Source: Alphaproteobacteria bacterium (lineage in GTDB: Bacteria > Pseudomonadota > Alphaproteobacteria > Bin95). Taken from it: a DNA stretch of 64,000 nucleotides. Position 1 is the stretch's first letter, and every line of letters starts with the position of its first letter. This document shows positions 1-64,000 of the stretch, piece after piece. The stretch spans positions 7,874 to 71,873 of the forward strand of contig JAJDYL010000103.1 in assembly GCA_022825195.1 (NCBI GenBank), written 5' to 3'. The notes beneath the pieces are model-generated. The model was not told the DNA's origin. It searched no databases and saw only the letters and a program-made list of their open reading frames with translations. The position numbers were made by a program, and so were the translations under genes.

Positions 1-1
1 C

Positions 2-1270
2 GCGACGCTGGAGGCGCGCTACGAGCGGCCCTACCAGATGCACGCCTCGCTGGGTCCATCGGCGGCGATGGCGACGTTCGCCGACGGCCGCCTGACCGTC
101 GCGACCCACAGCCAGGGGGTCTATCTCCTGCGCCTCGCATTGGCCGATGCGCTTGGCCTGGAGCCCGAAGCGATCCGTGTCCGCCACGCGCCGGGCGCCG
201 GCTGCTACGGCCATAACGGCGCCGACGATGCGGCCTTCGACGCGGCCCTTGTCGCCCGCGCTCTGCCCGGCGCGCCGGTGCTGCTCAAATGGACGCGCGA
301 GGAGGAGCACGCCTGGGAGCCCTACGGGTCCTGCGCGTCGATGGATCTGCGCGCGAGCCTCGACGGCGACGGCAGGATTGCCGCCTGGTCGCATGAGACA
401 TACAGCGACACCTATTCCATGCGGCCCCGTCCGGGCCCCGGCAGGATCGGCGCGGCGCGACTGCTGTCCGCCCGGTTCCTGGCCGAGCCGCTGGAGCCGC
501 CGGTCATGGGCCCGGCGATGGGGCGCCATATGGGCATCCACCGCAATCTCGACCCGCTCTACGACCTGCCGGAGAAGCGGCTGGTCAAGCATCTGGTCCG
601 GGACATGCCGCTCCGGGTGTCGTCGCTGCGCTCGCTCGGCGCCTACGCCAATGTCTTCGCCATCGAGTCCTTCATGGACGAGCTTGCCGGGGAAGCGGGC
701 CGCGATCCCGTTTCCTTCCGGCTCAGCCATCTTTCGGACCCGCGCGGCCGCGCGGTCATCGAGGCGGCGGCGGCGCGTCTCGACATAGCGGGCGCGGACT
801 GTCCTGCAGGCCGCGGGCGCGGGATCGGATTCGCGCAGTACAAGAACAGCGCCGCCTATGCCGCCGTCATCATGGAAGTATCGGTCACCGATGCCGGCGG
901 AATCCGGCTCGAACGCTGCGTCATCGCCGCGGATGCGGGCGAAATCGTGGACCGCGCCGGCCTCGCCGCGCAGCTCGAAGGCGGCGTCATCCAGGCGGCA
1001 AGCTGGACGCTCCACGAAGCGGTGACATTCGACCGGGGCGGCATTACCAGCCGCGACTGGGACAGCTATCCGATCCTGGGCTTCGACAATGTGCCCAGCT
1101 TCGAGACCGTGCTGATCGACCCCGGCCGACAGCCGTTCCTCGGCGCGGGCGAGGCCACGGCCGGCCCGACCGCAGCGGCCATCGCCAACGCCGTTCACGC
1201 CGCAACCGGGCTGAGGCTGCGGCGGATTCCCTTCACGCCGGACGAGCTGCGCGCCGCAGCCCTCGCATAG
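2..1270 (+). CDS. xanthine dehydrogenase-family molybdopterin-binding subunit (isoquinoline 1-oxidoreductase beta / aldehyde oxidoreductase-like), C-terminal part; 5' end lies outside the window
   Basis: Frame of ORF 38..1270 stays open to the window edge. The C-terminal MoCo-subunit signature is recognisable (…GGVIQAASWTLHEAV…AIANAVHAATG…). Confidence 0.8.
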   Translation, partial: ATLEARYERPYQMHASLGPSAAMATFADGRLTVATHSQGVYLLRLALADALGLEPEAIRVRHAPGAGCYGHNGADDAAFDAALVARALPGAPVLLKWTREEEHAWEPYGSCASMDLRASLDGDGRIAAWSHETYSDTYSMRPRPGPGRIGAARLLSARFLAEPLEPPVMGPAMGRHMGIHRNLDPLYDLPEKRLVKHLVRDMPLRVSSLRSLGAYANVFAIESFMDELAGEAGRDPVSFRLSHLSDPRGRAVIEAAAARLDIAGADCPAGRGRGIGFAQYKNSAAYAAVIMEVSVTDAGGIRLERCVIAADAGEIVDRAGLAAQLEGGVIQAASWTLHEAVTFDRGGITSRDWDSYPILGFDNVPSFETVLIDPGRQPFLGAGEATAGPTAAAIANAVHAATGLRLRRIPFTPDELRAAALA

Positions 1271-1292
1271 CCGTCCAAGCGCCCGTTTCGCG

Positions 1293-2243
1293 TCAGGCGG
1301 CGGAGACGGACCCGAATTCCCTTTGCTGCGCGCGCGCCACTTTGCGAACGGTTTCGGCGAAGAACCTGAAAGCGGAAATGTCCCAGGCCGAAATGCGCGA
1401 GACGATACCGGCGCGCAACCGGGTCCTGCCGAAGTCGAGCGGCAGAGGCTTGAGGCGGGGGCCGGGGATCCTGCCGAGGAACGCGACCGGGAGTCGGGAC
1501 AGGTAAGGCCCCGTGCCCATCAGCGCCAGGCCCGCGGGACCGGCGCGGACGACTGTGCCCACGCGTTTTCCGGTTCTGGCGAAGAGTTCGTTGAGCAGTG
1601 TCGCCAGGGGCGGCTGTTCCTCGTCATCCCGCGTTCTCGCGGGAGCTTCGCAGTCGATCCAGGGCCAGTCGGCCAGGTCGTCGCAGGTTGTCTTTTCGGT
1701 GTGAAGCGGGTGGTCCGAGCGGGCGACGATGCGCGATGTCATGTTGAAGAAGCTTTCGCGCCGCAGGATCGCCGGGAGGAGCCGTTCGGCGTCGATGCGG
1801 CCGCAATGGAGATCGCTCTCGCCGTTGACGAGCAGGCGGATACCCTCGGGGAATGTCATGGCATGGAGCCTGAGCTCGACGTTCGGGAAGGCCTCATGAA
1901 ATCTGGCGACGACCTCGGGCATGACCGCCTGCATCCATGTCGGGCCTGCGGTGACCCGCAGGCCGCTGGAATGGCCCGACAGCGCCGACTTGACCCTGCC
2001 TTCGGCGGTCTCGATCTCGTGCAGGATGTGGCGGGCCTGATCTGCGGCCGTGGCGCCGAATTCGGTAAGGCGGACGCCTGTCGGGAGCCGTTCGAACAGC
2101 TTTCCGCCGAATGCCGCCTCGAGCCGGGCGATGGCGCGCGACAATGCCGGTTGCGTCATTGCGATCCGGTCCGCCGCGCCCAGAACCGTGCCGGTTTCCG
2201 CAACAATGAGGAACTTCTTCAGGTCGCTGCGCTTTTCGAACAT
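1293..2243 (-). CDS. LysR-family transcriptional regulator
   Basis: N-terminal HTH (…GAADRIAMTQPALSRAIARLE…) plus LysR substrate-binding domain; GGAGAG RBS 8 nt upstream of the ATG. Confidence 0.9.
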   Translation of the reverse strand: MFEKRSDLKKFLIVAETGTVLGAADRIAMTQPALSRAIARLEAAFGGKLFERLPTGVRLTEFGATAADQARHILHEIETAEGRVKSALSGHSSGLRVTAGPTWMQAVMPEVVARFHEAFPNVELRLHAMTFPEGIRLLVNGESDLHCGRIDAERLLPAILRRESFFNMTSRIVARSDHPLHTEKTTCDDLADWPWIDCEAPARTRDDEEQPPLATLLNELFARTGKRVGTVVRAGPAGLALMGTGPYLSRLPVAFLGRIPGPRLKPLPLDFGRTRLRAGIVSRISAWDISAFRFFAETVRKVARAQQREFGSVSAA

Positions 2244-2760
2244 GCCGGCTTCTCTCCTTCGGCAGTCCGGAAGGAATCTTTGACATGCTATATATGTATA
2301 TGGCCGATGAAGTTAAGGGTGATAACATGGGTTTTTCGGTAAATTACACGAGTTTGTGAACATATTTTAACTCATAAGAATAGCCTATATGGCCTATAGG
2401 TTTTTCTCTTGAAACTCACAAGAAGGGGCAGAAGCAGCTATTATATTCGAATTATTACCTTATGTATTTCTCGCATAAAATTCGTTTATAGGCATTTCCG
2501 AAAGGGAGCATATACGCAGCCCTCTTGCCGTCATGCCCTGAGCTTATCTAAGGGGGCGTTCGGGCATGACGGAAAGAGAGCCGGGACGCCGGAGGCATCC
2601 TTCGCAACGAGCATGTCCAGGGCGCTGTCGGCGCCCATGGCTCCCCTGGCCGCCGACCCGAACGGAGTTATCCTTTCCGGGCATGTGCCGGCTGCCGACC
2701 GGAAGCTCCTGCCGTCCGACGAAGTCCCCTGCCGCCCGATGCAGAGGCGAGGATTGTCCG
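2244..2760. promoter_or_regulatory. AT-rich non-coding island containing the lysR promoter/RBS, a CCTATA-N5-TATAGG palindrome (2384-2400) and an 11-bp-stem hairpin (2527-2572)
   Basis: Visibly AT-rich versus its flanks; TTGACA at 2280 followed by TATATAT-rich sequence. The hairpin is inverted GCCGTCATGCC/GGCATGACGG(a). Confidence 0.6.
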
Positions 2761-3285
2761 TTACGAACTGCTGATGGCGGCAAGGATGGGCCGGATGGCG
2801 CGGTCGGCGATGTCCGCCAGTTCGTCCGGCGTGCGGTTCTGGATCGGATGGTCCACGAACACCACGGCCGGACGCACGCCCATGGCGTCGGCCTGCGCCG
2901 TCGCGGCGTCCCGGAACTCGACGGTCGCTACCGCGCAGCCGGGCATCCCCAGGCGATCGAGCTCGTTCATGTCATGCAAACTGCACGACGTGCACGAGCC
3001 TCAGTCCGCCAGCCCTTCGACAACGATGTCGCAGCGCTCCACAAGGTCCTGGATGACGCCGCGGGGAGCCGGCTTGGTGTGTGTCGGCTTGGCGAAGCGG
3101 AGCACGTTCAGGCCCCGCACCGCGAGCCGTTGCTCCACCGTGTCGAGAAACTCCACCGACCGCTCCTTGCCGATGGAAAGCAGGCCGATGGTGAGGCCGT
3201 CGAGACTCGTCGGCGGAACGACGGGCTGGCGCATGACCGGCTCCGTCTCCGCCGTCGGGTCTCGCATCGCATAGGGTTCCGTCAT
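2761..3285 (-). CDS. UGSC-motif (seleno)protein; in-frame TGA at 3001-3003 read as selenocysteine
   Basis: ORFs 3001..3342(-) and 2761..2979(-) are in the same frame and join across a single TGA, giving …VVEGLAD-U-GSCTSCSLHDMNELD…. The likely start is the internal ATG at 3283-3285 (MTEPYAMRDP…), which overlaps the upstream gene's stop as ATGA. Confidence 0.65.
2955..3000 (-). other. candidate SECIS-like stem-loop immediately 3' of the in-frame UGA
   Basis: mRNA reads UGA-GGCUCGU[GCAC-GUC-GUGC…CAUGACAUG]ACGAGCU. A 7-bp outer stem starts 1 nt after the UGA and encloses shorter internal pairings. Confidence 0.4.
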
Positions 3286-4886
3286 GTACCGATCTCCTTG
3301 GTTACAGGGTCCACCTGGCCGGCAATCCGCATTCCGGACCATCCGCCGATCACCGCCGAGAACAGGCCCGCCGGCCCGCCGGCGCGCGCGATGATGAATG
3401 TGCCTTCGCGGAATTTGTCGATCATTTCATCCTCGCGGCCGGGGTCTATCCCCTCGGCCAGTCCGCCCGCCCCCCGCACGACCTCGCTTCCGGGGCGCTT
3501 GAGGGCAGAGATGAGGGCGTCCTCGATCTCGCTGCGGCCCCAGCCGTCGTCCTTGTAGATTGCATGGTGCTCGGGCGAGAGCACCAGCAGGGCTCCGCCG
3601 AATTCGCAGAGCTTCGGGTGGTTCACGTTCCACAGGTAGCGGACCAGCGAGGCCGTCAGTTCTTCCGCCGTCCGGCTTTTCTGGTCCACGAACCCGCTCA
3701 CCCCTTCGCCGTGGAACAGGGTGACGGCCGATGCGCCCGGCCGGATGCCGCGCGAGACCGAAAGCGGCGTCCAGTCCGGGTCGGTCTCGTCCTCGGCGAA
3801 GCAGAAGGTGTATTTGCCCGGATTGCCCTGCATTGCGCGGTCGATTTCGCCCGGCCGGCCGCCGCCGACATTGCGGATGATGAGCTGGAAGGCCCGGCCG
3901 ATGGTCGCGTTGGCCCGGTTGCCCTGGCCGAGCGCGTTCAGGCCCCAGTTCATGCCGATGCGCCGCGCGACGGGGCCGTTCACGATGATGACCGGCCCGG
4001 CGAAATGGGTCGTGCAGAGCAGGCCGTGCATGGAGAAGCCCGGTATCAGCGCCGCTTCGACCGCCGCGAGAACGGTCGGGAAATATTCGGGCCGGCAGCC
4101 GGCCATCACGGCATTGATGGCCGCCTTCTCCACGGTGCAGGGCGCGAGGTTGGGCGGAATATCCCCGATAATTTCGTCCGCCGCCCGCGTCGTGCCCGCC
4201 AGCATCCGCGCGACGCGCAGGTCGGTCGGCGGCACGATCGGCAGCCCGTCCGTCCAGCCGCGGTCGAAGGCCGTCTCCATCGGGTCGTCATGGTCCTCCA
4301 CGACGATCCGGCGCGCCGAAAGCGGGATGTCGCCGAACCGCACGGCCAGCCTCTCCGGCATCCCGAATTCGACCGACAGAGACCCGCATCCGGGCTGGTT
4401 GTCCGGCAGGCTCTCGCCGAGATCGGCGCGGCCTGTCAGTGCGCGCCACTCGGCCTTGTTCCATCCGATCGCACGTTCGGCTTCGCTGCCGCCGCTGAAG
4501 CGGATCAGCGTCGGCACGGTCTCGATGTCGAGCCGGTAGGAGAGCTCCAGGTCGCCGTCATGCCGGGGGGCCGCACCCTCGGGAAAGGCGGGATCGTCCT
4601 GCGTGACCGCTACGGCGCCCCCCGCCGCCAGTTCCGCAAGGAGCGGCGCAACGAGGACGCAGGTCGGGCAGTCCCGCTTGACCACGGCAAGCAGGCCGTC
4701 GGAAGGAAGGGCGTCGCGCCAGCCGGTCACTCGTCCGTCTCCATGTTCGGTATGCGCAGTCTGCACGGAATCCGCACCGGACTCCAATTTTCGCCGGTCG
4801 CTTTGATAAAGTGTTTGCCAAGTGTATCTGTACACGGTACACCTTGGGGCAAATCCATAATGTCTGGTTGCGTGAAGTTTCGACAC
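3282..4886 (-). CDS. thioredoxin/glutaredoxin-like CxxC domain fused to a large uncharacterised C-terminal domain; true start uncertain
   Basis: …LLAVVKRDCPTCVLVAPLL… is a CPxC redox motif in a beta-strand/helix context. The stop is ATGA-coupled to the UGSC gene. The annotated GTG start lies inside the higB remnant, so the real start is probably further in. Confidence 0.6.
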   Translation of the reverse strand: MSKLHATRHYGFAPRCTVYRYTWQTLYQSDRRKLESGADSVQTAHTEHGDGRVTGWRDALPSDGLLAVVKRDCPTCVLVAPLLAELAAGGAVAVTQDDPAFPEGAAPRHDGDLELSYRLDIETVPTLIRFSGGSEAERAIGWNKAEWRALTGRADLGESLPDNQPGCGSLSVEFGMPERLAVRFGDIPLSARRIVVEDHDDPMETAFDRGWTDGLPIVPPTDLRVARMLAGTTRAADEIIGDIPPNLAPCTVEKAAINAVMAGCRPEYFPTVLAAVEAALIPGFSMHGLLCTTHFAGPVIIVNGPVARRIGMNWGLNALGQGNRANATIGRAFQLIIRNVGGGRPGEIDRAMQGNPGKYTFCFAEDETDPDWTPLSVSRGIRPGASAVTLFHGEGVSGFVDQKSRTAEELTASLVRYLWNVNHPKLCEFGGALLVLSPEHHAIYKDDGWGRSEIEDALISALKRPGSEVVRGAGGLAEGIDPGREDEMIDKFREGTFIIARAGGPAGLFSAVIGGWSGMRIAGQVDPVTKEIGT

Positions 4887-5065
4887 AAAGGGCTACAAGC
4901 GTTCTTCGAGCGGGACGAAGCTCGGCGCCTGCCCGGATACCTCTCCATGCCCTGAAGGGCGACCGGCGGGGCCAGTGGAGCATCCGCGTGTCCGGCAATT
5001 GGCGCGTCACCTGTCGCTTCGTCGAAGGTGGGGCCGTCGATATCGATCCGGTCGACTACCATTAG
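4860..5065 (+). pseudogene. higB: higB (HigB/RelE-type killer protein) remnant, frameshifted and shortened
   Basis: The N-terminal MSGCVKFRHKGLQAFFERDEARRLPGY is in one frame. The C-terminal …LHALKGDRRGQWSIRVSGNWRVTCRFVEGGAVDIDPVDYH is in another frame. Total length is about 206 nt against about 280 nt for intact HigB. Confidence 0.6.
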
Positions 5066-5077
5066 GGAGAGACGCCA

Positions 5078-5350
5078 ATGACCGACGCGATGATGAACCC
5101 GTCCCATCCGGGAGAAACGATCCGTGATTGCATCGAGGAAATGGGTTGGACCGTGACATATGCCGCCGGACAGTTGGGCGTGGCGAGGCATACCCTCTCG
5201 CGCCTGCTCAACGGCCATTCGGGTGTTTCGCCGTCGATGGCGCTGGCGCTGGAGCGGGTCGGCTGGAGCAATGCCGGTTTCTGGATGCGGCGGCAGGCCT
5301 CCTGGGACCTGGCGCAGGCAAGGTTGCGCGAAAGCACCAGAGCCGCGTGA
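5078..5350 (+). CDS. higA: HigA-family antitoxin (XRE HTH)
   Basis: …NPSHPGETIRDCIEEMGWTVTYAAGQLGVARHTLSRLLNGHSGVSPSMALALE… is the classic HigA HTH, 12 nt after the higB remnant. Confidence 0.85.
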   Translation: MTDAMMNPSHPGETIRDCIEEMGWTVTYAAGQLGVARHTLSRLLNGHSGVSPSMALALERVGWSNAGFWMRRQASWDLAQARLRESTRAA

Positions 5351-5432
5351 CAAGCGGAACTTGCTGCGAGCGTCCCAATAGCGAAATTCGGATGATTTCA
5401 GGCCGGACCGAAACCGTCACTCTGCTCGTTGC

Positions 5433-7058
5433 TCACAGTGCCGGCGCGCCTTGCATCGAAACCGTATCCGCCTCCATCGCCTCGGCCATGCGGCGCAGTT
5501 CGGCTTTCTGGATCTTGGTGCCGTTGGCGCTGTAGGTGACGGGGAAGGCGTCTATGGCGGCGGCTCGGACCGGGACCTTGTAGTTGGCCATGGTCTCGCG
5601 GCACCAGGCGAGAAGCGCGGCTTCGTCGTAGAAGGGTTTCCCCGCCGGGCGCACGAAGGCGAAGGCGCGGGGCCCTCGCGGGGTGGCGACGCCGACGACC
5701 TGGCAGCCGGCGACCGAAGGATGGGTCTCGATATGCGCCTCGATCTCGCTCGGGGCCGTAAGGAAGCCGGCGAGTCGCAGCGTGTCGCCCATGCGCGCCT
5801 CATAGATGAAGCTGCCGTCGGCGCGCATCCGCCCGGCATCCCCCGTGCGCAGGAAGCCGTCTTCGGTCATTGCCGCCGCTGTCGCTTCCGGGTTGCTCTC
5901 ATAGCGGAGGAACAGGCTGGGGCAGCGCATTTCGACTTCGCCCGAGACGCCCGGCGGGCAGAGTTCGCCGGTCTCGACATTGCGCACCCGGACGGCGGCT
6001 TCGGGCGCCACCGGATAGCCGCCGCCGGCAAGGCGGTCCTCCAGCGGCGCGTCGATCTTCTGGACGGCCATCAGCGCGCCCACCTCGCTCATGCCGTAAA
6101 GGCCGATCAGCGGCACGCCGCGCGCGAGCGTCCGAGCCGCGAAATCCTCCAGGGTCGGGTTGAACAGGGCGTAGCCGCACAATCTGAGGCTGGGGAAGGG
6201 GATCGGTTCCTCCCGCAGGGCCAGCATGCCGGCATACATGTCGTCCGTGCCCATGAAATGGGTGACCTTGTGGCGGCGCACGGCCTCGGCGGCCTCGCCC
6301 GGCGTGAACAGCGGCGCCAGCACGTTCGGCGCGCCCGCGGCCGCCGTCGCCATCATGGTCGAGAAGCCGAACACCCCGCAAAGCGGCGTCGCCTGGTAGC
6401 TCGCCGCGCCCGCCCGGTCCCAGCCGAAGGCGGCAACGCAGTCGCGGGCATGGCGCGTGACCGGCGCCTGTCCATGCAGCACGAATTTGGGTTTCGAGGT
6501 CGTGCCGGAGGTGGTGAAGACGTTGCAGGGGTCGTCCGGCGTTGCGCGGTCCCCGGCCATCGGGAGCGCCTCGAACAGTGTCCGCACCGCCGTCGCGGGC
6601 TTGCCGGCCACCCGCTCCGGAACCGCAGCCTCGCCCTCGTCGTAGACCAGCACCCGCTCAAGGCCGGACAACGCCTCGTAACCGATCTCCGCCAGCAGGC
6701 CGGCAAAGTCGATATCCTTGAAGCCCGGCCACATGGCGAGCGCCTTCGCGCCCGACCGCGACAGGATGTCCGCGACCTCCAGCGCCCGGAAGCGGGTGTT
6801 GACCGCGACGGCGACTGCGCCGAGGCGTCCGAGCGCGAAGTAGAGCGCGAGCCAGGCCGGCACGTTCGGCAACCAGAGCGCGACCTTGTCGCCGCGCCCG
6901 ATTCCGAGACCCGCCAATGCGGATGCGGCCCGGCGCGACCGGTCGAGCAGGTCGCCGTAGCTCCAGCTCCCGCCGCCATAGAGCAGCGCCGGCGCGTCCC
7001 CGGCTTCCGCGGCGACGCGCTCAAGCAGCGCGGAGAGGGTCTCCCGCTTCCCGGTCAT
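5433..7058 (-). CDS. AMP-dependent synthetase/ligase (acyl-CoA synthetase family)
   Basis: AMP-binding motif TSGTTSKPK and C-terminal lysine region; start overlaps the upstream stop by 4 nt. Confidence 0.9.
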   Translation of the reverse strand: MTGKRETLSALLERVAAEAGDAPALLYGGGSWSYGDLLDRSRRAASALAGLGIGRGDKVALWLPNVPAWLALYFALGRLGAVAVAVNTRFRALEVADILSRSGAKALAMWPGFKDIDFAGLLAEIGYEALSGLERVLVYDEGEAAVPERVAGKPATAVRTLFEALPMAGDRATPDDPCNVFTTSGTTSKPKFVLHGQAPVTRHARDCVAAFGWDRAGAASYQATPLCGVFGFSTMMATAAAGAPNVLAPLFTPGEAAEAVRRHKVTHFMGTDDMYAGMLALREEPIPFPSLRLCGYALFNPTLEDFAARTLARGVPLIGLYGMSEVGALMAVQKIDAPLEDRLAGGGYPVAPEAAVRVRNVETGELCPPGVSGEVEMRCPSLFLRYESNPEATAAAMTEDGFLRTGDAGRMRADGSFIYEARMGDTLRLAGFLTAPSEIEAHIETHPSVAGCQVVGVATPRGPRAFAFVRPAGKPFYDEAALLAWCRETMANYKVPVRAAAIDAFPVTYSANGTKIQKAELRRMAEAMEADTVSMQGAPAL

Positions 7059-8083
7059 GCCCGGACGAAACGGAAGACGTCGTCGGGTCCCCGCTCGCGC
7101 TCGACACGGCCCCCATGCCAGAGATTGTGGAGATGGGCGATGGCTTCGCCGATGGCGAAGGACTGCTGGTGCAGGTCGAGCGGGCGGTGGAAGAAGACCG
7201 GCAGCAGGTCGATGGCGTGTTGCGGTTCCGCCAGCGCTTCGCAGCCGTCGTCGAGGCGGACCCGGTGGTGGTCGCGAAGCTGGGCCAGCCGCTCATGCAG
7301 GCCATAGAACGGGCGGTCGTGGCTGCAGAGCGTGAAGGTGTCGTCGGGCAGGTGGGCAAAGGCGCGGGTGCTGTCCAGGAAGTGTTGCAGCGGGTCGCCG
7401 TCGGGCTCGACGAAATGCACGGACACATTGGTCGTGATGCGCGGCAGCACCTGGTCGCCGGAGATCAGCAGCTTCGACTCCGGGCAGGCGAGGCAGACAT
7501 GCTCCGGCGAATGGCCCGAGCCGATGATCGCCTGCCATTCCCGCTCGCCGATGCGGATGCGGTCGCCATGCTGGATGCGGTGATAGACGATGGGCGGGCG
7601 GACCACGTTCTGGGCGTAGAAATTCCCGCGCCCGCGCATGGCGTCCACCGTCGAGGTGGCCATGCCGTTGCGCCGCCAGAAGCGCAGCATCTCCTCCATG
7701 TTGCGTTCTCTGGCGTCGAAGGCGAAATGCGACCAGAGCCATTCCGAAAGGCTCATCCAGAGCTCGGCTTCGGGGAAGCGCGTCAGCAGCCATTGCGCGA
7801 GGCCCATATGGTCCGGGTGGAAATGCGTGACGAGCACGCGGCGCACCGGCCGCCCGGCCAGCAGCGTCCGGATCAGCGTCTCCCAGATGTCGCGGACACC
7901 ATCCTTGTTGAGCCCGCAATCGACGACGGTCCAGCCGTCGCCGTCCTCCAGCAGGTATAGGTTGATGTGGTCGAGAACGAAGGGCAGCGGCATCCGCACC
8001 CACCAGATCCCCTCCGCCACCTGCCGCGCCGCGCCTTCCGGCGGCGGCTCGTCATAGGGGTACTCGACGACGACGGCGTTCAC
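7055..8083 (-). CDS. MBL-fold metallo-hydrolase
   Basis: HFHPDHMG metal-binding motif. Start trimmed to the GTG (VNAVVVEYPYDEPP…) that overlaps the ubiK stop as GTGA; the ORF-track 5' extension is low-complexity. Confidence 0.75.
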   Translation of the reverse strand: MNAVVVEYPYDEPPPEGAARQVAEGIWWVRMPLPFVLDHINLYLLEDGDGWTVVDCGLNKDGVRDIWETLIRTLLAGRPVRRVLVTHFHPDHMGLAQWLLTRFPEAELWMSLSEWLWSHFAFDARERNMEEMLRFWRRNGMATSTVDAMRGRGNFYAQNVVRPPIVYHRIQHGDRIRIGEREWQAIIGSGHSPEHVCLACPESKLLISGDQVLPRITTNVSVHFVEPDGDPLQHFLDSTRAFAHLPDDTFTLCSHDRPFYGLHERLAQLRDHHRVRLDDGCEALAEPQHAIDLLPVFFHRPLDLHQQSFAIGEAIAHLHNLWHGGRVERERGPDDVFRFVRA

Positions 8084-8355
8084 TTGCCGGTTTCTGCCAG
8101 CCGGGCCTCCAGGGCGGCCACGCGCGCTTCGAGCCGTTCCTGCTCCATGCGCGCGTTCTGCGCCATCTCCTGCACGGCCTCGAAATCCTCGCGCCGCACC
8201 AGGTCCATCGAATCGAGCATGCTCTGCAGGCGGTCGCGCACCATCGACTCCATCTCGTCGCGAACGGCGCCGGCCGCGCCGGCCGCGCCCGAGGCCACGC
8301 GGGCCAGATCGTCGAAGATTCGCTTTCCGGTTTGCATGGGTCCGACTCCGGGCAT
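8080..8355 (-). CDS. ubiK: ubiquinone biosynthesis accessory factor UbiK (YqiC-like coiled-coil protein)
   Basis: MQTGKRIFDDLARVASGAAGAAGAVRDE…LEARVAALEARL resembles the UbiK/YqiC family. Confidence 0.75.
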   Translation of the reverse strand: MPGVGPMQTGKRIFDDLARVASGAAGAAGAVRDEMESMVRDRLQSMLDSMDLVRREDFEAVQEMAQNARMEQERLEARVAALEARLAETGK

Positions 8356-8446
8356 AGCTTCTCGACCGCGCCGACAGGATGGGCCATGAAATGATGCTTG
8401 TCACGGGAGATCCTGCCGCCTTGCCAGGGCTGGCGAAGCCCCGGTC

Positions 8447-9238
8447 GTGATTCTTCCTGTCATTCCGTTCCCGGCCATCGACCCGGTCGCGGTAGAGCTG
8501 GGGCCGCTGGCGATTCGCTGGTATGCGCTGGCCTATCTCGTCGGCCTGATCGCCGGCTGGCGCCTTGCGCGCCGCCTTGCCGCCCTGCCGCCGCGGCCGA
8601 TGCGTCCCGAGCGCGTGGACGACCTGCTGGCCTGGATGGTGCTGGGCGTGGTGGCCGGGGGGCGGCTCGGCTACGTGCTGTTCTACAAGCCCGGCTACTA
8701 TCTCCAGAATCCGGGCGAGGCGCTGTTCCTGTGGCAGGGCGGCATGTCGTTCCACGGCGGCATGGCCGGCGTTGCGCTCGCAGTCTTCCTGTTCGCGCGC
8801 CGGCATGACCTGCCGTTCCTGCGGGTGGGCGATATCGTGGCGGCGGTCACCCCCCTGGGCCTGTTCCTCGGGCGGCTCGCCAATTTCGTGAACGGCGAGC
8901 TCTACGGCCGGGCGTCCGACGTCTCCTGGGCGATGGTCTTTCCCTCGGACCCGGCGCAGGTGCCGCGCCACCCGAGCCAGCTCTACGAAGCGGCGCTGGA
9001 AGGCCTGGCGCTCGGAGCGGTCATGCTGGCGCTGGCGTTCAGCGAGCGGGTGAGGGCGCGCCCCGGCCTGCTGGCGGGCGTCTTCATGCTCGGCTACGGG
9101 CTCGCGCGGTCCTTCGTCGAGTTCTTTCGCGAGCCGGACGCGCATCTCGGGTTCATCCTGGGGCCGGTCACCATGGGGCAGTTATTGTCCCTGCCGCTGA
9201 TCGTCGCCGGCCTCTTCCTGCTGGTCCGCAGGCCGTGA
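8447..9238 (+). CDS. lgt: prolipoprotein diacylglyceryl transferase
   Basis: Lgt signature, polytopic membrane protein (…QGGMSFHGGMAGV…HPSQLYEA…). Confidence 0.9.
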   Translation: MILPVIPFPAIDPVAVELGPLAIRWYALAYLVGLIAGWRLARRLAALPPRPMRPERVDDLLAWMVLGVVAGGRLGYVLFYKPGYYLQNPGEALFLWQGGMSFHGGMAGVALAVFLFARRHDLPFLRVGDIVAAVTPLGLFLGRLANFVNGELYGRASDVSWAMVFPSDPAQVPRHPSQLYEAALEGLALGAVMLALAFSERVRARPGLLAGVFMLGYGLARSFVEFFREPDAHLGFILGPVTMGQLLSLPLIVAGLFLLVRRP

Positions 9239-10242
9239 CCGCCGGCCTCGGCGCCCGCCTTGCCCGGCGCATCGGGCGCGACGGCCCGATTCCGCTTGCC
9301 GAGTTCATGGCGTTGAACAACGCGGCCTACTATGCCGGCCGCGACCCGTTCGGCCGCGGCGGCGACTTCGTGACCGCGCCCGAGGTCAGCCAGATATTCG
9401 GCGAGATCGTGGGGCTGTGGTGCGTCGATGCCTGGGAGCGGCTGGGCCGTCCCGCGGAGGTCCGGCTGATCGAGCTCGGGCCCGGCCGCGGCGTGCTGAT
9501 GGCGGATGCGCTGCGCGCCGCGCGGCTGGAGCCGGCATTCCGGCCCGAGATCCATCTGGTCGAGACCTCGCCGGCGCTGCGCGCGCTCCAGCGTTCGCAG
9601 GGCTTCGATGCGGTCTGGCACGACCGGCCGGAGACGATACCGGACGGTCCGTCCATCTGGATTGCGAACGAGTTCTTCGACGCCCTGCCCGTCCGACAGT
9701 TCGTGCGAATCGGCGGTCGCTGGCATGAACGCCTGGTGGACCGGGACGGAGACGGTTTCCGCTTCGTCGCGGGCCCGGCGCTCCGCCGCGCGGGGTCCGG
9801 CGAGGACGGCGACATTGCCGAAGTCTGCCCGGCGGCGGGCGGCATCGCCGCGACACTGGCGGCGCGTCCGGGCTACGGCCTCGCGATCGATTACGGCTAT
9901 GCGGAGGCGCAGCGCGCCGCGACCCTGCAGGCGGTCAGTGGGCATGCGCCGGTCGATCCGTTGTCCCGGCCGGGCGGAGCGGACATGAGCGCGCATGTGG
10001 ACTTCGGGGCTTTGATGCGCGCGGGCCGCGAGGCCGGCGCGGCGGTCTGGGGGCCGGTGCCGCAGGGCGAATGGCTCAAGCGCCTGGGCATCGAGGCCCG
10101 CGCCGCCCGGCTCGGCTGCCAGGACGATGCGCTGGCCCGGCTGACCGGCGGGGACGCCATGGGCCGGCTGTTCCGGGTGCTTGCCTTCGGCCCGGCGAGC
10201 GAACCCGCGCCGGCCGGGTTCTGCGACGGGGAAGGGGGATGA
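9235..10242 (+). CDS. class I SAM-dependent methyltransferase, MidA/NDUFAF7-like (DUF185)
   Basis: …DFVTAPEVSQIFGEIVGLW…IELGPGRGVLMAD…; 4-nt overlap with lgt. Confidence 0.8.
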   Translation: MTAGLGARLARRIGRDGPIPLAEFMALNNAAYYAGRDPFGRGGDFVTAPEVSQIFGEIVGLWCVDAWERLGRPAEVRLIELGPGRGVLMADALRAARLEPAFRPEIHLVETSPALRALQRSQGFDAVWHDRPETIPDGPSIWIANEFFDALPVRQFVRIGGRWHERLVDRDGDGFRFVAGPALRRAGSGEDGDIAEVCPAAGGIAATLAARPGYGLAIDYGYAEAQRAATLQAVSGHAPVDPLSRPGGADMSAHVDFGALMRAGREAGAAVWGPVPQGEWLKRLGIEARAARLGCQDDALARLTGGDAMGRLFRVLAFGPASEPAPAGFCDGEGG

Positions 10243-10994
10243 TGGAAAAGGGAGCGCTTTCCGGCCTCGAGGGCGTCGCGCATGCCTTTCTGGACCGCGG
10301 CGGCGGCGTCAGCACGGGCCTCTATGCCGGCCTCAATTGCGGCTTCGGCTCCTGCGACGACCGGGATGCGGTGAGCGAGAACCGGCGCCGCGCGCTGGCG
10401 GCGGTCGGCGCGGAGCGTCTGGCGACCCTCCACCAGGTCCACAGCGCCGAGGCTGCGATCCTGACGGAGCCCCCGAAGCGCCTCAGGGCCGACGGCATGG
10501 CCACGGACCGTCCGGGCCTTGCGCTCGGCATCCTGACGGCGGACTGCGCGCCCGTCCTGTTCGCGGACGCGCGGGCGGGCGTGGTCGGGGCCGCCCATGC
10601 CGGCTGGCGGGGCGCGCTCGCCGGCATCGCCGAATCGGTCCTGGAGCGGATGGAGTGGCTCGGCGCGCGGGCGGGGCGGACGGTGGCCGCCGTCGGCCCC
10701 TGCATCGGGCAGGAATCCTACGAGGTCGGCCCCGAGTTCCGGGCGGCGTTCGAGGCCGCGGACCCCGATAACGAACGCTGGTTCGTCCCGGCCGTGCGGC
10801 CCGGCCACTTCCGCTTCGACCTCGCGGGATATGTCGGGGCGCGGCTGGAGCGCGCGGGCCTCGCGGCGGTCTCGGTCGCCCGGGCCGATACCTGTGCCGA
10901 GGAGGAGCGCTTCTTCAGCTACCGCCGCGCCTGCCTGAGAGGCGAGACGGACTACGGACGGCAGTTGTCGCTGGTGGCGCTGCGGCCCCGCTGA
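10239..10994 (+). CDS. pgeF: peptidoglycan editing factor PgeF (YfiH/laccase-domain protein)
   Basis: …QVHSAEAAIL…TADCAPVLFADARAGVVGAAHAGWRG…; start trimmed to the ATG in the ATGA overlap with the preceding gene. Confidence 0.85.
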   Translation: MMEKGALSGLEGVAHAFLDRGGGVSTGLYAGLNCGFGSCDDRDAVSENRRRALAAVGAERLATLHQVHSAEAAILTEPPKRLRADGMATDRPGLALGILTADCAPVLFADARAGVVGAAHAGWRGALAGIAESVLERMEWLGARAGRTVAAVGPCIGQESYEVGPEFRAAFEAADPDNERWFVPAVRPGHFRFDLAGYVGARLERAGLAAVSVARADTCAEEERFFSYRRACLRGETDYGRQLSLVALRPR

Positions 10995-10997
10995 CCG

Positions 10998-13856
<2,859 letters not shown>

Positions 13857-13985
13857 GACAGGTGGGATTTTAGGCCGAACCGCAACCTTATAGAAGCCGG
13901 GGCGCGGTTCAGCCGCATTCACTCTGGCGGCGGACGCTCCGGGCCGGAGTTCCCGTCCATCGCATCTGGAGATCGGGCCCGGCGC

Positions 13986-14816
13986 ATGGCAGGCTGGGCG
14001 GCGATGACGTTCGTTTCCAACGCCCGCATGTATGCCGTCAGCCCCGCGGCCGAGGCGGAGTGGAGGAAGTTGATCGCCCATGTGGCCGGGGACGCCGGCG
14101 TGTCCTTCGACTATCTGGCCTACAAGGCGCCGCAGCCTCTCGAAGACCTCTGGCGCCGTCCTGATCTCGGCTGCGTGCAGATGTGCGGCTACCCCATCGC
14201 GCTCGGGGTCGCCGAGGTCGCGCCGCTGGCTTCGCCCGTGCCCGCCGCGCCCTGGGCGGAGGAGAAGGCGGTTTACCGGAGCGACCTGATCGTGCGGAAG
14301 GACGCGCCATACCGCACGCTTGAAGACACGTTCGGCGGCACGGTCGGCTGGACCGTCGAGCACTCGCATTCGGGCTTCAACGCGCTGCGCCATCATCTCC
14401 TGCCCTGGCTCGGCGGCGGCCGGGATCGGCTTTACCGGCAGTCGGTCGGCCATCTGGTCACGGCGCGGCGCATCCTCGACAGCGTGCTGGACGGCACGGT
14501 CGATGTCGGGCCGCTGGACGCTTACTGGCACATGCTGATGCGGAAATACGAGCCCGCGCTGACGGAGAGCGTCCGTATCCTCGACTCGACCGCGACCGCG
14601 CCGATGCCGGCCTTCGTCGCCGCACCGGCCTTGCCGGAGAAAACCGTCGCCCGGCTGCGCGAAGCCTTTGCGGCGGCGCATACGCGGCCCTGGTTCGGGC
14701 GGTTCCGCGAGGCGTTGCTGATCGACGGATTCGAGGCGGTGACGCGGGAGACGTTCGCTTCGACCCTGGATTGGGACCGGGCCGCCCGGGCCGCGGGATA
14801 TGCGGTGCCGGCGTGA
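13986..14816 (+). CDS. PhnD/SsuA-like periplasmic-binding-fold protein with no recognisable signal peptide
   Basis: MCGYP motif and PBP type-2 fold features; the N-terminus [14 protein letters not shown]… has no hydrophobic leader. Confidence 0.55.
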
Positions 14817-16492
14817 TGGCGGAAACCGGCATGAGCTACGATTTCGATCTCGGTCCCTGGTCGCGCAAGGTCTCGACGAGGTCGGAGGCCGCGCAGCGCT
14901 GGTTCGACCGGGGGCTGAACTGGAACTTTGCCTTCAATCACGACGAGGCGGCCGTCTGCTACCGGCGGGCGGCGGAGGCGGACCCCGCCTGCGCCATGGC
15001 CCGGTGGGGCATCGCCCATGCGATGGGTCCCTTCTACAACCGGGCATGGATCCGCTACTCGGACGCCGAGATCGCCAAGGTGCTGCCGGCCTGCCATGAG
15101 GCGGTGGAAGCCGCGCTGGCGCTCGCCGGCGGCGCAACGCCGGCCGAACGGGCGCTCATGCAGGCGCTCGCGAAGCGCTACCGGAACGGCCATGAGAGGG
15201 ACCGCGAGGTGCTGGACGCCTGGCACCGGGACTATGCCGACGCGATGCGCGAAGCCTGCCGGGCTTATCCCGACGATCCGGACATCGCCGCGCTCTATGT
15301 CGAGGCCGCGATCACCTGCACGCCCCGCCGCCTCTGGAACCTGAAGACCGGCGAGCCCGACCCGGACGCGCGCACCATGGAGGCGATGCCGGTGCTGGAG
15401 CGCTGGATGGACCGGATCGGGCGGGGCGGCGCGATGCATCCGGGCATTCCGCACATGTATATCCACACGCTGGAAATGTCGCCCTTTCCCGAGCGCGCCC
15501 TGAACGCCGCCGACATGCTGCGCGGCTACGCGCCCGACGCGGGCCACATGGAGCACATGCCGGCGCATATCTACGTGCTCTGCGGCGACTATGCGCAGTC
15601 CGTGTCGCAAAGCGAACGCGCGGTCCGCGCCGACGACAAATATCTCACCTATGCCGGGGACGCGAACTTCTACACCACCGCCCGCTGCCACGATCTGCAC
15701 CTGTTCATGTATGCGGCCATGTTCCTCGGCCAATGCGGCAGGGCCTCCCACGCGGCCGGGCGGATCCGCAAGGTGGCAAGGTCCGAACTGATCGCACGGA
15801 GCGCGCCCTTCATGGCGTCGATCCTGGACGGCTATTCCGCCATGTGCACGCATGTCGCGGTCCGCTTCGGCCGTTGGCGCGAGCTTGCCGCGTCGCCGGG
15901 GCCGGAGGACGCCTCGCTGCGCCCGATCGGCGTCGCGATGCACGCCTACGGACAGGGGGTGGCGCATGCCGCGCTCGGCGATATCGACGCGGCGGAGGCG
16001 GCCCGGTCGGCGTTCGATGAGGCCGCCACGGCGATTCCCGAGGACGCGATCTTCCTCAGCAACACGGTGCGCGACATGCTCCGCGTCGGCGAGGCCATGC
16101 TGGAGGGCGAGCTGGAATACCGGAAAGGCAACCACGACCGCGCCTTCGCCAGCCTGAGCCTCGCGGTCGCGCGCGACGACTCGCTCAACTACACCGAGCC
16201 CTGGGCCTGGATGCATCCGCCGCGCCATGCGCTGGGCGCGCTGCTGGCCGAGCAGGGCCTGTTCCGGGAAGCCGAGGAGGTGTTCCGCGAAGACCTCGGC
16301 TACAGCCGGGGCCTGCCGCGCTGCTGCCGGCATCCCGACAATGTCTGGGCGCTGCAGGGGCTGGTCGAGTGCGTGGAGCGGGCCGGCGGCGCCGACGAGC
16401 TCCGCCTGCTGCGGCAGAGGCTGGACTTCGCAAAAGCGCGCGCCGACATTCCCATCGACAGTTCCTGCTTCTGCCGCGCCGCCGCCGCGTAG
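14816..16492 (+). CDS. hypothetical all-alpha (TPR-like) His-rich protein
   Basis: Start is an ATG that overlaps the upstream stop by 1 nt; [11 protein letters not shown] and [11 protein letters not shown] histidine clusters; I recognise no family. Confidence 0.55.
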
Positions 16493-16498
16493 CGCGGA

Positions 16499-17219
16499 TC
16501 AGGTCTCCAGGCCGAAGGTCTCGCGCACTTCCGCCGCCATCGCCTCCACCATCGCCGCAAGCGCAGCGCCGCCCTTCGCGGCCGTGGCGCGGGTGGGGCG
16601 GCCGACCGTGCCGGAGCGGCTGTAGGCGGCGAGGCCCCTGACGGCGAGTTGCGGGCGCTCGGCGAGTTCGTCGGCGGCGTCCTCCATGCGGACCAGTTGC
16701 GGCCAGCGGTGGAGCAGGACGGAGGTTTCGTATTCGCCGGCATGCATGTCGTCATGGACGCTCGTCTCGATGCCGGCGGCGGCGAAGGCGGCCTCCTGGA
16801 TATGCCGGCCGGGGCCCAGCCAGACGCGCGGGCCGTCGAGATTGGCCTCGCGCGCCAGATGCGCCAGCACGAGGTTGCCGCCATGCGCGTTGACGACGGC
16901 GAGCCGCTCTATGCCGGAGTGCGCAAGGCTCGCGCGGATGTCGCCGACGACGGAAGCGAGCGTGCCCGCCGCCAGCCAGACCGTGCCCGGAAAGCCCGCA
17001 TGCTCCTGCGAGCAGGAGACGGGCAGCACCGGCAGCAGCAGTCCGCCGGTCTTCTCCGCGAGGTCGGCCGCGAGCGCGCCCGCGATCAGGCTGTCGGTCG
17101 CGAGCGGCAGGTGGCTCCCATGTTGCTCGAACGCGCCCACCGGCAGCACGGCGAGTTCGGGCCGGCCGACATCGGCGGCGGTGCGGGCGAGGTGGGCTTC
17201 CGGTAGCATGCCCGCCATC
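16499..17219 (-). CDS. creatininase-family amidohydrolase
   Basis: …LPVGAFEQHGSHLPLATDSLIA…VVNAHGGN…EYETS…; trimmed from the 796-aa ORF to the MAGMLPEAH… start. Confidence 0.8.
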
Positions 17220-17239
17220 CTATCAGGAGGCGCCGCCCG

Positions 17240-18187
17240 ATGCTCCTGCCGACCTCGACGCTCTTCGAAAGCGGCCCGCTCGAACTCGAACGCGGCGGGA
17301 GGCTGGAGCGGCTCGCCGTCGCCTATGAGAGCTGGGGCCGGCTGGACGCGGACGGCGGCAATGCGATCCTGGTCGCGCACGGCTACACCTCGAACCCGCA
17401 CGCCGCCGGCCCCGGCGGCTGGTGGGAGCCGCTGATCGGGCCGGGCCGGGCCATCGATACGGACCGCTGGTGCGTCGTCTGCCCGAACATGATCGGCTCC
17501 GCCTACGGCAGCAGCGGGCCGGTCCGGGGCCGGCCCTTCCCCGACATCGAGGTGGCCGACATGGTGGCGGCGCAGGGCCGGCTGCTGGAGCATCTGGATG
17601 TGCGCCGGCTGGCGGCGGTTATCGGCTTCTCCTATGGCGGCCACCTCGCCTTCGAATGGGGCAGCCGCCATCCCGACCGGGTGCGCGCGCTCGTGCCGGT
17701 CGCAACGGGCATTGCCGGCCGGATGGGAGAGGAGCGCGCGCTGGCGCTGGAGGCGCGCTTCGCCGGCCTCGACGACCCGACGGAGGAGCTGGAGCGGCTC
17801 AGGTTCGAGACGCTGGAGCGCTACGGGGACCTCGACTGGTTCTCCGACCGGCTCGGCTCCCGCGAGGCGGGGCGGCGGGAGGTGGAGGCGCTGGCGCGGA
17901 AATGGGCGCGGGAGTTCACGCCGGAGTCGCTGGTCGTGCTGGCGCGCGCAGCCGCCCGCTTCGATGGGCGGCCGCGCACCGGCGACATTCGCGCGCCGCT
18001 GCTCTATGTGCTCTCCTGCAGCGACGCGCTGTTCCCGCCTGCGCTTGCCGAACCGACGCTCGCGCTGCTGGGCTCCAATGCTTCGTATTTCGAGATCGAC
18101 AGCCTCTACGGCCACCGCGCCCCAAGCCGCGACTGGGCCAAATGGGCGCCGACGCTGGCGGCATTCCTTCGCGAACATGCGGGTTGA
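17240..18187 (+). CDS. alpha/beta hydrolase of the homoserine O-acetyltransferase (MetX)-like family, short form
   Basis: …ILVAHGYTSNPH…GWW…VVCPNMIGSAYGSSGP…GFSYGG…; RBS AGGAGG. Confidence 0.75.
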   Translation: MLLPTSTLFESGPLELERGGRLERLAVAYESWGRLDADGGNAILVAHGYTSNPHAAGPGGWWEPLIGPGRAIDTDRWCVVCPNMIGSAYGSSGPVRGRPFPDIEVADMVAAQGRLLEHLDVRRLAAVIGFSYGGHLAFEWGSRHPDRVRALVPVATGIAGRMGEERALALEARFAGLDDPTEELERLRFETLERYGDLDWFSDRLGSREAGRREVEALARKWAREFTPESLVVLARAAARFDGRPRTGDIRAPLLYVLSCSDALFPPALAEPTLALLGSNASYFEIDSLYGHRAPSRDWAKWAPTLAAFLREHAG

Positions 18188-18202
18188 GGGCGCGCGGCGG
18201 GC

Positions 18203-18958
18203 ATGAAACCCGACTACGAACGCATTGCCGGGGATTACCGTAAGGCCCGGCCGCGATATCCGGTGCGGCTGGTCGCGCTCATCGCCGGCTGGCTGCCGGA
18301 CGGGCCGGTCGAGGTGCTGGACGCGGGCGCGGGCACCGGCATCGGGACGCGGGCGCTCGCGGGCGTTCTGGGCTCGCGGGCGTCCATCCTGGCCGTGGAG
18401 CCGAGCCCCGCCATGCGGCAGGAGGCGGAGGCTGCGCCGGGAATACGCTGGCGCGACGGCAGGGCGGAGGCGCTGCCCGCGGCCGATGAGGCCGCCGACC
18501 TCGTCTTCTCGGCGCAGGCGCTCCACTGGTTCGACCGCCCGGCCTTCTGGCAGGAATGCGGGCGGGTGCTGAAGCCGGGCGGAACGGTCGCCATCCTCTA
18601 CAACAACCGGGACTACAGGCGCGACGCCTTCGCCAGCGGCTACGAAGACCTGCTCGAACGCCACAGCCCCGGCTACCGGCGCGATTACCGTGAATTCGAC
18701 ATCCGGGGCGAGCTGGACGCGCTCGGCTGGACGGCCCTGACGCATGAGGAAAGCGAGGTCTGGACGAGGCCGATGTGCCCGGACGCCTTCATGGCGATGT
18801 CCCGCTCGTCCTCGCGGGCGCAGGCCGCGCGCGGCGCCGCCGGGGCGGAGGTGTTCGACCGCGAAGTCGAGGCGCTGATGAACCGGCATGCGAAGGCCGG
18901 CGGATCGGTCGAGGTCCTCTACCGCTGCGTGCTGACGCTTGCCGCGAAGCGGGGCTGA
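18203..18958 (+). CDS. class I SAM-dependent methyltransferase (Methyltransf_11-like)
   Basis: VLDAGAGTGIGTRAL…LKPGGTVAI. Confidence 0.85.
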   Translation: MKPDYERIAGDYRKARPRYPVRLVALIAGWLPDGPVEVLDAGAGTGIGTRALAGVLGSRASILAVEPSPAMRQEAEAAPGIRWRDGRAEALPAADEAADLVFSAQALHWFDRPAFWQECGRVLKPGGTVAILYNNRDYRRDAFASGYEDLLERHSPGYRRDYREFDIRGELDALGWTALTHEESEVWTRPMCPDAFMAMSRSSSRAQAARGAAGAEVFDREVEALMNRHAKAGGSVEVLYRCVLTLAAKRG

Positions 18959-18965
18959 GGCGGGG

Positions 18966-19553
18966 CTACAGAAGCGTTACCGTCCAGCCGGCGTCCGAGC
19001 GGTCGAAGCGGATCGGCGCCGCATTGGGCGCCAGTTCGTCGCGGAAGTCCGCACCGAGAGCCGCCATGATGGTCCGCAGGTTACCGCCATGCGCGACGAT
19101 GCAGGGGACGCCGCCGCCCGAGAGGGCATCCGCGGCCGCAGCCTTCGTGCGCGCGACGAAGGCCTCCAGCGTCTCGCCGCCGGCCGGGCGGGCGCGCCAG
19201 TCGAGCTTCAGCGCGCTCTGGCCCACCAGCTCCCCGAACAGCCGCTCGCCGAGCCGGGGCGTCGCGTTCATCGGCACGGCGAGCCCGCGCGCGACGGCCT
19301 GCGCGGTCTCGTAGGCGCGCGGATAGCTGCTGGCCTCGATCCGCGTGATGTCCCCGGCCTTAGCCAATTTCCCTGCGGCGCGCTCCGCCTGCGCCCGCCC
19401 GGCTTCGTTCAGCGGAATGACCGGGCTCTGCACGATGAAGCCGGCATTGCCGGCGGTCTCGCCGTGACGAAGAAAGTAGAACCGCCGCACCCCCGGCCGA
19501 AGCGCCGGCGGCGCGGCGGCGAGAGCGCGGAGCTCCTCGCCGCCCCGGATCAT
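18966..19553 (-). CDS. histidine phosphatase family protein (phosphoglycerate mutase-like)
   Basis: FYFLRHGET catalytic RHG motif. Confidence 0.85.
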   Translation of the reverse strand: MIRGGEELRALAAAPPALRPGVRRFYFLRHGETAGNAGFIVQSPVIPLNEAGRAQAERAAGKLAKAGDITRIEASSYPRAYETAQAVARGLAVPMNATPRLGERLFGELVGQSALKLDWRARPAGGETLEAFVARTKAAAADALSGGGVPCIVAHGGNLRTIMAALGADFRDELAPNAAPIRFDRSDAGWTVTLL

Positions 19554-19563
19554 CGCGGCCGCA

Positions 19564-20772
19564 TCAGAGAGCGCCGGCCTGCTTCAGGTCCGCCACTTCC
19601 GCTGGCGACATGTCCAGCAGTTCGCCCAGCACCGCTTCGCTGTGCTCGCCGAGCAGCGGCGCCCGCGCCACCTCCATCGTCTCGCCGCCGAAGCGCACCG
19701 GCCACGCCGGCACCACCACCGCGCCCCGGTCCGGATGCTCGACGGTCTGCATGATGCCCCGCCGGTGCATGTCCTCGCTCGAGATCAGGTCCTTGATGTC
19801 GAACACCGCGCCGGCGGGCACGCCGGCGCTGCCGATGGCCTCCATCACCTCCTGCTTCGTGCGCTCGCGCGTCCAGGCCGCGAGGTTCTCCTCGATCTCC
19901 GCCTTGTGCTCGATGCGCTTGTGTCCGTTGCAGAAGCGCGGATCGGCCAGCATGTCCTCGCGCCCGATGGCCTTGCAGACGCGCTCCCAATGGACCGTCA
20001 GGTCGCGGGCGACGAAGATGAAGCAATAGTCGTTCGGCCCGCCGCCCTTGCAGGGGAAGAGCCCGCCCGGCGCGCCCGAAGCCACGGAGTTGCCGAGCCG
20101 CGGCGCCGGTTCCTGCATCATCGGCTGGCGCGAGAAGGTGACCCGGCAGTAGTTCGTCATCGCGTCCTGCATCGCGACCTGGAGATGCTGGCCGCGCCCG
20201 GTGCGCTCGCGCTGGAAGAGCGCGGAGAGGATCGAGACGCACATGTGCAGGCCGGTGCCGGTATCGCCGATGGTGGCGCCGGGGCGGATCGGCACCCCGT
20301 CCGGCATGCCGGTGATGCTCATCACGCCGCCCGTGGCCTGCGCGATCATGTCGAAGGAGAGGTATTTGGCGTAGGGGCCGTCGGTGGCGAAGCCCTTGAC
20401 CTGCGCGAAGACGAGGCGCGGGTTGAGCTTCTGCAGCTCGTCCCAGCCGAAGCCCAGCCGCTCGATGGCGCCCGGCGCGAAATTCTCGATCAGCACGTCG
20501 GCCCTGGCGATCAGGCGGCGCAACAGGTCCTTGCCGCTCTCCTCCTTGAGGTTGCAGGTGATCGAGCGCTTGTTGCAGTTGAGCAGGATGAAATAGAGCG
20601 AATCCATGTCCGGCCGCTCGGATATGGCGAGCCGGCCCTGGTCGCCGCGCCGGGGCTCCTCGACCTTGATGACATTGGCGCCGTGCCACGCCAGCGCCTC
20701 CGTGCAGGACGGGCCTGCCTCGAATTGGGTCAGGTCGAGAACGGTAATGCCCGCCAGCGGCGCATCGCCCAT
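19564..20772 (-). CDS. CoA-transferase family III (CaiB/BaiF/Frc-like)
   Basis: …ITVLDLTQFEAGPSCTEALAWHGANVIKVE…; trimmed to MGDAPLAG…, with a GGAGGA RBS. Confidence 0.9.
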   Translation of the reverse strand: MGDAPLAGITVLDLTQFEAGPSCTEALAWHGANVIKVEEPRRGDQGRLAISERPDMDSLYFILLNCNKRSITCNLKEESGKDLLRRLIARADVLIENFAPGAIERLGFGWDELQKLNPRLVFAQVKGFATDGPYAKYLSFDMIAQATGGVMSITGMPDGVPIRPGATIGDTGTGLHMCVSILSALFQRERTGRGQHLQVAMQDAMTNYCRVTFSRQPMMQEPAPRLGNSVASGAPGGLFPCKGGGPNDYCFIFVARDLTVHWERVCKAIGREDMLADPRFCNGHKRIEHKAEIEENLAAWTRERTKQEVMEAIGSAGVPAGAVFDIKDLISSEDMHRRGIMQTVEHPDRGAVVVPAWPVRFGGETMEVARAPLLGEHSEAVLGELLDMSPAEVADLKQAGAL

Positions 20773-20799
20773 CGGTTTCCTCCTTGCTATGCTTGCCGG
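20773..20799. promoter_or_regulatory. 27-bp divergent intergenic region with nested inverted repeats (GCTTGC…GCAAGC; CCGGATG…CATCCGG) that extend into the downstream start codon
   Basis: Read directly from tatGCTTGCCGGATGatacaGCAAGCCATCCGGaatg. Confidence 0.5.
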
Positions 20800-22140
20800 A
20801 TGATACAGCAAGCCATCCGGAATGTTCCACTGACCGGGGCCGACCCGGTGTTTCCGACACCCTACCGCATCGGCGAGGCGGGCGCCGTCGCGATCGCCGC
20901 CTCGGCGCAGGCCGCCGCCGATTTCTGGGAGCTGCGCACCGGCGAGCGCCAGTCGGTCGAGGTGGACCGCCGCCATGCGGCCGCGGCCATGCGGTCGGCC
21001 ACCTACCTGAAGATCGACGGCGTCGCGCCGTCCTCCTTGTGGGACCCGTTCTCGGGCCTTTATCCGACCGGCGACGGGCGGCATGTCTTCCTGCACTGCA
21101 ACTTCCCTCACCACCGCGACGGGATGCTGGCGCTGCTCGGCGCGAAGGCGGAACAGGGTGCGTTTACGCAAGCGGTCGCGGCGCGCGGCGGGCAGGAATT
21201 CGAGGACGCGATAGCTGCCGCCGGCCTCTGCGGCGCGATGACGCGCACGCCGGAGGAATGGGCCGCCCATCCGCACGGCCGGACGGTCGCGGCGCTGCCG
21301 CCCGTGACCATCGAGCGCATCGGCGGCGGGCCGCCCATGCCGCCGCGCGGCGGCGAAAGGCCGCTGGACGGCATTCGCGTGCTGGACCTGACGCGCGTGC
21401 TCGCCGGGCCGACCTGCGGGCGCACGCTGGCCGAGCACGGCGCCGACGTCATGCGGATCGCGGGGCCGCACCTGCCCTTCGCGCCGACGCTCGTGATGGA
21501 CACCGGCCACGGCAAGCTCTCCGCCTTCGTCGATCTGCGAGACGAGCGCGGCCGGGCGCGGCTTCGCGCGCTGGCTTCGCAAGCCGATGTGTTCGTCCAG
21601 AGCTACCGCCCGGGCACGCTGGCCGCGCGCGGCTTCGGCCCCGGCGATATCGGCCCCGGCAAGGTCTATGTCTCGCTCTCGGCCTACGGCCACGAGGGGC
21701 CGTTCGCCATGCGCCGGGGCTTCGACAGCATCCTGCAGAACGTCTCCGGCATGTCCACGGTGCAGGGCAGCCCGGAGGCCCCGCGCAACCTGCCGGTGCA
21801 GCCGCTCGACTATTGCGCCGGCTATCTGGCCGCCTGGGGCGTCGTGACGGCCCTGCTGCGCCGGGCGGAGGAGGGCGGAAGCTGGCATGTGCAGCTCTCG
21901 CTTGCCGGCATGGCGGAATGGATCAAGGGCATGGGCCTCGTGGAAGACTGGCAGGACGCGCCCGCGGAACTGCCGCCGGAGGAGTTGGCGGCGATCACGA
22001 TGGAGAGCGACACGCCGCACGGCCGGCTGACCCATCTGGCTCCCATTGCGCAGATGTCCCGCACGCCGCCGCACTGGGCGCGGCCCGCCGTCCCGCTCGG
22101 CTCCAACGATCCCGTCTGGCCGGAGATGCTCGCCGCATGA
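20800..22140 (+). CDS. CoA-transferase family III (CaiB/BaiF-like), long form
   Basis: …IRVLDLTRVLAGPTCGRTLAEHGADVMRI…; trimmed from ORF 19642..22140 to MIQQAIRN…. Confidence 0.85.
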   Translation: MIQQAIRNVPLTGADPVFPTPYRIGEAGAVAIAASAQAAADFWELRTGERQSVEVDRRHAAAAMRSATYLKIDGVAPSSLWDPFSGLYPTGDGRHVFLHCNFPHHRDGMLALLGAKAEQGAFTQAVAARGGQEFEDAIAAAGLCGAMTRTPEEWAAHPHGRTVAALPPVTIERIGGGPPMPPRGGERPLDGIRVLDLTRVLAGPTCGRTLAEHGADVMRIAGPHLPFAPTLVMDTGHGKLSAFVDLRDERGRARLRALASQADVFVQSYRPGTLAARGFGPGDIGPGKVYVSLSAYGHEGPFAMRRGFDSILQNVSGMSTVQGSPEAPRNLPVQPLDYCAGYLAAWGVVTALLRRAEEGGSWHVQLSLAGMAEWIKGMGLVEDWQDAPAELPPEELAAITMESDTPHGRLTHLAPIAQMSRTPPHWARPAVPLGSNDPVWPEMLAA

Positions 22141-22892
22141 GCCGCCTTGCCCGCGGCCCCGGCGCCGCGATCCACTACGAGACTCACGGAGAGGGCCCGG
22201 CGGTCCTGCTCACCCACGGCTTCGGGCTGACGGCGCGCATGTGGGCGGGCCAGGTCGAGGCGCTGGCGCCGTCCCACCGGCTCATCCTCTGGGACCTGCG
22301 CGGCCACGGCCGCAGCGACTCGCCGGAGGATGGTGCGCTTTACGACCCGGAAGCCTGCGTGGCCGACATGGCGGCGCTGCTCGATGCGGAAGGCGTCGAA
22401 CGGGCGGTCGTCGGCGGGCTCTCGCTCGGCGGCTACCTGTCGCTGGCCTTCCATCTCCGCCACCCGGAGCGGGTGCGGGCGCTGATGCTGTTCGACTGCG
22501 GCCCCGGCTTCCGCCGCGACGAGCCGCGCGAGGCCTGGAACGAGCGGGCGAAGCAGCGGGGCGAACGGATCGCCGCCCGCGAGCCGCGCGTCCTGGAGAG
22601 CCTTGAGCCGGACGGCCACCGCGATCTCGCCGGCGTCGCCCGCGCGGCCTGCAGCATGATGCGCCACCGGGACGGCAGCGTGCTCGAATCGCTGCCCTCG
22701 ATCCGGGCGCTGGCACTGGTGCTGGCAGGCGAGCGCGACACCCCCTTCCTGGCCGGCATCGACTACATGGCCCGGAAGATTCCGGACGCAGAGAAAATCG
22801 TTCTGCCGGACGCCGGCCACACGTCCAATCTCGACAATCCCGCGGCCTTCAACGCCGCGGTTTCCGGATTCCTCGCCCGACTGCCTGCATGA
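22137..22892 (+). CDS. alpha/beta hydrolase
   Basis: HGFG…GLSLGGY nucleophile elbow; ATGA overlap with the upstream gene. Confidence 0.85.
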   Translation: MSRLARGPGAAIHYETHGEGPAVLLTHGFGLTARMWAGQVEALAPSHRLILWDLRGHGRSDSPEDGALYDPEACVADMAALLDAEGVERAVVGGLSLGGYLSLAFHLRHPERVRALMLFDCGPGFRRDEPREAWNERAKQRGERIAAREPRVLESLEPDGHRDLAGVARAACSMMRHRDGSVLESLPSIRALALVLAGERDTPFLAGIDYMARKIPDAEKIVLPDAGHTSNLDNPAAFNAAVSGFLARLPA

Positions 22893-24103
22893 CGGCGCCT
22901 GTCGACAGCTTCTCCCGCGATGCGCGGGTCATCGGCCTCGTGGCCGCCGGGCACACCATGAGCCACATGTTCGTGTTCATGCTGCTGCCGCTTTCGGTGC
23001 GCATGCAGGACGAGCTGGGATTCAGCTATCTGGAGGTCGGCATCCTGGCGGGCGCCTTCTCGGTCGGCGCGGCGGTCTGCCAGACGGGCGTCGGATTCGT
23101 CGTGGACCGCATCGGCGGGCGGGTGCCGCTCATCATGGGCGTGGCCGTGCTCTCGGCGGCCGTCATGGGGTTCGGGCTGGTCTCCTCCTTCTGGGCCATG
23201 CTGCCGCTCGCGGTCATCGGCGGCGTCGCCAACTCCGTCTTCCACCCCGCCGACTACGCCATCCTCTCGGCTTCCGTCGCCGAGCACCGCATGGGGCGCG
23301 CCTTCTCCATCCATGCCGTCAGCGGCAATACCGGCTGGATCCTCGCGCTGCTGGGCCCCGACCTTGCCGATATCGTCGGCCTGAAGAACGTCTTCCTCGT
23401 GGCGGGCGGCATCGGGGTCGTCGTCTCCTTCGCCCTCCTGCTCCAGTCCCGGCATCTGGAAAGCGCCGAGGGCAGGGCAAGGCGGCGCGAGCAGGGCGGC
23501 TCGACCTCGGACGGGATCGCGCTCCTGCTGACGGTGCCGGTCATCCTGCTGTTCCTGTTCCAGATGTTCCATTCCATGTCGCTCGGCGGCATCCGCACCT
23601 TCGGCATCCCGGCGCTCCACGAATTGCGCGGCTTCGAGGACACGGTGCTGGCGAAGGCGCTGATCGCCTACATGGTGGCGGCCTCGGTCGGCAATCTCGC
23701 GGGCGGCTGGCTGGTGGACCGCACCGGGCGGCCGCAACTCGTGTTCTTCGGCGCCATCGGCACGGTCTTCCTCACGGTCAACATCATCGGCGCGGTTCCG
23801 CTGCCGCTCTACGGCATCGTGGCCCTGCTGCTCGTCGCCGGGGTCATGCACGGCGCGATCATGCCGACCCGGGACCTGCTGGTGCGCCGCATCTCGCCGC
23901 CGGGGCAGATGGGCAAGGTGTTCGGCTTCACCTCCACCGGGCTGTCCATCGGCGGCTTCATGGCGCCGGTCCTGTTCGGCTGGGTGATGGACATGGGCGA
24001 CCCGCGCTGGGTGTTCTTCGGCAGTGCGGCCGTCATGCTGCTCGCCGTCGCCACCTTCGTCGAAACCAGCCGCAATGCGGGCAGGGCAAGGGCAACGGCA
24101 TGA
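22889..24103 (+). CDS. MFS transporter
   Basis: 12-TM hydropathy pattern and MFS motifs; 4-nt overlap. Confidence 0.9.
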   Translation: MTAPVDSFSRDARVIGLVAAGHTMSHMFVFMLLPLSVRMQDELGFSYLEVGILAGAFSVGAAVCQTGVGFVVDRIGGRVPLIMGVAVLSAAVMGFGLVSSFWAMLPLAVIGGVANSVFHPADYAILSASVAEHRMGRAFSIHAVSGNTGWILALLGPDLADIVGLKNVFLVAGGIGVVVSFALLLQSRHLESAEGRARRREQGGSTSDGIALLLTVPVILLFLFQMFHSMSLGGIRTFGIPALHELRGFEDTVLAKALIAYMVAASVGNLAGGWLVDRTGRPQLVFFGAIGTVFLTVNIIGAVPLPLYGIVALLLVAGVMHGAIMPTRDLLVRRISPPGQMGKVFGFTSTGLSIGGFMAPVLFGWVMDMGDPRWVFFGSAAVMLLAVATFVETSRNAGRARATA

Positions 24104-24987
24104 AACAGCTTCCGACAGGCGACGAACTTTTCCTCGACCATGTGGGCTATTTCCTCGCCGACCTCGACGGGGCGGCGGCGCGGTTCGAACGGCTGGGCTT
24201 CACCGTGTCGCCCGTCAACATCCACTACAACAGCGCCGGCGGCGAACTCGTGCGGTCGGGCACGGCCAACCGCCTGATCACCTTCGAGGCGGGCTATATC
24301 GAGGCGCTGGGCCAGGTCGCGGACACGCCGCTCGGCGCGGAACTCGCCGCCGGCCTCGCGCGCTATGAGGGGCTGCACCTGCTCGCGCTCGCGCACGGGC
24401 GGGTCGAGGCGCACGATGTGGGCGGCACGGACATGCGCCCGACGGTCTTCCTGCGCCGCCCGCTGGAGGACGGGCGCATCGTGCGCGCGACCGTGCGCCG
24501 GGCGACGGCGGGGGCGATGCCGGAAGGCCGGGTGCAGCTGCTCACCCACGAGACGCCGGAGCTGATCTGGCTGCCGGGCATGGACCGCCACGCCAACGCC
24601 GCCCGCGCGCTTACCGGCTTCCTGCAGACCGTCGCCGACCCCGAAGAGGCGGCGGCGCGCTACGCCCGGTTCGCCAACCGCCCCGCGCGCAGGCTCGGCT
24701 CCGTCTTCGAGATCGCGCTGGACCGGGGCCGCTTTGCGCTTGCCGGGCCGGACGCGCTCGCCGCGCTGTTGCCTGCCGGAGAGCACCCGCCGCCGCCCTT
24801 CGGCGCCGCCGTCGGCATCGAAAGCGCCGACCTCGACCGCACGCGCTTCCTTCTTGCGAACGCCGGCATTACCGTCCACGCGCGGCCGGACCGCCTGCTG
24901 GTCCCGCCGCCGGAGGGACTGGGCGCCTGGATAGACTTCCACCGCCCCGACGCCCCGCCGCTCTGGGCCGCAGGGCCGGATTTGTAA
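24100..24987 (+). CDS. VOC (glyoxalase/bleomycin-resistance/dioxygenase) family protein
   Basis: …LFLDHVGYFLADLDGAAARFERLGF…; 4-nt overlap with the MFS gene. Confidence 0.7.
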   Translation: MKQLPTGDELFLDHVGYFLADLDGAAARFERLGFTVSPVNIHYNSAGGELVRSGTANRLITFEAGYIEALGQVADTPLGAELAAGLARYEGLHLLALAHGRVEAHDVGGTDMRPTVFLRRPLEDGRIVRATVRRATAGAMPEGRVQLLTHETPELIWLPGMDRHANAARALTGFLQTVADPEEAAARYARFANRPARRLGSVFEIALDRGRFALAGPDALAALLPAGEHPPPPFGAAVGIESADLDRTRFLLANAGITVHARPDRLLVPPPEGLGAWIDFHRPDAPPLWAAGPDL

Positions 24988-25130
24988 TACCGGCGGTACG
25001 GGGTTGCGACCCATAGGAGATGGCGCTCCACCGTCGCCCCGGCAGCCTCGGGTATCGGAGATGGGCCCCCGCTTTCGCGGGCGCGACGAAAAGCGGGCGG
25101 TAGTCGGGGGACCGGCGGAAGCGTCAGGAT

Positions 25131-25590
25131 ATGTCATGTTTTGTCATGAGGCCGGTCTGTGCCCGGCCGTTTGCTCCGGGCCGGCAGTCGCTCGCAAAGG
25201 CATTGCGGCTTCCTTTCCGTCCATGGTCCTCGGACGCCCGGTTGCCGGAGGAGCGTTCCCCTCCCGCGCATAATGCGCGCGCGCGTTTCGCGGCGGCGCG
25301 CGTGTGCGCCCGCGCGTGCGGGACGGCGGGGCCGTCCTCTCCATTGTGGATGTCATGAGATGTCATGTTTTGTCATGAGGCCGGTCTCCGTCCCGGCCGC
25401 TTGCGCCGGTCCGGCGGTCGTTCGCAGGGCATCGCGGCCTCCTTGTCGGTCCATGATCCCGGACGCCCGGTTGCCGGAGGCGCGTCCCCCTCCTGCGCAT
25501 AATGCGCGCGCGCGTTCGCGGCGGCGCGCGCGCGCCCGCGTGCGCGAGGCGGCGGGCGGGCCATTCCCCTCGACAAGCTCATGACAGGTT
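25131..25590. repeat. imperfect tandem duplication of a ~229-bp GC-rich structured unit; five forward and one inverted copy of TGTCATG(AG)
   Basis: Unit 1 starts at 25131 and unit 2 at 25360, both with ATGTCATGTTTTGTCATGAGGCCGG. Unit 2 is preceded by a third decamer (25351). The far end at 25578-25586 is CTCATGACA, the inverse of TGTCATGAG. Confidence 0.85.
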
Positions 25591-26085
25591 CTTTTGTCGC
25601 TCCGGCCCCCGAGCCGGGGTCCAGTCTCGGTCCTCGCGGCAGCCCCGGATACCCGGAACAAGTCCGGGCACGGTCCGGGGCAGGCCCCGGCAGTTGAGCC
25701 AGCTCTCCACCGGCTGCGGCATCATCGAGAGCCATGCATGGACCCCGGCTCGGAGGCCGGGGTGACAGTCGGGGGGCATGCGACGCGAAGCCAACGCCGG
25801 AGATGTGTGCATCGGGTAGCGGTTGGGGGCGGGGATCGTTCACGGTCATTCGTGCCTCCTCCCTGGGGACCATGGGCGGGACGGGGTGTCCCTGTTTCGC
25901 GCGTTATCGTGCGCCGGTGCGTGCGTGGGCGCGGGCGGGCGTATCGCGGCGGCGCGGTTCACGCGCGTGATTGCCCGCGCGCACGGGCGCGCGGCGGCAG
26001 GCCGGCCGGAGGGCGCACCCCTCCCGCCTGCTCACGCCGGGGGTTTTGCGGCCCCCAGCCATTGCTTTCTGCAGAAAAGCGGAAC

Positions 26086-26112
26086 GGCGGCCCCGGAAGC
26101 CGCCTTTCTCTC
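26086..26112 (+). terminator. GC hairpin GGCGGC-cccggaa-GCCGCC followed by TTTCTCTC
   Basis: Read directly; the T-rich tail is only moderate. Confidence 0.4.
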
Positions 26113-26332
26113 ATGCCTATTCTACACCATTCCTCGGAAAGTCAAGCCATTTGGGAACAAAAAATGAAAAACCGGACAACTTTCTCACAACCCGTTGAAC
26201 CGGCAGGACAATATCGGTGTTGCCGGATTGGGACCCATGAGGAACAGCGCTCCACCGCCGCCCCGGCCCCGGCCTTTGCGGAGGCAGCGAAGGGGCGGCC
26301 CCGTCATCGGTTCCGGTCGATGCCCGCTGGTA

Positions 26333-26956
26333 TCAGACCTCCTGCGCCTTGAGGCCGCGCTGCACGGCGGGCCGCGCGGTCATGATGTCGAACCAGCGCT
26401 TCACATTGGGGAAGCGGTCGAAGTCGAGGTCGATCCACTCATGGCGGCAGGCCCAGGGATAGACGGCGATATCCGCGATCGAATAGTCGTCGCAGAGGAA
26501 GTCCCGCCCCTCCAGCCGCCGGTCCATGACGCCGTAGAGCCGGTAGGTCTCCTGGGTGTAGCGCTCGATGCCGTAGGGCACCTCCACCTTGGCGGCGCGG
26601 CGGAAATGGTGCGCCTGGCCCTGCATCGGCCCGACGCCGCCCATCTGCCACATCAGCCATTGCAGCACCTCGAGGCGCCGTCGCGGCTCCGTCGGCCAGA
26701 GGGGGCTGCCGGTCTTCTCGGCGAGATAGATCAGGATGGCGCCGCTCTCGAACAGCGAGACCGGCCCGCCGCCGGGGCCGTCGGGGTCGACGATGGCCGG
26801 GATGCGGTTGTTGGGGCTGATCTTCAGGAAGTCGGGATGGAACTGCTCGTCCTTGCCGATATTGACCGGGTGCCACTGGTATTCCAGCCCCAGCTCCTCC
26901 AGCATGATCGAAATCTTGCGCCCGTTGGACGTGTTCCAGCTATGGAGATGAATCAT
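26333..26956 (-). CDS. glutathione S-transferase, YfcG/Nu-class-like
   Basis: Close to E. coli YfcG throughout (…ISPNNRIPAIVDP…SLFESGAILIYLAEKTG…IERY…ETYRLY…). Confidence 0.9.
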   Translation of the reverse strand: MIHLHSWNTSNGRKISIMLEELGLEYQWHPVNIGKDEQFHPDFLKISPNNRIPAIVDPDGPGGGPVSLFESGAILIYLAEKTGSPLWPTEPRRRLEVLQWLMWQMGGVGPMQGQAHHFRRAAKVEVPYGIERYTQETYRLYGVMDRRLEGRDFLCDDYSIADIAVYPWACRHEWIDLDFDRFPNVKRWFDIMTARPAVQRGLKAQEV

Positions 26957-27382
26957 TCGGGCCGCTTCCTTGGGCTTTATGTGTATTGCGGCGTGGCCGT
27001 CGCGGGGCTCCCGCCCGGACGCCCTTCAGCCGCACGGCTGGCAGGCGCTTCAACCTTTGATTGAGCGGATCGACTTCGATCCCCACGGACTCCAGCGCGG
27101 TAACGCCCAACAGGGGCTCCGCGTCCGGCGCTCCGTAGAGCACGGTTCCGCCGACCGTTTCGCCCATGAACTCGATTTCCGCAACGGTTACGTCCATGGT
27201 GATTTCGCTGCCATCCGCCACTTCGTAAACGCGCTTACCCCTTGGCTTCAGCCCGATAGCGTCCAAATGGGGCCGGGGCACCAGCGAATCCGTTGCGCCG
27301 GTATCCACCAGGAACAGGGCTTCCCAACACCGCTCCGGGTCCGCCGGGTTGCGAACGGCTACCGTCACATGCGTTGCGCCCA
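26940..27382 (-). CDS. clan AA (retropepsin-like) aspartic protease, small free-standing
   Basis: FLVDTGAT catalytic motif; trimmed from the 509-aa ORF to MGATHVTVAV… with a GGAGG RBS; 17-nt overlap with the gst start. Confidence 0.65.
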
Positions 27383-27424
27383 TGAGCCTCCAGCCTCCCT
27401 TGCCCGCGGTTCCACTCGCGGACC

Positions 27425-28531
27425 TTACCCGCCCGCCGGGCCGTTGGCGAGCAGGGCGTCGATGCGCCCCGGCGCCATGCCGGTGGCGCGGACGGAGGCA
27501 GTGATCGAGTCCCAGGCACCATCCGCAAGCGGCAGCCCGTTGGCGCGGCGCTCGGCGGCGGTGATCCGCTCCGGGTCGCCCGGCACCAGCACCGGCGCGT
27601 CCGGGTCGGCGGGCGCGGCGGAGAGCAGCCACTCGACATAGTCCTCGACCGCGCGCGCAAACGCCTCGCCCGGTCCGAAGGCGTCCGGGACCGCGTAGAG
27701 CGAGAACATGCCGTTGGCGAAGGGCCGGTCGGTCGGCCCGCAGACACCGTTGCCGGTGAGCGCGCCGCCCAGCAGCTCGCACATCAGCGCCAGGCCGGAG
27801 CCCTTGTGCTCGCCCATGGCGCGGATGGCGCCCTTGCCGTCGCGGAACTGCGGCGGCGCGTCCGGGCCGGCGGTGCCGTAGAGCGCGGCGGGGTCGTTCG
27901 TCCGCTGTCCCTCGCCGTCGATCAGTGCATCGCCGGGCACCGGCTTGCCGCCCTTGGCCGCGACCAGCACCTTGCCTTCCGCGACCACGGAGGTCGCGAA
28001 ATCCAGCACCAGCGGCTCGCGGTCCTTGCGGGGCACGGCGACGCAGAAGGGCGCGGTCGAGAACCGCCGCTCGCGCGCGCCATAGGGGGCGACCAGCACG
28101 CTGCCGCGCGCATTGACGAAATGGACCGAGACCAGCCCTTCTTCGGCCGCCACCCCGGCCCATTCGCCGATACGGCCGAGATGGCCGGTATTGCGCAGCG
28201 CCACCACGCCGACGCCGCCAGCGCGGGCCTTCCCGATGCCGCAGCGCACCGCCTGCGGCCCGATGGTCTGGCCGAAGCCGAGCCGCCCGTCGAGCACCGC
28301 CATCGCGCCCGTGTCCGACACGACCTCCACTTCGCGGTCGGCCACCACCCGCCCGTCGCGCAGCATGTCCAGATAGCGCGGCACGCGCACGATGCCGTGG
28401 CTGTCGTGGCCGGCGAGGTTGGCCGACACCAGCGAGGCGGCGATGCGCGCGCCCTCGGCGTCGGAGCAACCCGCCGCAGCGAAGGCTTCGCCGATCAGGG
28501 ATTCGGCGGTTTCGACCGGTATGCGGGGCAC
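27425..28531 (-). CDS. Ldh family oxidoreductase (malate/L-lactate dehydrogenase family 2; pyrroline/piperideine-2-carboxylate reductase-like)
   Basis: …SANLAGHDSHGI…; start trimmed to a GTG (VPRIPVETAESL…) with GAGGAG 5 nt upstream. Confidence 0.8.
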   Translation of the reverse strand: MPRIPVETAESLIGEAFAAAGCSDAEGARIAASLVSANLAGHDSHGIVRVPRYLDMLRDGRVVADREVEVVSDTGAMAVLDGRLGFGQTIGPQAVRCGIGKARAGGVGVVALRNTGHLGRIGEWAGVAAEEGLVSVHFVNARGSVLVAPYGARERRFSTAPFCVAVPRKDREPLVLDFATSVVAEGKVLVAAKGGKPVPGDALIDGEGQRTNDPAALYGTAGPDAPPQFRDGKGAIRAMGEHKGSGLALMCELLGGALTGNGVCGPTDRPFANGMFSLYAVPDAFGPGEAFARAVEDYVEWLLSAAPADPDAPVLVPGDPERITAAERRANGLPLADGAWDSITASVRATGMAPGRIDALLANGPAGG

Positions 28532-28541
28532 CGGGTTCTCC

Positions 28542-29576
28542 TCAGAGTGTCGGGAACAGCACTCCGAAGACGATACCGGAGAGGACCGCGCCGGCAAATC
28601 CGAGTCCGACATAGGCCGCAAAGACAGGACGCCGCACCAGCGCATAGACGGCCGTCATGGCCGGGATGCAGCTCACCGCGCCCGCCACCATGAAGGCCAT
28701 GCCGGCGCCGTTGGTCATGCCCTGCCCGATGAGGCCCGCGACCAGCGCCGGGGCGGCATAGCCGTTGAGATAGGCGGGCGCGCCCACCAGCGCCGCGATG
28801 ACGATCGGCAGCAGGCCCTCGCCGCCGACCGCGCCCGCAATCGCCTCGGCCGGCAGCCAGGCCAGCATCAGGCTCTCCAGCAGGTAGGCCAGCGTCAGCC
28901 ATTTGAGCAGGAAGAGCCCGTTCTCCCGCGCCTCCGCGCCGAACAGCCGCCGGCGCTTCGCATCGCCCCAGAAGCGCCATTGCGGCGCGCCGCCGAAAGC
29001 CGATGGCGCGCCGCAGCAACCGCCCGACTCACGCGGCTTCACCGGGTTGGCGAAGAAGCCGGCACGGACGGCGGCCTGCACGGCAAACCCGCCCATCAGC
29101 CCGACGCCGACGGCGGCGACGGTCTTGCCGACGGCGAACGGCCAGCCGAGCGCGCCGGCGGTGATGAGGAAGGCCGCCGGGTCGATCAGCGGCGAGGACA
29201 GCCAGAACGCCATCACCGCCGAGACCGGCGTGCCGAGCGCGAGCAGCGCGGCGATGAACGGGATCACCTCGCAGGAGCAGAAGGGCGCCAGGCCCCCGAC
29301 CAGCGCCGCCAGCACGATCATCCGCGTCTCGCGCCCGACGAATGCGCGCGCCACCAGCGTATCGGCCCCCGTCGCCTTCAGCACCGCCACCGCCAGCACC
29401 GCGAAGGCGATGAAGGGCAGGGTGTGCAGGAGCGCATCCAGGGTGAAGGAGACGGACGGGCGGAACTGCGCCGGGTCGAGCAGCGCCACCGCGGCCAGGA
29501 TGACGAGCACGGCCAGCCAGACGCGGCCGACGTTCGGCAGGTCCAGGCGTCTCAGGGTCGCGGCGAGGGCGGCCAT
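28542..29576 (-). CDS. DUF318/ArsP-like permease
   Basis: Multi-TM protein with the conserved …APFCSCEVIPF… (TPFcSC-type) motif. Confidence 0.75.
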   Translation of the reverse strand: MAALAATLRRLDLPNVGRVWLAVLVILAAVALLDPAQFRPSVSFTLDALLHTLPFIAFAVLAVAVLKATGADTLVARAFVGRETRMIVLAALVGGLAPFCSCEVIPFIAALLALGTPVSAVMAFWLSSPLIDPAAFLITAGALGWPFAVGKTVAAVGVGLMGGFAVQAAVRAGFFANPVKPRESGGCCGAPSAFGGAPQWRFWGDAKRRRLFGAEARENGLFLLKWLTLAYLLESLMLAWLPAEAIAGAVGGEGLLPIVIAALVGAPAYLNGYAAPALVAGLIGQGMTNGAGMAFMVAGAVSCIPAMTAVYALVRRPVFAAYVGLGFAGAVLSGIVFGVLFPTL

Positions 29577-29606
29577 CAGCGCTGGCCTCTATTTCTATAT
29601 TTCTAA
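29577..29606. promoter_or_regulatory. AT-rich spacer with inverted repeat ATATTTC-N10-GAAATAT between arsR and the permease
   Basis: Read directly from ctATTTCTATATTTCtaactaaatcGAAATATgc. Confidence 0.45.
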
Positions 29607-29930
29607 CTAAATCGAAATATGCTGATGATGGCACGATCCGTCAAGATGGTCTGCGCAACATTCCTTCAGCAGGAAACCCAGTGTTTCGTTCATCGCCTCG
29701 GCATTGGCGCGGCAGATGAGCGTGGTGCCGCGCCGCTCGCGCTGCATCAGGCCGCAATCCGCCAGCCGGCGCAGATGGTGCGAGAGCGTGGAGCGCGGAA
29801 CGCCCGTGCGCTCATGGATGTCGTTGACGGCAAGTCCCCCTTCGCCGGCCCGCACCACATGGCGGAACACGGCAAGCCGGGTCTCGTTGCCGAGCACTTC
29901 CAGCCGGACGGCGATCTCTCCAAGCGTCAT
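29607..29930 (-). CDS. arsR: ArsR/SmtB-family metalloregulator
   Basis: Winged HTH (…LGNETRLAVFRHVV…RSTLSHHLRRLADCGL…) with a C-terminal Cys/His cluster. Confidence 0.85.
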   Translation of the reverse strand: MTLGEIAVRLEVLGNETRLAVFRHVVRAGEGGLAVNDIHERTGVPRSTLSHHLRRLADCGLMQRERRGTTLICRANAEAMNETLGFLLKECCADHLDGSCHHQHISI

Positions 29931-30047
29931 GGGGCCGGAGTATAGAGCGGAGACGGTCTTTTTCGCGCCGTAAATCGGGCCGCCGCTTTCGTCTCCCTTG
30001 CATGCCTCCGGTTCGTTGCAGCGCCTGTCGTCGCAACGGCGGGCGCG

Positions 30048-31250
30048 TCACCCGCTCTCGCCGCCTATCGCCCCGGCGGCCTCCAGTTCCGCGATGACCT
30101 CGGCCGCGAAGCCGTATTCCCGGAGCACGTCGCGGTTGTGCTGGCCCAGCAGCGGCGGCGGCGTGCGCACGGTCCGGCCCTCGAAGGCATCCATGCGGAT
30201 CGGGTTCGAGAGCAGCTTCAGCGCGCCCGCGACCGGGTGGTCGATCTCCTCGACCATGCCCTGCTGGCGGACCTGCGGGTCGGCGAACACCCTGTCGAGG
30301 GAATAGACCGGGCCGGTGGGGATGCCGCCTTCCATCAGCTCCTTCGTCCAGTCGATGGCGTCGCGGGTCCGGAACCGGGCGTTCAGGAGCTCGCGGAGCT
30401 CGTCCCGGTTCGCCCGGCGAAGGTCGTTCGTGCTGTATTTCTCCTCCGCCAGCAGCTCCTCGCAGCCAAGCACCCGGCAGAGCCACTGCCAGTGCTTGTC
30501 GCTCGGCGTGGCGACGTTGAGCGGCCCGTCCTTCGCTTCGAAGAGGCCGTAGGGATAGATCGTCGGGTGGTCGTTGCCGGCCTGGCCGGGCACCTCGCCG
30601 TTCGAGAGGTAGCGCTGGCCCTGCACGCTCAGCAGGCCGACGAGCGCCGCCAGCAGCGAGGTCTCCACCCGCTGGCCTTTGCCGGTCACATGCCGCTGGG
30701 CGATGGCGGCGGTGATGGCGAGCGCGCACCACATGCCGGCGGTGAAGTCGCCGATGGGAACGCCGTAGCGGGTGGGCGCGCCGCCGGGCTCGCCCGTCAG
30801 GCTCATCATGCCGGACATGCCCTGCGCGATCTGGTCGAGGCCGGGCCAGCTCCCGTAGGGCCCGGAGCTGCCCATGCCCGTGATGCTGCCGTAGATGACG
30901 CCGGGATTGGCCCGGCTGACGGCCTCGTAGTCGAGGCCCATCGCCGCCGTCGTCCCCGGCTTGAAATTCTCCACCACGACATCGGCCCCGGCCGCCATCC
31001 GGCGCACTGCTTCCAGGCCCGCCTCGTTGCGGAAATCGACGCCGAGGCCCCGCTTGTTGCGGTTGATGGAGAGGTAATAGACGCCGATATCGTGGTCGTA
31101 GGGGCCCCAGAGCCGCGTCAGGTCCCCGTTCGGCAGGGGCTCCACCTTCACCACGTCGGCGCCGAAATCGGCGAGGATCATGGTGCAGAACGGGCCGGCG
31201 GCGGCGCGCGTCAGGTCGAGTACGCGGACGGTCTCAAGCGGCAGCGGCAT
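30048..31250 (-). CDS. CoA-transferase family III (CaiB/BaiF-like)
   Basis: MPLPLETVRVLDLTRAAAGPFCTMILADFGADVVKVE…. Confidence 0.9.
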   Translation of the reverse strand: MPLPLETVRVLDLTRAAAGPFCTMILADFGADVVKVEPLPNGDLTRLWGPYDHDIGVYYLSINRNKRGLGVDFRNEAGLEAVRRMAAGADVVVENFKPGTTAAMGLDYEAVSRANPGVIYGSITGMGSSGPYGSWPGLDQIAQGMSGMMSLTGEPGGAPTRYGVPIGDFTAGMWCALAITAAIAQRHVTGKGQRVETSLLAALVGLLSVQGQRYLSNGEVPGQAGNDHPTIYPYGLFEAKDGPLNVATPSDKHWQWLCRVLGCEELLAEEKYSTNDLRRANRDELRELLNARFRTRDAIDWTKELMEGGIPTGPVYSLDRVFADPQVRQQGMVEEIDHPVAGALKLLSNPIRMDAFEGRTVRTPPPLLGQHNRDVLREYGFAAEVIAELEAAGAIGGESG

Positions 31251-31277
31251 GGCGCGTCTCCGGTCGGTTGCGCGGCC

Positions 31278-32225
31278 TCAACCGTATTTCGCCGCATAGC
31301 CGCCGTCGGCCTGCGGTTCGACGAAATGGATGAGCAGGCCGCCGCCGAAATTCGAGGGATGGACGAAGCCGATCAGCGCGCCGCGCCCGCCGGGCCGGCC
31401 TTCGAGGTCGATCATGCGCCAGCCGTCATCGGCGAGCTTCGGCAGCAGCGCGTCGATATCGCGCGTGGCGAAGGCGACATGCGCCAGGCCCGGCCCCCGT
31501 CGCGCCACGAATTTCGCGATCGCGCTCTGGTCGCCCTTGGTATTGCCCTTCTGCTCGCCGAGCCCGTCCCTGGGCTTCAGCGCCGGGTCGTAGTCCATCA
31601 GCATTTCGAGCTCGCAGTCGCCGATGTTGATGAAGACGTCGCGCAGGCCGCCCAGGATCTCCGTCGGGCGCGAATGGTAGATCGCGCCATATTTGTCGGA
31701 GACGAAACTCTCCGTCACGTTGCGGACCTCGATGTCGGTCTGCGTGCTCTCGACGGGACAGCCGAGATTGTCCGAGAAGACGCGCACCGTGGCGTCATTG
31801 TCATCGGTCGCGATGCCGAGATGGTCGATCTTGTAGGCCGGACCGTCGGCCGAGGGGATGTCCAGCGGTTCGACGAAACGGGTGCGGATGCCGACGGTCT
31901 CCCGCGGATCGACGGCGGCGAACTGCCTGCCGTCCGGCCCCGTGCCCTCGACCGTCACCGTCAGGCCGTGCCGGGCGGCAGCGGCGGCGGGGTCCGGCGC
32001 GGCCAGCGCCATATGGTGGACGCCCGGGAATTGCGGCTCATCCAGATAGGGGTCGTAAGGGTCGAACAGCGCCACGGCCGACCTGCCGACGCCGAAGAAC
32101 GGAACGGTGCCGCCGCCGAGCGCGACATCGGTCCGCTCCAGGCCGAGCGAGCCGCCGAGGAACCGGCAGGCGGCCTCCACGTCGCGGGCCGCCAGCGCCA
32201 GGTAGTTGAGGGCATAGCCGGCCAT
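31278..32225 (-). CDS. two-domain VOC family protein (extradiol-dioxygenase/epimerase-like)
   Basis: Two glyoxalase-type modules (…GVHHMALAA… and …IDHLGIAT…). Confidence 0.75.
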   Translation of the reverse strand: MAGYALNYLALAARDVEAACRFLGGSLGLERTDVALGGGTVPFFGVGRSAVALFDPYDPYLDEPQFPGVHHMALAAPDPAAAAARHGLTVTVEGTGPDGRQFAAVDPRETVGIRTRFVEPLDIPSADGPAYKIDHLGIATDDNDATVRVFSDNLGCPVESTQTDIEVRNVTESFVSDKYGAIYHSRPTEILGGLRDVFINIGDCELEMLMDYDPALKPRDGLGEQKGNTKGDQSAIAKFVARRGPGLAHVAFATRDIDALLPKLADDGWRMIDLEGRPGGRGALIGFVHPSNFGGGLLIHFVEPQADGGYAAKYG

Positions 32226-32228
32226 GGG

Positions 32229-33170
32229 TCAGACCTCCTCGCGCTGGACGAAATGCATCAGCACGCCGCCGATCATGGTGGGGTGCATGAAGCCGATGAG
32301 CGCGCGGCGGGAGCCCGGCCGGCCCACCCTGTCGATGGTCCGGTGGCCTGCGGCCCGGAGCTTTCCCAGCGATCCGGCCACGTCCGGCGTCTTGAAGGCG
32401 ATGTGGTGCAGCCCCGCGCCGCGCGCCGCGATGTAGCGCGCGATGGCGCTGCGGTCGCCGCGCGTGTTGCCGGCCGCATCGTGCCGCGCGGCATCGACTT
32501 CGTTGCCCGTCGTCAGGTCCTGGATGAACTCCAGCTCCGTGTCGCCGACGGTGATGAAGGTCACGCGCATGCTGCCGACCAGACGGGACGGCCGCGTGTG
32601 GAAAATGTAGTTGTAGGTGTCCGAGGTGAAATTCTCCGAGACCGTCTCGGTTTCGCTGTCGGTCTGCTGGCTCTCATAGACGCAGCCCAGCCTGTCGATG
32701 AAGGCCTCTCGCGCGGCCCGGTTGTCGGCGGATGCGACGCCGAGATGGTCGATCCGCTCGATCATTTCGGACGAACCGGGGGCCGTGCCGAGCGGCGCCG
32801 CAAGGCGTGTGCGCACCCCGGCGGTCGCTTCCGGCGAAAGCGCCACCTGCGGCCCGCCGCCGAGGCCCTCCGAGACGGCGCCCGTCATCGTGATGCCGGA
32901 CTCCCGGGCCGCAGCCTCGGGGTCGGCGGCGGCAATCGCCATATGGTGGACGCCCTTCTTCGCGTCCGGCCCGAGGAACGGATCGTCCGGGCGGAAGAGG
33001 GCGAGCGCCGAACGTCCGACCGAGACGACCGGCACGCTCGACCGCCCGCAGGCGAAGTCCTGCCGCGGCAGGTTGAAATCCTTCTCGAAGATCGCCGCGC
33101 TGGCCTCCGGCTCATCGACGGCGAGCGCCACATAGGCAAGGTCGGGTGCGGTCATGCGTCCTCCACGCAT
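32229..33170 (-). CDS. two-domain VOC family protein, tandem paralogue of 31278..32225
   Basis: Same architecture and motifs (…GVHHMAIAA…, …IDHLGVAS…); 3-nt spacing to its paralogue. Confidence 0.75.
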   Translation of the reverse strand: MRGGRMTAPDLAYVALAVDEPEASAAIFEKDFNLPRQDFACGRSSVPVVSVGRSALALFRPDDPFLGPDAKKGVHHMAIAAADPEAAARESGITMTGAVSEGLGGGPQVALSPEATAGVRTRLAAPLGTAPGSSEMIERIDHLGVASADNRAAREAFIDRLGCVYESQQTDSETETVSENFTSDTYNYIFHTRPSRLVGSMRVTFITVGDTELEFIQDLTTGNEVDAARHDAAGNTRGDRSAIARYIAARGAGLHHIAFKTPDVAGSLGKLRAAGHRTIDRVGRPGSRRALIGFMHPTMIGGVLMHFVQREEV

Positions 33171-33185
33171 CTGTTGAGACAGGCC

Positions 33186-33962
33186 TCAGAGGATCTCCAG
33201 CTCCACCGTGCCCAGCGCCTCGTGGGTATAGACGGCGCGGTTGCCGGCTTCCAGGAACTGCGTCGGGATGATGGAGCCCGTCATGACGATCTCGCCGGCG
33301 CGGAGCGGCCGGCCGCGCGAAATGGCGTTGTTGGCGAGCCAGGCCAGCGGTTCGAGCGGGTGGCCCATCGCGTCGCCGCCCCGGCCCTCGCCGACCAGCC
33401 TGCCGTCGATCTCCAGGCTGCCGCGCGCGCCCACAAGGTCGAGCGCCTGCCAGTCCGCGACCTCGGGCCCGACCACCACGCCGCCGTTCCAGGCATTGTC
33501 GGCGATGAGCTCGAAGGCGTTCATGTTGTTGTAGTCGGCCTCGCGGTCGTCGATGAGCTCGAAGGCGGCCGCCACCGCGCCGACATGGGGCGCCACGCTC
33601 TCCCGCGTCCAGGGCCGGCCAGTGTCCGGCAGGTCGCCGCCGAGGCGCACCATCGCCTCGCATTCGAGCCCGATGCGCATCAGCGCCGAGCGCAGCAGCC
33701 TGGCCGGCGAGCGATGGACGCGCTCGGCGAAGATCGCGCCGGCGCAGGGCTGGTCGATGCCGGGCACGACCCGCCGCATGGCGGCGGAGGTGAGCGCCAC
33801 CTTCCAGCCGGCGACGGGCAGGCCGAGGCCGGCGACCAGCGCGGCCTGCACCCGGTAGGCATCGTCCTCGGAGCCGGGCGCGATGCCGGCGGGCAGGCGC
33901 TCGAAGCGCCGGCCCTCGCGGTGTCCGGCGAGCAGAAAGTCCGCCGCGGCCTCGACGCTCAC
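33186..33962 (-). CDS. 2-keto-4-pentenoate hydratase / 2-oxohepta-3-ene-1,7-dioate hydratase family (MhpD/HpcG-like)
   Basis: …GWKVALTS…; start trimmed to the GTG that overlaps the upstream stop as GTGA. Confidence 0.7.
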   Translation of the reverse strand: MSVEAAADFLLAGHREGRRFERLPAGIAPGSEDDAYRVQAALVAGLGLPVAGWKVALTSAAMRRVVPGIDQPCAGAIFAERVHRSPARLLRSALMRIGLECEAMVRLGGDLPDTGRPWTRESVAPHVGAVAAAFELIDDREADYNNMNAFELIADNAWNGGVVVGPEVADWQALDLVGARGSLEIDGRLVGEGRGGDAMGHPLEPLAWLANNAISRGRPLRAGEIVMTGSIIPTQFLEAGNRAVYTHEALGTVELEIL

Positions 33963-34360
33963 ACGCCCATCTCCTCGAACACCTTCGAGGCTTCCCGGAA
34001 CGCCTCGACGGCGGCAGGCACGCCCGCATAGATGCCGACCTGCAGGAACACCTCGGCGATCTCTTCCTTGGTGACGCCGTTGTTGAGCGCGCCGCGCGTG
34101 TGCAGGCGGAGTTCGTGGGTGCGGCCGAGGGCAGCCAGCATGGTCAGGTTCATGATGCTGCGGGTCTTGTCCGGCAGGCCGTCGCGGCACCACACCGTGC
34201 CCCAGCAATATTCGGTGACGAATTGCTGGAGCTGGTGGGCGAAATCGTCCTCCGCGCCCCGGGCGATGGAGGGGCCGACATAGTCTTCGCCGAGTACCCG
34301 GCGGCGGGCTTCCAGGCCCTGCTCGAAGCCGGGCGTGCGGTTATAGCTGCTGAGGTCCAT
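33959..34360 (-). CDS. carboxymuconolactone decarboxylase (AhpD-like) family protein
   Basis: …FVTEYCWGTVWCRDGL…; trimmed to MDLSSYNRTPGF…. Confidence 0.8.
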   Translation of the reverse strand: MDLSSYNRTPGFEQGLEARRRVLGEDYVGPSIARGAEDDFAHQLQQFVTEYCWGTVWCRDGLPDKTRSIMNLTMLAALGRTHELRLHTRGALNNGVTKEEIAEVFLQVGIYAGVPAAVEAFREASKVFEEMGV

Positions 34361-34538
34361 GGGTTCGCTTCCGTTTCGGTCCCGCCCAGCAAAGCCCATT
34401 CGCGCTCCGCGCTCAAGCGCGGCCTTCAGGCGTTCCCGCAGGAAAGGAGACATTCGCAAATTGCGTCGCGCACCGTCCGGGACGACGGCGAGGCCATGCC
34501 GGATCGGGGAGGGGGCCGGCGGCGGGAAGACGCGCCGT

Positions 34539-34871
34539 TCAGCCCACGGGGCAGAAATCGTAGGTGCCGATACCCTGCACGATCAGGAAGCGGGCGCGGG
34601 CGCCGTCCTTTCCGGTGACGCGGTGCGCGGTCATTCTCGGCACCGCGCAGCTCTCGCCGACCTCCAGCAGGTAACGCGCCCTCGGCGCGCGGGTTTCCAC
34701 CGAGAGCGTGCCTTCGAGGCAGTAGAAGGTGTCCTCGATCTCGCTGTGATAGTGCCAGGGCACTTCCTGCCCTTCCGCGAGCGTCAGGATGCCGACCCGC
34801 AGCGTGTCGGTTTCGGCCACCGTCTCGCGGCGCTCGATGACATAGGGCCGTGCGTCGGGGTCTGTCATAGT
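34539..34871 (-). CDS. cupin domain protein
   Basis: …WHYHSEIEDTFYCLEGTLSVE…; trimmed to MTDPDARPYV…. Confidence 0.7.
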   Translation of the reverse strand, partial: TMTDPDARPYVIERRETVAETDTLRVGILTLAEGQEVPWHYHSEIEDTFYCLEGTLSVETRAPRARYLLEVGESCAVPRMTAHRVTGKDGARARFLIVQGIGTYDFCPVG

Positions 34872-34982
34872 CGGGTCGCTCTCCGTGCGCGACACGGCGC
34901 AACCGGTAACGTCTCTGTTGCGACAAGTCGTAAGTGCCGCCTCCAAACCCGTCAAGGCGGACTTCGTTCCCCGGGACTGCCG

Positions 34983-35423
34983 TTACGCACCGCTCGCCGA
35001 AATATCGGCGAGATGCAGGGTACGGTCCGCAAGGTAAGGATGGGCGCGCACCTTGTCGTGGAAACGCGCGTCGGCGGTCACGACCGGATATTGCGTATGG
35101 ATCGCGAGCGCGAGGTAGAAGCAGTCGTAAACCGGATGGTCCAGATCGCTCGCCAGCCGCGTTGCCGCCGCCATGAGGTCCGGCATCGACAGGGGCGTCG
35201 AAACCGGAGCTACCCGCAAGGTCTCCACCGCCTCTGCGAGGTCGGAGGCCGCAATATCGCCGCGCCGACGCATGGCCCAGAGCGCATTGGCAGCCTCGGC
35301 GAACAGGAGCGGCGGCGCGGCAAGCGTCGAGTCGCCGTCCAGCAGGGCAGCCGCCTTGTCCGAAAGAACTTCCTCGACCAGCCATTTCACCGCGACGCTG
35401 GCATCGACGACATAGCCGGTCAC
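34983..35423 (-). CDS. vapC: type II TA toxin, VapC family (PIN domain)
   Basis: MTGYVVDASVAVKWL… PIN acidic-residue pattern; ATGA-overlapped by the upstream antitoxin. Confidence 0.85.
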   Translation of the reverse strand: MTGYVVDASVAVKWLVEEVLSDKAAALLDGDSTLAAPPLLFAEAANALWAMRRRGDIAASDLAEAVETLRVAPVSTPLSMPDLMAAATRLASDLDHPVYDCFYLALAIHTQYPVVTADARFHDKVRAHPYLADRTLHLADISASGA

Positions 35424-35656
35424 GCCATGCTTTCCCGGTCCCGGTCCGCTCGTATCGTAGCAGTGCTATCGACCGAGGAGCGAAGCCGCCGCCGCAACGC
35501 AGCTGCGCGTGCGGCAAACTCTTCTTCCGTTCCCAGCAACGTTTCCCGCAGGATGGCCCGATGCTCGGCTTCAGCGGACCGTCCATTGGACGCTGCGCGC
35601 TGCTTCAGCGCGCCGACGACCTCCTCGCTCAGCTTTCTTACGGTGAGTTGGGCCAT
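35420..35656 (-). CDS. vapB: VapB/FitA-like ribbon-helix-helix antitoxin
   Basis: MAQLTVRKLSEEVVGALKQRAASNGRSAEAEHRAILRETL. Confidence 0.75.
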   Translation of the reverse strand: MAQLTVRKLSEEVVGALKQRAASNGRSAEAEHRAILRETLLGTEEEFAARAAALRRRLRSSVDSTATIRADRDRESMA

Positions 35657-35816
35657 CCGGAATGTCTTCTTTGCTGCGTCTGCAATGACAGCATATATAG
35701 CCAGCTTGCCTTTGCCGGGCAATCCTGCCGGCCCCCGCCATTGCGCAGCGCGGGCTTCGCTCCTAGATAGGGTCGGGCCGCTGGCGGGAGCGGCATTCGG
35801 AGGTCGCGGGCAGGCC

Positions 35817-36656
35817 ATGGGTATTCCGTTCGTCAAGATGCACGGGCTCGGCAACGATTTCGTCGTGCTGGATGCGCGCGCCCGGCCGCTCGACTGGTCC
35901 GAGGCGGGCTACCGCCGCGTGGCGGACCGGCGCACCGGCATCGGCTGCGACCAGTTCATGGTGCTGCGCCCGCCGGCCGGCGGCGGCGACGTGTTCATGG
36001 AAATCCGCAATGCCGACGGCGGCGAGGTCGAGGCCTGCGGCAACGGCACGCGCTGCGTGGCGGCGCTCCTGTTCGACGAGCGGGGCCGGGACGAGGCCGC
36101 GGTCGAGACCGTCGCGGGAACGCTCCGGGCGGCGCGCGCACCGGCGGGGCTGGTGCGCGTGGACATGGGACCGGCGCGGCTCGCCTGGGACGAGATTCCC
36201 TTGGCCGGCCCGGCGGACACGCTTTGCCTCGACCTCGCCCGGGGCCCGCTGGCGGGACCGGTGGCGACCAATGTCGGCAATCCGCACGCCACCTTCTTCG
36301 TGGAGGACGCCGAAGCGGTGGACCTGGAGCGCTGGGGCCCCGAGATCGAGCATGACGCCCTCTTCCCGGAGCGCGCCAATGTCGGCGTGGTCCGCATGGA
36401 GGGACGGGAGGCGATGCGGCTCCGCGTCTGGGAGCGCGGCGTCGGCATCACCCGCGCCTGTGGCACCGGAGCCTGCGCGGCAACCGCCGCCGCCGTGCGC
36501 CGGGGCCTCGGCGAGCGCCGGATCGAAGTGCGGCTCGACGGCGGGGCGCTCGAAATCGAGTGGCGCGAGGGCAACGGCCACCTGCTGATGACCGGGCCGG
36601 CCGCGGTGAGCTTCCGCGGCGAGCTCGAGGCGCATGTGCCGGAGGCGGGGCCGTGA
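35817..36656 (+). CDS. dapF: diaminopimelate epimerase
   Basis: …FVKMHGLGNDFVVLD…CGNGTRC…ACGTGACA…. Confidence 0.9.
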   Translation: MGIPFVKMHGLGNDFVVLDARARPLDWSEAGYRRVADRRTGIGCDQFMVLRPPAGGGDVFMEIRNADGGEVEACGNGTRCVAALLFDERGRDEAAVETVAGTLRAARAPAGLVRVDMGPARLAWDEIPLAGPADTLCLDLARGPLAGPVATNVGNPHATFFVEDAEAVDLERWGPEIEHDALFPERANVGVVRMEGREAMRLRVWERGVGITRACGTGACAATAAAVRRGLGERRIEVRLDGGALEIEWREGNGHLLMTGPAAVSFRGELEAHVPEAGP

Positions 36657-37897
36657 CCGCAGAAATCGTCACCTTCGGCTGCCGCCTCAACGCCTGGGAA
36701 TCCGAGGCCATGCGCCGGCTGACGGCCGAGGCCGGTCTCGGCGAGGCCGTCGTCTTCAACACCTGCGCGGTCACGGCCGAGGCCGAGCGGCAGGCGCGGC
36801 AGGCGATCCGCAGGGCCCGGCGCGAACGGCCCGGCGCCGAAATCGTGGTGACCGGCTGCGCCGCGCAGATCGCGCCCGGGCGCTGGCTCGCCATGGAAGA
36901 GGTGGACCGGGTCGTCGGCAATGCCGAGAAGCTGACTGCCGAGGCCTGGAAGCCGGACGCGCCCGCGGCGCTGGTGGACGACATCATGAGCGTGCGCGAG
37001 ACGGCGGCGCATCTGCTCGACGGCTTCGGTGGCCGGGCGCGGGCCTTCGTGCAGGTGCAGCAGGGCTGCGACCACCGCTGCACCTTCTGCATCATCCCCT
37101 ACGGGCGCGGCCCCGGCCGCAGCGTGCCGCTCGGCGGCGTCGCGGCGCAGGTCCGCCGGCTGCTGGAGGCGGGCGCTGCCGAAATCGTGCTGACCGGGGT
37201 GGACATCGCCTCCTGGGGCGCGGACCTGCCGGGCGCGCCGCGGCTGGGGCAGCTTGTCCGCCGCCTGCTGGCGCAGGTGCCGGAGCTTCGCCGGCTCAGG
37301 CTCTCCTCCGTCGATCCCGCCGCCGTGGACGATGAGCTCTTCCGGTTGCTGGCGGAGGAACCCCGGCTGATGCCGCATCTGCACCTCTCCGTGCAGGCGG
37401 GCGACGACATGGTGCTGAAGCGGATGAAGCGCCGGCACAGCGCGGCCGATATCGTCTCGCTTTGCGAAAGGCTCAGGGCGCTGCGCCCGGAAATCGCCTT
37501 CGGGGCGGACCTGATCGCCGGCTTCCCGACCGAAACGGAAGCGATGTTCGCCCGCAGCCTCGAACTGGTGGAGGCCTGCCCGCTCACCTGGCTGCATGTC
37601 TTTCCCTATTCGCCGCGCCGGGGCACGCCGGCGGCGCGGATGCCGCAGGTGGCGGCGCCGGTGCGCAGGGAACGCGCGCGCCGGCTCAGGGCGGCGGGCG
37701 GGGCGGCAGCCGCGCGCTTCCTCGAAGGCCGGGTCGGCCTGACGGAGCGCGTTGCGGTCGAGCGCGAGGGCGTCGGACGCACCGAGCAGTTCGCGCCGGC
37801 CCGCCTGGTAGGCCCGGCCCGGCCCGGTTCGGTGCGGCGCGCGCGTGTGTGCCGGGTCGAGGAGGAACGGCTCGTCGCGGAGGTCCTCGCGGCGTGA
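36653..37897 (+). CDS. mtaB: tRNA methylthiotransferase MtaB (MiaB-like radical SAM)
   Basis: UPF0004 N-domain cysteines and the radical-SAM motif QGCDHRCTFCIIP; GTG start in a GTGA overlap with dapF. Confidence 0.85.
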   Translation: MTAEIVTFGCRLNAWESEAMRRLTAEAGLGEAVVFNTCAVTAEAERQARQAIRRARRERPGAEIVVTGCAAQIAPGRWLAMEEVDRVVGNAEKLTAEAWKPDAPAALVDDIMSVRETAAHLLDGFGGRARAFVQVQQGCDHRCTFCIIPYGRGPGRSVPLGGVAAQVRRLLEAGAAEIVLTGVDIASWGADLPGAPRLGQLVRRLLAQVPELRRLRLSSVDPAAVDDELFRLLAEEPRLMPHLHLSVQAGDDMVLKRMKRRHSAADIVSLCERLRALRPEIAFGADLIAGFPTETEAMFARSLELVEACPLTWLHVFPYSPRRGTPAARMPQVAAPVRRERARRLRAAGGAAAARFLEGRVGLTERVAVEREGVGRTEQFAPARLVGPARPGSVRRARVCRVEEERLVAEVLAA

Positions 37898-38808
37898 GTT
37901 GGCTTCAGCGGCTGAGACGGGGGCTGTCGCGATCTTCCGACCGCCTCGCCGACGGGATTGCGGGCATCTTCAACCGGCGCCGGCTGGACGATGAGGCGCT
38001 GGAGGAACTGGAAGACCTGCTCATCATGGCCGATCTGGGGCCGGCCACCGCCGCACGGCTCGCCGCCGGCCTCGGGCGCACGCGCTTCGGCAAGGAGGTT
38101 TCCGGCGAGGAAGTGCGCGGCGTGCTGGCCGAGGAGATCGCCGGCCTGCTGGAGCCGGTAGCGCGCCCGCTCGTCGCCGATCCGGCGCGCAAGCCGCATG
38201 TCATCCTGGTCGTGGGCGTGAACGGCACCGGCAAGACGACGACGATCGGCAAGCTGGCGCACGCCTTCCGCGCCGGGGGAAAGACCGTGCTGCTGGCGGC
38301 GGGCGACACCTTCCGCGCGGCGGCGGTCGAGCAGCTGCAGCTATGGGGGGAGCGGGTCGGCGCGCCGGTCGTGGCGCGGCCGGCGGGGGCGGACGCCGCG
38401 GGCCTCGTCTTCGACGCTCACGCGCAGGCGATCGGCGAGGGCATCGACATCCTGCTGATCGACACCGCCGGGCGGCTGCACAACAAGGCCAATCTGATGG
38501 ACGAGTTGCGCAAGATTACCCGCGTGATCGCCAAGCAGGACGCGGATGCGCCGCACGACACCGTGCTCACCCTCGACGCCACCACCGGGCAGAACGCGTT
38601 GCAACAGGTCCGTGCCTTCCGGGACATGGCGGAGGTGACGGGCCTGATCGTGACCAAGCTCGACGGCTCGGCGAGAGGAGGCGTCGTCGTGGCGCTCGCG
38701 GAGAGTGTCGGCCTGCCGGTCCACGCCGTCGGCGTCGGCGAAGGCGAGGAAGACCTCCGCCCCTTCGCCCCCCGGGACTTCGCCCGCAGCCTGATGGGGC
38801 TGGAGTGA
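37894..38808 (+). CDS. ftsY: signal recognition particle receptor FtsY (short form)
   Basis: …VGVNGTGKTTTIGKLA…DTAGRLHN…; GTG start in a GTGA overlap with mtaB. Confidence 0.9.
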   Translation: MSWLQRLRRGLSRSSDRLADGIAGIFNRRRLDDEALEELEDLLIMADLGPATAARLAAGLGRTRFGKEVSGEEVRGVLAEEIAGLLEPVARPLVADPARKPHVILVVGVNGTGKTTTIGKLAHAFRAGGKTVLLAAGDTFRAAAVEQLQLWGERVGAPVVARPAGADAAGLVFDAHAQAIGEGIDILLIDTAGRLHNKANLMDELRKITRVIAKQDADAPHDTVLTLDATTGQNALQQVRAFRDMAEVTGLIVTKLDGSARGGVVVALAESVGLPVHAVGVGEGEEDLRPFAPRDFARSLMGLE

Positions 38809-38878
38809 GGGGGCGGGGCGACCGGTTGCGACAGTCCGTTTCGTCTGGCGCGACGGGATCGAAGGAGAGGTAAGCGAT

Positions 38879-39229
38879 ATGACCGTCCGGCGCGAAGACC
38901 TGGAGCGCGGCGCGGTGCAGTTTTCGGAAGTCGTCACCGGCGGCCGGCTGGCGCCGGTGCATCCCGGCGAAGTACTGCGCGATGAGTTCCTGGCGCCGAT
39001 GGACCTCAGCGTCTATGCGCTGGCCAAAGCGCTGAAGGTTTCAAGGGCGCGTCTAAACGACGTTGTGCGCGGCCGGCGGGCCGTCACAACCGATACTGCG
39101 CTGCGGCTGGGGCGCTATTTCGGCACCACACCGGATTTCTGGATCAATCTTCAGGTCCGATACGAATTGGACGCCTCCGATGCCCTTCGCGCGCGGATCG
39201 AAAAGGAGATCGCGCCCCGCGCAGCGTAA
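38879..39229 (+). CDS. HigA-family XRE HTH protein with no adjacent toxin gene
   Basis: …VHPGEVLRDEFLAPMDLSVYALAKALKVSRARLNDVVRGRRAVTTDTALRLGRYFGTTPDFWINLQ…; GGAGAGG RBS. Confidence 0.7.
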   Translation: MTVRREDLERGAVQFSEVVTGGRLAPVHPGEVLRDEFLAPMDLSVYALAKALKVSRARLNDVVRGRRAVTTDTALRLGRYFGTTPDFWINLQVRYELDASDALRARIEKEIAPRAA

Positions 39230-39247
39230 GGCCCATCCTTGCGGGCG

Positions 39248-39967
39248 CTATTCACCTCCTTCCCGCCCTCCGGAAGCCAACCGGGCGATGACGCCGCGGA
39301 GCGTGCGGACTTCCTGGTCGGTGAGGCCGGCGCGGGCGAAGACGGCGCGGAGATTGCGCTGGACGGTAGGCTTGAGCTTCGGTTCGCGGTAGTAACCCGC
39401 GGCTTCCAGCGCGCCGTCGAGATGCTGCCAGAAGCCCTCGAAGGCTTCCGCCGAGGCGCGCGCGCTGGTGGGCGGCGGCTCGGGCGGCGGGCCGGCCATG
39501 CGCCATTCCCAGGCCATCAGGAACACGGCCTGGGCGAGATTGAGCGAGGGGAATTCCGGGTTGAGCGGCGCCTCGACGATGGCGGCGGCCAGGCCCGCCT
39601 CGTCATTGTCGAGGCCGCTGCGCTCCGGGCCGAACAATATGCCCGTCCGCGCGCCGGAATCGCGCAACAGCCGCGCCGCCTCGCGGGGACCGTGGACGGG
39701 CTTCTCGACATCGCGCCGCCGCGCCGTCGTGGCCAGAACGAGCTGCAGGTCGGCGACGGCCTCGGCCGCCGTGTCGAAGAGGCGCGCCTTGTCGATCACG
39801 GCATCGGCGCCGGCCGCGGCCGCGCGGGCCGCCGGGTTCGGCCAGCCGTCGCGCGGGGCCGCGATACGGAGTTCGTCCAGCCCGCAATTCATCATCGCGC
39901 GCGCCGCCATGCCGATATTCTCGCCCAATTGCGGGCGCACCAGCACGATGGCGGGCGGGCGGCTCAC
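39248..39967 (-). CDS. SpoU/TrmH-family RNA 2'-O-methyltransferase (TrmJ-like)
   Basis: …IVLVRPQLGENIGMAARAMMNCGLDELRIAAP…. Confidence 0.8.
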   Translation of the reverse strand: MSRPPAIVLVRPQLGENIGMAARAMMNCGLDELRIAAPRDGWPNPAARAAAAGADAVIDKARLFDTAAEAVADLQLVLATTARRRDVEKPVHGPREAARLLRDSGARTGILFGPERSGLDNDEAGLAAAIVEAPLNPEFPSLNLAQAVFLMAWEWRMAGPPPEPPPTSARASAEAFEGFWQHLDGALEAAGYYREPKLKPTVQRNLRAVFARAGLTDQEVRTLRGVIARLASGGREGGE

Positions 39968-41550
39968 CGTTCGGCGGTGAGCAGCTTGTAGGTCAGGCTG
40001 TCGTTCAACGCCTCGTAGGAGGCATTGATGATGTTCTCCGAAACGCCGACCGTGGTCCAGCGGGCGCCCGTCTCGTCGGCGCTCTCGATCAGCACCCGCG
40101 TGACCGCCGCCGTGCCGTCGCCCGGTGTCAGGATGCGCACCCGGTAGTCGGTGAGGCGCACGCCCTCGAGGCAGGCATAGGCCGGCAGCAGCGCCTGGCG
40201 GAGCGCGGCATCGAGCGCATTCACCGGGCCGTTGCCCTCCGCCACCTCCATGGACCGGCGTCCGTCGACGGTGAGCTTGACCACGGCTTCCGACACGGTG
40301 ACCAGTTCGCGCCTGGCGTTCAGGCGCCGCTCGTCGGTGACGCGGAAGCTCTCCAGCGACCAGTAGTCGGGCACGGTCTGGAGCATCCGGTGGGCCAGAA
40401 GCTCGAAGCTCGCCAGCGCGCCGTCATAGGCGTAGCCCTCGAACTCGCGCTCCTTCACGAGATCGACAAGCCGGGCGACGCGCGGGTCGTCCCGGTCCAC
40501 ATCGAGGCCGATCTCCCGGAACCGCGCGAGGATATTGGCGCGGCCCGACTGGTCCGAGACCAGGATCTGGCGCTTGTTGCCGACCGTCTCCGGCGCAATG
40601 TGCTCGTAGAAGCCGGGATCCTTCTCCACGGCCGAGACGTGCAGGCCCGCCTTGTGCGCGAAGGCCGACGCCCCGACATAGGGCGCGTGACGGTTGGACG
40701 GACGGTTGAGCCGCTCGTCGAACGCCCGCGAGACCTGTGTGAGGCGCTCCAGCCCTTCGGCCGGAACCCCGGTCTCGAAGCCCATCTTGCGCGTGAGCGT
40801 CGGCAGCAGCGCCACCAGATCGGCATTGCCGCACCGCTCTCCCAGGCCGTTCAGGGTGCCCTGAACCTGCCTCGCCCCGGCGCGCACCGCCGCCAGCGTG
40901 TTGGCGACGGCATTGCCGGTGTCGTTGTGCGTGTGGATGCCGAGGCGGGCGCCCGGAACGGACCCGGCCGCCGCGGCGACGGCGGCCTCGATCTCGTGGG
41001 GAAGCGTGCCGCCGTTGGTGTCGCAGAGCACGACCCAGCGCGCACCGGCCTCCAGCGCCGTTTCCAGCACCTTGAGCGCATAGTCCGGACGGGCCTTGTA
41101 GCCGTCGAAGAAATGCTCGGCGTCGAACAGCGCTTCCTTGCCGCGCCCCACGATCTCGGCGATGGAATCGCGGATCATCGCCAGGTTCTCGTCGAGCGAA
41201 ACCCCGAGCGCCGACTCGGCATGGCGGGCATCGGCCTTGCCGACCAGGCAGATGGCGTCGACCTTCGAGCGGAGCGTGACCGCGAGCCCCGGGTCGTTCG
41301 CCGCCGACCGGCCGGCCCGGCGCGTCATGCCGAAGGCCGTGAGGCGGGCGCGGGAGAGCGCCGGCGGGTCGGCGAAGAAGCCGTCATCGGTCGGGTTGGC
41401 GCCGGGCCAGCCGCCCTCCACATAGTCGATGCCGAGCGCATCGAGATCGCGCGCGATGGCGGCCTTGTCGGCAATATTGAAATCGACGCCCTGGGTCTGG
41501 GCGCCGTCGCGGAGCGTCGTGTCGAAGAGGTAGAGGCGGTTGTCGTTCAT
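39964..41550 (-). CDS. cimA: citramalate synthase (LeuA-like)
   Basis: MNDNRLYLFDTTLRDGAQTQGVDF… HMGL-like barrel plus a LeuA-dimer C-terminal region. Confidence 0.85.
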   Translation of the reverse strand: MNDNRLYLFDTTLRDGAQTQGVDFNIADKAAIARDLDALGIDYVEGGWPGANPTDDGFFADPPALSRARLTAFGMTRRAGRSAANDPGLAVTLRSKVDAICLVGKADARHAESALGVSLDENLAMIRDSIAEIVGRGKEALFDAEHFFDGYKARPDYALKVLETALEAGARWVVLCDTNGGTLPHEIEAAVAAAAGSVPGARLGIHTHNDTGNAVANTLAAVRAGARQVQGTLNGLGERCGNADLVALLPTLTRKMGFETGVPAEGLERLTQVSRAFDERLNRPSNRHAPYVGASAFAHKAGLHVSAVEKDPGFYEHIAPETVGNKRQILVSDQSGRANILARFREIGLDVDRDDPRVARLVDLVKEREFEGYAYDGALASFELLAHRMLQTVPDYWSLESFRVTDERRLNARRELVTVSEAVVKLTVDGRRSMEVAEGNGPVNALDAALRQALLPAYACLEGVRLTDYRVRILTPGDGTAAVTRVLIESADETGARWTTVGVSENIINASYEALNDSLTYKLLTAER

Positions 41551-41708
41551 GGCGGCCCCCGGGCCGGACGGGCAGGCGCCGGGGTATAGCGCCCCCGCGC
41601 CGCCCGGTCGAGGCTCCGGTATCGGCTCCTCGGGACGCGCCTCCGCGATTGAATGCCGGCGCGCCTCGGCTATGGTGCCCGGACGCCCGTAACGCGAACC
41701 GACCGTCC

Positions 41709-42662
41709 ATGAGCATTCTCGTCACCGGCGTCGCCGGCTTCATCGGCATGCACACCGCCGCCGCGCTGCTTGCCCGCGGCGAGACGGTAATCGGCGTCGA
41801 CAATCTGGACGGCTACTACGACCCGGTGCTGAAGCGCGCCCGGCTCGCGCGCCTGAACGGCCTGCCCGGCTTTACCTTCCTGCGCACCGACATCGCCGAC
41901 GACGAGGCGATGGAACGGCTGCCGCTGGACGGGGTCGACCGCATCCTGCATCTCGCCGCACAAGCCGGCGTGCGCTATTCGCTGGAGAACCCGCGCGCCT
42001 ATGTCCGCGCCAACATCGCCGGCCACCTCAACCTGCTGGAACTGGCGCGGCGGCGGGCCGTCCGGCATTTCGTCTATGCGAGCTCCTCCTCCGTCTATGG
42101 AGACGCCGGGTCCGGCCCGCTCGCCGTCGGGGCGCCGGCCGACCGGCCCGTGTCGCTCTACGCCGCCACGAAGCGCGCGGACGAGCTGATGACGGAGTGT
42201 TACGCGCATCTCTACGGCTTCCCCGCGACGGGACTGCGCTATTTCACGGTTTACGGGCCGTGGGGCCGGCCCGACATGGCGCCGACCCTGTTCGCGCGCG
42301 CCATGCTCGCCGGCGAACCGATCCGGGTCTTCAACCGGGGCCGGCTCGCCCGCGATTTCACCTTCGTCGAGGACGCGGTCGCCGGCACGCTCGGCGCGCT
42401 CGACCGGACCGGGGACGGCCACCGGGTCTACAATATCGGCAACGGTCGCGCCGAGCCCCTGATGCGCTTCATTCACACGCTCGAAGCGGCTCTCGGCACG
42501 CGGGCGCGCATCGATTTCCAGCCGATGCAGCCGGGCGACGTGCTGGAGACCTGCGCCGACATCGGCGAAGCGGCGCAGCATTTCGACTACGTCCCCCGGA
42601 CCGCCATCGACGAGGGCCTGCCCCGCTTCGCCGCCTGGTACCGGAGCTATTACGGTGTTTGA
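41709..42662 (+). CDS. NAD-dependent epimerase/dehydratase (UDP-glucuronate 4-epimerase-like)
   Basis: MSILVTGVAGFIGMH…YASSSSVYG…YAATK…; trimmed from ORF 41649. Confidence 0.9.
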   Translation: MSILVTGVAGFIGMHTAAALLARGETVIGVDNLDGYYDPVLKRARLARLNGLPGFTFLRTDIADDEAMERLPLDGVDRILHLAAQAGVRYSLENPRAYVRANIAGHLNLLELARRRAVRHFVYASSSSVYGDAGSGPLAVGAPADRPVSLYAATKRADELMTECYAHLYGFPATGLRYFTVYGPWGRPDMAPTLFARAMLAGEPIRVFNRGRLARDFTFVEDAVAGTLGALDRTGDGHRVYNIGNGRAEPLMRFIHTLEAALGTRARIDFQPMQPGDVLETCADIGEAAQHFDYVPRTAIDEGLPRFAAWYRSYYGV

Positions 42663-43959
42663 CGCGCTGCTGCGCAAGCTGCTGGACCGCCGGGCGCGTA
42701 TCGGCGTCATCGGGCTCGGCTATGTCGGCCTGCCGCTGGCGCGCGCGTTCCACGAGGCCGGCTTCGCCGTGACGGGTTTCGACACCGATGCGCAGAAGCC
42801 GGCGCGCCTTGCCGCCGGGCGCTCCCACATCATGGATGTCTCCGACAGCGACGTCGCGCGAATGGCCGGAAGCGGGCGGTTCGAGGCGACGGGCGATTTC
42901 GCCCGGCTCGACGAGGCCGATGCGGTTGCGATCTGCGTGCCCACGCCCCTCGGCCCGGACCGGGAGCCCGATCTTCGCTTCGTCGAGGCGAGCGCCCGCG
43001 CCGTCGCCGCGACGCTCAGGCCGGGGCAGCTCGTCGTGCTCGAATCGACCACATGGCCCGGCACGACCGACGAGGTGGTCAAGCCCATCCTGGAGGCAGG
43101 CGGACTTCGCAGCGGGCGCGATTTCTTCCTCGCCTATGCGCCGGAGCGCGAGTCTCCCGGCAGCGGCGAACGGCGCATCCCGCGCGTCGTCGGTGCCGAC
43201 GGTCCGGAGGCGTTGGCGCTCGCCCGCGCGCTTTACGAAGCCGTATCCCCGGCGGTGCATGCCGTGTCCTCGCCGGCAACGGCGGAAGCGGCCAAGCTCA
43301 CCGAGAACGTCTTCCGCGCCGTCAACATCGCGCTCGTCAACGAACTCAAGGGCATCTACGCCGCGATGGATGTGGATGTCTGGGAAGTCGTCGAGGCGGC
43401 GAGCACCAAGCCCTTCGGCTACATGCCCTTCTGGCCCGGGCCCGGATGGGGCGGGCATTGCATCCCGATCGACCCGTTCTACCTCGCCTGGAAGGCGCGC
43501 GGCGTCGGCCTGCCGAGCCGCTTCATCGAACTCGCGGGCGAGATCAACGCCGAAATGCCCGAACGCGTGATTGCGCGGCTGGCCGGGGAACTCGCACCGG
43601 CAGCCCTTGCCGGCAGCCGCATCCTGCTCGCGGGCGTCGCCTACAAGAAGAATATCGACGACATTCGCGAGAGCCCGGCACTGCGCCTCTGGGAGCTGTT
43701 GGAGGCCGGAGGCGCGGACGTCGCCTATTTCGACCCGCATGTGCGGACGATTCCGCCCACCCGCGCCCATCCCGAGCTTGCCGGCACGTCCCGCATAGAG
43801 TGGTCGCCGAAGGCGCTGGCCGGTTTCGACGCCGCGCTCGCGGTAACCGATCACGATGCGGTGGACTGGGAGTCGCTGGCGGCGGCGGTCCCGCTGGTCG
43901 TGGATACGCGCAATGTCTACGATGACCGGCCGCGCCGGGCGCGGATCGTCAAGGCGTGA
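42655..43959 (+). CDS. nucleotide-sugar (UDP-glucose/GDP-mannose-type) dehydrogenase
   Basis: …RIGVIGLGYVGLPLA…GGHCIPIDP…; 8-nt overlap with the epimerase. Confidence 0.9.
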   Translation: MFDALLRKLLDRRARIGVIGLGYVGLPLARAFHEAGFAVTGFDTDAQKPARLAAGRSHIMDVSDSDVARMAGSGRFEATGDFARLDEADAVAICVPTPLGPDREPDLRFVEASARAVAATLRPGQLVVLESTTWPGTTDEVVKPILEAGGLRSGRDFFLAYAPERESPGSGERRIPRVVGADGPEALALARALYEAVSPAVHAVSSPATAEAAKLTENVFRAVNIALVNELKGIYAAMDVDVWEVVEAASTKPFGYMPFWPGPGWGGHCIPIDPFYLAWKARGVGLPSRFIELAGEINAEMPERVIARLAGELAPAALAGSRILLAGVAYKKNIDDIRESPALRLWELLEAGGADVAYFDPHVRTIPPTRAHPELAGTSRIEWSPKALAGFDAALAVTDHDAVDWESLAAAVPLVVDTRNVYDDRPRRARIVKA

Positions 43960-44360
43960 CGGAGGAGAGTGCCATGGCAGCCACGCGCGTTACCCATCCC
44001 GATGTGGCCGAGCCGCCGCCGGAGACCTGGTCCAACTGCCTGGTCGCAGGAAACCACATCTTCGTGGCCGGCATGACGGCGCGCGACGGCGCAACGATCC
44101 TCGCCGACGACGAATACGGGCAGGCCAGGGCGATCTTCGACAAGATCGCGAAGCTCCTCGACGCAGCCGGCGCGTCGATGGCCGATGTCGTCAAGGTCGT
44201 GATCTATGTCACCGACATCTCGCGGCGGGAGGAGGTCTGGCGCGCGCGCCGCGAGTTCTTCCGGGGCGATTTTCCGGTCTCCACGCTGGTCGAGGCGAGC
44301 GCGCTCGCCATGCCCGAACTCAAGGTCGAGATCGAGGCCATTGCGGTCCGCACCGGGTGA
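43956..44360 (+). CDS. ridA: RidA-family (YjgF/L-PSP) protein
   Basis: …VKVVIYVTDI…ALAMPELKVEIEAIA…; 4-nt overlap. Confidence 0.8.
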   Translation: MTEESAMAATRVTHPDVAEPPPETWSNCLVAGNHIFVAGMTARDGATILADDEYGQARAIFDKIAKLLDAAGASMADVVKVVIYVTDISRREEVWRARREFFRGDFPVSTLVEASALAMPELKVEIEAIAVRTG

Positions 44361-44458
44361 GCATCTTGTTCTCGAAGCGCCTGCAAAGCTGACGGGACCG
44401 GCCGAGCCGGGCTGCAGCGAGACCGAGGCGGCGCTCCTCCGGCCGACCCCGCTCCGCT

Positions 44459-44932
44459 TCAGTAGGGCGTGCCGTCCTTGCGCGTGAAGCGCCACTTGCC
44501 ATCCGCGCCCATGACGGCCTGGATATCGTCCTTCGGATAGCTGCCCTCGTCGCCTTCGGGCCGGTCGCCGATCTCGAGGATCACCACGTCCCGGTCGGTG
44601 CGGTTGAGAATATGGTGCGCCTCGCCGCGCGCGGGAAATCCGGCGCACATGCCGGGAGACAGCCGCGTTTCGCCCGAGGGAGTCGCCAGGGTCGGCTCGC
44701 CCTCCAGCACATAGACAAGTTCGTCCTGTTTGCTGTGCGTGTGCATCAGCGCCGATTCGCCGCCCGGCGCGATCCTGGTCAGGTTCACGCCGAAACTCTT
44801 CAGGCCGAAAAAGTCGCCGAGCGCCCGCTTCTCCCGCCGCGCCATGCGGCTGGCGAACGGTTCCGGGTAGTTGGACGGCTTCGTTCTGGCCGGAACGTCC
44901 GCGGCCGCAACGGCCGCCTTGTCGTCTGTCAT
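44459..44932 (-). CDS. cupin domain protein
   Basis: …GGESALMHTHSKQDELVYVLEGE…; trimmed to MTDDKAAV…. Confidence 0.75.
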   Translation of the reverse strand: MTDDKAAVAAADVPARTKPSNYPEPFASRMARREKRALGDFFGLKSFGVNLTRIAPGGESALMHTHSKQDELVYVLEGEPTLATPSGETRLSPGMCAGFPARGEAHHILNRTDRDVVILEIGDRPEGDEGSYPKDDIQAVMGADGKWRFTRKDGTPY

Positions 44933-44979
44933 CGCTCGTCCCCTTGCCGCCCGGCGGCAGGCTTCGGTCGGGTTCGACC

Positions 44980-45596
44980 TCAGCATATCCCCTCGACCGC
45001 CATCGGGACATGGCCCGGTTCCGCCGCAACCCGGTCGAGCCAGGCGCGCACGGCCGGATAGGCGCCGAGGTCGAAGCCCCCCTCCCCGGCCACATGGGTA
45101 TAGGCGTAGAGCGCAATGTCCGCGACGGTCATGCTCTCGCCGCCGAACCAGTCCCTCCGGCCCAGATGCCCCTCCATCACGGCAAGCGCGGCATGGCCGC
45201 CCTCGCGTTTGGCCGGAAGCTGCGCCCGCTGCGCGTCCGTCAGTTCGCCGAGATGAAGCCAGTGGCGGACGACCGCGATACAGGGCTCGTGGCTGTATTG
45301 CTCGAAAAACATCCATTGCAGGGTGTGCGCCCGGGCAAGGCGCTCCGAAGGCAGGAAGCGCGAGCCTTCCGCCAGATAGAAGAGGATCGCGTTGGACTCC
45401 GCGAGGCAGGCGCCGTTCTCCAGTTCCAGCACCGGAATGCGCCCGTTCGGGTTCTTCTTCAGGAAGGCCGGCGTGCGCGACTCTCCCTGGTCGATATCGA
45501 CCTCGACACGCTCGAAATCGCGGCCCAGATGGCCGAGCAGCAGGCGCGGCTTGTAGCCGTTGCCGGAGGTATGGTTGTCGTAGAGGCGGAGCATGG
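44980..45596 (-). CDS. glutathione S-transferase
   Basis: MLRLYDNHTSGNGYKPRLLL…ESNAILFYLAE…; trimmed from the 719-aa ORF. Confidence 0.85.
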
Positions 45597-45693
45597 GTCG
45601 TTCCTTCGGAAATGCGTTCGCCGTCCATGATCGGAAACACGCGCCGGCGGGTCCCGTGGCGTCTTTGCCTCTTTTCGGTAAGATCGCGCCACA

Positions 45694-46716
45694 ATGCCCG
45701 CTCATGCGCCTCATTCGCACGTTGTCGCCCTTGCCTATGACGGTCTCTGCACCTTCGAATTCGGCTGCGCCTACGAAATCTTCGGCCTGCCGCGGCCGGA
45801 GCTGGACCGTTCCTGGTATCGCTTCGATGTCTGCGCGGTCGAGCCGGGACCGCTCCGGGCGGCTGGCGGGCTCGCCGTCGCAGCGCCTTACGACCTGGAT
45901 CTGGTCGAACGGGCCGACACGGTGATCGTGCCGGGCTGGCGGGGCGCCGACGCGCCTCCGCCCCGGTCCCTGCTGGATGCGCTCGCGCGGGCCGCCGGGC
46001 GCGGCGGCCGGCTTGTCTCCATCTGCTCGGGCGTTTTCGTGCTGGCCGCAACCGGGGTGCTGAACGGGAAACGCGCAACGACCCACTGGCGCTATGCGGA
46101 CCTGCTGGCGCGGCGCTATCCCGAAATCCGCGTGGACCCCGACGTCCTCTATGTCGATGAAGGATCGGTGCTGACCTCCGCGGGCAGCGCGGCGGGGCTG
46201 GACCTCTGCCTCCACATCGTCCGCCGGGACCATGGGGCGGCCGTCGCGAACAATGTCGCGCGCCGGCTCGTGCTGGCTCCCCACCGGGATGGCGGCCAGC
46301 AGCAATTCGTGGCGATGCCGCTGGCGCGCCAGGACGGAAACGGCCGCCTGGCCGCCCTCCTCGACTGGCTGCCCGGCCATCTCGACGAAGAGTTGACCGT
46401 TGGCGACCTCGCCCGCCGGGCCGGCATGAGCGTCCGGGCGTTTCAGCGCCGCTTCCGGGATACGCTGGGCACCACGCCCGGCGAATGGCTCGCCCGCCAG
46501 CGTGTCGCCCATGCCCGCCAGCTCGCGGAGACGACCGACCTCTCGGTGGAACAGATCGCCGCGCAGTCGGGGTTCGGGTCGGTGGAGACCCTCCGCCACC
46601 ATTTCCGCCGCCTGGTCGGCACCACGCCCGGCCGCTACCGCCGCAGTTTCGCGCAGCCGGGGAACGGAAAACGGCAGCGGCGCCAAGCCGTTTCGCAGCC
46701 ACTGCCGAGCGGGTAG
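45694..46716 (+). CDS. GlxA-family transcriptional regulator (DJ-1/PfpI domain plus AraC HTH)
   Basis: …VSICSGVFVLAATG… and a C-terminal AraC HTH; divergent from the gst. Confidence 0.85.
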   Translation: MPAHAPHSHVVALAYDGLCTFEFGCAYEIFGLPRPELDRSWYRFDVCAVEPGPLRAAGGLAVAAPYDLDLVERADTVIVPGWRGADAPPPRSLLDALARAAGRGGRLVSICSGVFVLAATGVLNGKRATTHWRYADLLARRYPEIRVDPDVLYVDEGSVLTSAGSAAGLDLCLHIVRRDHGAAVANNVARRLVLAPHRDGGQQQFVAMPLARQDGNGRLAALLDWLPGHLDEELTVGDLARRAGMSVRAFQRRFRDTLGTTPGEWLARQRVAHARQLAETTDLSVEQIAAQSGFGSVETLRHHFRRLVGTTPGRYRRSFAQPGNGKRQRRQAVSQPLPSG

Positions 46717-46727
46717 AATGGGCGGGC

Positions 46728-46803
46728 GCCGCGCTAGCTCAGTCGGTAGAGCAGCCGATTTGTAATCGGCAGGTCGGGGGTTCGAGACCCTCGCGCGGCA
46801 CCA
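46728..46803 (+). tRNA. tRNA-Thr (anticodon TGT)
   Basis: Cloverleaf read by eye. Acceptor GCCGCGC/GCGCGGC; D-arm GCTC-AGTCGGTA-GAGC; anticodon stem GCCGA/TCGGC with loop TTTGTAA; T-arm GGGGG-TTCGAGA-CCCTC; CCA encoded. Confidence 0.85.
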
Positions 46804-46879
46804 GAAAACCAATAATTCAAGGGAATTCGGTGACTGCGGGACAGAGGCCGGTCGCCGGCGGGGGGTAGGGAAAACGGCA

Positions 46880-48550
46880 TTGGAGCACGATCCATCCGGG
46901 TTGAAACGGTCTCCAAGGCGCATCCGGGATGCCAGGAGCTGGGACCTGACCCCGCGCCAGCTCTGCGATCTGGAGCTCCTGCTGAACGGCGCTTTCTCCC
47001 CGCTCGAGGGCTTCATGGGTGCGGCGGAGCATGAGAGCGTGCTGCGGGACATGAGGCTGCCCGGCGGCGCGCTCTGGCCGGTCCCGGTGACACTCGATCT
47101 GACCGAAGAGTTCGCAGCCGGCCTCGAAGCGGGCGACACGGTCGTGCTGCGGGATGCGGAAGGGTTGCCCGTCGCGCTTATGGAGGTCGGCGAGACCTGG
47201 CGTCCGGAGCTGGCAGAAGAGGCCCGGGCCGTTTACGGCACCGACGACACGGCGCATCCCGGGGTCTTCCGTCTGTTGCACCGGACGCATCCGGTCTATG
47301 CGAGCGGCCGCGTCACGGGCGTCCAACCCGTTCTGCATTACGACCACCGCGCCCTGCGGCATACTCCCGCCGCGCTTCGCGCGCAGTTCCGCGAAATCGG
47401 CCATCGCCGGGTCGTCGCGTTCCACACCCGCAACCCGATGCATCGGGTCCATGTCGAACTGGCGCTGGAGGCGGCGCGCGCATGCGACGCGCACCTCCTG
47501 CTGCATCCCGTCGTGGGAGAGGCGATGCCGGGGGACATCGACCGCTTCACGCGGGTCCGGTGCTACCGGCGGGTCCTGCCCCGCTTCCCGGACGGGACGG
47601 CGACCCTGAGTCTGCTGAACCTGGCGATGCGCATGGCCGGGCCGCGCGAAGCGCTCTGGCACGCGATCGTCCGCAAGAACCACGGCTGCACGCATTTCAT
47701 CGTCGGCCGCGACCATGCCGGCCCCGGCGCCGACGGCGACGGACGGCCCTTCTACGGACCGCACGACGCCCAGGCGCTCATCGCCGGGCACGAGGACGAA
47801 CTCGGTATCGCCATGGTGCCGGTCCAGGAGATGGTCTATGTCCGCAACCGCGCCCGGTATCTGCCCACGGACCGGCTCTCCGGCGAGGACCGGGCGCTCA
47901 GGCTGACCGGCGCGGAGTTGCGGCGCAGGCTCGCGCTCGGAATCGACCTCCCGGACTGGTTCACCTTCCCCGATGTCGCCGCGGAACTCCGTCGCGCCTG
48001 CCCGCCGCGCCATCGCCGGGGTCTCGCCGTGTTGTTCACGGGGCTCTCGGGCGCGGGCAAATCCACGCTCGCAAAGGCCCTGGCCGCGATGTTGCGCGAG
48101 AGGGGCGACCGGCCCGTGACGCTGCTCGACGGCGACATTGTGCGCCGGCAGCTTTCCGGCGAACTCGGCTTCTCGCGCGAGCATCGCGAGATCAACCTGC
48201 GCCGGATCGGCTTCGTCGCATCCCGGATCGTGCGCAGCGGCGGGGCTGCGATCTGCGCCCCCATCGCTCCCTATGCCGCAAGCCGCCGCGAGTTCCGCGA
48301 GTCCGTCGAGGCCGCCGGCGGGTTTGTCGAAATACATGTCTCGACCCCGCTCGACACCTGCGAGGCGCGCGACCGCAAGGGGCTTTATGCGAAGGCCCGG
48401 GCCGGGCTGATCCGCGACTTCACGGGAATCGACGACCCCTATGAAGCGCCGGTCGATCCCGACATCCGGATCGACACGACGGATATCCCTCCGGACCTGG
48501 CGGCGCAACGCATCTTCGCCGAACTCGAAAGCCTCGGTTTCATTCGCTGA
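46880..48550 (+). CDS. bifunctional sulfate adenylyltransferase (Sat-type) / adenylylsulfate kinase
   Basis: ATP-sulfurylase HxxH (…[11 protein letters not shown]…) and a C-terminal APS-kinase P-loop ([13 protein letters not shown]). Confidence 0.9.
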
Positions 48551-48566
48551 GGCGCGGCGCCGCCTG

Positions 48567-50024
48567 TCATTCCTCGTGGGGATTCTCGACCCGCGGCCAG
48601 TAGGGCGCCGCGAAGCGCTCGTAGGGGATCGTGGCGAAGTCGGGTGGGATTGCGCCCTCGCAGGCGAGATACGCGATCCGCGACGCGAGCGGCGCGAAGC
48701 CGGCATAGAAATGCTGCGTCGATTTGACGGCGATGCCCTTGTAGGCGGCCGGGTCGATGCCGAGCTGGGTCATGCCGTTCGGGTGGAAGACCTGCGTCCG
48801 GGTCGAGGTCAGGATGAGGTCGATGCCCGCGTCCGTCGAAAGCCACACGGCCGTTCCCATGCCCATCGTGGCGTCGCCGAAGCTTTGGCTGGCGCCCTCC
48901 AGAATGCGCTTCACCGTGACGGTCAGGTCCACGGGATCGCCCGAATCCGGCCCGCATTTGCCGCCGACCCGGAGGCGCATCGTGGCGCCTTCTCCCGCCT
49001 CTTCGCAAAAGCGCACGGCGACCGGGTCCCAGTAATAGCCCGAGAGCAGCCCGGTTGCGCCGCGTTCCAGCGCGCGCGACAGCAGGAAGGTCGAGTCCGA
49101 GGGCGCGCCGCCGCCGGCATTGTCGGCGACATCGGCCACGACCACCGGCCCCGGACCCGCCTCGATCAGGTCCAGCGCCTCGTCGATGGTCACGGTGTCC
49201 TGTACGGTCTCGTCGCGCAGGCCCCAGATCTTCCGTCCGAACGCCTGTGCGGTTTCGGCCGCGAGGCCGGCGTCGCCATCGGCGATGACGAGCATCCTGG
49301 CGGAGGTGTCCGGCACGTCCTGCCACGGGAAGCCGTGCGCGAAGGAAACGGACAGTATGCCGTCCCGGCCTTCCGCTGCCTGCATCTCCTCGACGAGGCT
49401 GCGCACCGGCTCGACGGGCGTGCGCCACATGCCGATCATCCGGCAATCGTGAACGGCCATGACGGGCTTCGCGCTGCCCTGATGCGCGGCATGGCAGATG
49501 TCGAACAGCTCGCGCGCGCGCTCGCCGGCGTCGACATGCGGATATTCCTTGAACACGACGAGCGCGTCTGCGTTCTCGACCATTTTCGCGGTGATCGAAC
49601 AGTGGAGATCGAGTTCGCCGCCGATCACGGCATCCGGACCGGCGACCTCGCGCACGCGGGCCAGGAGGTCGCCCTCGCAATCCTCGTAGCCCTCGGCGGT
49701 CATGGCGCCGTGCATGGACAGGAGCACGATATCGACCGGCATCGCCGCCCGGAGATCGTCCAGTATCTCGTCGCGGAAACCTTCATAGACCTTGCGCACG
49801 GTCAGCCCGGCGGGCTGGGCGAAAGCGGCGAGGCTCTCGACGACCCGGCCCTGGCGCTCCTCGGCGGCGGTGCGCCAGACATGCAGGGGCAGGCTGAAGG
49901 TGGTGGCGGGACGCCGGGTCGCGTCGCCCCGGAACAGCATGGTGTCCTCGAAGGTCTGCACGCCGGTCGGCATGGACGAGAAGGTGTTGGTTTCGGTCCC
50001 GAGGCAGGCGATGAAGACTTTCAT
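48567..50024 (-). CDS. M81-family metallopeptidase (MlrC/microcystinase-like)
   Basis: MKVFIACLGTETNTFS… is the family N-terminus; trimmed to that start, with a GGGAAGAAcc RBS. Confidence 0.8.
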   Translation of the reverse strand: MKVFIACLGTETNTFSSMPTGVQTFEDTMLFRGDATRRPATTFSLPLHVWRTAAEERQGRVVESLAAFAQPAGLTVRKVYEGFRDEILDDLRAAMPVDIVLLSMHGAMTAEGYEDCEGDLLARVREVAGPDAVIGGELDLHCSITAKMVENADALVVFKEYPHVDAGERARELFDICHAAHQGSAKPVMAVHDCRMIGMWRTPVEPVRSLVEEMQAAEGRDGILSVSFAHGFPWQDVPDTSARMLVIADGDAGLAAETAQAFGRKIWGLRDETVQDTVTIDEALDLIEAGPGPVVVADVADNAGGGAPSDSTFLLSRALERGATGLLSGYYWDPVAVRFCEEAGEGATMRLRVGGKCGPDSGDPVDLTVTVKRILEGASQSFGDATMGMGTAVWLSTDAGIDLILTSTRTQVFHPNGMTQLGIDPAAYKGIAVKSTQHFYAGFAPLASRIAYLACEGAIPPDFATIPYERFAAPYWPRVENPHEE

Positions 50025-50049
50025 GGTTCTTCCCCCGTTTGGTCGCGGT

Positions 50050-51021
50050 TCAAGGCGCACCGCCATAGAGATGGCACTCGGTGTTGTGGCCGCCGTCGGA
50101 CGCTGGCCGCGGCGGCTCGGACCGGCAGATCGCCATGCAGTCCGGGCAGCGCGGATGGAACGTGCAGCCGGGCGGCGGGTCGATGGGGTTCGGGAACACC
50201 GCGCCGAGATGCGTATCGGGCACGCCGAGTCGCGGGTCGGGCGTCAGCACCGAGCCGAGAAGGGCGCGGGTATAGGGGTGGCGCGGATCGTTGAAGAGCG
50301 TGTCCGAGTCGGCCTCCTCGACGATCCGGCCCAGATACATCACCGCCACCCGGTCCGCCATGTGCTGAACCACGGCCAGATTGTGGCTGATGAGCAGGTA
50401 TGTGAGCCCGAACTCCTCCTTCAGGTCCTGCAGCAGGTTCAGGATCTGGCTCTGGACCGAGACATCGAGTGCGGAAGTCGGCTCGTCGCAAATTACGACT
50501 TCCGGGCGCATGATGAGCGCGCGGGCGATCGCCACCCGCTGACGCTGGCCGCCGGAGAGCTGGCTCGGATAGCTGGACGCCACCCGGCGCGGCAGGCCCA
50601 CGACATCGAGCATTTCGCCGACCCTGGCGGACCATTCCGACGGCGCGCCCACACTGTGGATCCGGAGCGGCTGGGAGACGATGGACTCGATGGTCTTGGT
50701 CGGGTTGAGCGAGGAATAGGGGTCCTGGAAGATCGGCTGGATACGGCGCGCGATTTCGCGGCGGGAGAAGCCGGCCGCGCTGTTGCCGGCATAGAGCACG
50801 TCCCCCGAACTCGGGCGCTGCAGGCCGAGCAGGATGTTCGCCATCGTGCTCTTGCCGCAGCCCGACTCGCCCACGAGCCCCACGACCTGACCCCTGGGTA
50901 TCTTCAGCGAGACGCCGTTGACCGCGCGGAGCGGCTTCGAGCCGCGCAGGAGACCCTGGCTGACCTGGAAGACGCAGGTGACATCCACGGTTTCGAGCGC
51001 GGCGGCGGGGGCTTCGGTCAT
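50050..51021 (-). CDS. peptide ABC transporter ATP-binding protein (DppF/OppF-like)
   Basis: Walker A GESGCGKST, signature LSGGQRQR and a C-terminal oligopeptide-type extension. Confidence 0.9.
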   Translation of the reverse strand: MTEAPAAALETVDVTCVFQVSQGLLRGSKPLRAVNGVSLKIPRGQVVGLVGESGCGKSTMANILLGLQRPSSGDVLYAGNSAAGFSRREIARRIQPIFQDPYSSLNPTKTIESIVSQPLRIHSVGAPSEWSARVGEMLDVVGLPRRVASSYPSQLSGGQRQRVAIARALIMRPEVVICDEPTSALDVSVQSQILNLLQDLKEEFGLTYLLISHNLAVVQHMADRVAVMYLGRIVEEADSDTLFNDPRHPYTRALLGSVLTPDPRLGVPDTHLGAVFPNPIDPPPGCTFHPRCPDCMAICRSEPPRPASDGGHNTECHLYGGAP

Positions 51022-52058
51022 GGCGTTTCGGCCGCCTGCGGTTCGCCCGAAATCTCCTCCGGCGCGCGCAGGCAGGTATAGGCGTGACCGTCGCCCATGC
51101 GCGTCGGCTCGTCCCTCATGCCGGCGCAGGCGTCGCTCGCATAGTCGCAGCGATTGCGGAACATGCAGCCGGAGAGTTCGCCGACGAGGTTCGGCACGAT
51201 GCCGGGCACCGAACCCAGGCGTTCGCCGCGTTGCGTCCGCCCCGGTATCGGGATGCAGCGCAGCAGCCCCTGCGTGTAGGGGTGCATGGGCGCGTCGAAA
51301 ACCGTCTCGCACGGGCCCTCTTCGACCGTCTTGCCGGCATACATCACCTGCACCTTGTCGGCCACGCGCGCGACGATGCCGAGATCGTGGGTGATGAGGA
51401 TCATGCCCATCCGGAATTCGCGCTGGAGTTCGGCCAGCAGGTGAAGGATCTGGGCCTGGATGGTGACATCGAGCGCGGTGGTCGGCTCGTCCGCGATAAT
51501 CAGCTCCGGCCCGCACATCAGCGCCATGGCGATCATCACGCGCTGGCGCTGCCCGCCCGAGAGCTGGTGGGGATACTGGCCGAGACGCGAGGCGGCGGAG
51601 GAAATGCCGACCTTTTCGAGCAGGAACACGGCCCGGTCGCGCGCCGCCGCGCGGCTCTGCTCCACATGGCGCAGATAGACTTCCGCCAGCTGGTTGCCGA
51701 TGGTGTAGGACGGGTTGAGCGAGGTCATCGGCTCCTGGAAGATCATCGACATGGAGCCGCCGCGCAGGCGCGCCATCTCGCGCTCACGGAGACTGCGGAT
51801 ATCGCGGCCGAGGAACTCCATCCGGTCGGCGCTGCGCCGGGCGGTCTTCGGCAGAAGCCCCATGACTGCGAGCGAGGTCAGCGACTTGCCGCAGCCCGAC
51901 TCGCCCACGATGCAGAGCGTCTCGCCGCGCGAGACCGAGAAACCGATGCCGCGCACCGGATGCAGCATCCCGGCGGCGACGGGGATATCGACGGAGAGGT
52001 TCTCGACCTCGAGGATCGTCCCGGACACCGTCTCAACGCTCCCGTTCGAGCGTGACAT
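51018..52058 (-). CDS. peptide ABC transporter ATP-binding protein (DppD/OppD-like)
   Basis: GESGCGKS, LSGGQRQR; 4-nt overlap with the downstream ATPase. Confidence 0.9.
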   Translation of the reverse strand: MSRSNGSVETVSGTILEVENLSVDIPVAAGMLHPVRGIGFSVSRGETLCIVGESGCGKSLTSLAVMGLLPKTARRSADRMEFLGRDIRSLREREMARLRGGSMSMIFQEPMTSLNPSYTIGNQLAEVYLRHVEQSRAAARDRAVFLLEKVGISSAASRLGQYPHQLSGGQRQRVMIAMALMCGPELIIADEPTTALDVTIQAQILHLLAELQREFRMGMILITHDLGIVARVADKVQVMYAGKTVEEGPCETVFDAPMHPYTQGLLRCIPIPGRTQRGERLGSVPGIVPNLVGELSGCMFRNRCDYASDACAGMRDEPTRMGDGHAYTCLRAPEEISGEPQAAETP

Positions 52059-52959
52059 CGCGCAGCCCGTCGCCGAAGAGGTTGATCGCCAGCACGAGCA
52101 TGAAGAGGCAGACGCCGGGCAATGCCAGCAGCCAGGGCGAGAAGAACATGTACTCGCGCCCCTCGTTCAGCATCAGGCCCCAGCTCGGCGTCGGCGCCTG
52201 CACGCCGAAGCCGAGGAAGGAGAGCGCGGCTTCCAGCAGGATCGCGTTCGCCATCTCGACCGTCGCCACGACGGTCAGCGATGAGAGCACATTGGGGAAG
52301 ATCTCGCGCACGATGATGTAGGGCGTCGAGCAGCCCATGGCGCGCGCCGCCTTCACGTAGTCCAGGTCGCGCGCCTGCATGGTGATGCTTCGCATGACCA
52401 CGGCGAAGCGGTCCCAGAGGAACAGCCCGAGGACGAGGATCACCACGGTGAGCGAGGCGCCGAAGGCCACCACCGCGGCCATCGCGACCAGAAACACCGG
52501 CATGGCGAGCCGCGTGTTGATGATGAAGTTCACCACCATGTCGACCCGGCCGCCGAAATAGCCTGCCGTCACGCCCAGCACCGTGCCGATGACGCCCGAG
52601 ATCAACATGGTCGAGAAGCCGATCAGCAGCGAAATCTGGCTGCCGTAAATGAGCCGCGAGAGGTAATCCCGGCCCACCTTGTCGGTGCCGAAGACATGCT
52701 CCGGATCGATTTTCTTCTCATGCCAGAACGGGTTGGTCAGGCGCTTCGCCAGATCCTGGTCGTAGGGGTCGTGCGGCGCCAGCAACGGCGCGAGGATCGC
52801 CACCGTGAAGATGGCGGCGAGGATGATCGCGCCGATCAGGAAGCTGTGGTTGCCGAGAATGCGCCGGCGGAGCTTGGACCAGGGAGAGGGCTCGAGGATT
52901 TCCTCGGCCGTCTGCCGCTGTCGGAAAACGAGGGATCTGGCAGCGCCGGTATCGGTCAT
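52033..52959 (-). CDS. ABC transporter permease (DppC-like)
   Basis: 6-TM permease with an EAA-like loop. Confidence 0.9.
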   Translation of the reverse strand: MTDTGAARSLVFRQRQTAEEILEPSPWSKLRRRILGNHSFLIGAIILAAIFTVAILAPLLAPHDPYDQDLAKRLTNPFWHEKKIDPEHVFGTDKVGRDYLSRLIYGSQISLLIGFSTMLISGVIGTVLGVTAGYFGGRVDMVVNFIINTRLAMPVFLVAMAAVVAFGASLTVVILVLGLFLWDRFAVVMRSITMQARDLDYVKAARAMGCSTPYIIVREIFPNVLSSLTVVATVEMANAILLEAALSFLGFGVQAPTPSWGLMLNEGREYMFFSPWLLALPGVCLFMLVLAINLFGDGLRDVTLERER

Positions 52960-52968
52960 GGCAACCCC

Positions 52969-53886
52969 TCAGCGCACCGAGATTCGCGGGTCGAGATAGG
53001 CGTTGAGCAGGTCGGCCAGCAGCGTCAGCACCACATAGAACGAAGCGAAGACCAGCACGATCGCCTGCACCACCGGCAGGTCCGAGCGCAGCAGCGCATC
53101 GTAGGAGAGCCAGCCGATGCCCTTGAGGTTGAAGATCGTCTCGATGACGATCGAACCGCCCAGCATGAACCCGAACCACACGGCCGCGAGCGCGACGACC
53201 GGGATGATCGCGTTCCTGAGCGCATGCTTGAAGAGCACCGAGGCCGGGCTCAGTCCCTTGGCGCGCGCCGTGCGGATATAGTCGGAGGCCAGCACCTCGA
53301 TCATGCCGGCGCGGGTCAGGCGCATCAGCGCGGGCGTGGCGTAGTAGCCGAGCGCGATGGTGGGCATGACATAGTTGGCCCACTGCGTATGGCCGGAAAT
53401 CGGCAGCCAGCGCCACCAGACGCCAAAGACGATAATCATCATCAGCGCGAACCAGAAGGTCGGCAACGCCTGGCCGAGAACCGCTATGAACAGCGCGATC
53501 CGGTCAGTGATCGAATTGGGCCGCATGGCCGCGAGCGTGCCCAGAGGGATGGAGACGGCCAGTGCGAACAGGATCGCCAGCGTGCCGAGCAGCATGGTCC
53601 GCCCGATCCGCTCGGAGACCATGTCGAAGACGCGCTGCTTGTAGTGGTAGCTCTCCCCGAAATCGCCGGAGAGCGCGCGGCCGAGCCAGTCGAGATACTG
53701 GACATGGATCGGCCGGTCGAAGCCGTAGAGCTTGCGGATCGCCTGGATGTCCTCGTCGCTCGCCTGCTCGCCTCCGATGGTCAGCGCCGGATCCGCCGAA
53801 AGGTGGCTGAGCGAGAAGGTCAGCCCCGACACGACGATCAGGATCAGGAACGCAACGAAGGTCCGCTTGAGCGTGTAGGCAGGCAT
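52969..53886 (-). CDS. ABC transporter permease (DppB-like)
   Basis: 6-TM BPD-transporter fold. Confidence 0.9.
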   Translation of the reverse strand: MPAYTLKRTFVAFLILIVVSGLTFSLSHLSADPALTIGGEQASDEDIQAIRKLYGFDRPIHVQYLDWLGRALSGDFGESYHYKQRVFDMVSERIGRTMLLGTLAILFALAVSIPLGTLAAMRPNSITDRIALFIAVLGQALPTFWFALMMIIVFGVWWRWLPISGHTQWANYVMPTIALGYYATPALMRLTRAGMIEVLASDYIRTARAKGLSPASVLFKHALRNAIIPVVALAAVWFGFMLGGSIVIETIFNLKGIGWLSYDALLRSDLPVVQAIVLVFASFYVVLTLLADLLNAYLDPRISVR

Positions 53887-53976
53887 TCCGCCGCTCTCCG
53901 ACGGTCAAAGGAACGGCAGGGCGGGAACGCGGCCCGCCCTGCCTTGTCGCCGCCCCCCTGCGGGGGCGAAGCGCCG

Positions 53977-55515
53977 TTAGCTGCTTGCCCAGCCGTACTG
54001 CCAGAAGCGCGGAATCTCATCCTGGTAGGGGATGAAGTTCAGTTCCTCGCGGTAGGCGTAGTTCCGGACATGGTTGAACATCGGCAGCCAGTAGACCTCG
54101 CGCGTGATCTTCTCGACGGCCTTCCGGTAGGCAGCCTTGCGCACCTCCGGATCCGAGTTCGTGTCGCCTTCTTCCAGCCACGCGGCCACTTCGTCGTCGA
54201 GCGCGAAATCGTCCGGCCCCTTCTTGAAGAAGTGGCTGGTGATGGCCGACATGTCGTTCATCGAATAGGAGCCCCAGTCCATCAGGAACATCGGCGTCGT
54301 GCCCTCGTTGCGCTGTTTGTCGCGCAGCGCGAAGTAAGGCATTTTCGTGAGCGTCGCCCTGATGCCGACCTTGGCAAGGTCGCCCATGATCGCTTCGGCC
54401 CAGTCCGCGGGACGGAAGGTGTAGAAGCCGATCTCGAACCCGTCCGGATAACCCGCCTCGGCGAGAAGCGCCCTGGCCTTTTCCGGATCGAACTCGTGCC
54501 TGACCGCCGCCTCCGCGTCGCAGCCGAACTGGGTCGGGAAGCAGGGCGTGTGGATGACGCCGGCATCGCCGCGGATCAGGTTCTTCACGAGCGAGGCGCG
54601 GTCGATCGCATGGGCCATCGCCTGGCGGACCTTGAGCTTCGTGGTCGGCTCGAAATTGCCGCGGCCGGCGGCGTCGAAGCCGATATAGCCGGTGCGCATC
54701 GTGCCGGCCTGGAGGGCCTTGTAGCCCGGCACCTGGCCGATCTGGTCCACATGGTCGGCCGAAATGTCGGCGGTCACGTCGATGCCGCCCGCCAGCAATT
54801 CGGCAATCTGGGTCTGCACGTCCGCGATCTCGCGCACGATCATGCTGGAGACCTGCGCCTCGCCCTTCGGGCTGCCCCAGGTGTAGCCTTCGTTCTTCTC
54901 GAAGACATATTCCTCGGCGGTCTTGATCGAGACGACCTTCATCGGGCCCGTGCCGACCGGCTTCCGGCCCATGCCTTCAGGGCCGACCTCGGCGTAATAC
55001 TCGTTGGGATAGATCGTCAGCGGCCCCGACAGGAACTCGAAGGCCTGCGGGAACGGCTTCTTCATGTGCAGGTTGACGGTGTACTGGTCCACCTTCTCGG
55101 CCCGGTCGATCCAGTTGACGTTGCGCTGCACCTTGACGCCGTTGTCCGGGTTGGAAATCCAGTTCAGCGTGAAGACCACATCGTCGGCGTCGAACGGCTC
55201 GCCATTATGGAACTTGACGCCTTCGCGCAGCTTGAACTGCCAGGTCGTGTCGTTCAGCAGCTCCCAGCTCGTCGCGAGCAGCGGCTTGTATTCGAAGGTC
55301 TTCGGCTCACGGTAGATGAGCTGGTCCCAGACCATGCGGCTGAACCAGATTCCCGTCCGGTTGGTGTTGAAATAGTTGTCGACATTCTCGATGGGGCCGG
55401 TCGAGCCCCATGCGATGACCAGCGAATCGTCGTCCGGTCCGGCGTTGGCCGCGGTCGCGATCATTGCCGCGCCGGCGATCGACGCCGCAACGCCGGCAAG
55501 TTTCCTGAAACTCAT
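53977..55515 (-). CDS. ABC transporter substrate-binding protein, family 5 (DppA/OppA-like)
   Basis: Signal peptide MSFRKLAGVAASIAGAAMIATAANA; GGAGAGG RBS; trimmed from ORF 53977..55668. Confidence 0.9.
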   Translation of the reverse strand: MSFRKLAGVAASIAGAAMIATAANAGPDDDSLVIAWGSTGPIENVDNYFNTNRTGIWFSRMVWDQLIYREPKTFEYKPLLATSWELLNDTTWQFKLREGVKFHNGEPFDADDVVFTLNWISNPDNGVKVQRNVNWIDRAEKVDQYTVNLHMKKPFPQAFEFLSGPLTIYPNEYYAEVGPEGMGRKPVGTGPMKVVSIKTAEEYVFEKNEGYTWGSPKGEAQVSSMIVREIADVQTQIAELLAGGIDVTADISADHVDQIGQVPGYKALQAGTMRTGYIGFDAAGRGNFEPTTKLKVRQAMAHAIDRASLVKNLIRGDAGVIHTPCFPTQFGCDAEAAVRHEFDPEKARALLAEAGYPDGFEIGFYTFRPADWAEAIMGDLAKVGIRATLTKMPYFALRDKQRNEGTTPMFLMDWGSYSMNDMSAITSHFFKKGPDDFALDDEVAAWLEEGDTNSDPEVRKAAYRKAVEKITREVYWLPMFNHVRNYAYREELNFIPYQDEIPRFWQYGWASS

Positions 55516-55841
55516 TTGTGTCCTCTCCCTGTTCGCTGTCCGGCAAAGAAGTCCGCTGTCCCGTCCGCTCCGCACGGGCTGCGTCCGGCCTGCGCAGGAA
55601 CGCAGGCCCGCACGCCAGCGGTCGGTAAAAGCAGGCCCCCCTGTCGGCATCGCGGCACGATGCACCAACCGTAGCGCGAGTCAACGCAACGATTGGCCGC
55701 GTCCTGAAATACGAAGCCCGCCGGCCGGGCCATGCCGCGCCCGGAGGCGCCGCCTCCCCGCCGGCAAAGACATTTGGGACAGACCTCTACAGGATGCTAG
55801 ACTGCCTGTCTTCCCTGTCACCAGCGTCCCCCGGAGGCCAT

Positions 55842-57233
55842 CCCATGCCGTTGCAGCCGAACTCGCCGGAAGCGCGCGATGTCGCGTATCTGCTCCACCC
55901 CTACACCAACTTCCGTCAGCACGAAGAACAGGGGCCGATGGTCATCGAGCGCGGTGACGGAGTCTATGTCTGGGATACCGGCGGCAAGCAGTATATCGAG
56001 GCCATGGCGGGCCTCTGGTCCACCTCGCTCGGCTTCCAGCACAAGCGCCTCGTGGCCGCCGCCGTCAAGCAGATGGAGACGCTGCCCTACTACCACCAGT
56101 TCGGCCAGAAATCGCACCTCCCCGGCATCGACCTCGCCGAGAAGCTGATGGGGCTCGCGCCCACCACCGTCTCCAAGGTGTTCTTCAACAACTCCGGGTC
56201 CGAGGCGAACGACACCGCCATCAAGATCATCTGGTACTACAACAATGCCCGCGGCCGCCATCAGAAGAAGAAGATCGTCGGGCGGGTCAACGGCTATCAC
56301 GGCATCACGCTGGCGGCGGCCAGCCTCACCGGCCGCTCCCTCAACCATTCCGGTTTCGACGCGCCGCTCGACCGTTTCATCCACACCGGCAATCCGCACC
56401 ATTACCGCTGCGGCGAGGAAGGCGAGAGCGAAGAGGATTTCGCCACGCGGATGGCCGAAGAACTCGACGCGCTGATCGAGGCGGAGGGGCCGGACACGGT
56501 CGCGGCCTTCTTCGCCGAGCCGGTCATGGGCGCCGGAGGCGTGATCGTTCCGCCGGCGACCTATTTCGAGAAAATCCAGAAGGTGCTGCGCAAGCACGAC
56601 GTGCTGTTCGTCGCCGACGAGGTCATCTGCGGCTTCTGCCGGACGGGTAACTTCTGGGGTTCCCAGACCTTCGGCATCGAGCCCGACATCCTCACCTGCG
56701 CCAAGGCGCTGTCGTCGAGCTACGTGCCCATATCCGCCACCATGATCAGCGACCATGTCTATCAGGCCATCGCGGATGCGAGCGCCAAGATGGGCGTGTT
56801 CGGGCACGGCTACACCTATTCCGGCCATCCGGTCGCGGCGGCGGTAGCCCTCGAGACGCTGAAGATCTACGAGGAAACCGACATGCTGGGCCATGTCCGC
56901 AGCGTGGCCCCGCACTTCCAGGAGAGGCTGCAGGGCTTTGCCGGCCATCCGCTGGTCGGCGAGGTGCGCGGCGTGGGGCTGGTCGGGGCGACCGAGCTGG
57001 TCAGGAACAAGGAGACCCGGGAAGCCTTCGCGGCGTCCGAGGGCGTCGGCGCCCTCGTCAACGACCTCTGCGCGCAGCACGGGCTGATTACCCGGCCGGT
57101 GGGCGACTCGATGTGCTTCGCTCCGCCCCTGATTATCCGGGACAGCGAGATCGACGACCTGTTCGACCGCTACGCCAGGGCGCTCGACGAGGGCCTCGAT
57201 GCGCTCACCAAGCAGGGCAAGGCCGTAGCGTAA
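55842..57233 (+). CDS. class III (omega) aminotransferase, SpuC/putrescine–pyruvate-type
   Basis: PLP-fold class III motifs (…FVADEVICGFCRTG…); GGAGG RBS. Confidence 0.9.
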   Translation, partial: PMPLQPNSPEARDVAYLLHPYTNFRQHEEQGPMVIERGDGVYVWDTGGKQYIEAMAGLWSTSLGFQHKRLVAAAVKQMETLPYYHQFGQKSHLPGIDLAEKLMGLAPTTVSKVFFNNSGSEANDTAIKIIWYYNNARGRHQKKKIVGRVNGYHGITLAAASLTGRSLNHSGFDAPLDRFIHTGNPHHYRCGEEGESEEDFATRMAEELDALIEAEGPDTVAAFFAEPVMGAGGVIVPPATYFEKIQKVLRKHDVLFVADEVICGFCRTGNFWGSQTFGIEPDILTCAKALSSSYVPISATMISDHVYQAIADASAKMGVFGHGYTYSGHPVAAAVALETLKIYEETDMLGHVRSVAPHFQERLQGFAGHPLVGEVRGVGLVGATELVRNKETREAFAASEGVGALVNDLCAQHGLITRPVGDSMCFAPPLIIRDSEIDDLFDRYARALDEGLDALTKQGKAVA

Positions 57234-57348
57234 CTCCGCAAGGCCGCAGCGTCTTGCCGCCGGGACCGGCCGCCGGCCTGCCGCTTTCCCTCCCGCGGGA
57301 GAGCGGCAGGCGCGGCTGCGCGCCGTCGCCTGCGCGCTTCCCGACAGG

Positions 57349-58482
57349 ATGTCCGGCCGGCGGAACTGGACGGGAGACCCGTTAGCCGTGGCCGTCGAGC
57401 CCGAGGTCCTTGTCCGTTTCCGCGACGTCGAGAAGACCTATGACGGCCGCGTCAATGTCGTGGACCGCCTCAATCTCGAAATCCGCAAGGGCGAGTTCCT
57501 GACGCTGCTCGGCCCCTCCGGGTCGGGCAAGACGACCATCCTGCTGATGCTCGCCGGCTTCGAGGCGGTGACGGCGGGCGACATCGCCCTCAACGACCGC
57601 TCGCTGCGCAATGTGCCTCCCTTCCGGCGCAATATGGGCATCGTGTTTCAGAACTACGCGCTCTTCCCGCACAAGTCCGTCTTTCAGAATGTCGCCTTCC
57701 CGCTCGTCCAGCGCCGCATGTCGAAGCCGGCGGTCCGCGAGAAGGTCGAGGCGGCGCTGCGCATGGTCGACCTCACAGGCCTCGGCGACCGCCGTCCCAA
57801 CCAGCTGTCGGGCGGGCAGCAGCAGCGGGTGGCGCTCGCGCGGGCGCTGGTGTTCCAGCCGGAAATCGTGTTGATGGACGAGCCGCTGGGCGCGCTGGAC
57901 AAGAAGCTCCGCGAGCAGATGCAGATCGAGATCAAGCATCTGCACGAAGACCTGGGCATGACCGTGGCCTATGTCACGCACGACCAGGGCGAGGCGCTCA
58001 CCATGTCGGACCGGGTCGCGATCATGAATGACGGGCTCATCCAGCAGGTCGGCTCGCCCCACCAGGTCTATGAAGAGCCCGCCAACGGGTTCGTCGCCAA
58101 TTTCATCGGCGAAAACAACAGTTTCGAAGGCCGGATCGAAAGCACGAGCGGGAACGACTGCGCCGTCCGGCTCGCATCCGGAGACATCGTCCGCGCCCGC
58201 TCCGCATCGCCGCGCGGCAACGGAGAGGCGGCGGCGCTGTCCCTGCGCCCCGAGCGCCTGACGATCGACCCGGAGGGCGAGGGCATTGCCAACCGGTTCG
58301 GCGCCACCGTCGTCGAGGTGATCTATTTCGGGGCGCACAACCGCGTCCGGCTGGCGATGGCCGGACGGGACGACATCATCGCGCTCGCGCCCGCCGGCCC
58401 CCGCAGCGATGCGCTCGCCCCCGGGGACACGGTCGAGGTCGGCTGGTCCCCGGAGCACTGCCGGGTGCTGGCCCCGGAATGA
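57349..58482 (+). CDS. ABC transporter ATP-binding protein (PotA/PotG-like)
   Basis: GPSGSGKTT, LSGGQQQRVALARAL and a C-terminal TOBE-like region; exact start uncertain. Confidence 0.85.
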   Translation: MSGRRNWTGDPLAVAVEPEVLVRFRDVEKTYDGRVNVVDRLNLEIRKGEFLTLLGPSGSGKTTILLMLAGFEAVTAGDIALNDRSLRNVPPFRRNMGIVFQNYALFPHKSVFQNVAFPLVQRRMSKPAVREKVEAALRMVDLTGLGDRRPNQLSGGQQQRVALARALVFQPEIVLMDEPLGALDKKLREQMQIEIKHLHEDLGMTVAYVTHDQGEALTMSDRVAIMNDGLIQQVGSPHQVYEEPANGFVANFIGENNSFEGRIESTSGNDCAVRLASGDIVRARSASPRGNGEAAALSLRPERLTIDPEGEGIANRFGATVVEVIYFGAHNRVRLAMAGRDDIIALAPAGPRSDALAPGDTVEVGWSPEHCRVLAPE

Positions 58483-59738
58483 ACGCGCCGGCCGGGATAG
58501 CGGACGGGAGAAAGGCCGGCCCCGCGGACCGGAGCCTGGAGGCGAAACTCAGACGCGCGGAGCGGCGCCGGTCGCTCAACGCCTTCCTGCTCGTCGCGCC
58601 TCTGCTTGCCTTCATTGTCGTGGTCTTCGCGGGGCCGATCCTCTCGCTTCTCTATTTCAGCGTGGACGACCCGAAGCTGGCGGAGGTCATGCCGCGGACC
58701 GCGCAAATCGTGGACGCCTGGGACGGGGCCGAACTCCCCGGCGAAGAGGCCTACGCCACCCTGGTCGAGGAGATCCGGACCGCCTACAAGGCCAGAACCG
58801 TCGCCGCCGCCGCGATGCGCCTCAACTACGAGATCAGCGGCTTCCGCAGCATGGTGATGCGCACGGGCCGGAAGATCCGCCGCATCACCGGACCTCCCTA
58901 CAAGGAGGCGCTCATCGGGCTCGACGAGCGCTGGGGCGACCTCGCCTACTGGCGGGCGATCAAGGCGTCGGCCGGGCCCTACACGACACGCTACCTGCTG
59001 GCCGCCGTCGATCTCCAACGGAAATGGGACGGCAGCATCGGCGCCGCCCCGCCCGAGCGCACCATCTATATCGACTACCTGAAGCGCACCTTCTGGATCA
59101 GTTTCTGGGTGCTCGCCTGCTGCATCGCCATCGGCTATCCGATGGCCTTCCTCATCGCCACCTCCGGGAAACGCTGGTCCCGGTTCCTGCTGGTGCTGGT
59201 GCTGCTGCCCTTCTGGACCTCGCTCCTGGTGCGCACGGCCGCCTGGGTGGTGCTGCTCCAGAACGAGGGCATCATCAACGATTTCCTGCTCTACGGCGGC
59301 ATCGTCGACGAGCCGCTCACGCTGATATTCAACCGCACGGGCGTCTATATCGCCATGGTGCACATCCTGCTCCCCTTCCTCGTCCTGCCGCTCTACGCGG
59401 TGATGCGGAACATTCCGGCGAGCCAGATGCGGGCCGCCGCCTCGCTCGGCGCCAGGCCCGTGGCCGCCTTCCTGTCCGTGTATCTGCCGCAGACGCTGCC
59501 CGGCCTCGGCGCGGGGTGCATACTGGTCTTCATCCTGGCGCTGGGCTTCTACATCACGCCCGCCCTCATCGGCGGCGCGGCGGACCAGATGTTGAGCTAC
59601 CTGATTGCCGAATTCGCCACCCGGACCGGCAATTGGGGCATGGCCAGCGCGATCGCCATCCTGCTGCTGCTGAGCGTGGCCGCCCTCTATCCGGTCTATC
59701 GCGGCCTGGTACGCGGCGGCACCTTCAGGTTCGGCTGA
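58479..59738 (+). CDS. ABC transporter permease (PotB/PotH-like, long N-terminus)
   Basis: Multi-TM; 4-nt overlap. Confidence 0.85.
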   Translation: MNAPAGIADGRKAGPADRSLEAKLRRAERRRSLNAFLLVAPLLAFIVVVFAGPILSLLYFSVDDPKLAEVMPRTAQIVDAWDGAELPGEEAYATLVEEIRTAYKARTVAAAAMRLNYEISGFRSMVMRTGRKIRRITGPPYKEALIGLDERWGDLAYWRAIKASAGPYTTRYLLAAVDLQRKWDGSIGAAPPERTIYIDYLKRTFWISFWVLACCIAIGYPMAFLIATSGKRWSRFLLVLVLLPFWTSLLVRTAAWVVLLQNEGIINDFLLYGGIVDEPLTLIFNRTGVYIAMVHILLPFLVLPLYAVMRNIPASQMRAAASLGARPVAAFLSVYLPQTLPGLGAGCILVFILALGFYITPALIGGAADQMLSYLIAEFATRTGNWGMASAIAILLLLSVAALYPVYRGLVRGGTFRFG

Positions 59739-59741
59739 CCG

Positions 59742-60572
59742 ATGGCAGTGCCCGTCAACGCCACACGCGGCCAGCATGTCTGGTACTGGTGCCTGCGGCT
59801 CATCTGCGCGACGGGCTTCATATTCCTGATCGGCCCCATCGTCATCATCGTGCCGATCTCGTTCAGTTCGGGAAGCTTCCTCAGCTATCCTCTGCCCGGC
59901 TTCTCGATGCGCTGGTACGACGCCGTCGTCGAGCCTTTCCCCTGGATGTTCGCGCTGGAGAACAGCCTGATCGTCGCCACCACGGTGACGGTCGTGGCCA
60001 CAGCGCTCGGGACCCTTGCCGCCTACGGGCTCACGCGCGCGGATTTCCCGGGCAAACCGCTCGTCTTCGGCCTCCTGATCTCGCCGCTGGCGGTGCCGCT
60101 CGTGATTACCGCGCTCGGCCTCTATTTCTTCTTCGCCAGAATCGGCCTCGTGCAGACCCATATCGGGCTGATTATCGCGCATGTCGTGCTCGCGGTGCCC
60201 TTTGTCGTCATCACGGTGTCCGCAACCCTGAAGGGCTTCGACTGGAACCTCGTGCGCGCCGCCGAAAGCCTTGGCGCGCCGCCGCTCGCCGCCTTCTTCC
60301 AGGTGACGCTGCCCTTGATCCTGCCGGGCGTGCTGGCGGGCGCGGTGTTCGCATTCGTCACCTCGCTGGACGAGGTCATCGTCGCCCTGTTCCTGAGCGG
60401 CCCGGCGCAATTGACGCTGCCGCGCCAGCTCTTCACCGGCCTGCGCGACCAGCTCGACCCGTCCATCGTGGCGATCGCGACCCTCCTGATCGCCTTTTCG
60501 ATCGCCCTGCTCGTCGTCGTGGAAGTGCTGCAATGGCGAAGCGCACGGCAGCGGTCGGCGCGCGCGGACTGA
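59742..60572 (+). CDS. ABC transporter permease (PotC/PotI-like)
   Basis: 6-TM. Confidence 0.85.
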   Translation: MAVPVNATRGQHVWYWCLRLICATGFIFLIGPIVIIVPISFSSGSFLSYPLPGFSMRWYDAVVEPFPWMFALENSLIVATTVTVVATALGTLAAYGLTRADFPGKPLVFGLLISPLAVPLVITALGLYFFFARIGLVQTHIGLIIAHVVLAVPFVVITVSATLKGFDWNLVRAAESLGAPPLAAFFQVTLPLILPGVLAGAVFAFVTSLDEVIVALFLSGPAQLTLPRQLFTGLRDQLDPSIVAIATLLIAFSIALLVVVEVLQWRSARQRSARAD

Positions 60573-60684
60573 GGGCGGCATGGCGCCGGGGGGAGGAAAC
60601 CGGTTGCCTATCGCGGTCCGGACTAGGAAACTGAGAGTTTGGAACAGCCAGAAAAGCCGGTTTCGGCGGAAAGGAGGAAAGGTC

Positions 60685-61746
60685 ATGAAAGCCATCGGGA
60701 GGAACCTTAAACCCCTTTTCGCCGTTGCGGCGGCGCTCGGCGTCCTTTCGGGAGCCGCCGAGGCCCGGGACTTCACCATTGCAAGCTGGGGCGGCACCTA
60801 CCAGGACGCACAGCGCGACGTGTATTTCACCCCTTTCAGCGAAGAGTCGGGCATCGCGTTCCTCGAGGACGTCTATCTCGGCGGCTGGGCCCAGTTCCAG
60901 GCCATGCAGGATACCGGGCAGATTCCCTGGGATGTCGTGCAGGTGGAGACGTCCGAACTGGTCCGGGGTTGCGAGGAAGGCGTCTTCGTCCAGCTCGACT
61001 GGTCGAAGCTCGTGCCCAGGGAGCAGATGCTGCCGGACGCGGTCACCGAATGCGGCGTGGGCATGCTGGTCTGGTCGGTGGTCATCGCCTACAACGCCGA
61101 CACGATCTCCAAGGCGCCGGCCACGCTCGCCGATTTCTGGGATACGAAGACCTGGCCGGGCAAGCGCGGCATGCGCAAGGGGCCGAAGCTCAACCTCGAA
61201 TATGCGCTGATGGCCGACGGCGTGGCGCCCGCGGACGTCTACAAGGTCCTCAACACGCCGGAAGGCGTGGACCGGGCGTTCGCCAAGCTGGATGAGGTCA
61301 AGCCGCTGGTGCAGTGGTGGGAAGCCGGCGCCCAGGCGCCCGAGTGGCTTGCCGCCGGCGATGTCGAGTTGAGCGTCGCCTATAACGGCCGGATCACCAA
61401 TGCCCAGAAGGATGGAAAGAACCTCCAGATGGTGTGGGACGGGACGATCTACGCCATCGATTCCTGGGCCATCATCGAGGGCGCGCCCAACCAGGACGCC
61501 GGTTATGCCTTCATCAAGTTCACGACCGATCCCGGTCGTCAGGCCTCGTTCACCAAGGCCTATGCCTACGGGCCGACGCACAAGGACGGCGTGGCGATGG
61601 TCGATCCGGAGCGGGCGAAGAGCCTGCCCGCAGGGGACAATCTGGCGACCGGCCTGTTCGGCGGCAGCCAGGAATCGATCAACTTCTGGGTCGATTACCA
61701 GGAGGAGCTGACCGAGCGCTGGAACCGCTGGGTCGCGCAGAACTGA
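60685..61746 (+). CDS. ABC transporter substrate-binding protein (PotD/PotF-like)
   Basis: Signal peptide MKAIGRNLKPLFAVAAALGVLSGAAEA; AAGGAGG RBS; trimmed from ORF 60580. Confidence 0.85.
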   Translation: MKAIGRNLKPLFAVAAALGVLSGAAEARDFTIASWGGTYQDAQRDVYFTPFSEESGIAFLEDVYLGGWAQFQAMQDTGQIPWDVVQVETSELVRGCEEGVFVQLDWSKLVPREQMLPDAVTECGVGMLVWSVVIAYNADTISKAPATLADFWDTKTWPGKRGMRKGPKLNLEYALMADGVAPADVYKVLNTPEGVDRAFAKLDEVKPLVQWWEAGAQAPEWLAAGDVELSVAYNGRITNAQKDGKNLQMVWDGTIYAIDSWAIIEGAPNQDAGYAFIKFTTDPGRQASFTKAYAYGPTHKDGVAMVDPERAKSLPAGDNLATGLFGGSQESINFWVDYQEELTERWNRWVAQN

Positions 61747-61798
61747 TCCTGCGGCGGCGGATGCGGGCCGTACCGGCCTGTATTCCGCCGCCGGATGT

Positions 61799-62449
61799 TC
61801 AGGCAGGCCGGAGCACGAAGTCGAAGCGGCCGCGCCATGCGCCTTCGGCGGTCCGGTCGAGGCGCATCAGCAACTCCTCCCGGTAGATGCCGTCCCGCGC
61901 ATTGCGGTCCGCGAGGTCCGGGAAATAGACCTGCGTGGTGAGCGGGCGCGTCGCCTTGCCCTGCGCCTTCACATGGATGTGCGGCGTGCGCCCGGTATAG
62001 CGGCCGGGCCGGATCGTCGCGAACCGGAAAGCCCCGTCGCTGTCGGTGAACTGGTGGCCCCGGTAGCGGAAGCCCCGATTGTCGTAGCGCCCGTTTTCGT
62101 CGCTGTGCCAGATGTCGATGACGGCGCCGGGCACGGGCCGGCAGTCCGGCGTCAGCACGAGGCCTTCGAAAATCAGCGTTTCGCCGTCCGTACCGGCTTC
62201 GCGCAGGTCGGTGCGGCGCGGGGTGGACGGCGTGTAGAACGGCCCTTCCGTCTGCGAACGCGTGCCCGGCGTGCAGGCGACCGGCGGCGCGAGCCCGAGA
62301 CCGCGGTCGCCGACCGCGTCCGGAAAGGCGTAGCCCAGCGGAGTCGAACGCGCACAGGCCACCAGCGGCATTGCCGCCGTGCCCGCCAGCCCCGCCAGGA
62401 CCGACCGTCTCGTCGCCCCGCATAACGACATGGGGCGAGGATAGCGCAT
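61799..62449 (-). CDS. intradiol ring-cleavage dioxygenase-family protein with a Tat-like leader
   Basis: …IWHSDENGRYDN…RPGRYTGRTPHIHVKAQ…; N-terminus has RRSVLAGLAGTAAMPLVA. Confidence 0.75.
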   Translation of the reverse strand: MRYPRPMSLCGATRRSVLAGLAGTAAMPLVACARSTPLGYAFPDAVGDRGLGLAPPVACTPGTRSQTEGPFYTPSTPRRTDLREAGTDGETLIFEGLVLTPDCRPVPGAVIDIWHSDENGRYDNRGFRYRGHQFTDSDGAFRFATIRPGRYTGRTPHIHVKAQGKATRPLTTQVYFPDLADRNARDGIYREELLMRLDRTAEGAWRGRFDFVLRPA

Positions 62450-62562
62450 TCCGGCGCGCGCGTCCGAGAAACTGTTTTGTTCGCATATATGGATATAATT
62501 ATCCGCAAGGGGCTTGCATTCTAGGAAATTATGCTACAATAGCTCCCAGGGCAGCGGTGTCC
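62450..62562 (+). promoter_or_regulatory. AT-rich promoter-like region (TTGCAT…CTACAAT; TATAAT-containing stretch) upstream of the terminase-like gene
   Basis: Read directly from …catatatggatataattatccgcaaggggcTTGCATtctaggaaattatgCTACAATagc…. Confidence 0.45.
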
Positions 62563-63480
62563 ATGGGTCCGCTTCCCGCCTCTCCGGCCCGGCGCCGGAA
62601 CGACCCCCTTTCGACGCACAGGCGAAGTGCGCCCGCCATCGCCCTCTCCACACGCCAGGAAGCCTTCTGCCGCCACTATGCCGTCTCCGGCAATGCCGCC
62701 GGCGCCGCAAGGCAGGCCGGCTATGCGGAGCGTTCCGCCCGCCAGACCGGCTGCGCCCTGCTGGAGCGGCCCTACATCATCGAGCGCCTGCGCCGCATCC
62801 GGCTCTCGTGGAAGCGCACGGAGAGGGACGAGGCGGGCATCCTGCTGGCCCGGCTGGAGCAGGCGTGGGACGCGGCCGTTGTCGCCGGGTCCGCCTACCT
62901 GATGCTGCGGGTGCTGCGCTTCCAGGCGGAGATCGTGGGGCTGGCCGGGTCCGGCGGCGGGAACCGGGCCCGGCTCTGGCCGGTGGCGCACGAGGACGAG
63001 CTCGGGGAGATCGAAGCCGGGGAGGCGCGGGAGGCGGGCACCGAACCCGGCCCGCTCGCCGAGGCCGTCGAGGAGCGCACGCGCCTGCCCGTCAGCTTCG
63101 CGGCCCCGGCCCCGGCGAACGACCTTCCCCCCGCCGACGACCCGCCGGAGGAGACCTGCGAATACTGCCCCTGGGACAGCGGCGACCGGGAGGGGGCCGA
63201 CCGGGACCGGAAGGACGACGACCGGGCCGACGGCGCGGAGCATGACTGGCTCCACCAGCGCCGCCACGGCTACGGCGACATCTACGACCCGTGGGCGCCG
63301 GAGGAGGTCGCGGAGCGCAGGCGGACCCGGCTCGAACGGGAAGCGGAGGACCGCTGCGCCCGCGAGGACCGGACCGGACCGGCGAAGAGGAAGAAGAAAA
63401 AGAAGAAGACCGGGCGGACGGGGACCGGTTCGACCGCGTGGATTTCGCCCCCGGCCATGACGGAACATGACAATTCATGA
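62563..63480 (+). CDS. phage terminase small subunit-like protein (Terminase_2-type HTH N-domain) with a low-complexity acidic/poly-Lys C-terminus
   Basis: …STRQEAFCRHYAVSGNAAGAARQAGYAERSARQTGCALLERPYIIERL… matches the TerS N-domain; the C-terminus is …KRKKKKKKTGRTG…. Trimmed to MGPLPASP…. Confidence 0.6.
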   Translation: MGPLPASPARRRNDPLSTHRRSAPAIALSTRQEAFCRHYAVSGNAAGAARQAGYAERSARQTGCALLERPYIIERLRRIRLSWKRTERDEAGILLARLEQAWDAAVVAGSAYLMLRVLRFQAEIVGLAGSGGGNRARLWPVAHEDELGEIEAGEAREAGTEPGPLAEAVEERTRLPVSFAAPAPANDLPPADDPPEETCEYCPWDSGDREGADRDRKDDDRADGAEHDWLHQRRHGYGDIYDPWAPEEVAERRRTRLEREAEDRCAREDRTGPAKRKKKKKKTGRTGTGSTAWISPPAMTEHDNS

Positions 63481-63595
63481 CATTTCCGGGAGGGTCCCCG
63501 CTCCCCGTTCGCGGGGCCGGCGGCCGTGCCCGGCAAACGGAAAAAGGGCCGGCTTGGGAGCCGGCCCTTTCCCTGTCCTTGCGCCCGGAGGCGGG

Positions 63596-64000
63596 TCAGA
63601 CGGTATCGCCCATGGGCAGGTCGCGCATGCGCTTGCCGGTCGCGTGGAAGACTGCATTGCCGATCGCCGGCGCAACGGGCGGCACGCCCGGCTCGCCCAC
63701 GCCCGAGGCGTGGACCGAGAAGGGATGCGGCACGATGTGCGTGTGCACCTTCTCGGGGAAGTTGTCCGAACGCACCATCTGGTAGTCATGGTAGTTCGAC
63801 TGCACGGCCGCGCCGTCCTCGAAGGTGACGCCGCTGTAAAGCGCGATGGTCATGCCCTGCACGGCCGAGCCCTCCATCTGGCTGCGGATCCGCTCCGGAT
63901 TGGCCGCGAAGCCGCAGTCCACCGCCATGTGAATCTCCGGCACGGTGATCCTGCCGTCCACGACCTTCACGCGGGCGCAGGCCGCCACATAGGTGACGAA
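63596..64000 (-). CDS. xanthine dehydrogenase-family molybdopterin-binding subunit (IorB-like), C-terminal end; gene continues beyond the window
   Basis: …GVGEPGVPPVAPAIGNAVFHATGKRMRDLPMGDTV*. Confidence 0.75.
   Translation of the reverse strand, partial: FVTYVAACARVKVVDGRITVPEIHMAVDCGFAANPERIRSQMEGSAVQGMTIALYSGVTFEDGAAVQSNYHDYQMVRSDNFPEKVHTHIVPHPFSVHASGVGEPGVPPVAPAIGNAVFHATGKRMRDLPMGDTV

Follow-up and report, generated by a model that had tools for sequence, protein, structure and literature searches.

Promoter-bearing miniature repeats, for example the Correia repeats (CREE) of Neisseria, and MITEs are short (0.2–0.5 kb), gene-less, multi-copy and intergenic. Modules that combine terS with pac are represented by G1P and pac in SPP1/SF6, by PacA and clusters of pac hexamers in P1 and by terS in SaPI/PICI, and the pac sites of P1 and SPP1 are clusters of short repeats. 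IS110 elements have a structured 5' non-coding RNA and no inverted repeats. The locus explained below is compared with these systems.

In the stretch of DNA that was analysed (64,000 nt; hereafter the window), 1345 bp separate the stop codons of two convergent genes, VOC and GST, and both ORFs are real, as a preliminary description of this DNA had stated. The same description regarded the island between them as non-coding and containing repeats, and this view is supported by the collapse of codon periodicity and by the finding that every segment is a member of a dispersed repeat family. Frame-specific GC periodicity (maximum minus minimum) is 0.3–0.54 in VOC and GST and 0.0–0.26 across 24940–26350; the island is the longest non-periodic stretch of the whole window (~1.3 kb in total; the runner-up has ~490 nt), and it is composed of two low-periodicity runs with cores of ~750 and 470 nt and weak periodicity between them, near 25700–25880. 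Decayed copies of repeat elements, piled up in a strain-specific manner, make up the island, which has no dedicated gene or site; its parts and neighbours are as follows (SD, Shine–Dalgarno sequence).

24100–24987, plus strand: VOC (Glyoxalase_3) ORF, the 5' neighbour of the island.
24985–25104, plus strand: short repeat copy 1, beginning at the VOC stop codon (TAA-TACCGGCGG...); it holds a 58-nt direct repeat (24986–25043) and the hairpin CCCGCTTT...AAAGCGGG.
25105–25351, minus strand: 5'-truncated cassette copy 1, with the 3' half of the leader and SD AAGGAAG.
25203 to 25144, minus strand: 19-codon ORF of cassette copy 1, MPLRATAGPEQTAGHRPAS followed by a stop.
25148 to 25122, minus strand: CATGACA heptads of cassette copy 1, then the family-terminal GGTCCCCC motif at ~25105–25113.
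25352–25590, minus strand: 5'-truncated cassette copy 2, with leader profile positions 104–219 (match 25596–25494, E=7.4e-9) and SD AAGGAGG.
25432 to 25373, minus strand: 19-codon ORF of cassette copy 2, MPCERPPDRRKRPGRRPAS followed by a stop.
25377 to 25351, minus strand: three CATGACA heptads of cassette copy 2 with a 10-bp period (TRF: period 10, 3.1 copies).
25595–25769, no strand assigned: palindromic MITE of ~135 nt, with ends CGTCGCTCCGG..CCGGGGTGACA and 42-nt arms that are 79% complementary.
~25643–25693: 51-nt insertion nested in the MITE, with the REP-like hairpin CCGGAACAAGTCCGG.
25822–25864, minus strand: cargo-gene remnant, with SD GGGAGGAGG at 25864 to 25856, ATG at 25849 and ~9 codons (MTVNDPRPQ...).
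25850–26112, minus strand: full-length conserved leader, ~250 nt and GC-rich, with the core ..GGTGCG..CGCGCGGGCAATCACGCGCG..GATAACGCGCGAAACAGGGAC.
26086–26104, minus strand: 5' stem-loop GGCGGC-UUCCGGG-GCCGCC, starting ~8 nt past the predicted transcription start.
26119–26145, minus strand: promoter-like sequence, -35 TTGACT (26145 to 26140), 15-nt spacer, -10 TAGAAT (26124 to 26119).
26146–26196, minus strand: AT-rich left end of the cassette (..GTTTTTCATTTTTTGTTCCC..); likeness to L090 and L107 stops near 26196.
26210–26335, plus strand: short repeat copy 2, whose right end GGTTCCGGTCGATGCCCGCTGGTATCA provides the TGA stop of GST.
26333–26956, minus strand: GST ORF, convergent with the VOC ORF.

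Several structures that the preliminary description had pointed out were recovered: the 229-bp tandem duplication (25123–25351 and 25352–25580, 81–94% identical), whose two units are the two 5'-truncated cassette copies; a further degenerate copy at 25860–26100; and GC hairpins, including a bidirectional terminator-like hairpin at 26086–26104. Its A-rich tract exists but belongs to the repeat element, whose AT-rich left end and promoter lie there, and is not a separate feature. Its statement that the ORFs have no ribosome-binding site is wrong for the minus strand, where SD and ATG occur together three times (GGGAGGAGG, 6 nt and ATG at 25849; AAGGAGG before ATG at 25432; AAGGAAG before ATG at 25203), although these open only the remnant and the 19-codon ORFs. 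The remnant resembles the N-terminus of a 192-aa cargo protein at locus L068 (MTVNEPRPE...), and because its GC3 is only ~0.6, its frame is not a live gene; a tblastn search for a TerS pseudogene in the island gave noise only. The island leader is 71–85% identical to the leaders of more than 25 loci and matches the leader profile over positions 2–231 (26159–25886, E=2e-45).

The other repeats are of different kinds. The 58-nt direct repeat flanks the island (24986–25043 and 26210–26267, 76% identical); the nhmmer matches of short repeat copy 1 are this second copy and one in L053 (86% over 51 nt), and an abundant MITE was dropped as an explanation of the stop-adjoining repeat because only 2–3 further matches were found among the fetched loci. 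In L001, the sequence T[GA]ATACC..GACCGGAACC adjoins both the VOC and the TauD stop codons. The inverted repeat with 42-nt arms inside the island (25595–25636 and 25726–25767) delimits the palindromic MITE, for which 19 nhmmer matches were obtained on both strands (L038, L015, L053, L078, L001, L090, L048 and L061); the nested 51-nt insertion is missing from most of these copies, and the core of its REP-like hairpin gave 14 matches in 7 loci.

The strain specificity of the island was examined with relatives found via VOC and GST homologues, the exact VOC and GST proteins having no database record. In four VOC-syntenic relatives (80–92% nt identity), homology ends at 24968–24979, approximately at the VOC stop, and downstream of VOC these four have three differing gene sets. 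In L114, whose GST is 95.6% identical at the nucleotide level, homology is lost at the GST stop, where GST overlaps an AMP-binding gene; the stop codon is TAG there vs TGA in the window, and divergence begins exactly at this point. Because the homology of the closest relatives stops at the VOC and GST stop codons, the island is specific to this strain and sits at the junction of a rearrangement. A partition- or origin-like site, which had been suggested, is contradicted by the absence of the island from the closest relatives and by the occurrence of its segments as repeats at non-syntenic sites of related genomes. A blastn search of plasmid and phage sequences with the island gave no match, and the question raised earlier, whether the island is mobile or conserved, was answered as mobile-like and strain-specific.

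The main component of the island belongs to an apparently undescribed, lineage-specific family of multi-copy cassettes; published work on the heptad or on orphan small terminases in several copies was looked for, and none of relevance turned up. The heptad pattern has six matches in the window against 0.10 expected, and a heptad scan with one genome per species gave at least 109 stretches, mostly from related alphaproteobacterial MAGs of 65–72% GC with at least 3–5 loci per genome; the leader profile found 47 copies in 41 loci, with heptads always downstream on the same strand, these copy numbers and the association of leader with heptads being biased because most loci were picked via the heptad motif. 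Most copies are gene-less and 210–460 nt long, and they lie mostly 3' of genes or between convergent genes (the upstream neighbour has the same orientation in 16 cases and the opposite one in 4). The cargo, when present, is a TerS-like gene (window, L038, L016 and L025), an isochorismatase (L012) or the 192-aa protein (L068 and L090). A heptad array has 2–4 copies facing the same side of the helix and is often split into two clusters with 20–40 bp between them.

Promoter hexamers (approximately TTGAC[AT] and TAnnAT) are recognisable in most of 29 copies, with a spacing of 15–16 nt in 26 of the 29 and a spacer of varying sequence; an automated promoter scan missed the island promoter because it demands a spacer of 16–18 nt. 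In the 5' stem-loop, both sides have changed in six of the seven pairs, 92% of cells are paired vs 31–66% in slid controls, and none of 500 shuffles reached the observed score. Beyond this helix, a hairpin around AATCAG has one compensatory pair and nothing else stands out in the leader; a long-range helix between the leader sequence GGGACACCCC and the right-end sequence GGGGTGTCCC was rejected, since it had no covariation and the GGGWCCC motif is self-complementary. The leader core is nearly invariant, also in gene-less copies. Promoter, stem-loop and leader core are maintained even where the gene is missing, which goes beyond the expectation for pure junk and may mean that the RNA or DNA is functional, possibly in this island as well.

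Intact cassettes are ~1.3 kb long and carry a solitary small-terminase-like (TerS-like) gene, whose stop codon lies inside the heptad array. One ORF-bearing cassette is present in the same window.

62480–63505, plus strand: ORF-bearing cassette, with promoter TTGCAT-16-TACAAT and a partial leader at 62500–62640.
62563–63480, plus strand: TerS-like ORF (PF03592, E=5.8e-11; PHROG 51).
63456–63482, plus strand: three CATGAC heptads, overlapping the TerS-like stop.

The heptad arrays at 25.1 kb and 63.5 kb are inverted relative to each other, and a 38-kb element between them was considered and rejected: the intervening genes are ordinary metabolic genes, and the two arrays are parts of separate small cassettes. 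At two TerS-like loci that were picked purely by protein homology (L197 and L198), the leader is complete (E=1.8e-47 and 1.1e-45) and the stop codon is covered by heptads; these loci form the sole check that is independent of the heptad-based picking. The TerS-like gene is multi-copy, with three distinct 90% clusters on each of five large contigs and two on others, and it is highly conserved. A TerS-type N-terminal HTH was found by Pfam (PF03592, E=2.8e-13 for the L038 protein), PHROG and Foldseek, the last giving the DNA-binding domain of SF6 G1P (4zc3 and 2cmp) with TM 0.80–0.84, rmsd 1.4–1.7 Å and 40% identity. The AF2 model is all-helical, with a long helical segment after the N-terminal domain and without a recognisable catalytic fold, and the protein has a 150-aa acidic extension with conserved DWLYQRRNGY..YDPWAPEE.

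Concerning mobility, many dispersed copies are present at non-orthologous sites, as in a MITE or another non-autonomous transposon. The cassette has no terminal inverted repeats, there being no inverted similarity between the left end, (A)ATATTCACTTTTTGTTTCG or TTTTCATTTTTTGTTCCC, and the right end, CATGACAy-N-GGGGTsyCCC; and around the cassette copies, whose boundaries are known to about ±10 nt, no consistent direct repeat was found. In L087 a cassette lies 9 nt past a stop codon, and the syntenic site of the window (~34532) is without a cassette; this empty-site comparison makes the right-end junction alone visible, because the left flank ends at the contig end with no significant similarity. 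A search for a recombinase or transposase of the family's own found none, the longer partner encoding the TerS-like protein, and the only transposases seen in cassettes are those of foreign, nested IS elements. Because no such enzyme was found, "mobile" refers here to the distribution only.

The explanation that we favour, and hold to be quite probable, is that decayed, lineage-specific repeats form a strain-specific mosaic at a rearrangement junction, and that the island has no dedicated gene or site. Read along the minus strand, which is the GST strand, it consists of one degenerate cassette with the AT-rich left end, a sigma-70-like promoter, the 5' stem-loop, the ~250-nt leader and SD plus ATG, whose cargo gene has shrunk to ~9 codons with the palindromic MITE in its place; then of two 5'-truncated repeats, each retaining the leader's 3' half, followed by an SD and by a 19-codon ORF that ends in a 10-bp-phased CATGACA array; and the two copies of the short repeat, adjoining the VOC and GST stop codons, enclose the whole. 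The VOC–GST junction may have been created by recombination between such repeats or by their insertion. The retained promoter probably still fires and yields a non-coding transcript in the direction of the VOC 3' end. The heptads, for their part, are probably bound by TerS-like proteins, which intact paralogues would supply in trans. A wider proposal, which we offer tentatively and consider rather improbable, is that the island is a decayed member of undescribed chromosomal "terS-like mini-cassettes" of an uncultured, partly sponge-associated clade of Alphaproteobacteria, i.e., multi-copy units of ~1.3 kb with a promoter, a 250-nt leader RNA, a solitary small-terminase-like gene and heptads at its stop, accompanied by gene-less miniatures and cargo-swapped variants; these would possibly be minimal modules for initiating packaging, through which neighbouring DNA spreads in hijacked phage or GTA capsids, or a new mobile element that uses the TerS-like protein and its RNA and not a classical transposase.

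Two rival readings give the island a function of its own, and both seem to us unlikely to about the same degree. According to one, the promoter-driven ~250-nt leader, perhaps with the two partial repeats, produces trans-acting sRNAs or an RNA that sequesters a protein via CAUGACA motifs. The ncRNA locus of the preliminary description is partly borne out here, because one part has hallmarks of a transcribed RNA: the -35 and -10 hexamers are maintained around a variable spacer, compensatory changes occur in the 5' stem-loop, the leader core is near-invariant in gene-less copies, and the island copy has kept the leader at full length. A dedicated, conserved ncRNA locus is nevertheless not supported, since the closest relatives lack the island; real covariation is confined to one helix, the remaining leader being a CG-repeat that pairs in many registers; the unit has no terminator at its end; in intact copies the leader is the plain 5' UTR of a gene; Rfam covariance models gave no match at E<=1 for the island or for a canonical cassette copy; and a heptad phasing of exactly 10 bp points to recognition of duplex DNA. 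According to the other reading, the heptads are a cis-acting DNA site at this very place, pac-like or another nucleoprotein assembly site for a TerS-like protein, from which a helper phage or GTA would begin to package or transduce adjacent DNA. The TerS-like gene always runs into the heptads at its 3' end, the N-terminal domain of its product matches the pac-binding domain of SF6/SPP1 G1P, and the arrays of 2–4 copies on one helical face, often in paired clusters, recall the pac repeats of P1 and SPP1; of the cis-acting locus proposed earlier, the phased short direct repeats resembling a protein-binding site stand, while a dedicated regulatory array at this position does not, the closest relatives having no island. 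The arrays in the island are, moreover, decayed copies; at five TerS-like loci neither a large terminase nor another phage gene adjoins the gene, the neighbours being metabolic; and the viral contigs of IMG/VR gave only generic TerS matches of 34% identity and chance-level single heptads, with no leader. A transcription-factor operator array that regulates the flanking genes, such as a Pho box for PhoB, has scarcely any probability: the TGTCAT direct repeats look like the half-site of the E. coli Pho box (CTGTCAT), but we rejected this reading because the period is 10 bp vs 11 and because genes end at the arrays, as both convergent neighbours do here; arrays are also found at over 70 unrelated loci, where they always go with the leader or TerS-like gene and not with particular neighbours.

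The remaining two readings assign a protein to the unit. A missed gene, namely the 252-aa plus-strand ORF 25594–26352, the 166-aa minus-strand ORF 25373–25873 or the 19-codon ORFs, is very improbable, even though SD and ATG are strong on the minus strand and short ORFs ending in ..HD[IK][ST] before the stop recur in many copies: GC3 is 0.6–0.84 in all frames without the order GC3>GC1>GC2, against at least 0.9 in the flanking genes; the ORFs are rich in Arg and Pro and vary between copies in length and sequence; the common C-terminus is dictated by the DNA heptads; and the long ORFs run across the palindromic MITE. For this MITE segment, a coding reading based on synonymous-looking changes relative to L001 had been entertained and was dropped when more copies proved to be a both-strand palindromic MITE with low GC3. 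That the unit is an IS110-family insertion sequence with its miniatures, whose leader is a bridge RNA, can hardly be credited either. An IS110-type recombinase (PF01548 and PF02371) lies between leader and heptads in L018, and one 41% identical to it lies upstream of heptads in L006; however, 80 relatives of the L018 recombinase (62–77% identity) have neither leader nor heptads, and because nucleotide homology to them spans only L018 4071–5230, the L018 IS110 is a foreign insertion nested in a cassette, a copy in which an IS4-like element is nested too. Intact cassettes hold TerS-like genes and not DEDD recombinases, and with this the bridge-RNA candidate was abandoned.

For the window, the favoured explanation, a mosaic of decayed repeats, means that repeat debris, left where a rearrangement has its junction, accounts for the gap, with no regulator, origin or partition site hidden in it, and the annotation of the island should read repeat or mobile-element remnants. 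The short repeats supply or overlap stop codons (TGA vs TAG in GST), and this matters for calls of gene ends in these genomes. The debris also led to a coherent, apparently undescribed family with a solitary TerS-like gene, promoter, leader and heptads, present as several diverged copies per genome and dozens of miniatures. If the TerS-like protein binds the heptads, the cassettes would become testable candidates for a minimal satellite or transduction-promoting module, or for a new mechanism of mobility; in this little-known clade, rich in symbionts, they would also mark genome plasticity.

Among the known systems, the cassettes are like CREE and MITEs in being lineage-specific, biased to 3' ends, promoter-bearing and nested with other repeats or IS, and their miniatures are apparent internal-deletion derivatives of a longer gene-bearing unit, as in those families; they are unlike them in that they have no terminal inverted repeats or detectable target duplication, that the two ends differ (AT-rich with promoter vs heptad array with GGGGTCCCC), and that the product of the longer partner is a DNA-binding, TerS-like protein and not a transposase. 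The MITE at 25595–25769 and its nested hairpin resemble REP/BIME and REPIN sequences, being GC-rich and multi-copy with matches on both strands and at gene ends, and the stop-adjoining short repeat is of the same general kind as REP/BIME palindromes, but the sequences are unrelated to the enterobacterial and Pseudomonas families and the main cassette is not palindromic. With IS110 the cassette has in common a structured 5' non-coding region that opens with a stem-loop, the lack of inverted repeats and insertion near repeats, while a DEDD recombinase is not part of the unit. From terS–pac modules the cassettes differ in that the TerS-like gene is solitary, with no terL or capsid genes near, and multi-copy per chromosome, that its product has the 150-aa acidic extension, that it has its own conserved 250-nt leader, and that it was not found in viral contigs; the cassettes share with these modules the HTH fold of SF6 G1P, a helical segment after it and short phased repeats in or beside the terS-like gene.

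In a window with a GC content of 69%, both neighbours of the island, namely the VOC-type gene (24100-24987, plus strand) and the GST gene (26333-26956, minus strand), have Pfam support and a very strong third-position GC, and the frame-specific GC periodicity is lost between them. A scan of the whole window placed its longest periodicity-free run here (about 1.3 kb, interrupted briefly near 25700-25880; the runner-up is about 0.49 kb), and the non-coding gap claimed in the preliminary description is confirmed. The tandem repeat reported there is a 229-bp duplication (25123-25351 and 25352-25580), and the other features listed there were also recovered: a further degenerate copy of the repeat, GC hairpins and an A-rich tract. 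To these can be added a 58-nt direct repeat on both flanks (24986-25043 and 26210-26267, 76% identity), an inverted repeat with 42-nt arms (25595-25767), TGTCATG heptads with 10-bp phasing (6 matches versus 0.10 expected) and, on the minus strand, three SD+ATG signals. An Rfam search of the island gave no match at E<=1.

The island can be read, on the minus strand, as parts of repeat families, above all of a multi-copy unit that we call the cassette:

26196 to 26146, minus: AT-rich left end of the cassette
26145 to 26119, minus: promoter TTGACT-15-TAGAAT
26104 to 26086, minus: 5' stem-loop
to 25850, minus: full-length leader (profile positions 2-231, E=2e-45)
25864 to 25847, minus: SD and ATG, then about 9 codons resembling the N-terminus of a 192-aa cargo protein
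25769 to 25595: palindromic MITE of about 135 nt, with a nested 51-nt insertion carrying a REP-like hairpin
25590 to 25352, minus: 5'-truncated repeat 2, with CATGACA heptads at its end
25351 to 25105, minus: 5'-truncated repeat 1, with CATGACA heptads at its end, together with the terminal motif of the family
24985-25104 and 26210-26335: two copies of a short repeat flanking the island

In each truncated repeat, about positions 104-219 of the leader are present, together with an SD and a 19-codon ORF. Matches to the MITE family were found in eight other loci, on both strands; positions 25822-26204 have 71-85% identity to more than 25 heptad loci, and matches to the tandem units and to the inverted-repeat segment occur in others. 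The short repeat (T[GA]ATACC..CGG..GACCGGAACC), whose ends T[GA]ATACC.. and ..GGTATCA adjoin or supply stop codons, occurs at the stops of unrelated genes, namely VOC, TauD, GST and one more (window 24985-24987 and 26333-26335; fetched loci L001, 6874-6900 and 8931-8966, and L107, near 1900); in L001 it directly follows VOC and TauD. Repeat families thus explain practically all of the 1345 bp.

The island is strain-specific and lies at a synteny break. VOC homologues were found at 80-95% protein identity, and in the four loci fetched through them the upstream order (histidine phosphatase, two CoA-transferases, MFS transporter) is kept in all four and the hydrolase upstream of VOC in three; nucleotide homology to the window stops at 24968-24979, either right at the VOC stop codon or a few bases short of it, and three different gene sets follow downstream. 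On the other side, in a contig whose GST is 95.6% identical at the nucleotide level, the homology breaks off precisely at the GST stop. GST ends there in TAG and overlaps an AMP-binding gene; in the window its stop is a TGA from the first bases of the short repeat. The VOC of the window is 4 residues longer than in relatives. In two VOC loci (L002/L003, 7468-12876), VOC is followed by genes for a large protein with a fatty-acid-desaturase domain and for one with a YcaO domain; these may be a RiPP-like cluster, which is absent from the window. Elsewhere in the window, a tRNA-Thr(TGT) gene (46728-46803) lies between AraC/DJ-1-type regulator and ATP-sulfurylase/APS-kinase genes, and no integrase was seen adjoining it.

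Scanning one genome per species with the pattern CATGACAWNWCATGACAT gave at least 109 heptad stretches. Among the matches listed, most come from related "Alphaproteobacteria/Rhodospirillaceae bacterium" MAGs, several named after sponges, with at least 3-5 loci per genome and often two arrays per locus; other taxa gave single matches, as many as chance predicts. A leader profile built by nhmmer, iterated to convergence, found 47 copies in 41 loci, all 5' of heptads on the same strand. The cassette starts with an AT-rich segment and a promoter (-35 TTGAC[AT], -10 TAnnAT, 15-16 nt between), the hexamers of which are recognisable in most of 29 copies with variable spacer sequence. About 8 nt downstream of the predicted transcription start begins the conserved 5' stem-loop, which has both-side changes in 6 of 7 pairs; none of 500 shuffles matched its score, and slid controls were far less often paired. 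Evidence for RNA structure outside this stem-loop is weak. There follow a GC-rich leader of about 250 nt with a nearly invariant core, an SD and ATG, a variable interval, two to four CATGACA heptads that repeat every 10 bp and are often split into two clusters, and, at the right end, a GGGGTCCCC-like motif. The majority of copies measure 210-460 nt and are gene-less. Fetched locus L087, 89-94% identical to window 34532-40188, has a cassette (5253-5955) whose start lies 9 nt beyond a stop codon, and the window has none at about 34532; this is a presence/absence polymorphism. We found no recombinase or inverted repeats in the family, and no target duplication around copies, whose ends are placed to about +/-10 nt.

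The intact form carries a TerS-like gene, to which the heptads are linked. A short match of L001 led to a third array in the window (63456-63482, CATGAC x3), which overlaps the stop of a solitary ORF (62563-63480, plus strand) with a Terminase_2 domain. This cassette (62450-63595), with a dioxygenase gene on one side and a MoCoBD gene on the other, comes with a promoter of its own (TTGCAT-16-TACAAT) and a partial leader; relative to the family, the copy shows a 43-column internal deletion and a non-canonical N-terminus. Homologues number 338 at E<=1e-5, the best 120 at 59-100% identity; five of the large contigs each carry three distinct 90% clusters, several others carry two, and three of these contigs also carry heptad loci. 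L197 and L198, picked by protein homology only, have a full-length leader immediately upstream of the gene (E=1.8e-47 and 1.1e-45) and three to four heptads across its stop codon. In an alignment of 50 members, the N-terminal 165 residues vary hardly at all, the motif DWLYQRRNGY..YDPWAPEE is conserved C-terminally, and nearly all proteins end in ..HD[IKR][STAP]*, coded by the first heptad. Neighbours at five loci are ordinary metabolic genes, and an IMG/VR search gave no close TerS-like relative, no leader and heptad matches at chance level only.

The variable interval holds the TerS-like gene in the window, L038, L016 and L025; between the same leader and heptads, alternative cargo is an isochorismatase-family hydrolase (L012, 3500-4300; PF00857, E=2e-25) or a conserved 192-aa protein (L068, 3640-4240; L090, 1200-1600) with no Pfam match and a weak PHROG match. 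Foreign insertion sequences are nested in or abut cassettes at L018 (1958-3972 and 4071-5230), L031 (about 4640-4900, IS3 family) and L006 (5675-6685); they include an IS4-like element (DDE_Tnp_1; TIR AGCCCGACTTCCGCAACTCGG) and two IS110-family elements that differ from each other, and L018 has both IS4-like and IS110 elements. The IS110 recombinase lying between leader and heptads in L018 prompted an IS110/bridge RNA reading, which was rejected: 80 relatives of the recombinase lack leader and heptads, and homology to them covers only L018 4071-5230, and therefore the IS110 is a nested foreign insertion. A Pho-box reading of the arrays is ruled out by their 10-bp period and their position at the 3' ends of genes, a missed protein gene in the island by codon statistics and variation between copies, and a 38-kb element between two heptad arrays by gene content.

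Cassettes look like preferred or tolerated landing sites for insertion sequences, and because copies also favour gene 3' ends and convergent intervals, they behave like tolerated selfish DNA. Such repeats would have created the VOC-GST junction, either by inserting or by recombining with one another. The predicted promoter of the island probably still fires, giving a non-coding transcript antisense into the VOC 3' end, and the heptads are putative duplex-DNA binding sites for TerS-like proteins of intact paralogues, including one at a distance of 37 kb in the same window. Of the preliminary description, the non-coding, repeat-built nature of the interval stands, as do a plausible transcript and an array resembling a protein-binding site; a locus dedicated to an ncRNA, to regulation, to partition or to an origin does not, and the island as such is ordinary debris of repeats. 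The cassette family, with its solitary TerS-like gene, conserved promoter, leader and heptads and its miniature derivatives, appears to be undescribed and is worth a proper census and a binding test. The AlphaFold model of the TerS-like protein is all-helical (mean pLDDT 67; N-terminal domain 88-91), and the N-terminal domain aligns structurally with the DNA-binding domain of the SF6/SPP1-type small terminase G1P, with a TM score of 0.80-0.84, an rmsd of 1.4-1.7 A and 40% identity.

Follow-up and report, generated by a model that had tools for sequence, protein, structure and literature searches.

Closely spaced short direct repeats are known from several bacterial and phage systems. The Pho box of Escherichia coli follows the consensus CTGTCAT-N4-CTGTCAT, and some regulators of the OmpR family use decameric direct repeats, an example being the tor boxes of TorR. 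Iterons are typically 17–22 bp long. Repeats that are dispersed between genes, the intergenic mosaic repeats, are represented by RIME in rhizobia, NIME/dRS3 in Neisseria, and BIME/REP in enterobacteria. In phage DNA packaging, the pac site of SPP1 has direct repeats at the terS gene, and the small-terminase proteins form rings in which adjacent HTHs are about one turn of B-DNA apart, and the DNA-binding domain of SF6 G1P binds weakly and discriminates little between sequences (PMC4737164).

The element considered here occupies 460 bp at 25131–25590 of the window (the whole stretch of 64,000 nucleotides that was analysed), and there is good support for regarding it as a tandem duplication of a mini-cassette without a gene, from a family of dispersed intergenic mosaic repeats. 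An earlier note had described two homologous, non-coding units of about 229 bp that differ by substitutions and indels, and this description is borne out: the units are 86% identical over 210 nt (blastn), differ by indels of 1–2 nt (MAFFT), and a repeat search of the window gave three families (D2, D14, and D18) with spacings of 228–229. Codon-position GC bias is absent across the gap 24988–26332 (1345 bp) and present in both flanking genes. The heptamer TGTCATG begins at 25132, 25142, 25351, 25361, and 25371 on the plus strand and at 25580 on the minus strand, and the impression that six copies are beyond chance was correct, as the window holds 13 copies against 3.9 expected, and a scan of the window for TGTCATG-N3-TGTCATG, allowing up to two mismatches, gave six matches against 0.08 expected, a number equalled by none of 100 shuffles.

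The third decamer of unit 1 is a degenerate cGTCAgG at 25122; thus, three decamers open both units (see the table for coordinates). On the minus strand, array A1 has a TGA in each of the three reading frames, as follows from 10 mod 3 = 1. The body of unit 1 contains a GC-rich piece resembling Dcore (the GC-rich part of module D), the palindrome GCGCATtATGCGC, a hairpin GGAGG..CCTCC, a Shine-Dalgarno sequence (SD) that is weak (GGAAAGGAAG) compared with AAGGAGG in unit 2, and a mini-ORF which begins with ATG at 25203–25201 and runs for 19 codons to a TGA at 25146–25144, within A1. The mini-ORF of unit 2 also has 19 codons and stops at a TGA within A2 (25375–25373). The peptides of the two mini-ORFs are not conserved, because the indels put the frames apart, and inside units 1 and 2 a consensus sigma-70 promoter was not found. 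The units keep a leader piece, an SD, an ATG, 19 codons, and the array, which makes them internal-deletion derivatives, duplicated head to tail. The inverted terminus claimed in the earlier note has to be given up: CTCATGACA (25578–25586) is the local variant of a different recurrent motif, CCCCTTCGACAAGCTC(A/G/C)GGACAGG, found in loci L033, L054, L076, and L102, and it looks like an inverted decamer because TCATGA is itself a palindrome.

Coordinates of the composite at 25 kb and of the fam1 gene with its array (positions in the window)
Feature	Position	Strand	Description
Direct repeat, left and right copies	24986–25043; 26210–26267	+	58-nt imperfect direct repeat, 80% identical; brackets the whole composite
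Array A1	25122–25148	+	cGTCAgG-ata-TGTCATG-ttt-TGTCATG; three decamers, 10-bp period
Unit 1	25131–25359		Homologous to unit 2, about 229 bp
Unit 1 body	25149–25350	-	Mini-cassette without a gene, read on the minus strand
Array A2	25351–25377	+	TGTCATG-aga-TGTCATG-ttt-TGTCATG
Unit 2	25360–25590		Homologous to unit 1, about 229 bp
Unit 2 body	25378–25565	-	Mini-cassette; SD AAGGAGG 25444–25438; ATG 25432–25430
Motif CCCCTCGACAAGCTCATGACAGG	25566–25588	.	Local copy of the recurrent motif CCCCTTCGACAAGCTCNGGACAGG
Element C	25595–25767	.	Palindromic dispersed repeat; arms 25595–25636 and 25726–25767, 79% complementary
Module D	25822–26200	-	Promoter, leader, SD, and ORF start; read on the minus strand
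Module D translation start	25864–25847	-	SD GGGAGGAGG 25864–25856; ATG 25849–25847
Dcore	25990–25877	-	GC-rich part of module D
Module D hairpin	26104–26086	-	Followed by a U-rich tract
Module D promoter	26146–26119	-	CTTGAC 26146–26141, 16-nt spacer, TAGAAT 26124–26119
fam1 gene P0001	62563–63480	+	305 aa; G1P-type small-terminase DNA-binding domain
Array A3	63456–63482	-	TGTCATG-aat-TGTCATG-ttc-CGTCATG; overlaps the final codons and stop of the fam1 gene

The composite lies between genes for a Glyoxalase_3 protein and a GST, and the GC content of the region is 68–74%. Copies of element C are found in either orientation at many loci, and the element is similar to an insertion of the REP or MITE type. 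The ORF of module D in the window begins MTVNDPRPQ, which is the N-terminus of the family fam2 (see below). Synteny with the nearest relatives breaks off precisely where the flanking gene has its stop codon, and the DNA downstream of the closest orthologues of that gene lacks the composite, an absence that fits selfish or unstable DNA as well as a functional site. Bracketing direct repeats were considered as a general signature of insertion and rejected, being clear and significant in only one or two of 21 composites, i.e., that of the window and perhaps L049.

A stringent pattern search (18 specified bases, for which about 17 chance matches were calculated in 596 Gb assuming uniform base composition) identified at least 110 array loci, and about 85 of those listed come from approximately 21 sponge-type alphaproteobacterial metagenome-assembled genomes, with up to 12 or more loci per chromosome among the matches listed. 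The restriction of the repeat family to a clade of high-GC, sponge-associated alphaproteobacteria is well supported. The 20 matches in viral contigs were AT-rich and due to chance, no terminase-like gene was found near the TGTCATG arrays of Dyadobacter, and a literature search on TGTCATG direct repeats found nothing relevant. The arrays have an ordered structure, GAAR-TGTCATG-AAA-TGTCATG-TTT-TGTCATG, with A/T-rich spacers specific to the position in the array, 3–4 heptamers per array, and a period of exactly 10 bp in all three arrays of the window and in 114 arrays of related genomes. They are intergenic, or overlap no more than the last five codons of a gene, and their places are either the margins of long stretches of non-coding DNA or the stop codons of genes from two families. 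Comparison of orthologous regions, which the earlier note had proposed, revealed that arrays stay at syntenic positions between species, while the numbers of units and of decamers change. The end of an IS3-type element lies 5–8 bp away from an array in nine of ten occurrences, suggesting that the array is structurally special or occupied by protein. The idea of a 38-kb Tn7- or Mu-like element, ended by inverted arrays at 25.1 and 63.4 kb, was dropped because arrays, with a local partner module of their own, proved to be spread over more than 100 loci.

In about 50 loci, the array and Dcore are co-oriented and 0.1–1.2 kb apart, with either nothing or a gene on the opposite strand between them. 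The gene slot between array and module D is either empty or filled by a member of one of two unrelated multi-copy families, fam1 and fam2. Three features of the full cassette are well supported: its order on the minus strand (module D, followed by a fam1 or fam2 gene, followed by a terminal array); the make-up of module D, i.e., a sigma-70-type promoter, a conserved leader some 250 nt long, and a Shine-Dalgarno sequence; and the nature of the terminal array as (CATGACA-N3) × 3–4 with a stop codon within it. In aligned copies of module D, the −35 core TTGAC and −10 positions 1, 2, 5, and 6 are invariant and the spacer sequence is variable; the conservation of Dcore exceeds even that of the array. 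Loci L028, L065, and L129 have short ORFs of 32–35 codons, which begin with the fam2 start (MTATDP or MTATGP) and stop at the TGA of the array, and that of L028 retains about 22 fam2-like residues.

The fam1 protein P0001 has long helices and a charged C-terminus that is predicted to be disordered, and its tail, ..AMTEHDNS*, is encoded by array A3. Such a tail (HDxx*), encoded by an array inside which the gene ends, is found in 106 of 120 fam1 homologues and also in 64 of 120 fam2 homologues. The N-terminal domain of fam1 is 39% identical to the DNA-binding domain of SF6 G1P (4zc3; TM 0.85, rmsd 1.5 Å) and also matches the full-length structure 3zqq. The protein matches Pfam Terminase_2 and PHROG terS, covering just the first half of the Terminase_2 profile (positions 2–70 of 141). 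Its HTH residues S58–G63 are invariant in 32 paralogues, of which there are several per genome. The fam1 gene, whose product has an HTH of the SF6/SPP1 G1P small-terminase type, has ABC-transporter, dioxygenase, and molybdopterin-oxidoreductase genes as neighbours; neither a large terminase nor another phage gene adjoins it, and by tblastn it stands alone in every locus, without a packaging module (terL, portal, and head genes). A literature search on small terminase subunits of sponge symbionts gave no relevant result. The other family, fam2, comprises proteins of about 200 aa with no similarity to fam1; Pfam, NCBIfam, and PADLOC gave no match for it, and a search for structural neighbours found none.

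The heptamers at an exact 10-bp period, together with the position-specific A/T-rich spacers, are best read, from their sequence, as a putative protein-binding array on one face of the helix. This much of the earlier note, which had seen a helical-period binding array, survives, whereas its Pho-box and iteron specifics are not supported. The array would act in cis as a DNA site to which a multimeric protein binds along one face of the helix, and the best candidate for this protein is fam1, whose ring-type relatives wrap DNA and have HTHs spaced at about one DNA turn. The HTH residues that do not vary across the fam1 paralogues would match the single heptamer that does not vary across the clade, and arrays without a gene would be extra docking sites for the same proteins. 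The bound complex might serve as a pac-like mark on the DNA, as a roadblock or insulator at the end of the cassette, or as a scaffold for recombination. Taken as a whole, the reading of the element as duplicated mini-cassettes whose array is a docking site for such a protein, with fam1 as the best candidate, is tentatively preferred, at slightly below an even chance, and the array is more likely to be a docking site for terminase-like proteins than an element of a phosphate regulon or a plasmid origin. Several observations weigh against it. In the loci read, arrays are far more numerous than fam1 genes, and they are also found at the ends of the unrelated fam2 genes; the association with fam1 could therefore stem from a common ancestry of the cassettes and not from recognition. 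The DNA-binding domain of the relative SF6 G1P has weak affinity and low sequence specificity (PMC4737164); the match to Terminase_2 is partial, the C-terminus is predicted to be disordered, and phage genes are not adjacent; and the conservation of Dcore is stronger than that of the array. An extended version, in which the sponge-symbiont clade domesticated and expanded a G1P-type small terminase that docks on the dispersed arrays, giving a pac-like network for packaging or gene transfer, or wrapped complexes at gene ends, is considered rather improbable.

The explanation that overlaps in part with docking is that of a selfish or mobile cassette, in which an element with two asymmetric ends, module D and the array, is multiplied by transposition or site-specific recombination, the array is the cis site of a recombinase and not of fam1, and the units without a gene are derivatives of the MITE type that are not autonomous. 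The element is multi-copy with a fixed end-to-end orientation, has derivatives with internal deletions, and differs in unit number at orthologous sites; the nearest relatives lack the composite, with the break in synteny at the stop codon described above; the composite of the window is bracketed by the 58-nt direct repeat; and an IS inserts beside the arrays. However, neither a transposase nor an integrase is associated with the cassettes, and the array/D cassette does not have the make-up of a MITE (terminal inverted repeats plus a target-site duplication): its two ends are unrelated, and the supposed inverted 9-mer belongs to another motif. The rarity of bracketing repeats among the 21 composites and the conservation of several arrays at syntenic positions between species also count against mobility, and the fam1 paralogues are 60–75% identical, therefore pointing to old divergence and not to recent bursts. 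This explanation is unlikely, although its probability is far from negligible. It is very unlikely that the units are small-RNA or leader-peptide genes, with the array acting as a three-frame stop, a 3′-end motif, or a site for an RNA-binding protein. The position of the SD-ATG and mini-ORF is conserved in units 1 and 2 of the window and in L102, L056, L109, and L076, and module D has a credible promoter that drives transcription toward the array; but the peptides of the mini-ORFs are not conserved, it is not obvious what a phasing of exactly 10 bp would mean at the RNA level, and the combination of covarying structure, own promoter, and terminator that marks a structured or small RNA is not found in the units. 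The interior stems to which the earlier note had drawn attention are present, but compensatory changes in them are nearly absent: for both strands of the unit body, RNAalifold gives a covariation term of about 0, the helix counts in 40 Dcore copies are not above those of shuffles, and covariation in a hand-specified 7-bp helix is not above controls, so that neither unit body nor Dcore has significant covariation. The only Rfam matches, at the gathering threshold and at E<=5, were a tRNA in another part of the window and a microRNA matched by chance. Thus, the suggestion of an RNA-level function found no support.

The two specific proposals of the earlier note fare worse. That the arrays are operators of a regulon, bound by an OmpR/PhoB-family (Pho-box-like or TorR-like) or other transcription factor controlling the neighbouring genes, draws on the resemblance of the TGTCA core and A/T-rich spacer to a Pho-box half-site, and on the presence of a co-directional gene within 320 nt of about 40% of the arrays when these are read on the opposite strand. 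Nevertheless, the period is 10 bp and not 11 bp, a profile of 112 arrays has no −10 element at a fixed distance, the 42 co-directional genes that lie nearest have unrelated housekeeping or metabolic roles (for example, cysS, mnmG, ilvD, eno, and dapF), many arrays overlap the stop codons of convergent genes, and there are well over 100 arrays clade-wide; the proposal is highly improbable. In one class of arrays CATAT occurs exactly 17 nt further on, so that the array was considered as a −35 surrogate; this was rejected because CATAT belongs to the 3′ end of the fam2 coding sequence, which runs on the other strand, and the 112 arrays have no −10 signal. As for iterons of a replication origin, whether of a plasmid or an integrated replicon, the single point in favour is that the direct repeats are in helical phase. 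The array units are 10 bp long, the region of high GC content has no rep gene, DnaA boxes, or AT-rich unwinding element nearby, and the plasmid database gave no match beyond the GST gene. The scatter of the arrays over chromosomes, with dozens of them on each, effectively refutes the iteron reading, the probability of which is close to nil.

If the arrays are the cognate sites of an expanded, stand-alone family of small-terminase-like proteins, this would be a rare case of chromosome-wide multiplication of a phage DNA-recognition module and its site outside a prophage, with a bearing on how uncultured sponge symbionts exchange or organise their DNA. The array, the D leader, and the two orphan gene families make up a repeat family that had not been described before, is easy to search for, and is the mark of an entire clade of sponge symbionts, and it accounts for the long GC-rich non-coding gaps in these genomes; the array-encoded ends account for the odd HDxx C-termini of hundreds of predicted proteins, and the arrays are a natural target-site system for an IS3-type element. 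A look-alike of the Pho box can be something quite different.

The likeness to Pho boxes and other OmpR-family operators lies in the TGTCA(T) core, the A/T-rich spacer, and the head-to-tail repeats in helical phase, whereas the arrays differ in their shorter period, in having 3–4 repeats, and, among the arrays profiled, in not lying at the −35 of promoters, where a Pho box takes the place of that element at phosphate-starvation genes, or next to a coherent set of target genes. Iterons of an oriV, i.e., repeats of 17–22 bp beside rep, with a DUE and DnaA boxes, once per replicon, differ from the arrays in all these respects. Integron cassettes also have a promoter module followed by tandem units of the same orientation, which end in a common 3′ element and have variable or absent ORFs between conserved flanks; here, however, there is no integrase, the 3′ element consists of direct decamers and not of an imperfect palindrome, and the tandem units of the window repeat one and the same cassette, with no different cassettes among them. 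In common with RIME, NIME, and BIME/REP, the family is clade-specific, dispersed (at least 110 loci, about 85 in one clade among those listed), and intergenic, consists of a few modules (A, B, C, and D) in variable numbers, differs in copy number at orthologous loci, and is targeted by an IS. A common dispersed REP/RIME-like element, the outcome that the earlier note had named as contrary to its own reading, is what the repeat turned out to be; it nevertheless has a clear positional and orientational logic with respect to module D, fam1, and fam2. Unlike the mosaic repeats, which are built on hairpin-forming imperfect palindromes, the core here consists of direct repeats in a phased array (of the parts, palindromic structure is confined to element C next to it), the modules are in fixed orientation to one that bears a promoter, and two protein families are enclosed, with the stop codon in the repeat. 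The pac sites of SPP1 and SF6 differ in that the SPP1 site spans promoters and the start of terS, whereas the array sits on a stop codon; terS belongs to a packaging module, whereas terL, portal, and capsid genes are not near fam1; and fam1 has several paralogues per genome, no recognisable C-terminal terminase part, and, in the loci read, far fewer copies than the arrays, which also cap the unrelated fam2. They are alike in that short direct repeats are physically tied to a terS-like gene (A3 on the fam1 stop codon, and the array-encoded ends of most fam1 homologues), that the adjacent fam1 protein has a G1P-type HTH, and that the spacing of the array, one helical turn, is that of the HTHs in small-terminase rings (PMC4737164).

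The tandem units lie in a 1345-bp gap between two convergent genes, in a window of 69% GC that comes from an 82.7-kb metagenome scaffold (ENA ERZ23491646). Third-position GC is at least 0.9 in both flanking genes and flat at about 0.7 across all three phases of the gap, which indicates that the gap is non-coding. The two units share 86% identity over 210 nt (blastn) and differ by several 1-2-nt indels (MAFFT). TGTCATG occurs 13 times in the window versus 3.9 expected (within the units, five copies on the plus strand and one on the minus strand), and two heptamers at a 10-bp period, with up to two mismatches, occur 6 times versus 0.08 expected. Ahead of unit 1 stands cGTCAgG (25122), a third decamer in degenerate form, so that three decamers begin each unit. 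Thus, the earlier note was right that the units are homologous and non-coding and that the heptamer is in excess of chance; the exception is the inverted 9-mer that it placed at the far end. CTCATGACA at 25578-25586 sits inside the longer CCCCTCGACAAGCTCATGACAGG, a motif which recurs as CCCCTTCGACAAGCTC(A/G/C)GGACAGG in L033, L054, L076 and L102 (L-numbers denote loci of related or other genomes matched by the array pattern). It resembles an inverted decamer because of two local base differences and because TCATGA is self-complementary, but belongs to a separate recurrent motif, which leaves the element without inverted termini.

The pattern GTCANG-N3-TGTCATG-N4-GTCATG, with 18 specified bases, was scanned in one genome per species, where about 17 matches in 596 Gb would be expected by chance if base composition were uniform. 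At least 110 loci match, and about 85 of the matches listed are spread over about 21 high-GC alphaproteobacterial MAGs, whose record titles (e.g. Spongia_Bin9) indicate an origin in sponges; chromosome OY730441 alone supplies at least 12, the highest number for a single chromosome among the matches listed. The other matches listed are microsatellites of GTCAT or else belong to Dyadobacter (L040, L069, L075, L082, L101, L112), whose Bacteroidota genomes of 44-53% GC carry long TTGTCATG decamer arrays; these arrays far exceed 3-4 units, a terminase-like gene was not found near them, and they seem to have no relation to the alphaproteobacterial element. Twenty matches in viral contigs are AT-rich and due to chance. 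In 114 arrays, 289 of the 358 heptamers are exactly TGTCATG, the spacer is purine-rich after the first heptamer (AAA, GAA or AAG) and TTT, TTC or CGA after the second, and GAAR stands ahead of the array. Arrays contain three or four decamers, and orthologous loci differ by indels of exactly 10 nt. On the opposite strand the decamer reads CATGACA; as 10 mod 3 is 1, three decamers supply TGA in all three frames.

When the gap was compared by blastn with the 110 loci listed, it was found to be a mosaic of four recurrent modules, A to D. The element is a member of a clade-specific, previously undescribed family of intergenic mosaic repeats, and this family is tied to an expanded family of stand-alone small-terminase-like genes. 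Module C, an insertion that separates unit 2 from module D, has arms of 42 nt that are 79% complementary. Related genomes have homologues of it at 10 or more loci, lying in both orientations, which suggests an apparently separate REP- or MITE-type repeat family. Among aligned copies of module D, the core TTGAC of the -35 hexamer and positions 1, 2, 5 and 6 of the -10 hexamer are invariant, and the spacer sequence is variable. On the minus strand, module D also has two hairpins and a strong Shine-Dalgarno sequence followed by ATG at 25849. Its GC-rich leader core (Dcore, 25877-25990) includes some 30 nt, GCAATCAGGCGCGCGAACCGCGCCGGCGC, that are near-invariant over 40 copies and apparently more conserved between species than neighbouring coding sequence, without covariation. 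Elsewhere in the window (about 2260-2520), a non-coding and strikingly AT-rich stretch of about 260 bp, immediately beyond the 5' terminus of an ORF on the minus strand, has repeats resembling TATATGGCC/TATAGG within the 69% GC genome.

Features of the gap and of the terminase-like locus, in window coordinates
Feature	Position	Strand	Remarks
Glyoxalase_3 protein gene	24100-24987	+	left flank of gap
Gap	24988-26332		
Module A			arrays
Module B			unit body; homologues in L102, L056, L076 and twice in L109
Unit 1	25131-25359		
Unit 2	25360-25590		
Module C	25595-25767		170-bp palindromic element; both orientations elsewhere
Module D	25822-26200		among loci listed, core in 51 copies, distal part in 24
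D promoter -10, TAGAAT	26124-26119	-	16-nt spacer after CTTGAC
D promoter -35, CTTGAC	26146-26141	-	
Glutathione S-transferase gene	26333-26956	-	right flank of gap
P0001	62563-63480		window copy of fam1
Third three-decamer array	63456-63482	-	

Arrays and Dcore are co-oriented in some 50 loci, at distances of 0.1-1.2 kb, the order on the strand of the D promoter being promoter, leader, gene or nothing, and array. The middle position is taken by two unrelated gene families. Members of the first (fam1) fall into more than 338 sequence clusters, several paralogues of 60-75% identity occurring on one chromosome, and P0001 has matches in Pfam (Terminase_2) and among PHROG small-terminase families. 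Residues 30-128 form an N-domain that AlphaFold models with confidence and that matches the DNA-binding domain of SF6 G1P (4zc3; 39% identity, TM 0.85, rmsd 1.5 A) and also the full-length SPP1-like small terminase 3zqq. Residues S58-G63 of the helix-turn-helix (HTH) are invariant among paralogues, and the remainder of the protein diverges. In 106 of the 120 best homologues the protein ends in ..HD(K/I/R/N)(T/A/S/P)*, which is CAT GAC xxx xxx TGA translated, so that the stop codon lies inside the array. The C-termini (window 63385-63410 and homologues) are highly variable, with lysine runs (KRKKKKKK in the window), long acidic poly-D/E runs (L048) or repeats such as PTGD or GDEPA (L036, L050). 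A bidirectional terminator-like hairpin, aaaaaGGGCCGGCttgggaGCCGGCCCtttcc, lies at 63530-63560, flanked on one side by the fam1 gene and its array and on the other by a convergent molybdopterin-oxidoreductase gene.

The second family (fam2; about 200 aa, N-terminus MTATDPRP, 177 clusters) has no match in Pfam, NCBIfam or PADLOC, no structural neighbour was found for it, and it has no similarity to fam1. The same array-encoded ending occurs in 64 of 120 homologues. Three short versions (L028, L065, L129) retain the leader, Shine-Dalgarno sequence and fam2 start (MTATDP or MTATGP), about 22 fam2-like residues being retained in L028, and stop at the array TGA after 32-35 codons; they are read as probable internal-deletion derivatives.

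Each window unit has, on the minus strand, a Dcore-like leader fragment, the palindrome GCGCATtATGCGC, a GGAGG..CCTCC hairpin, a Shine-Dalgarno sequence (AAGGAGG in unit 2, weaker in unit 1) and an ATG (25432 in unit 2, 25203 in unit 1), followed by 19 codons and the array TGA. The region from Shine-Dalgarno sequence to ATG is similar to the fam2 start. The two mini-peptides use different frames, and the peptide is therefore not conserved. This composition marks the units as gene-less mini-cassettes in head-to-tail duplicate, with the inserted C element and the promoter-bearing D module upstream on the minus strand. The number of units varies among relatives, a possibility that the earlier note had proposed to check: L058 and L113, an orthologous site in two species with the same neighbouring gene 66-67 nt away, differ by exactly one array-plus-body unit, some 240 nt long. 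The nearest relatives of the Glyoxalase_3 gene (87% nucleotide identity) remain homologous as far as the stop codon and lack the composite beyond it, implying an evolutionarily unstable locus. An imperfect 58-nt direct repeat (80% identical; 24986-25043 and 26210-26267) flanks the composite (arrays, C and D) as a whole, its left copy beginning at the Glyoxalase_3 stop codon.

The strongest rival explanation treats D and the array as the two ends of a selfish cassette that some recombinase would mobilize. Both the instability of the locus and the bracketing 58-nt repeat are compatible with this; however, no recombinase is associated, the repeat was not found in other loci and comparable bracketing is not general, and the fam1 paralogues are old. 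The specific interpretations of the earlier note are not supported, and rank lower. As a response-regulator operator of Pho-box type, the array would have a period of 11 bp, but it is 10 bp; no -10 element was found at a fixed distance from the arrays, and the 42 nearest co-directional genes (among them cysS, mnmG, ilvD, thioredoxin, eno, small heat-shock protein, dapF and amidase) are functionally unrelated. Iterons are at odds with the absence of a rep gene and of an AT-rich region, and with the many copies per chromosome. A role at the level of RNA or translation found no supporting match for array or unit in Rfam, and compensatory changes in the unit body or the 40 Dcore copies were not above controls.

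The heptamers, three or four identical copies spaced by exactly one helical turn, imply as the most likely mechanism that a protein multimer would contact one face of the array DNA. The best circumstantial case is that of fam1 as candidate binder: the array is welded to the gene in 88% of the homologues examined, and the invariant HTH parallels a single invariant heptamer across the clade. By analogy, neighbouring HTHs of small-terminase rings are about one B-DNA turn apart, DNA is thought to wrap the ring, and direct repeats at the terS gene make up the pac site of SPP1 (PMC4737164). Against fam1, the G1P DNA-binding domain binds weakly and with little sequence specificity (PMC4737164), arrays in the loci read are much more numerous than fam1 genes and are found at the ends of fam2 genes as well, and no terL was found near fam1. 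Of the ten occurrences of GGGCCCACTCCA, which forms the ..CA terminus of an IS3-family insertion sequence, nine are 5-8 bp away from a decamer array (L026, L030, L038, L053, L056, L057, L084, L094, L107; e.g. L056:4641-4700, a transposase ORF being present in L056). It is always this terminus that points towards the array, suggestive of targeted insertion, and the proximity would fit a bent or protein-occupied target. The bound complex might serve as a pac-like mark, as a scaffold for recombination, or as a roadblock or insulator where the cassette ends. The pac site of SPP1 extends over the promoters and the start of terS, whereas here the array lies on the stop codon of the fam1 gene.

Follow-up and report, generated by a model that had tools for sequence, protein, structure and literature searches.

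A conserved VOC–CoA-transferase module within a putatively composite operon of an alphaproteobacterium

Two adjacent genes for two-domain VOC proteins and the family III CoA-transferase gene next to them, found in a 64,000-nucleotide stretch of contig JAJDYL010000103.1 (hereafter the window), represent an uncharacterised module that matches no described pathway and is so far found only in uncultured bacteria. Across the loci surveyed, the conserved unit consists of a family III CoA-transferase or acyl-CoA ligase, a two-domain VOC protein in one to three copies and an unusual crotonase. The data support a real and deeply conserved association of VOC proteins with family III CoA-transferases, in keeping with a carboxylic acid being handled by a CoA-dependent route. 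We propose, giving this an even chance of being right, that the operon in the window is a composite of a core VOC–CoA-transferase block, which would be a local variant of the conserved unit, an accessory CMD–FAH block, and unrelated insertions carrying the cupin and VapBC genes.

The five co-directional minus-strand genes (Table 1) show strong coding signal (GC3 0.88–0.93) and clear Pfam matches (CoA_transf_3, two two-domain Glyoxalase/VOC proteins, an MhpD-like FAA_hydrolase and CMD), which bear out the genes and family assignments proposed in an earlier, sequence-only reading of this DNA. The start of VOC2 was corrected to the ATG at 33155, which has GGAGGA just before it and agrees with the gene calls of relatives, and that of the FAH gene to the GTG at 33962; for CMD, the ATG at 34351 is the most likely start, and the resulting 130 residues span the whole PcaC model. 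Packing with GTGA overlaps and 3-nt junctions had been described for the whole set and applies to two of its four junctions, CMD/FAH (the GTG start of FAH lies over the CMD stop, and the two genes are translationally coupled) and VOC2/VOC1 (a 3-nt gap), whereas FAH/VOC2 and VOC1/CoA-transferase are separated by 30 and 27 nt respectively. A search of the leader region for a sigma-70-like promoter gave no match, and neither promoter nor terminator stands out for the five-gene operon; a promoter presumably lies within the leader, and the five genes are probably co-transcribed. The flanks hold VapBC, DapF, MtaB-like and FtsY genes on one side and ArsR, permease, Ldh_2 and GST genes on the other.

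Table 1. Features of the operon and its upstream region (window positions)
Feature	Position	Strand	Size or remark
CoA-transferase III (CaiB/BaiF)	30048..31250	-	400 aa
VOC1, two-domain VOC protein	31278..32225	-	315 aa
VOC2, two-domain VOC protein	32229..33155	-	308 aa
MhpD/HpcG-like FAH-superfamily protein (hydratase or decarboxylase type)	33186..33962	-	258 aa
PcaC-type CMD-family protein	33959..34351	-	130 aa
Operon 5' leader and putative promoter region	34352..34423	-	last stretch in common with close relatives
Small cupin	34539..34868	-	Cupin_2, 4e-11
VapBC	34983-35656		

Comparison with close relatives does not support the five genes as a conserved pathway unit. The full set was found only in relatives about 88–92% identical at the DNA level, with the same gene order in L007, L009, L010 and L047. 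CMD and FAH are missing from the equally close L001, L012 and L032, the CoA-transferase is cleanly absent from L058 and L011, and the CMD–FAH pair and the CoA-transferase vary independently among these relatives. Moreover, a toxin-antitoxin-like insertion lies between FAH and VOC2 in L013. The cupin gene is real, but the suggestion that it belongs to the operon is not: no tblastn match at E <= 1e-3 was found in any of 86 related loci, and similarity to close relatives ends at 34423 (blastn similarity to L007, L009, L011, L047 and L058 stops at 34419–34432). The cupin and VapBC genes are specific to this window and would be unrelated insertions.

The CMD–FAH pair is similarly restricted. The FAH protein (PF01557) aligns along its length with E. 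coli MhpD (1sv6; 6e-23), its GwKvaLT, lECEa and fEliddR segments matching GrKvgLT, iEAEi and lEvvgsR, columns that we take to hold the ExE…E metal triad and the catalytic Lys. It scored 99 bits against NCBIfam MhpD (cut-off 350) and 75–99 bits against the hydratase equivalogs overall (cut-offs 350–409). The CMD protein matched PF02627 (88 bits) and, over the full length of the model, PcaC TIGR02425 (144 bits, just below the cut-off of 155.7), with PDB matches to 4g9q and 2af7. It had been called AhpD-like and is instead of the PcaC type: the AhpD CxxC motif is absent from the sequence, which has only YCWGTVWC, and the AhpD core domain TIGR00778 gave no match. The FAH gene is present only in L007–L011, L013, L047 and L058, and CMD copies 95–99% identical to that of the window occur only in these FAH-carrying close relatives. 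FAH homologues of about 50% identity lie in unrelated contexts, with neither CMD nor two-domain VOC genes. The link of CMD and FAH to the core is one of position only; the pair may be an accessory block acquired only in a narrow clade, which might process a related 2-oxo-enoate or lactone.

These distributions bear on the alternative that the five genes, with or without the cupin, make up one linear, undescribed pathway for an unsaturated diacid, running from CMD and the MhpD-like hydratase through the VOC proteins to the CoA-transferase, or in reverse. Such a pathway would account for the shared direction and tight spacing (GTGA overlap, gaps of 3–30 nt), the order retained in four relatives, the distant FAH homologue that L014 and L017 carry 5–6 kb away from their VOC genes, and the recurrence of other CMD-family proteins near VOC genes in six loci. 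We nonetheless consider it unlikely, given the narrow range of the set, its patchy make-up within that range, the insertion that parts FAH from VOC2, the other contexts of the ~50% identical FAH relatives and the cupin found in no relative; in addition, the CMD proteins that recur elsewhere are of a different, AhpD/peroxidase-related subfamily.

VOC1 and VOC2 share 46% identity, and their ascription to a recent tandem duplication has to be given up. In 44 VOC-pair loci from Alpha-, Beta- and Gammaproteobacteria the VOC2 orthologue always comes first and the VOC1 orthologue second, with a gap of ~3 nt. Since each protein has its own orthologues in the three classes, the duplication is old. VOC2 retains the H135/E207/H249/H300 residue pattern of VOC1. 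No conserved active-site residue is lost in either paralogue, so both are probably active, whether as a heteromer or with stereo- or substrate specificities that differ. With 53 representatives at E <= 1e-30 among 1.84 billion, the family is small; it is also strongly conserved, alpha- and betaproteobacterial members being 75–80% identical. A scan of species-representative genomes left 80 loci, all of them metagenome-assembled, and a search of 72,556 plasmids found no member. Some homologues carry the name 'methylmalonyl-CoA epimerase' in JGI annotation.

In sequence and at the level of single domains, the closest structural relative of the VOC proteins is methylmalonyl-CoA epimerase (MMCE). 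The C-terminal domain of VOC1 is MMCE-like, superposing on MMCE at 1.9 Å with 36% identity, and contains the His135/Glu207/His249/His300 site, whereas the N-terminal domain has no metal site. The metal of MMCE is bound by His residues of β1 and β5 and by the β8 Glu (PMC6525113). Both His residues (H135 and H249) are kept, but two alignments to MMCE chains place His300 at β8, where it is invariant in sets of 61 and 130 family sequences; E303, close by, varies, with Q, A, K or D in its place in homologues. In MMCE the β8 Glu is also one of the two catalytic bases. Its replacement implies that the family is not a standard epimerase and could carry out a different chemistry.

It is therefore highly improbable that these proteins are ordinary methylmalonyl-CoA or ethylmalonyl-CoA epimerases, as in some source annotations, even with MMCE as the best sequence and domain-level structure match. 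Compared with MMCE (PDB 6WF6, 1JC5, 3RMU), they have in common the β1 and β5 His, the GxHHIAF and FxHP motifs, and genomic partners that are enzymes of CoA-ester metabolism; they differ in having two fused domains of which the N-terminal one lacks a metal site, a conserved, family-specific insertion of ~50 residues, the β8 His, and adjacent paralogue pairs. Their scores against TIGR03081 (86.9 bits for VOC1 and 79.8 for VOC2) fall short of the curated cut-off of 114.95, and neither a propionyl-CoA carboxylase nor a mutase gene lies nearby.

Full-length fold comparison, on the other hand, gave the best matches to the O2-dependent hydroxymandelate synthase, HPPD and extradiol dioxygenases, whose arrangement of two VOC domains with the active site in the C-terminal one is also that of the window proteins. 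The VOC proteins might be oxygenases of one of these types, with a 2-oxo acid or diol as substrate, perhaps supplied by the MhpD-like enzyme, and with the CoA-transferase activating the resulting acid. We hold this to be improbable, slightly more so than the linear pathway: the match to MMCE is far stronger than that to HPPD (1e-20 versus 1e-5; HPPD equivalog TIGR01263 gave 15.9 and 22.7 bits against a cut-off of 277), identity to HPPD, hydroxymandelate synthase and type I extradiol dioxygenases is 12–17%, and the partners most tightly linked to them in the genomes act in CoA-ester metabolism. These oxygenases are defined by a His/His/Glu triad (β1 His, β5 His, β8 Glu), which had been put forward for separating dioxygenase from epimerase; it is not retained, His135/Glu207/His249/His300 being found instead. 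With this, the earlier analogy to meta-cleavage loses its footing. The window has no aldolase, dehydrogenase or hydrolase of an aromatic pathway, and of a canonical meta-cleavage operon (extradiol dioxygenase, semialdehyde hydrolase or dehydrogenase, hydratase, aldolase, acetaldehyde dehydrogenase) the window and its flanks hold the hydratase-like gene alone. Likewise, the FAH and CMD proteins resemble MhpD/HpcG and the PcaC of the β-ketoadipate pathway, but the window lacks the partner enzymes of either pathway, and homologues elsewhere are orphans in varied contexts.

The CoA-transferase aligned with PF02515 over the full length of the model (414.5 bits, positions 1–366 of 366). Its best NCBIfam matches were succinate-glutarate CoA-transferase (321.6 bits, cut-off 750) and succinyl-CoA:mesaconate CoA-transferase (296.6 bits, cut-off 700), and its top PDB match was SUGCT 9br6 (1e-89). 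It thus has the same full-length family III fold as these enzymes but scores less than half of the equivalog cut-offs; the matches suggest a C4–C6 dicarboxylate as acceptor. Another CoA-transferase of the window shares only 33% identity with it, and both keep an IGD(F/T)xxG motif, which at motif level resembles the GDSNTG of Frc and may correspond to it and its catalytic Asp169. None of the operon's proteins reached an NCBIfam equivalog cut-off, in keeping with the earlier view that no described pathway is involved.

The wider neighbourhood was surveyed in 85 non-redundant loci, with CoA-transferase orthologues defined by at least 50% identity within 7 kb. VOC genes occur as a pair in 44 loci, as three copies in three and singly in 38. 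Orthologues of the CoA-transferase (52–97% identity) adjoin them in 34 of the 85 loci and in 19 of the 40 with full flanks; any family III transferase was found in 43, and an AMP-ligase in 11. In 25 loci, a special crotonase is encoded directly downstream of the VOC gene, and within 7 kb about half of the full-flank loci lack both the orthologous transferase and the crotonase. The minimal module is seen in L080, where overlapping CoA-transferase, VOC and crotonase genes form an operon of their own. Starting reciprocally from three crotonase homologues, we found an overlapping VOC gene in all three, with a CoA-transferase following in two and a divergent upstream AMP-ligase in the third. The second catalytic position of this crotonase is Gln, Tyr or His, and never Glu, in 105/105 readable homologues. 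The window has the two-domain VOC proteins with the H/E/H/H site and the adjoining orthologous CoA-transferase, and tblastn found no match to the special crotonase anywhere in its 64 kb; without this enzyme, the local pathway may be incomplete or different. Of the CoA-activated diacid route proposed earlier, the conserved link between VOC proteins and family III CoA-transferase stands, but CMD and FAH are not part of the conserved unit.

Other genes recur near the VOC loci, among them those for the carboxylate-transporter proteins TctC (19 loci) and DctP-family (TRAP-type) binding protein (6), for GntR or LysR regulators and for MmgE/PrpD (7, near the VOC pair). A gene of the GFA family, to which thiol-aldehyde adduct-forming enzymes belong, lies directly upstream of VOC2 in 10 loci, and GST genes lie near VOC genes in 18. 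These two would suit a glyoxalase-I-like, thioester-conserving system, in which the VOC protein turns a 2-oxoaldehyde hemithioacetal of CoA or glutathione into a 2-hydroxyacyl thioester that the CoA-transferase uses in place of hydrolysis, and presumably so would the His/Glu/His of the first three ligand positions, as in E. coli glyoxalase I. We give such a system very little weight, as the β8 Glu, the glyoxalase I base, is also gone and minimal operons have neither GFA nor GST.

Among known systems, E. coli CaiB–CaiD (carnitine) and YgfH–YgfG (succinate to propionate) pair a family III or related CoA-transferase with a crotonase-fold enzyme, a free acid being converted as its CoA ester with no net use of CoA. 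The CoA-transferase–VOC–crotonase operons follow the same logic, but the E. coli systems have no VOC enzyme, and the crotonase of the VOC loci, missing from the window, is distinct in having Gln, Tyr or His at the second Glu. The Pseudomonas itaconate/methylsuccinate cluster PA0878-0886 combines a dicarboxylate CoA-transferase, MmgE/PrpD and a VOC protein (PMC12290011, PMC9875883); the latter, PA0880, is a 127-residue single-domain 2-hydroxyparaconate lactonase that resembles the window VOC proteins at superfamily level only. As for itaconate degradation by Ict-Ich-Ccl, neither the flanks in the window nor the set of recurrent neighbours includes a MaoC-type itaconyl-CoA hydratase (Ich) or an HpcH-type citramalyl-CoA lyase (Ccl).

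The best reading of the core, as judged from sequence, is that a metal-dependent enzyme acts by enolate chemistry on a (di)carboxylic acid bound to CoA as a thioester. The SUGCT/mesaconate-related CoA-transferase would place a carboxylic acid, probably a dicarboxylate, on CoA. The VOC proteins, as putative fused and duplicated derivatives of an MMCE-like unit, would bind the acyl-CoA at a divalent metal that has His135, Glu207, His249 and His300 as ligands, and would most likely carry out proton transfer at the carbon next to the thioester. Since neither the VOC family nor the crotonase subfamily has a characterised member, the reaction type is here read from homology: epimerisation is one candidate, but with one of the two MMCE bases gone, a double-bond or tautomeric isomerisation is more likely. 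The crotonase-fold enzyme without a second catalytic Glu would take up the product in most other lineages. More tentatively, and with doubt outweighing confidence, the H/E/H/H VOC protein and this dedicated crotonase might perform on a CoA thioester a reaction new to both superfamilies, as parts of a CoA-cycling system, complete in itself (CoA-transferase–VOC–crotonase), that converts a dissolved organic acid and is used only by uncultured marine, sponge-associated, freshwater and groundwater bacteria; the window would then hold a rearranged and duplicated version.

The window also illustrates that tight gene packing alone does not define a pathway. The VOC family described here has a different residue at a metal ligand that the literature calls strictly conserved in VOC enzymes, and it is firmly tied to one particular CoA-transferase orthogroup and to a subfamily of crotonases that lack the canonical second Glu, features that together mark an unassigned piece of CoA-ester metabolism in organisms thought to degrade unusual dissolved organic acids. 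Naming the substrate would give a recurrent operon its annotation and two well-studied enzyme superfamilies a further reaction type.

Because the window is ~70% G+C, spurious ORFs are plentiful in it; the five minus-strand genes are set apart by a third-position G+C of 0.88–0.93 and by clear family matches, which bore out the families assigned in the sequence-only reading. Its description of the genes as packed with GTGA and 3-nt junctions was half right: the CMD and FAH genes share a GTGA overlap and VOC2 and VOC1 are separated by 3 nt, but the FAH–VOC2 and VOC1–CoA-transferase spacers are 30 and 27 nt. A promoter and terminator scan of the minus strand yielded nothing above chance, and no RNA family was found with Rfam between 26 and 38 kb of the window.

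Features of the window discussed in the text
Feature	Position (nt)	Strand	Basis or remark
AMP-dependent ligase	5433–7292	−	
Second family III CoA-transferase	19564–20760	−	
Glyoxalase_3 protein	24100–24987	+	adjoins MFS transporter
GST	26333–26956		
Ldh_2-family dehydrogenase	27425–28645		
ArsR-family regulator and ArsP_1-type permease	28542–29930	−	
CoA-transferase III	30048–31250	−	sequence reading and family models
VOC1	31278–32225	−	sequence reading and family models
VOC2	32229–33155	−	ATG preceded by GGAGGA; same 308-aa product called in one relative
FAH/MhpD-like	33186–33962	−	GTG start preceded by GAGGAG
CMD	33959–34351	−	sequence reading and family models
VapC (PIN) toxin and FitA-like RHH antitoxin	34983–35656	−	genes overlap; between dapF and the cupin gene

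The five genes had been proposed to form one catabolic operon, possibly with the upstream cupin gene, but comparison with related loci in other genomes (handles prefixed L) indicated that this five-gene set is not conserved as a unit. The VOC pair has CMD and FAH beside it only in L007–L011, L013, L047 and L058, which share 88–92% DNA identity with the window; in the equally close L001, L012 and L032, similarity starts exactly at the VOC2 start, with different genes upstream. The CoA-transferase is missing from L058 and L011, a single-gene presence/absence polymorphism inside one narrow clade. In L058, clean absence of the gene coexists with ~88% DNA identity to the window, ~27 nt (10959–10987) standing in place of ~1.25 kb (window 30019–31266) and joining VOC1 to the ArsR gene. 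This patchy gene presence thus divides the stretch into three blocks, CMD–FAH, VOC2–VOC1 and the CoA-transferase, and a single pathway comprising all five genes, as their close packing had suggested, appears improbable. Identity of FAH homologues drops from 85–95% straight to ~50%. Three of the more distant ones lie on long contigs, where their neighbours are a small glyoxalase, a luciferase-type oxygenase or genes of no relevance; with no CMD neighbour in any of the three, CMD–FAH was rejected as a pair conserved elsewhere.

Similarity to every close relative ends at window positions 34419–34432, and neither the cupin gene nor the VapBC pair upstream of it has a counterpart in any related locus, which removes the cupin gene from the proposed operon; the VapBC pair, being absent from all these loci, looks like a local insertion. 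The ~850-nt FAH–VOC2 spacer of L013 contains two ORFs (1205–1889) whose translations resemble a RelE/HigB-type toxin paired with an XRE-HTH antitoxin, and toxin–antitoxin pairs would thus lie at module borders in two genomes. At the other end, the ArsR and permease genes lie directly downstream of the CoA-transferase, with the Ldh_2-family and GST genes beyond, a block syntenic in L007, L009 and L058; GST genes occur close to VOC in Burkholderiales and Acetobacteraceae as well, though with no more than 26–30% identity. The window also encodes a Glyoxalase_3 protein, a further CoA-transferase and an AMP-dependent ligase; CoA-activating and VOC enzymes seem to abound in the source genome.

For 85 non-redundant loci, every ORF lying up to 7 kb from the VOC genes was then assigned to a cluster, and the recurrent clusters were annotated. 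Most frequent were family III CoA-transferases (43 loci, in 34 of which the protein is orthologous to that of the window at ≥ 50% identity) and the enoyl-CoA hydratase family (34 loci), followed by TctC solute-binding proteins (19), GST (18), TauD (15), SDR (13), acyl-CoA ligases (11), GFA directly upstream of VOC2 (10), MmgE/PrpD (7), hydantoinase A/B (6–7) and DctP-family proteins, AhpD-like CMD and class II aldolase (6 each). The link is to a specific transferase: the second CoA-transferase of the window shares only 33% identity with the VOC-linked one, compared with 52–62% for VOC-linked transferases from other bacterial classes. In its minimal form, the arrangement is an overlapping three-gene CoA-transferase–VOC–crotonase operon lying between unrelated genes (L080). 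Five marine alphaproteobacterial loci (L006, L014, L015, L017 and L026) have the order MmgE/PrpD – AhpD-like CMD – GFA – VOC2 – VOC1 – (crotonase) – TauD – luciferase-like monooxygenase, the CMD here being a 193-aa peroxidase-related protein (TIGR01926). Literature searches turned up no cluster of VOC, CoA-transferase and enoyl-CoA hydratase; work on SAR202 provides general background on CaiB expansions only.

The adjacent VOC genes had been taken for a recent tandem duplication. However, VOC1 and VOC2 are only 46% identical, and a VOC2 orthologue followed at ~3 nt by a VOC1 orthologue occurs in the same order in 44 of the 85 loci, from Alphaproteobacteria, Burkholderiales and Gammaproteobacteria, so that the duplication is older than these lineages. 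Elsewhere there is one VOC gene (38 loci) or three (3 loci); in the three tandem paralogues of L017, L021 and L023 (~8100–10940 in L017 and L023), the middle copy is 64–68% identical to VOC1. Scanning one genome per species (185,579 species-representative genomes) with two exact peptide patterns, we kept 80 loci, all in metagenome-assembled genomes from marine, sponge-type, lake, groundwater and glacier-stream samples; none is from an isolate, although such patterns could miss divergent isolate members. The two-domain family is small: 1.84 billion clusters included 53 representatives of it at E ≤ 1e-30, rising to 209 at E ≤ 1e-10. No member was seen in 72,556 plasmids, the only match being an ordinary methylmalonyl-CoA epimerase (MMCE).

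A distinct subfamily is made up of the 25 crotonase genes that immediately follow a VOC gene. It keeps the first catalytic Glu (GGGxE) but has Gln or Tyr at the second (P[QY]x[RK]LG…GW), a site at which unlinked crotonases of these loci show the canonical Pro-Glu. Among the 120 best subfamily homologues, this position was readable in 105 and was Gln in 57, Tyr in 43 and His in 5. Reciprocally, starting from three crotonase homologues (47–50% identity) on long contigs, we found a 309–312-aa VOC gene overlapping the crotonase start in all three, preceded by an overlapping CoA-transferase in two and with a divergent upstream AMP-ligase and class II aldolase in the other. Elsewhere in the window, we found no VOC-linked crotonase, GFA, MmgE/PrpD, TauD, class II aldolase or AhpD-like CMD.

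The C-terminal half of the VOC proteins matches MMCE (4e-13 when one sequence is used, 1e-20 when a profile of the family is) over β1 and β5–β8, including the GxHHIAF and FxHP motifs, and an AlphaFold model from 61 family sequences was confident, with pLDDT 92 and pTM 0.89. According to PMC6525113, strict conservation of the β8 Glu is the rule for VOC enzymes, and in human MCEE this residue is a ligand. The His/His/Glu site by which dioxygenase and epimerase were to be told apart matched neither expected pattern: the β1 and β5 His (H135 and H249 in VOC1) are kept, but two independent alignments place His300 where the β8 Glu would be. All or nearly all sequences of both paralogues and of the single-copy forms have H135, E207, H249 and H300, and the same holds for E166, E172, H184 and H289, several of them inside a family-specific insertion. 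Given this site, an O2-dependent HPPD- or extradiol-like role, which the two-domain architecture had brought to mind, is rather unlikely, and plain MMCE activity, despite the match, very unlikely, both proteins scoring below the curated MMCE cut-off. Equally remote is isomerisation of a hemithioacetal in the manner of glyoxalase I, using CoA or glutathione, a reading prompted by the GFA and GST genes nearby. The N-terminal domain, in which Tyr8, His71 and Arg116 stand where the ligands would be, is unable to build the usual metal site. Its similarity to the C-terminal domain is marginal (E 0.003 pairwise, not significant against PDB), making internal duplication of an MMCE-like unit plausible only.

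Known superfamilies account for all five proteins, and no characterised enzyme is an orthologue of any of them. The full-length family III CoA-transferase is closest to SUGCT and to succinate-glutarate and mesaconate transferases, with scores less than half of the cut-offs for the latter two. The FAH protein aligns with Escherichia coli MhpD (99 bits versus a cut-off of 350), the columns kept being what we take to be a Glu-x-Glu…Glu metal triad and a Lys, and the CMD protein is PcaC-type (144 versus 155.7 bits) and lacks the AhpD CxxC motif. The Pseudomonas itaconate cluster likewise has a CoA-transferase, an MmgE/PrpD protein and a VOC, but the last, PA0880, is a 127-aa single-domain lactonase, and was rejected as a relative beyond superfamily level.

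An MMCE-like module with a dedicated CoA-transferase or ligase, a crotonase partner and carboxylate-binding transport proteins points to an imported acid loaded onto CoA. A carboxylic acid, probably a dicarboxylate, would be imported and transferred onto CoA, and the VOC protein would bind the thioester through its metal and shift a proton on the neighbouring carbon; with only one MMCE base of two remaining, one-base isomerisation would be favoured over two-base epimerisation. In most lineages, the non-canonical crotonase would then take over the product, acting perhaps as a hydratase, decarboxylase, hydrolase or lyase. As the minimal operon holds nothing else, CoA could be recycled by the transferase, by the same logic as in the CaiB–CaiD and YgfH–YgfG systems. 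At the level of reaction class, we put enolate chemistry on an acyl-CoA at an even chance. The version in the window is rearranged, with the transferase downstream, VOC duplicated, the crotonase absent and the CMD–FAH pair joined on. The earlier idea of an undescribed CoA-dependent route is partly borne out in spirit but not in its particulars: the object of interest is not the five-gene operon but the conserved CoA-transferase–VOC–crotonase module which, so far in uncultured bacteria only, combines an altered VOC metal site with an altered crotonase.
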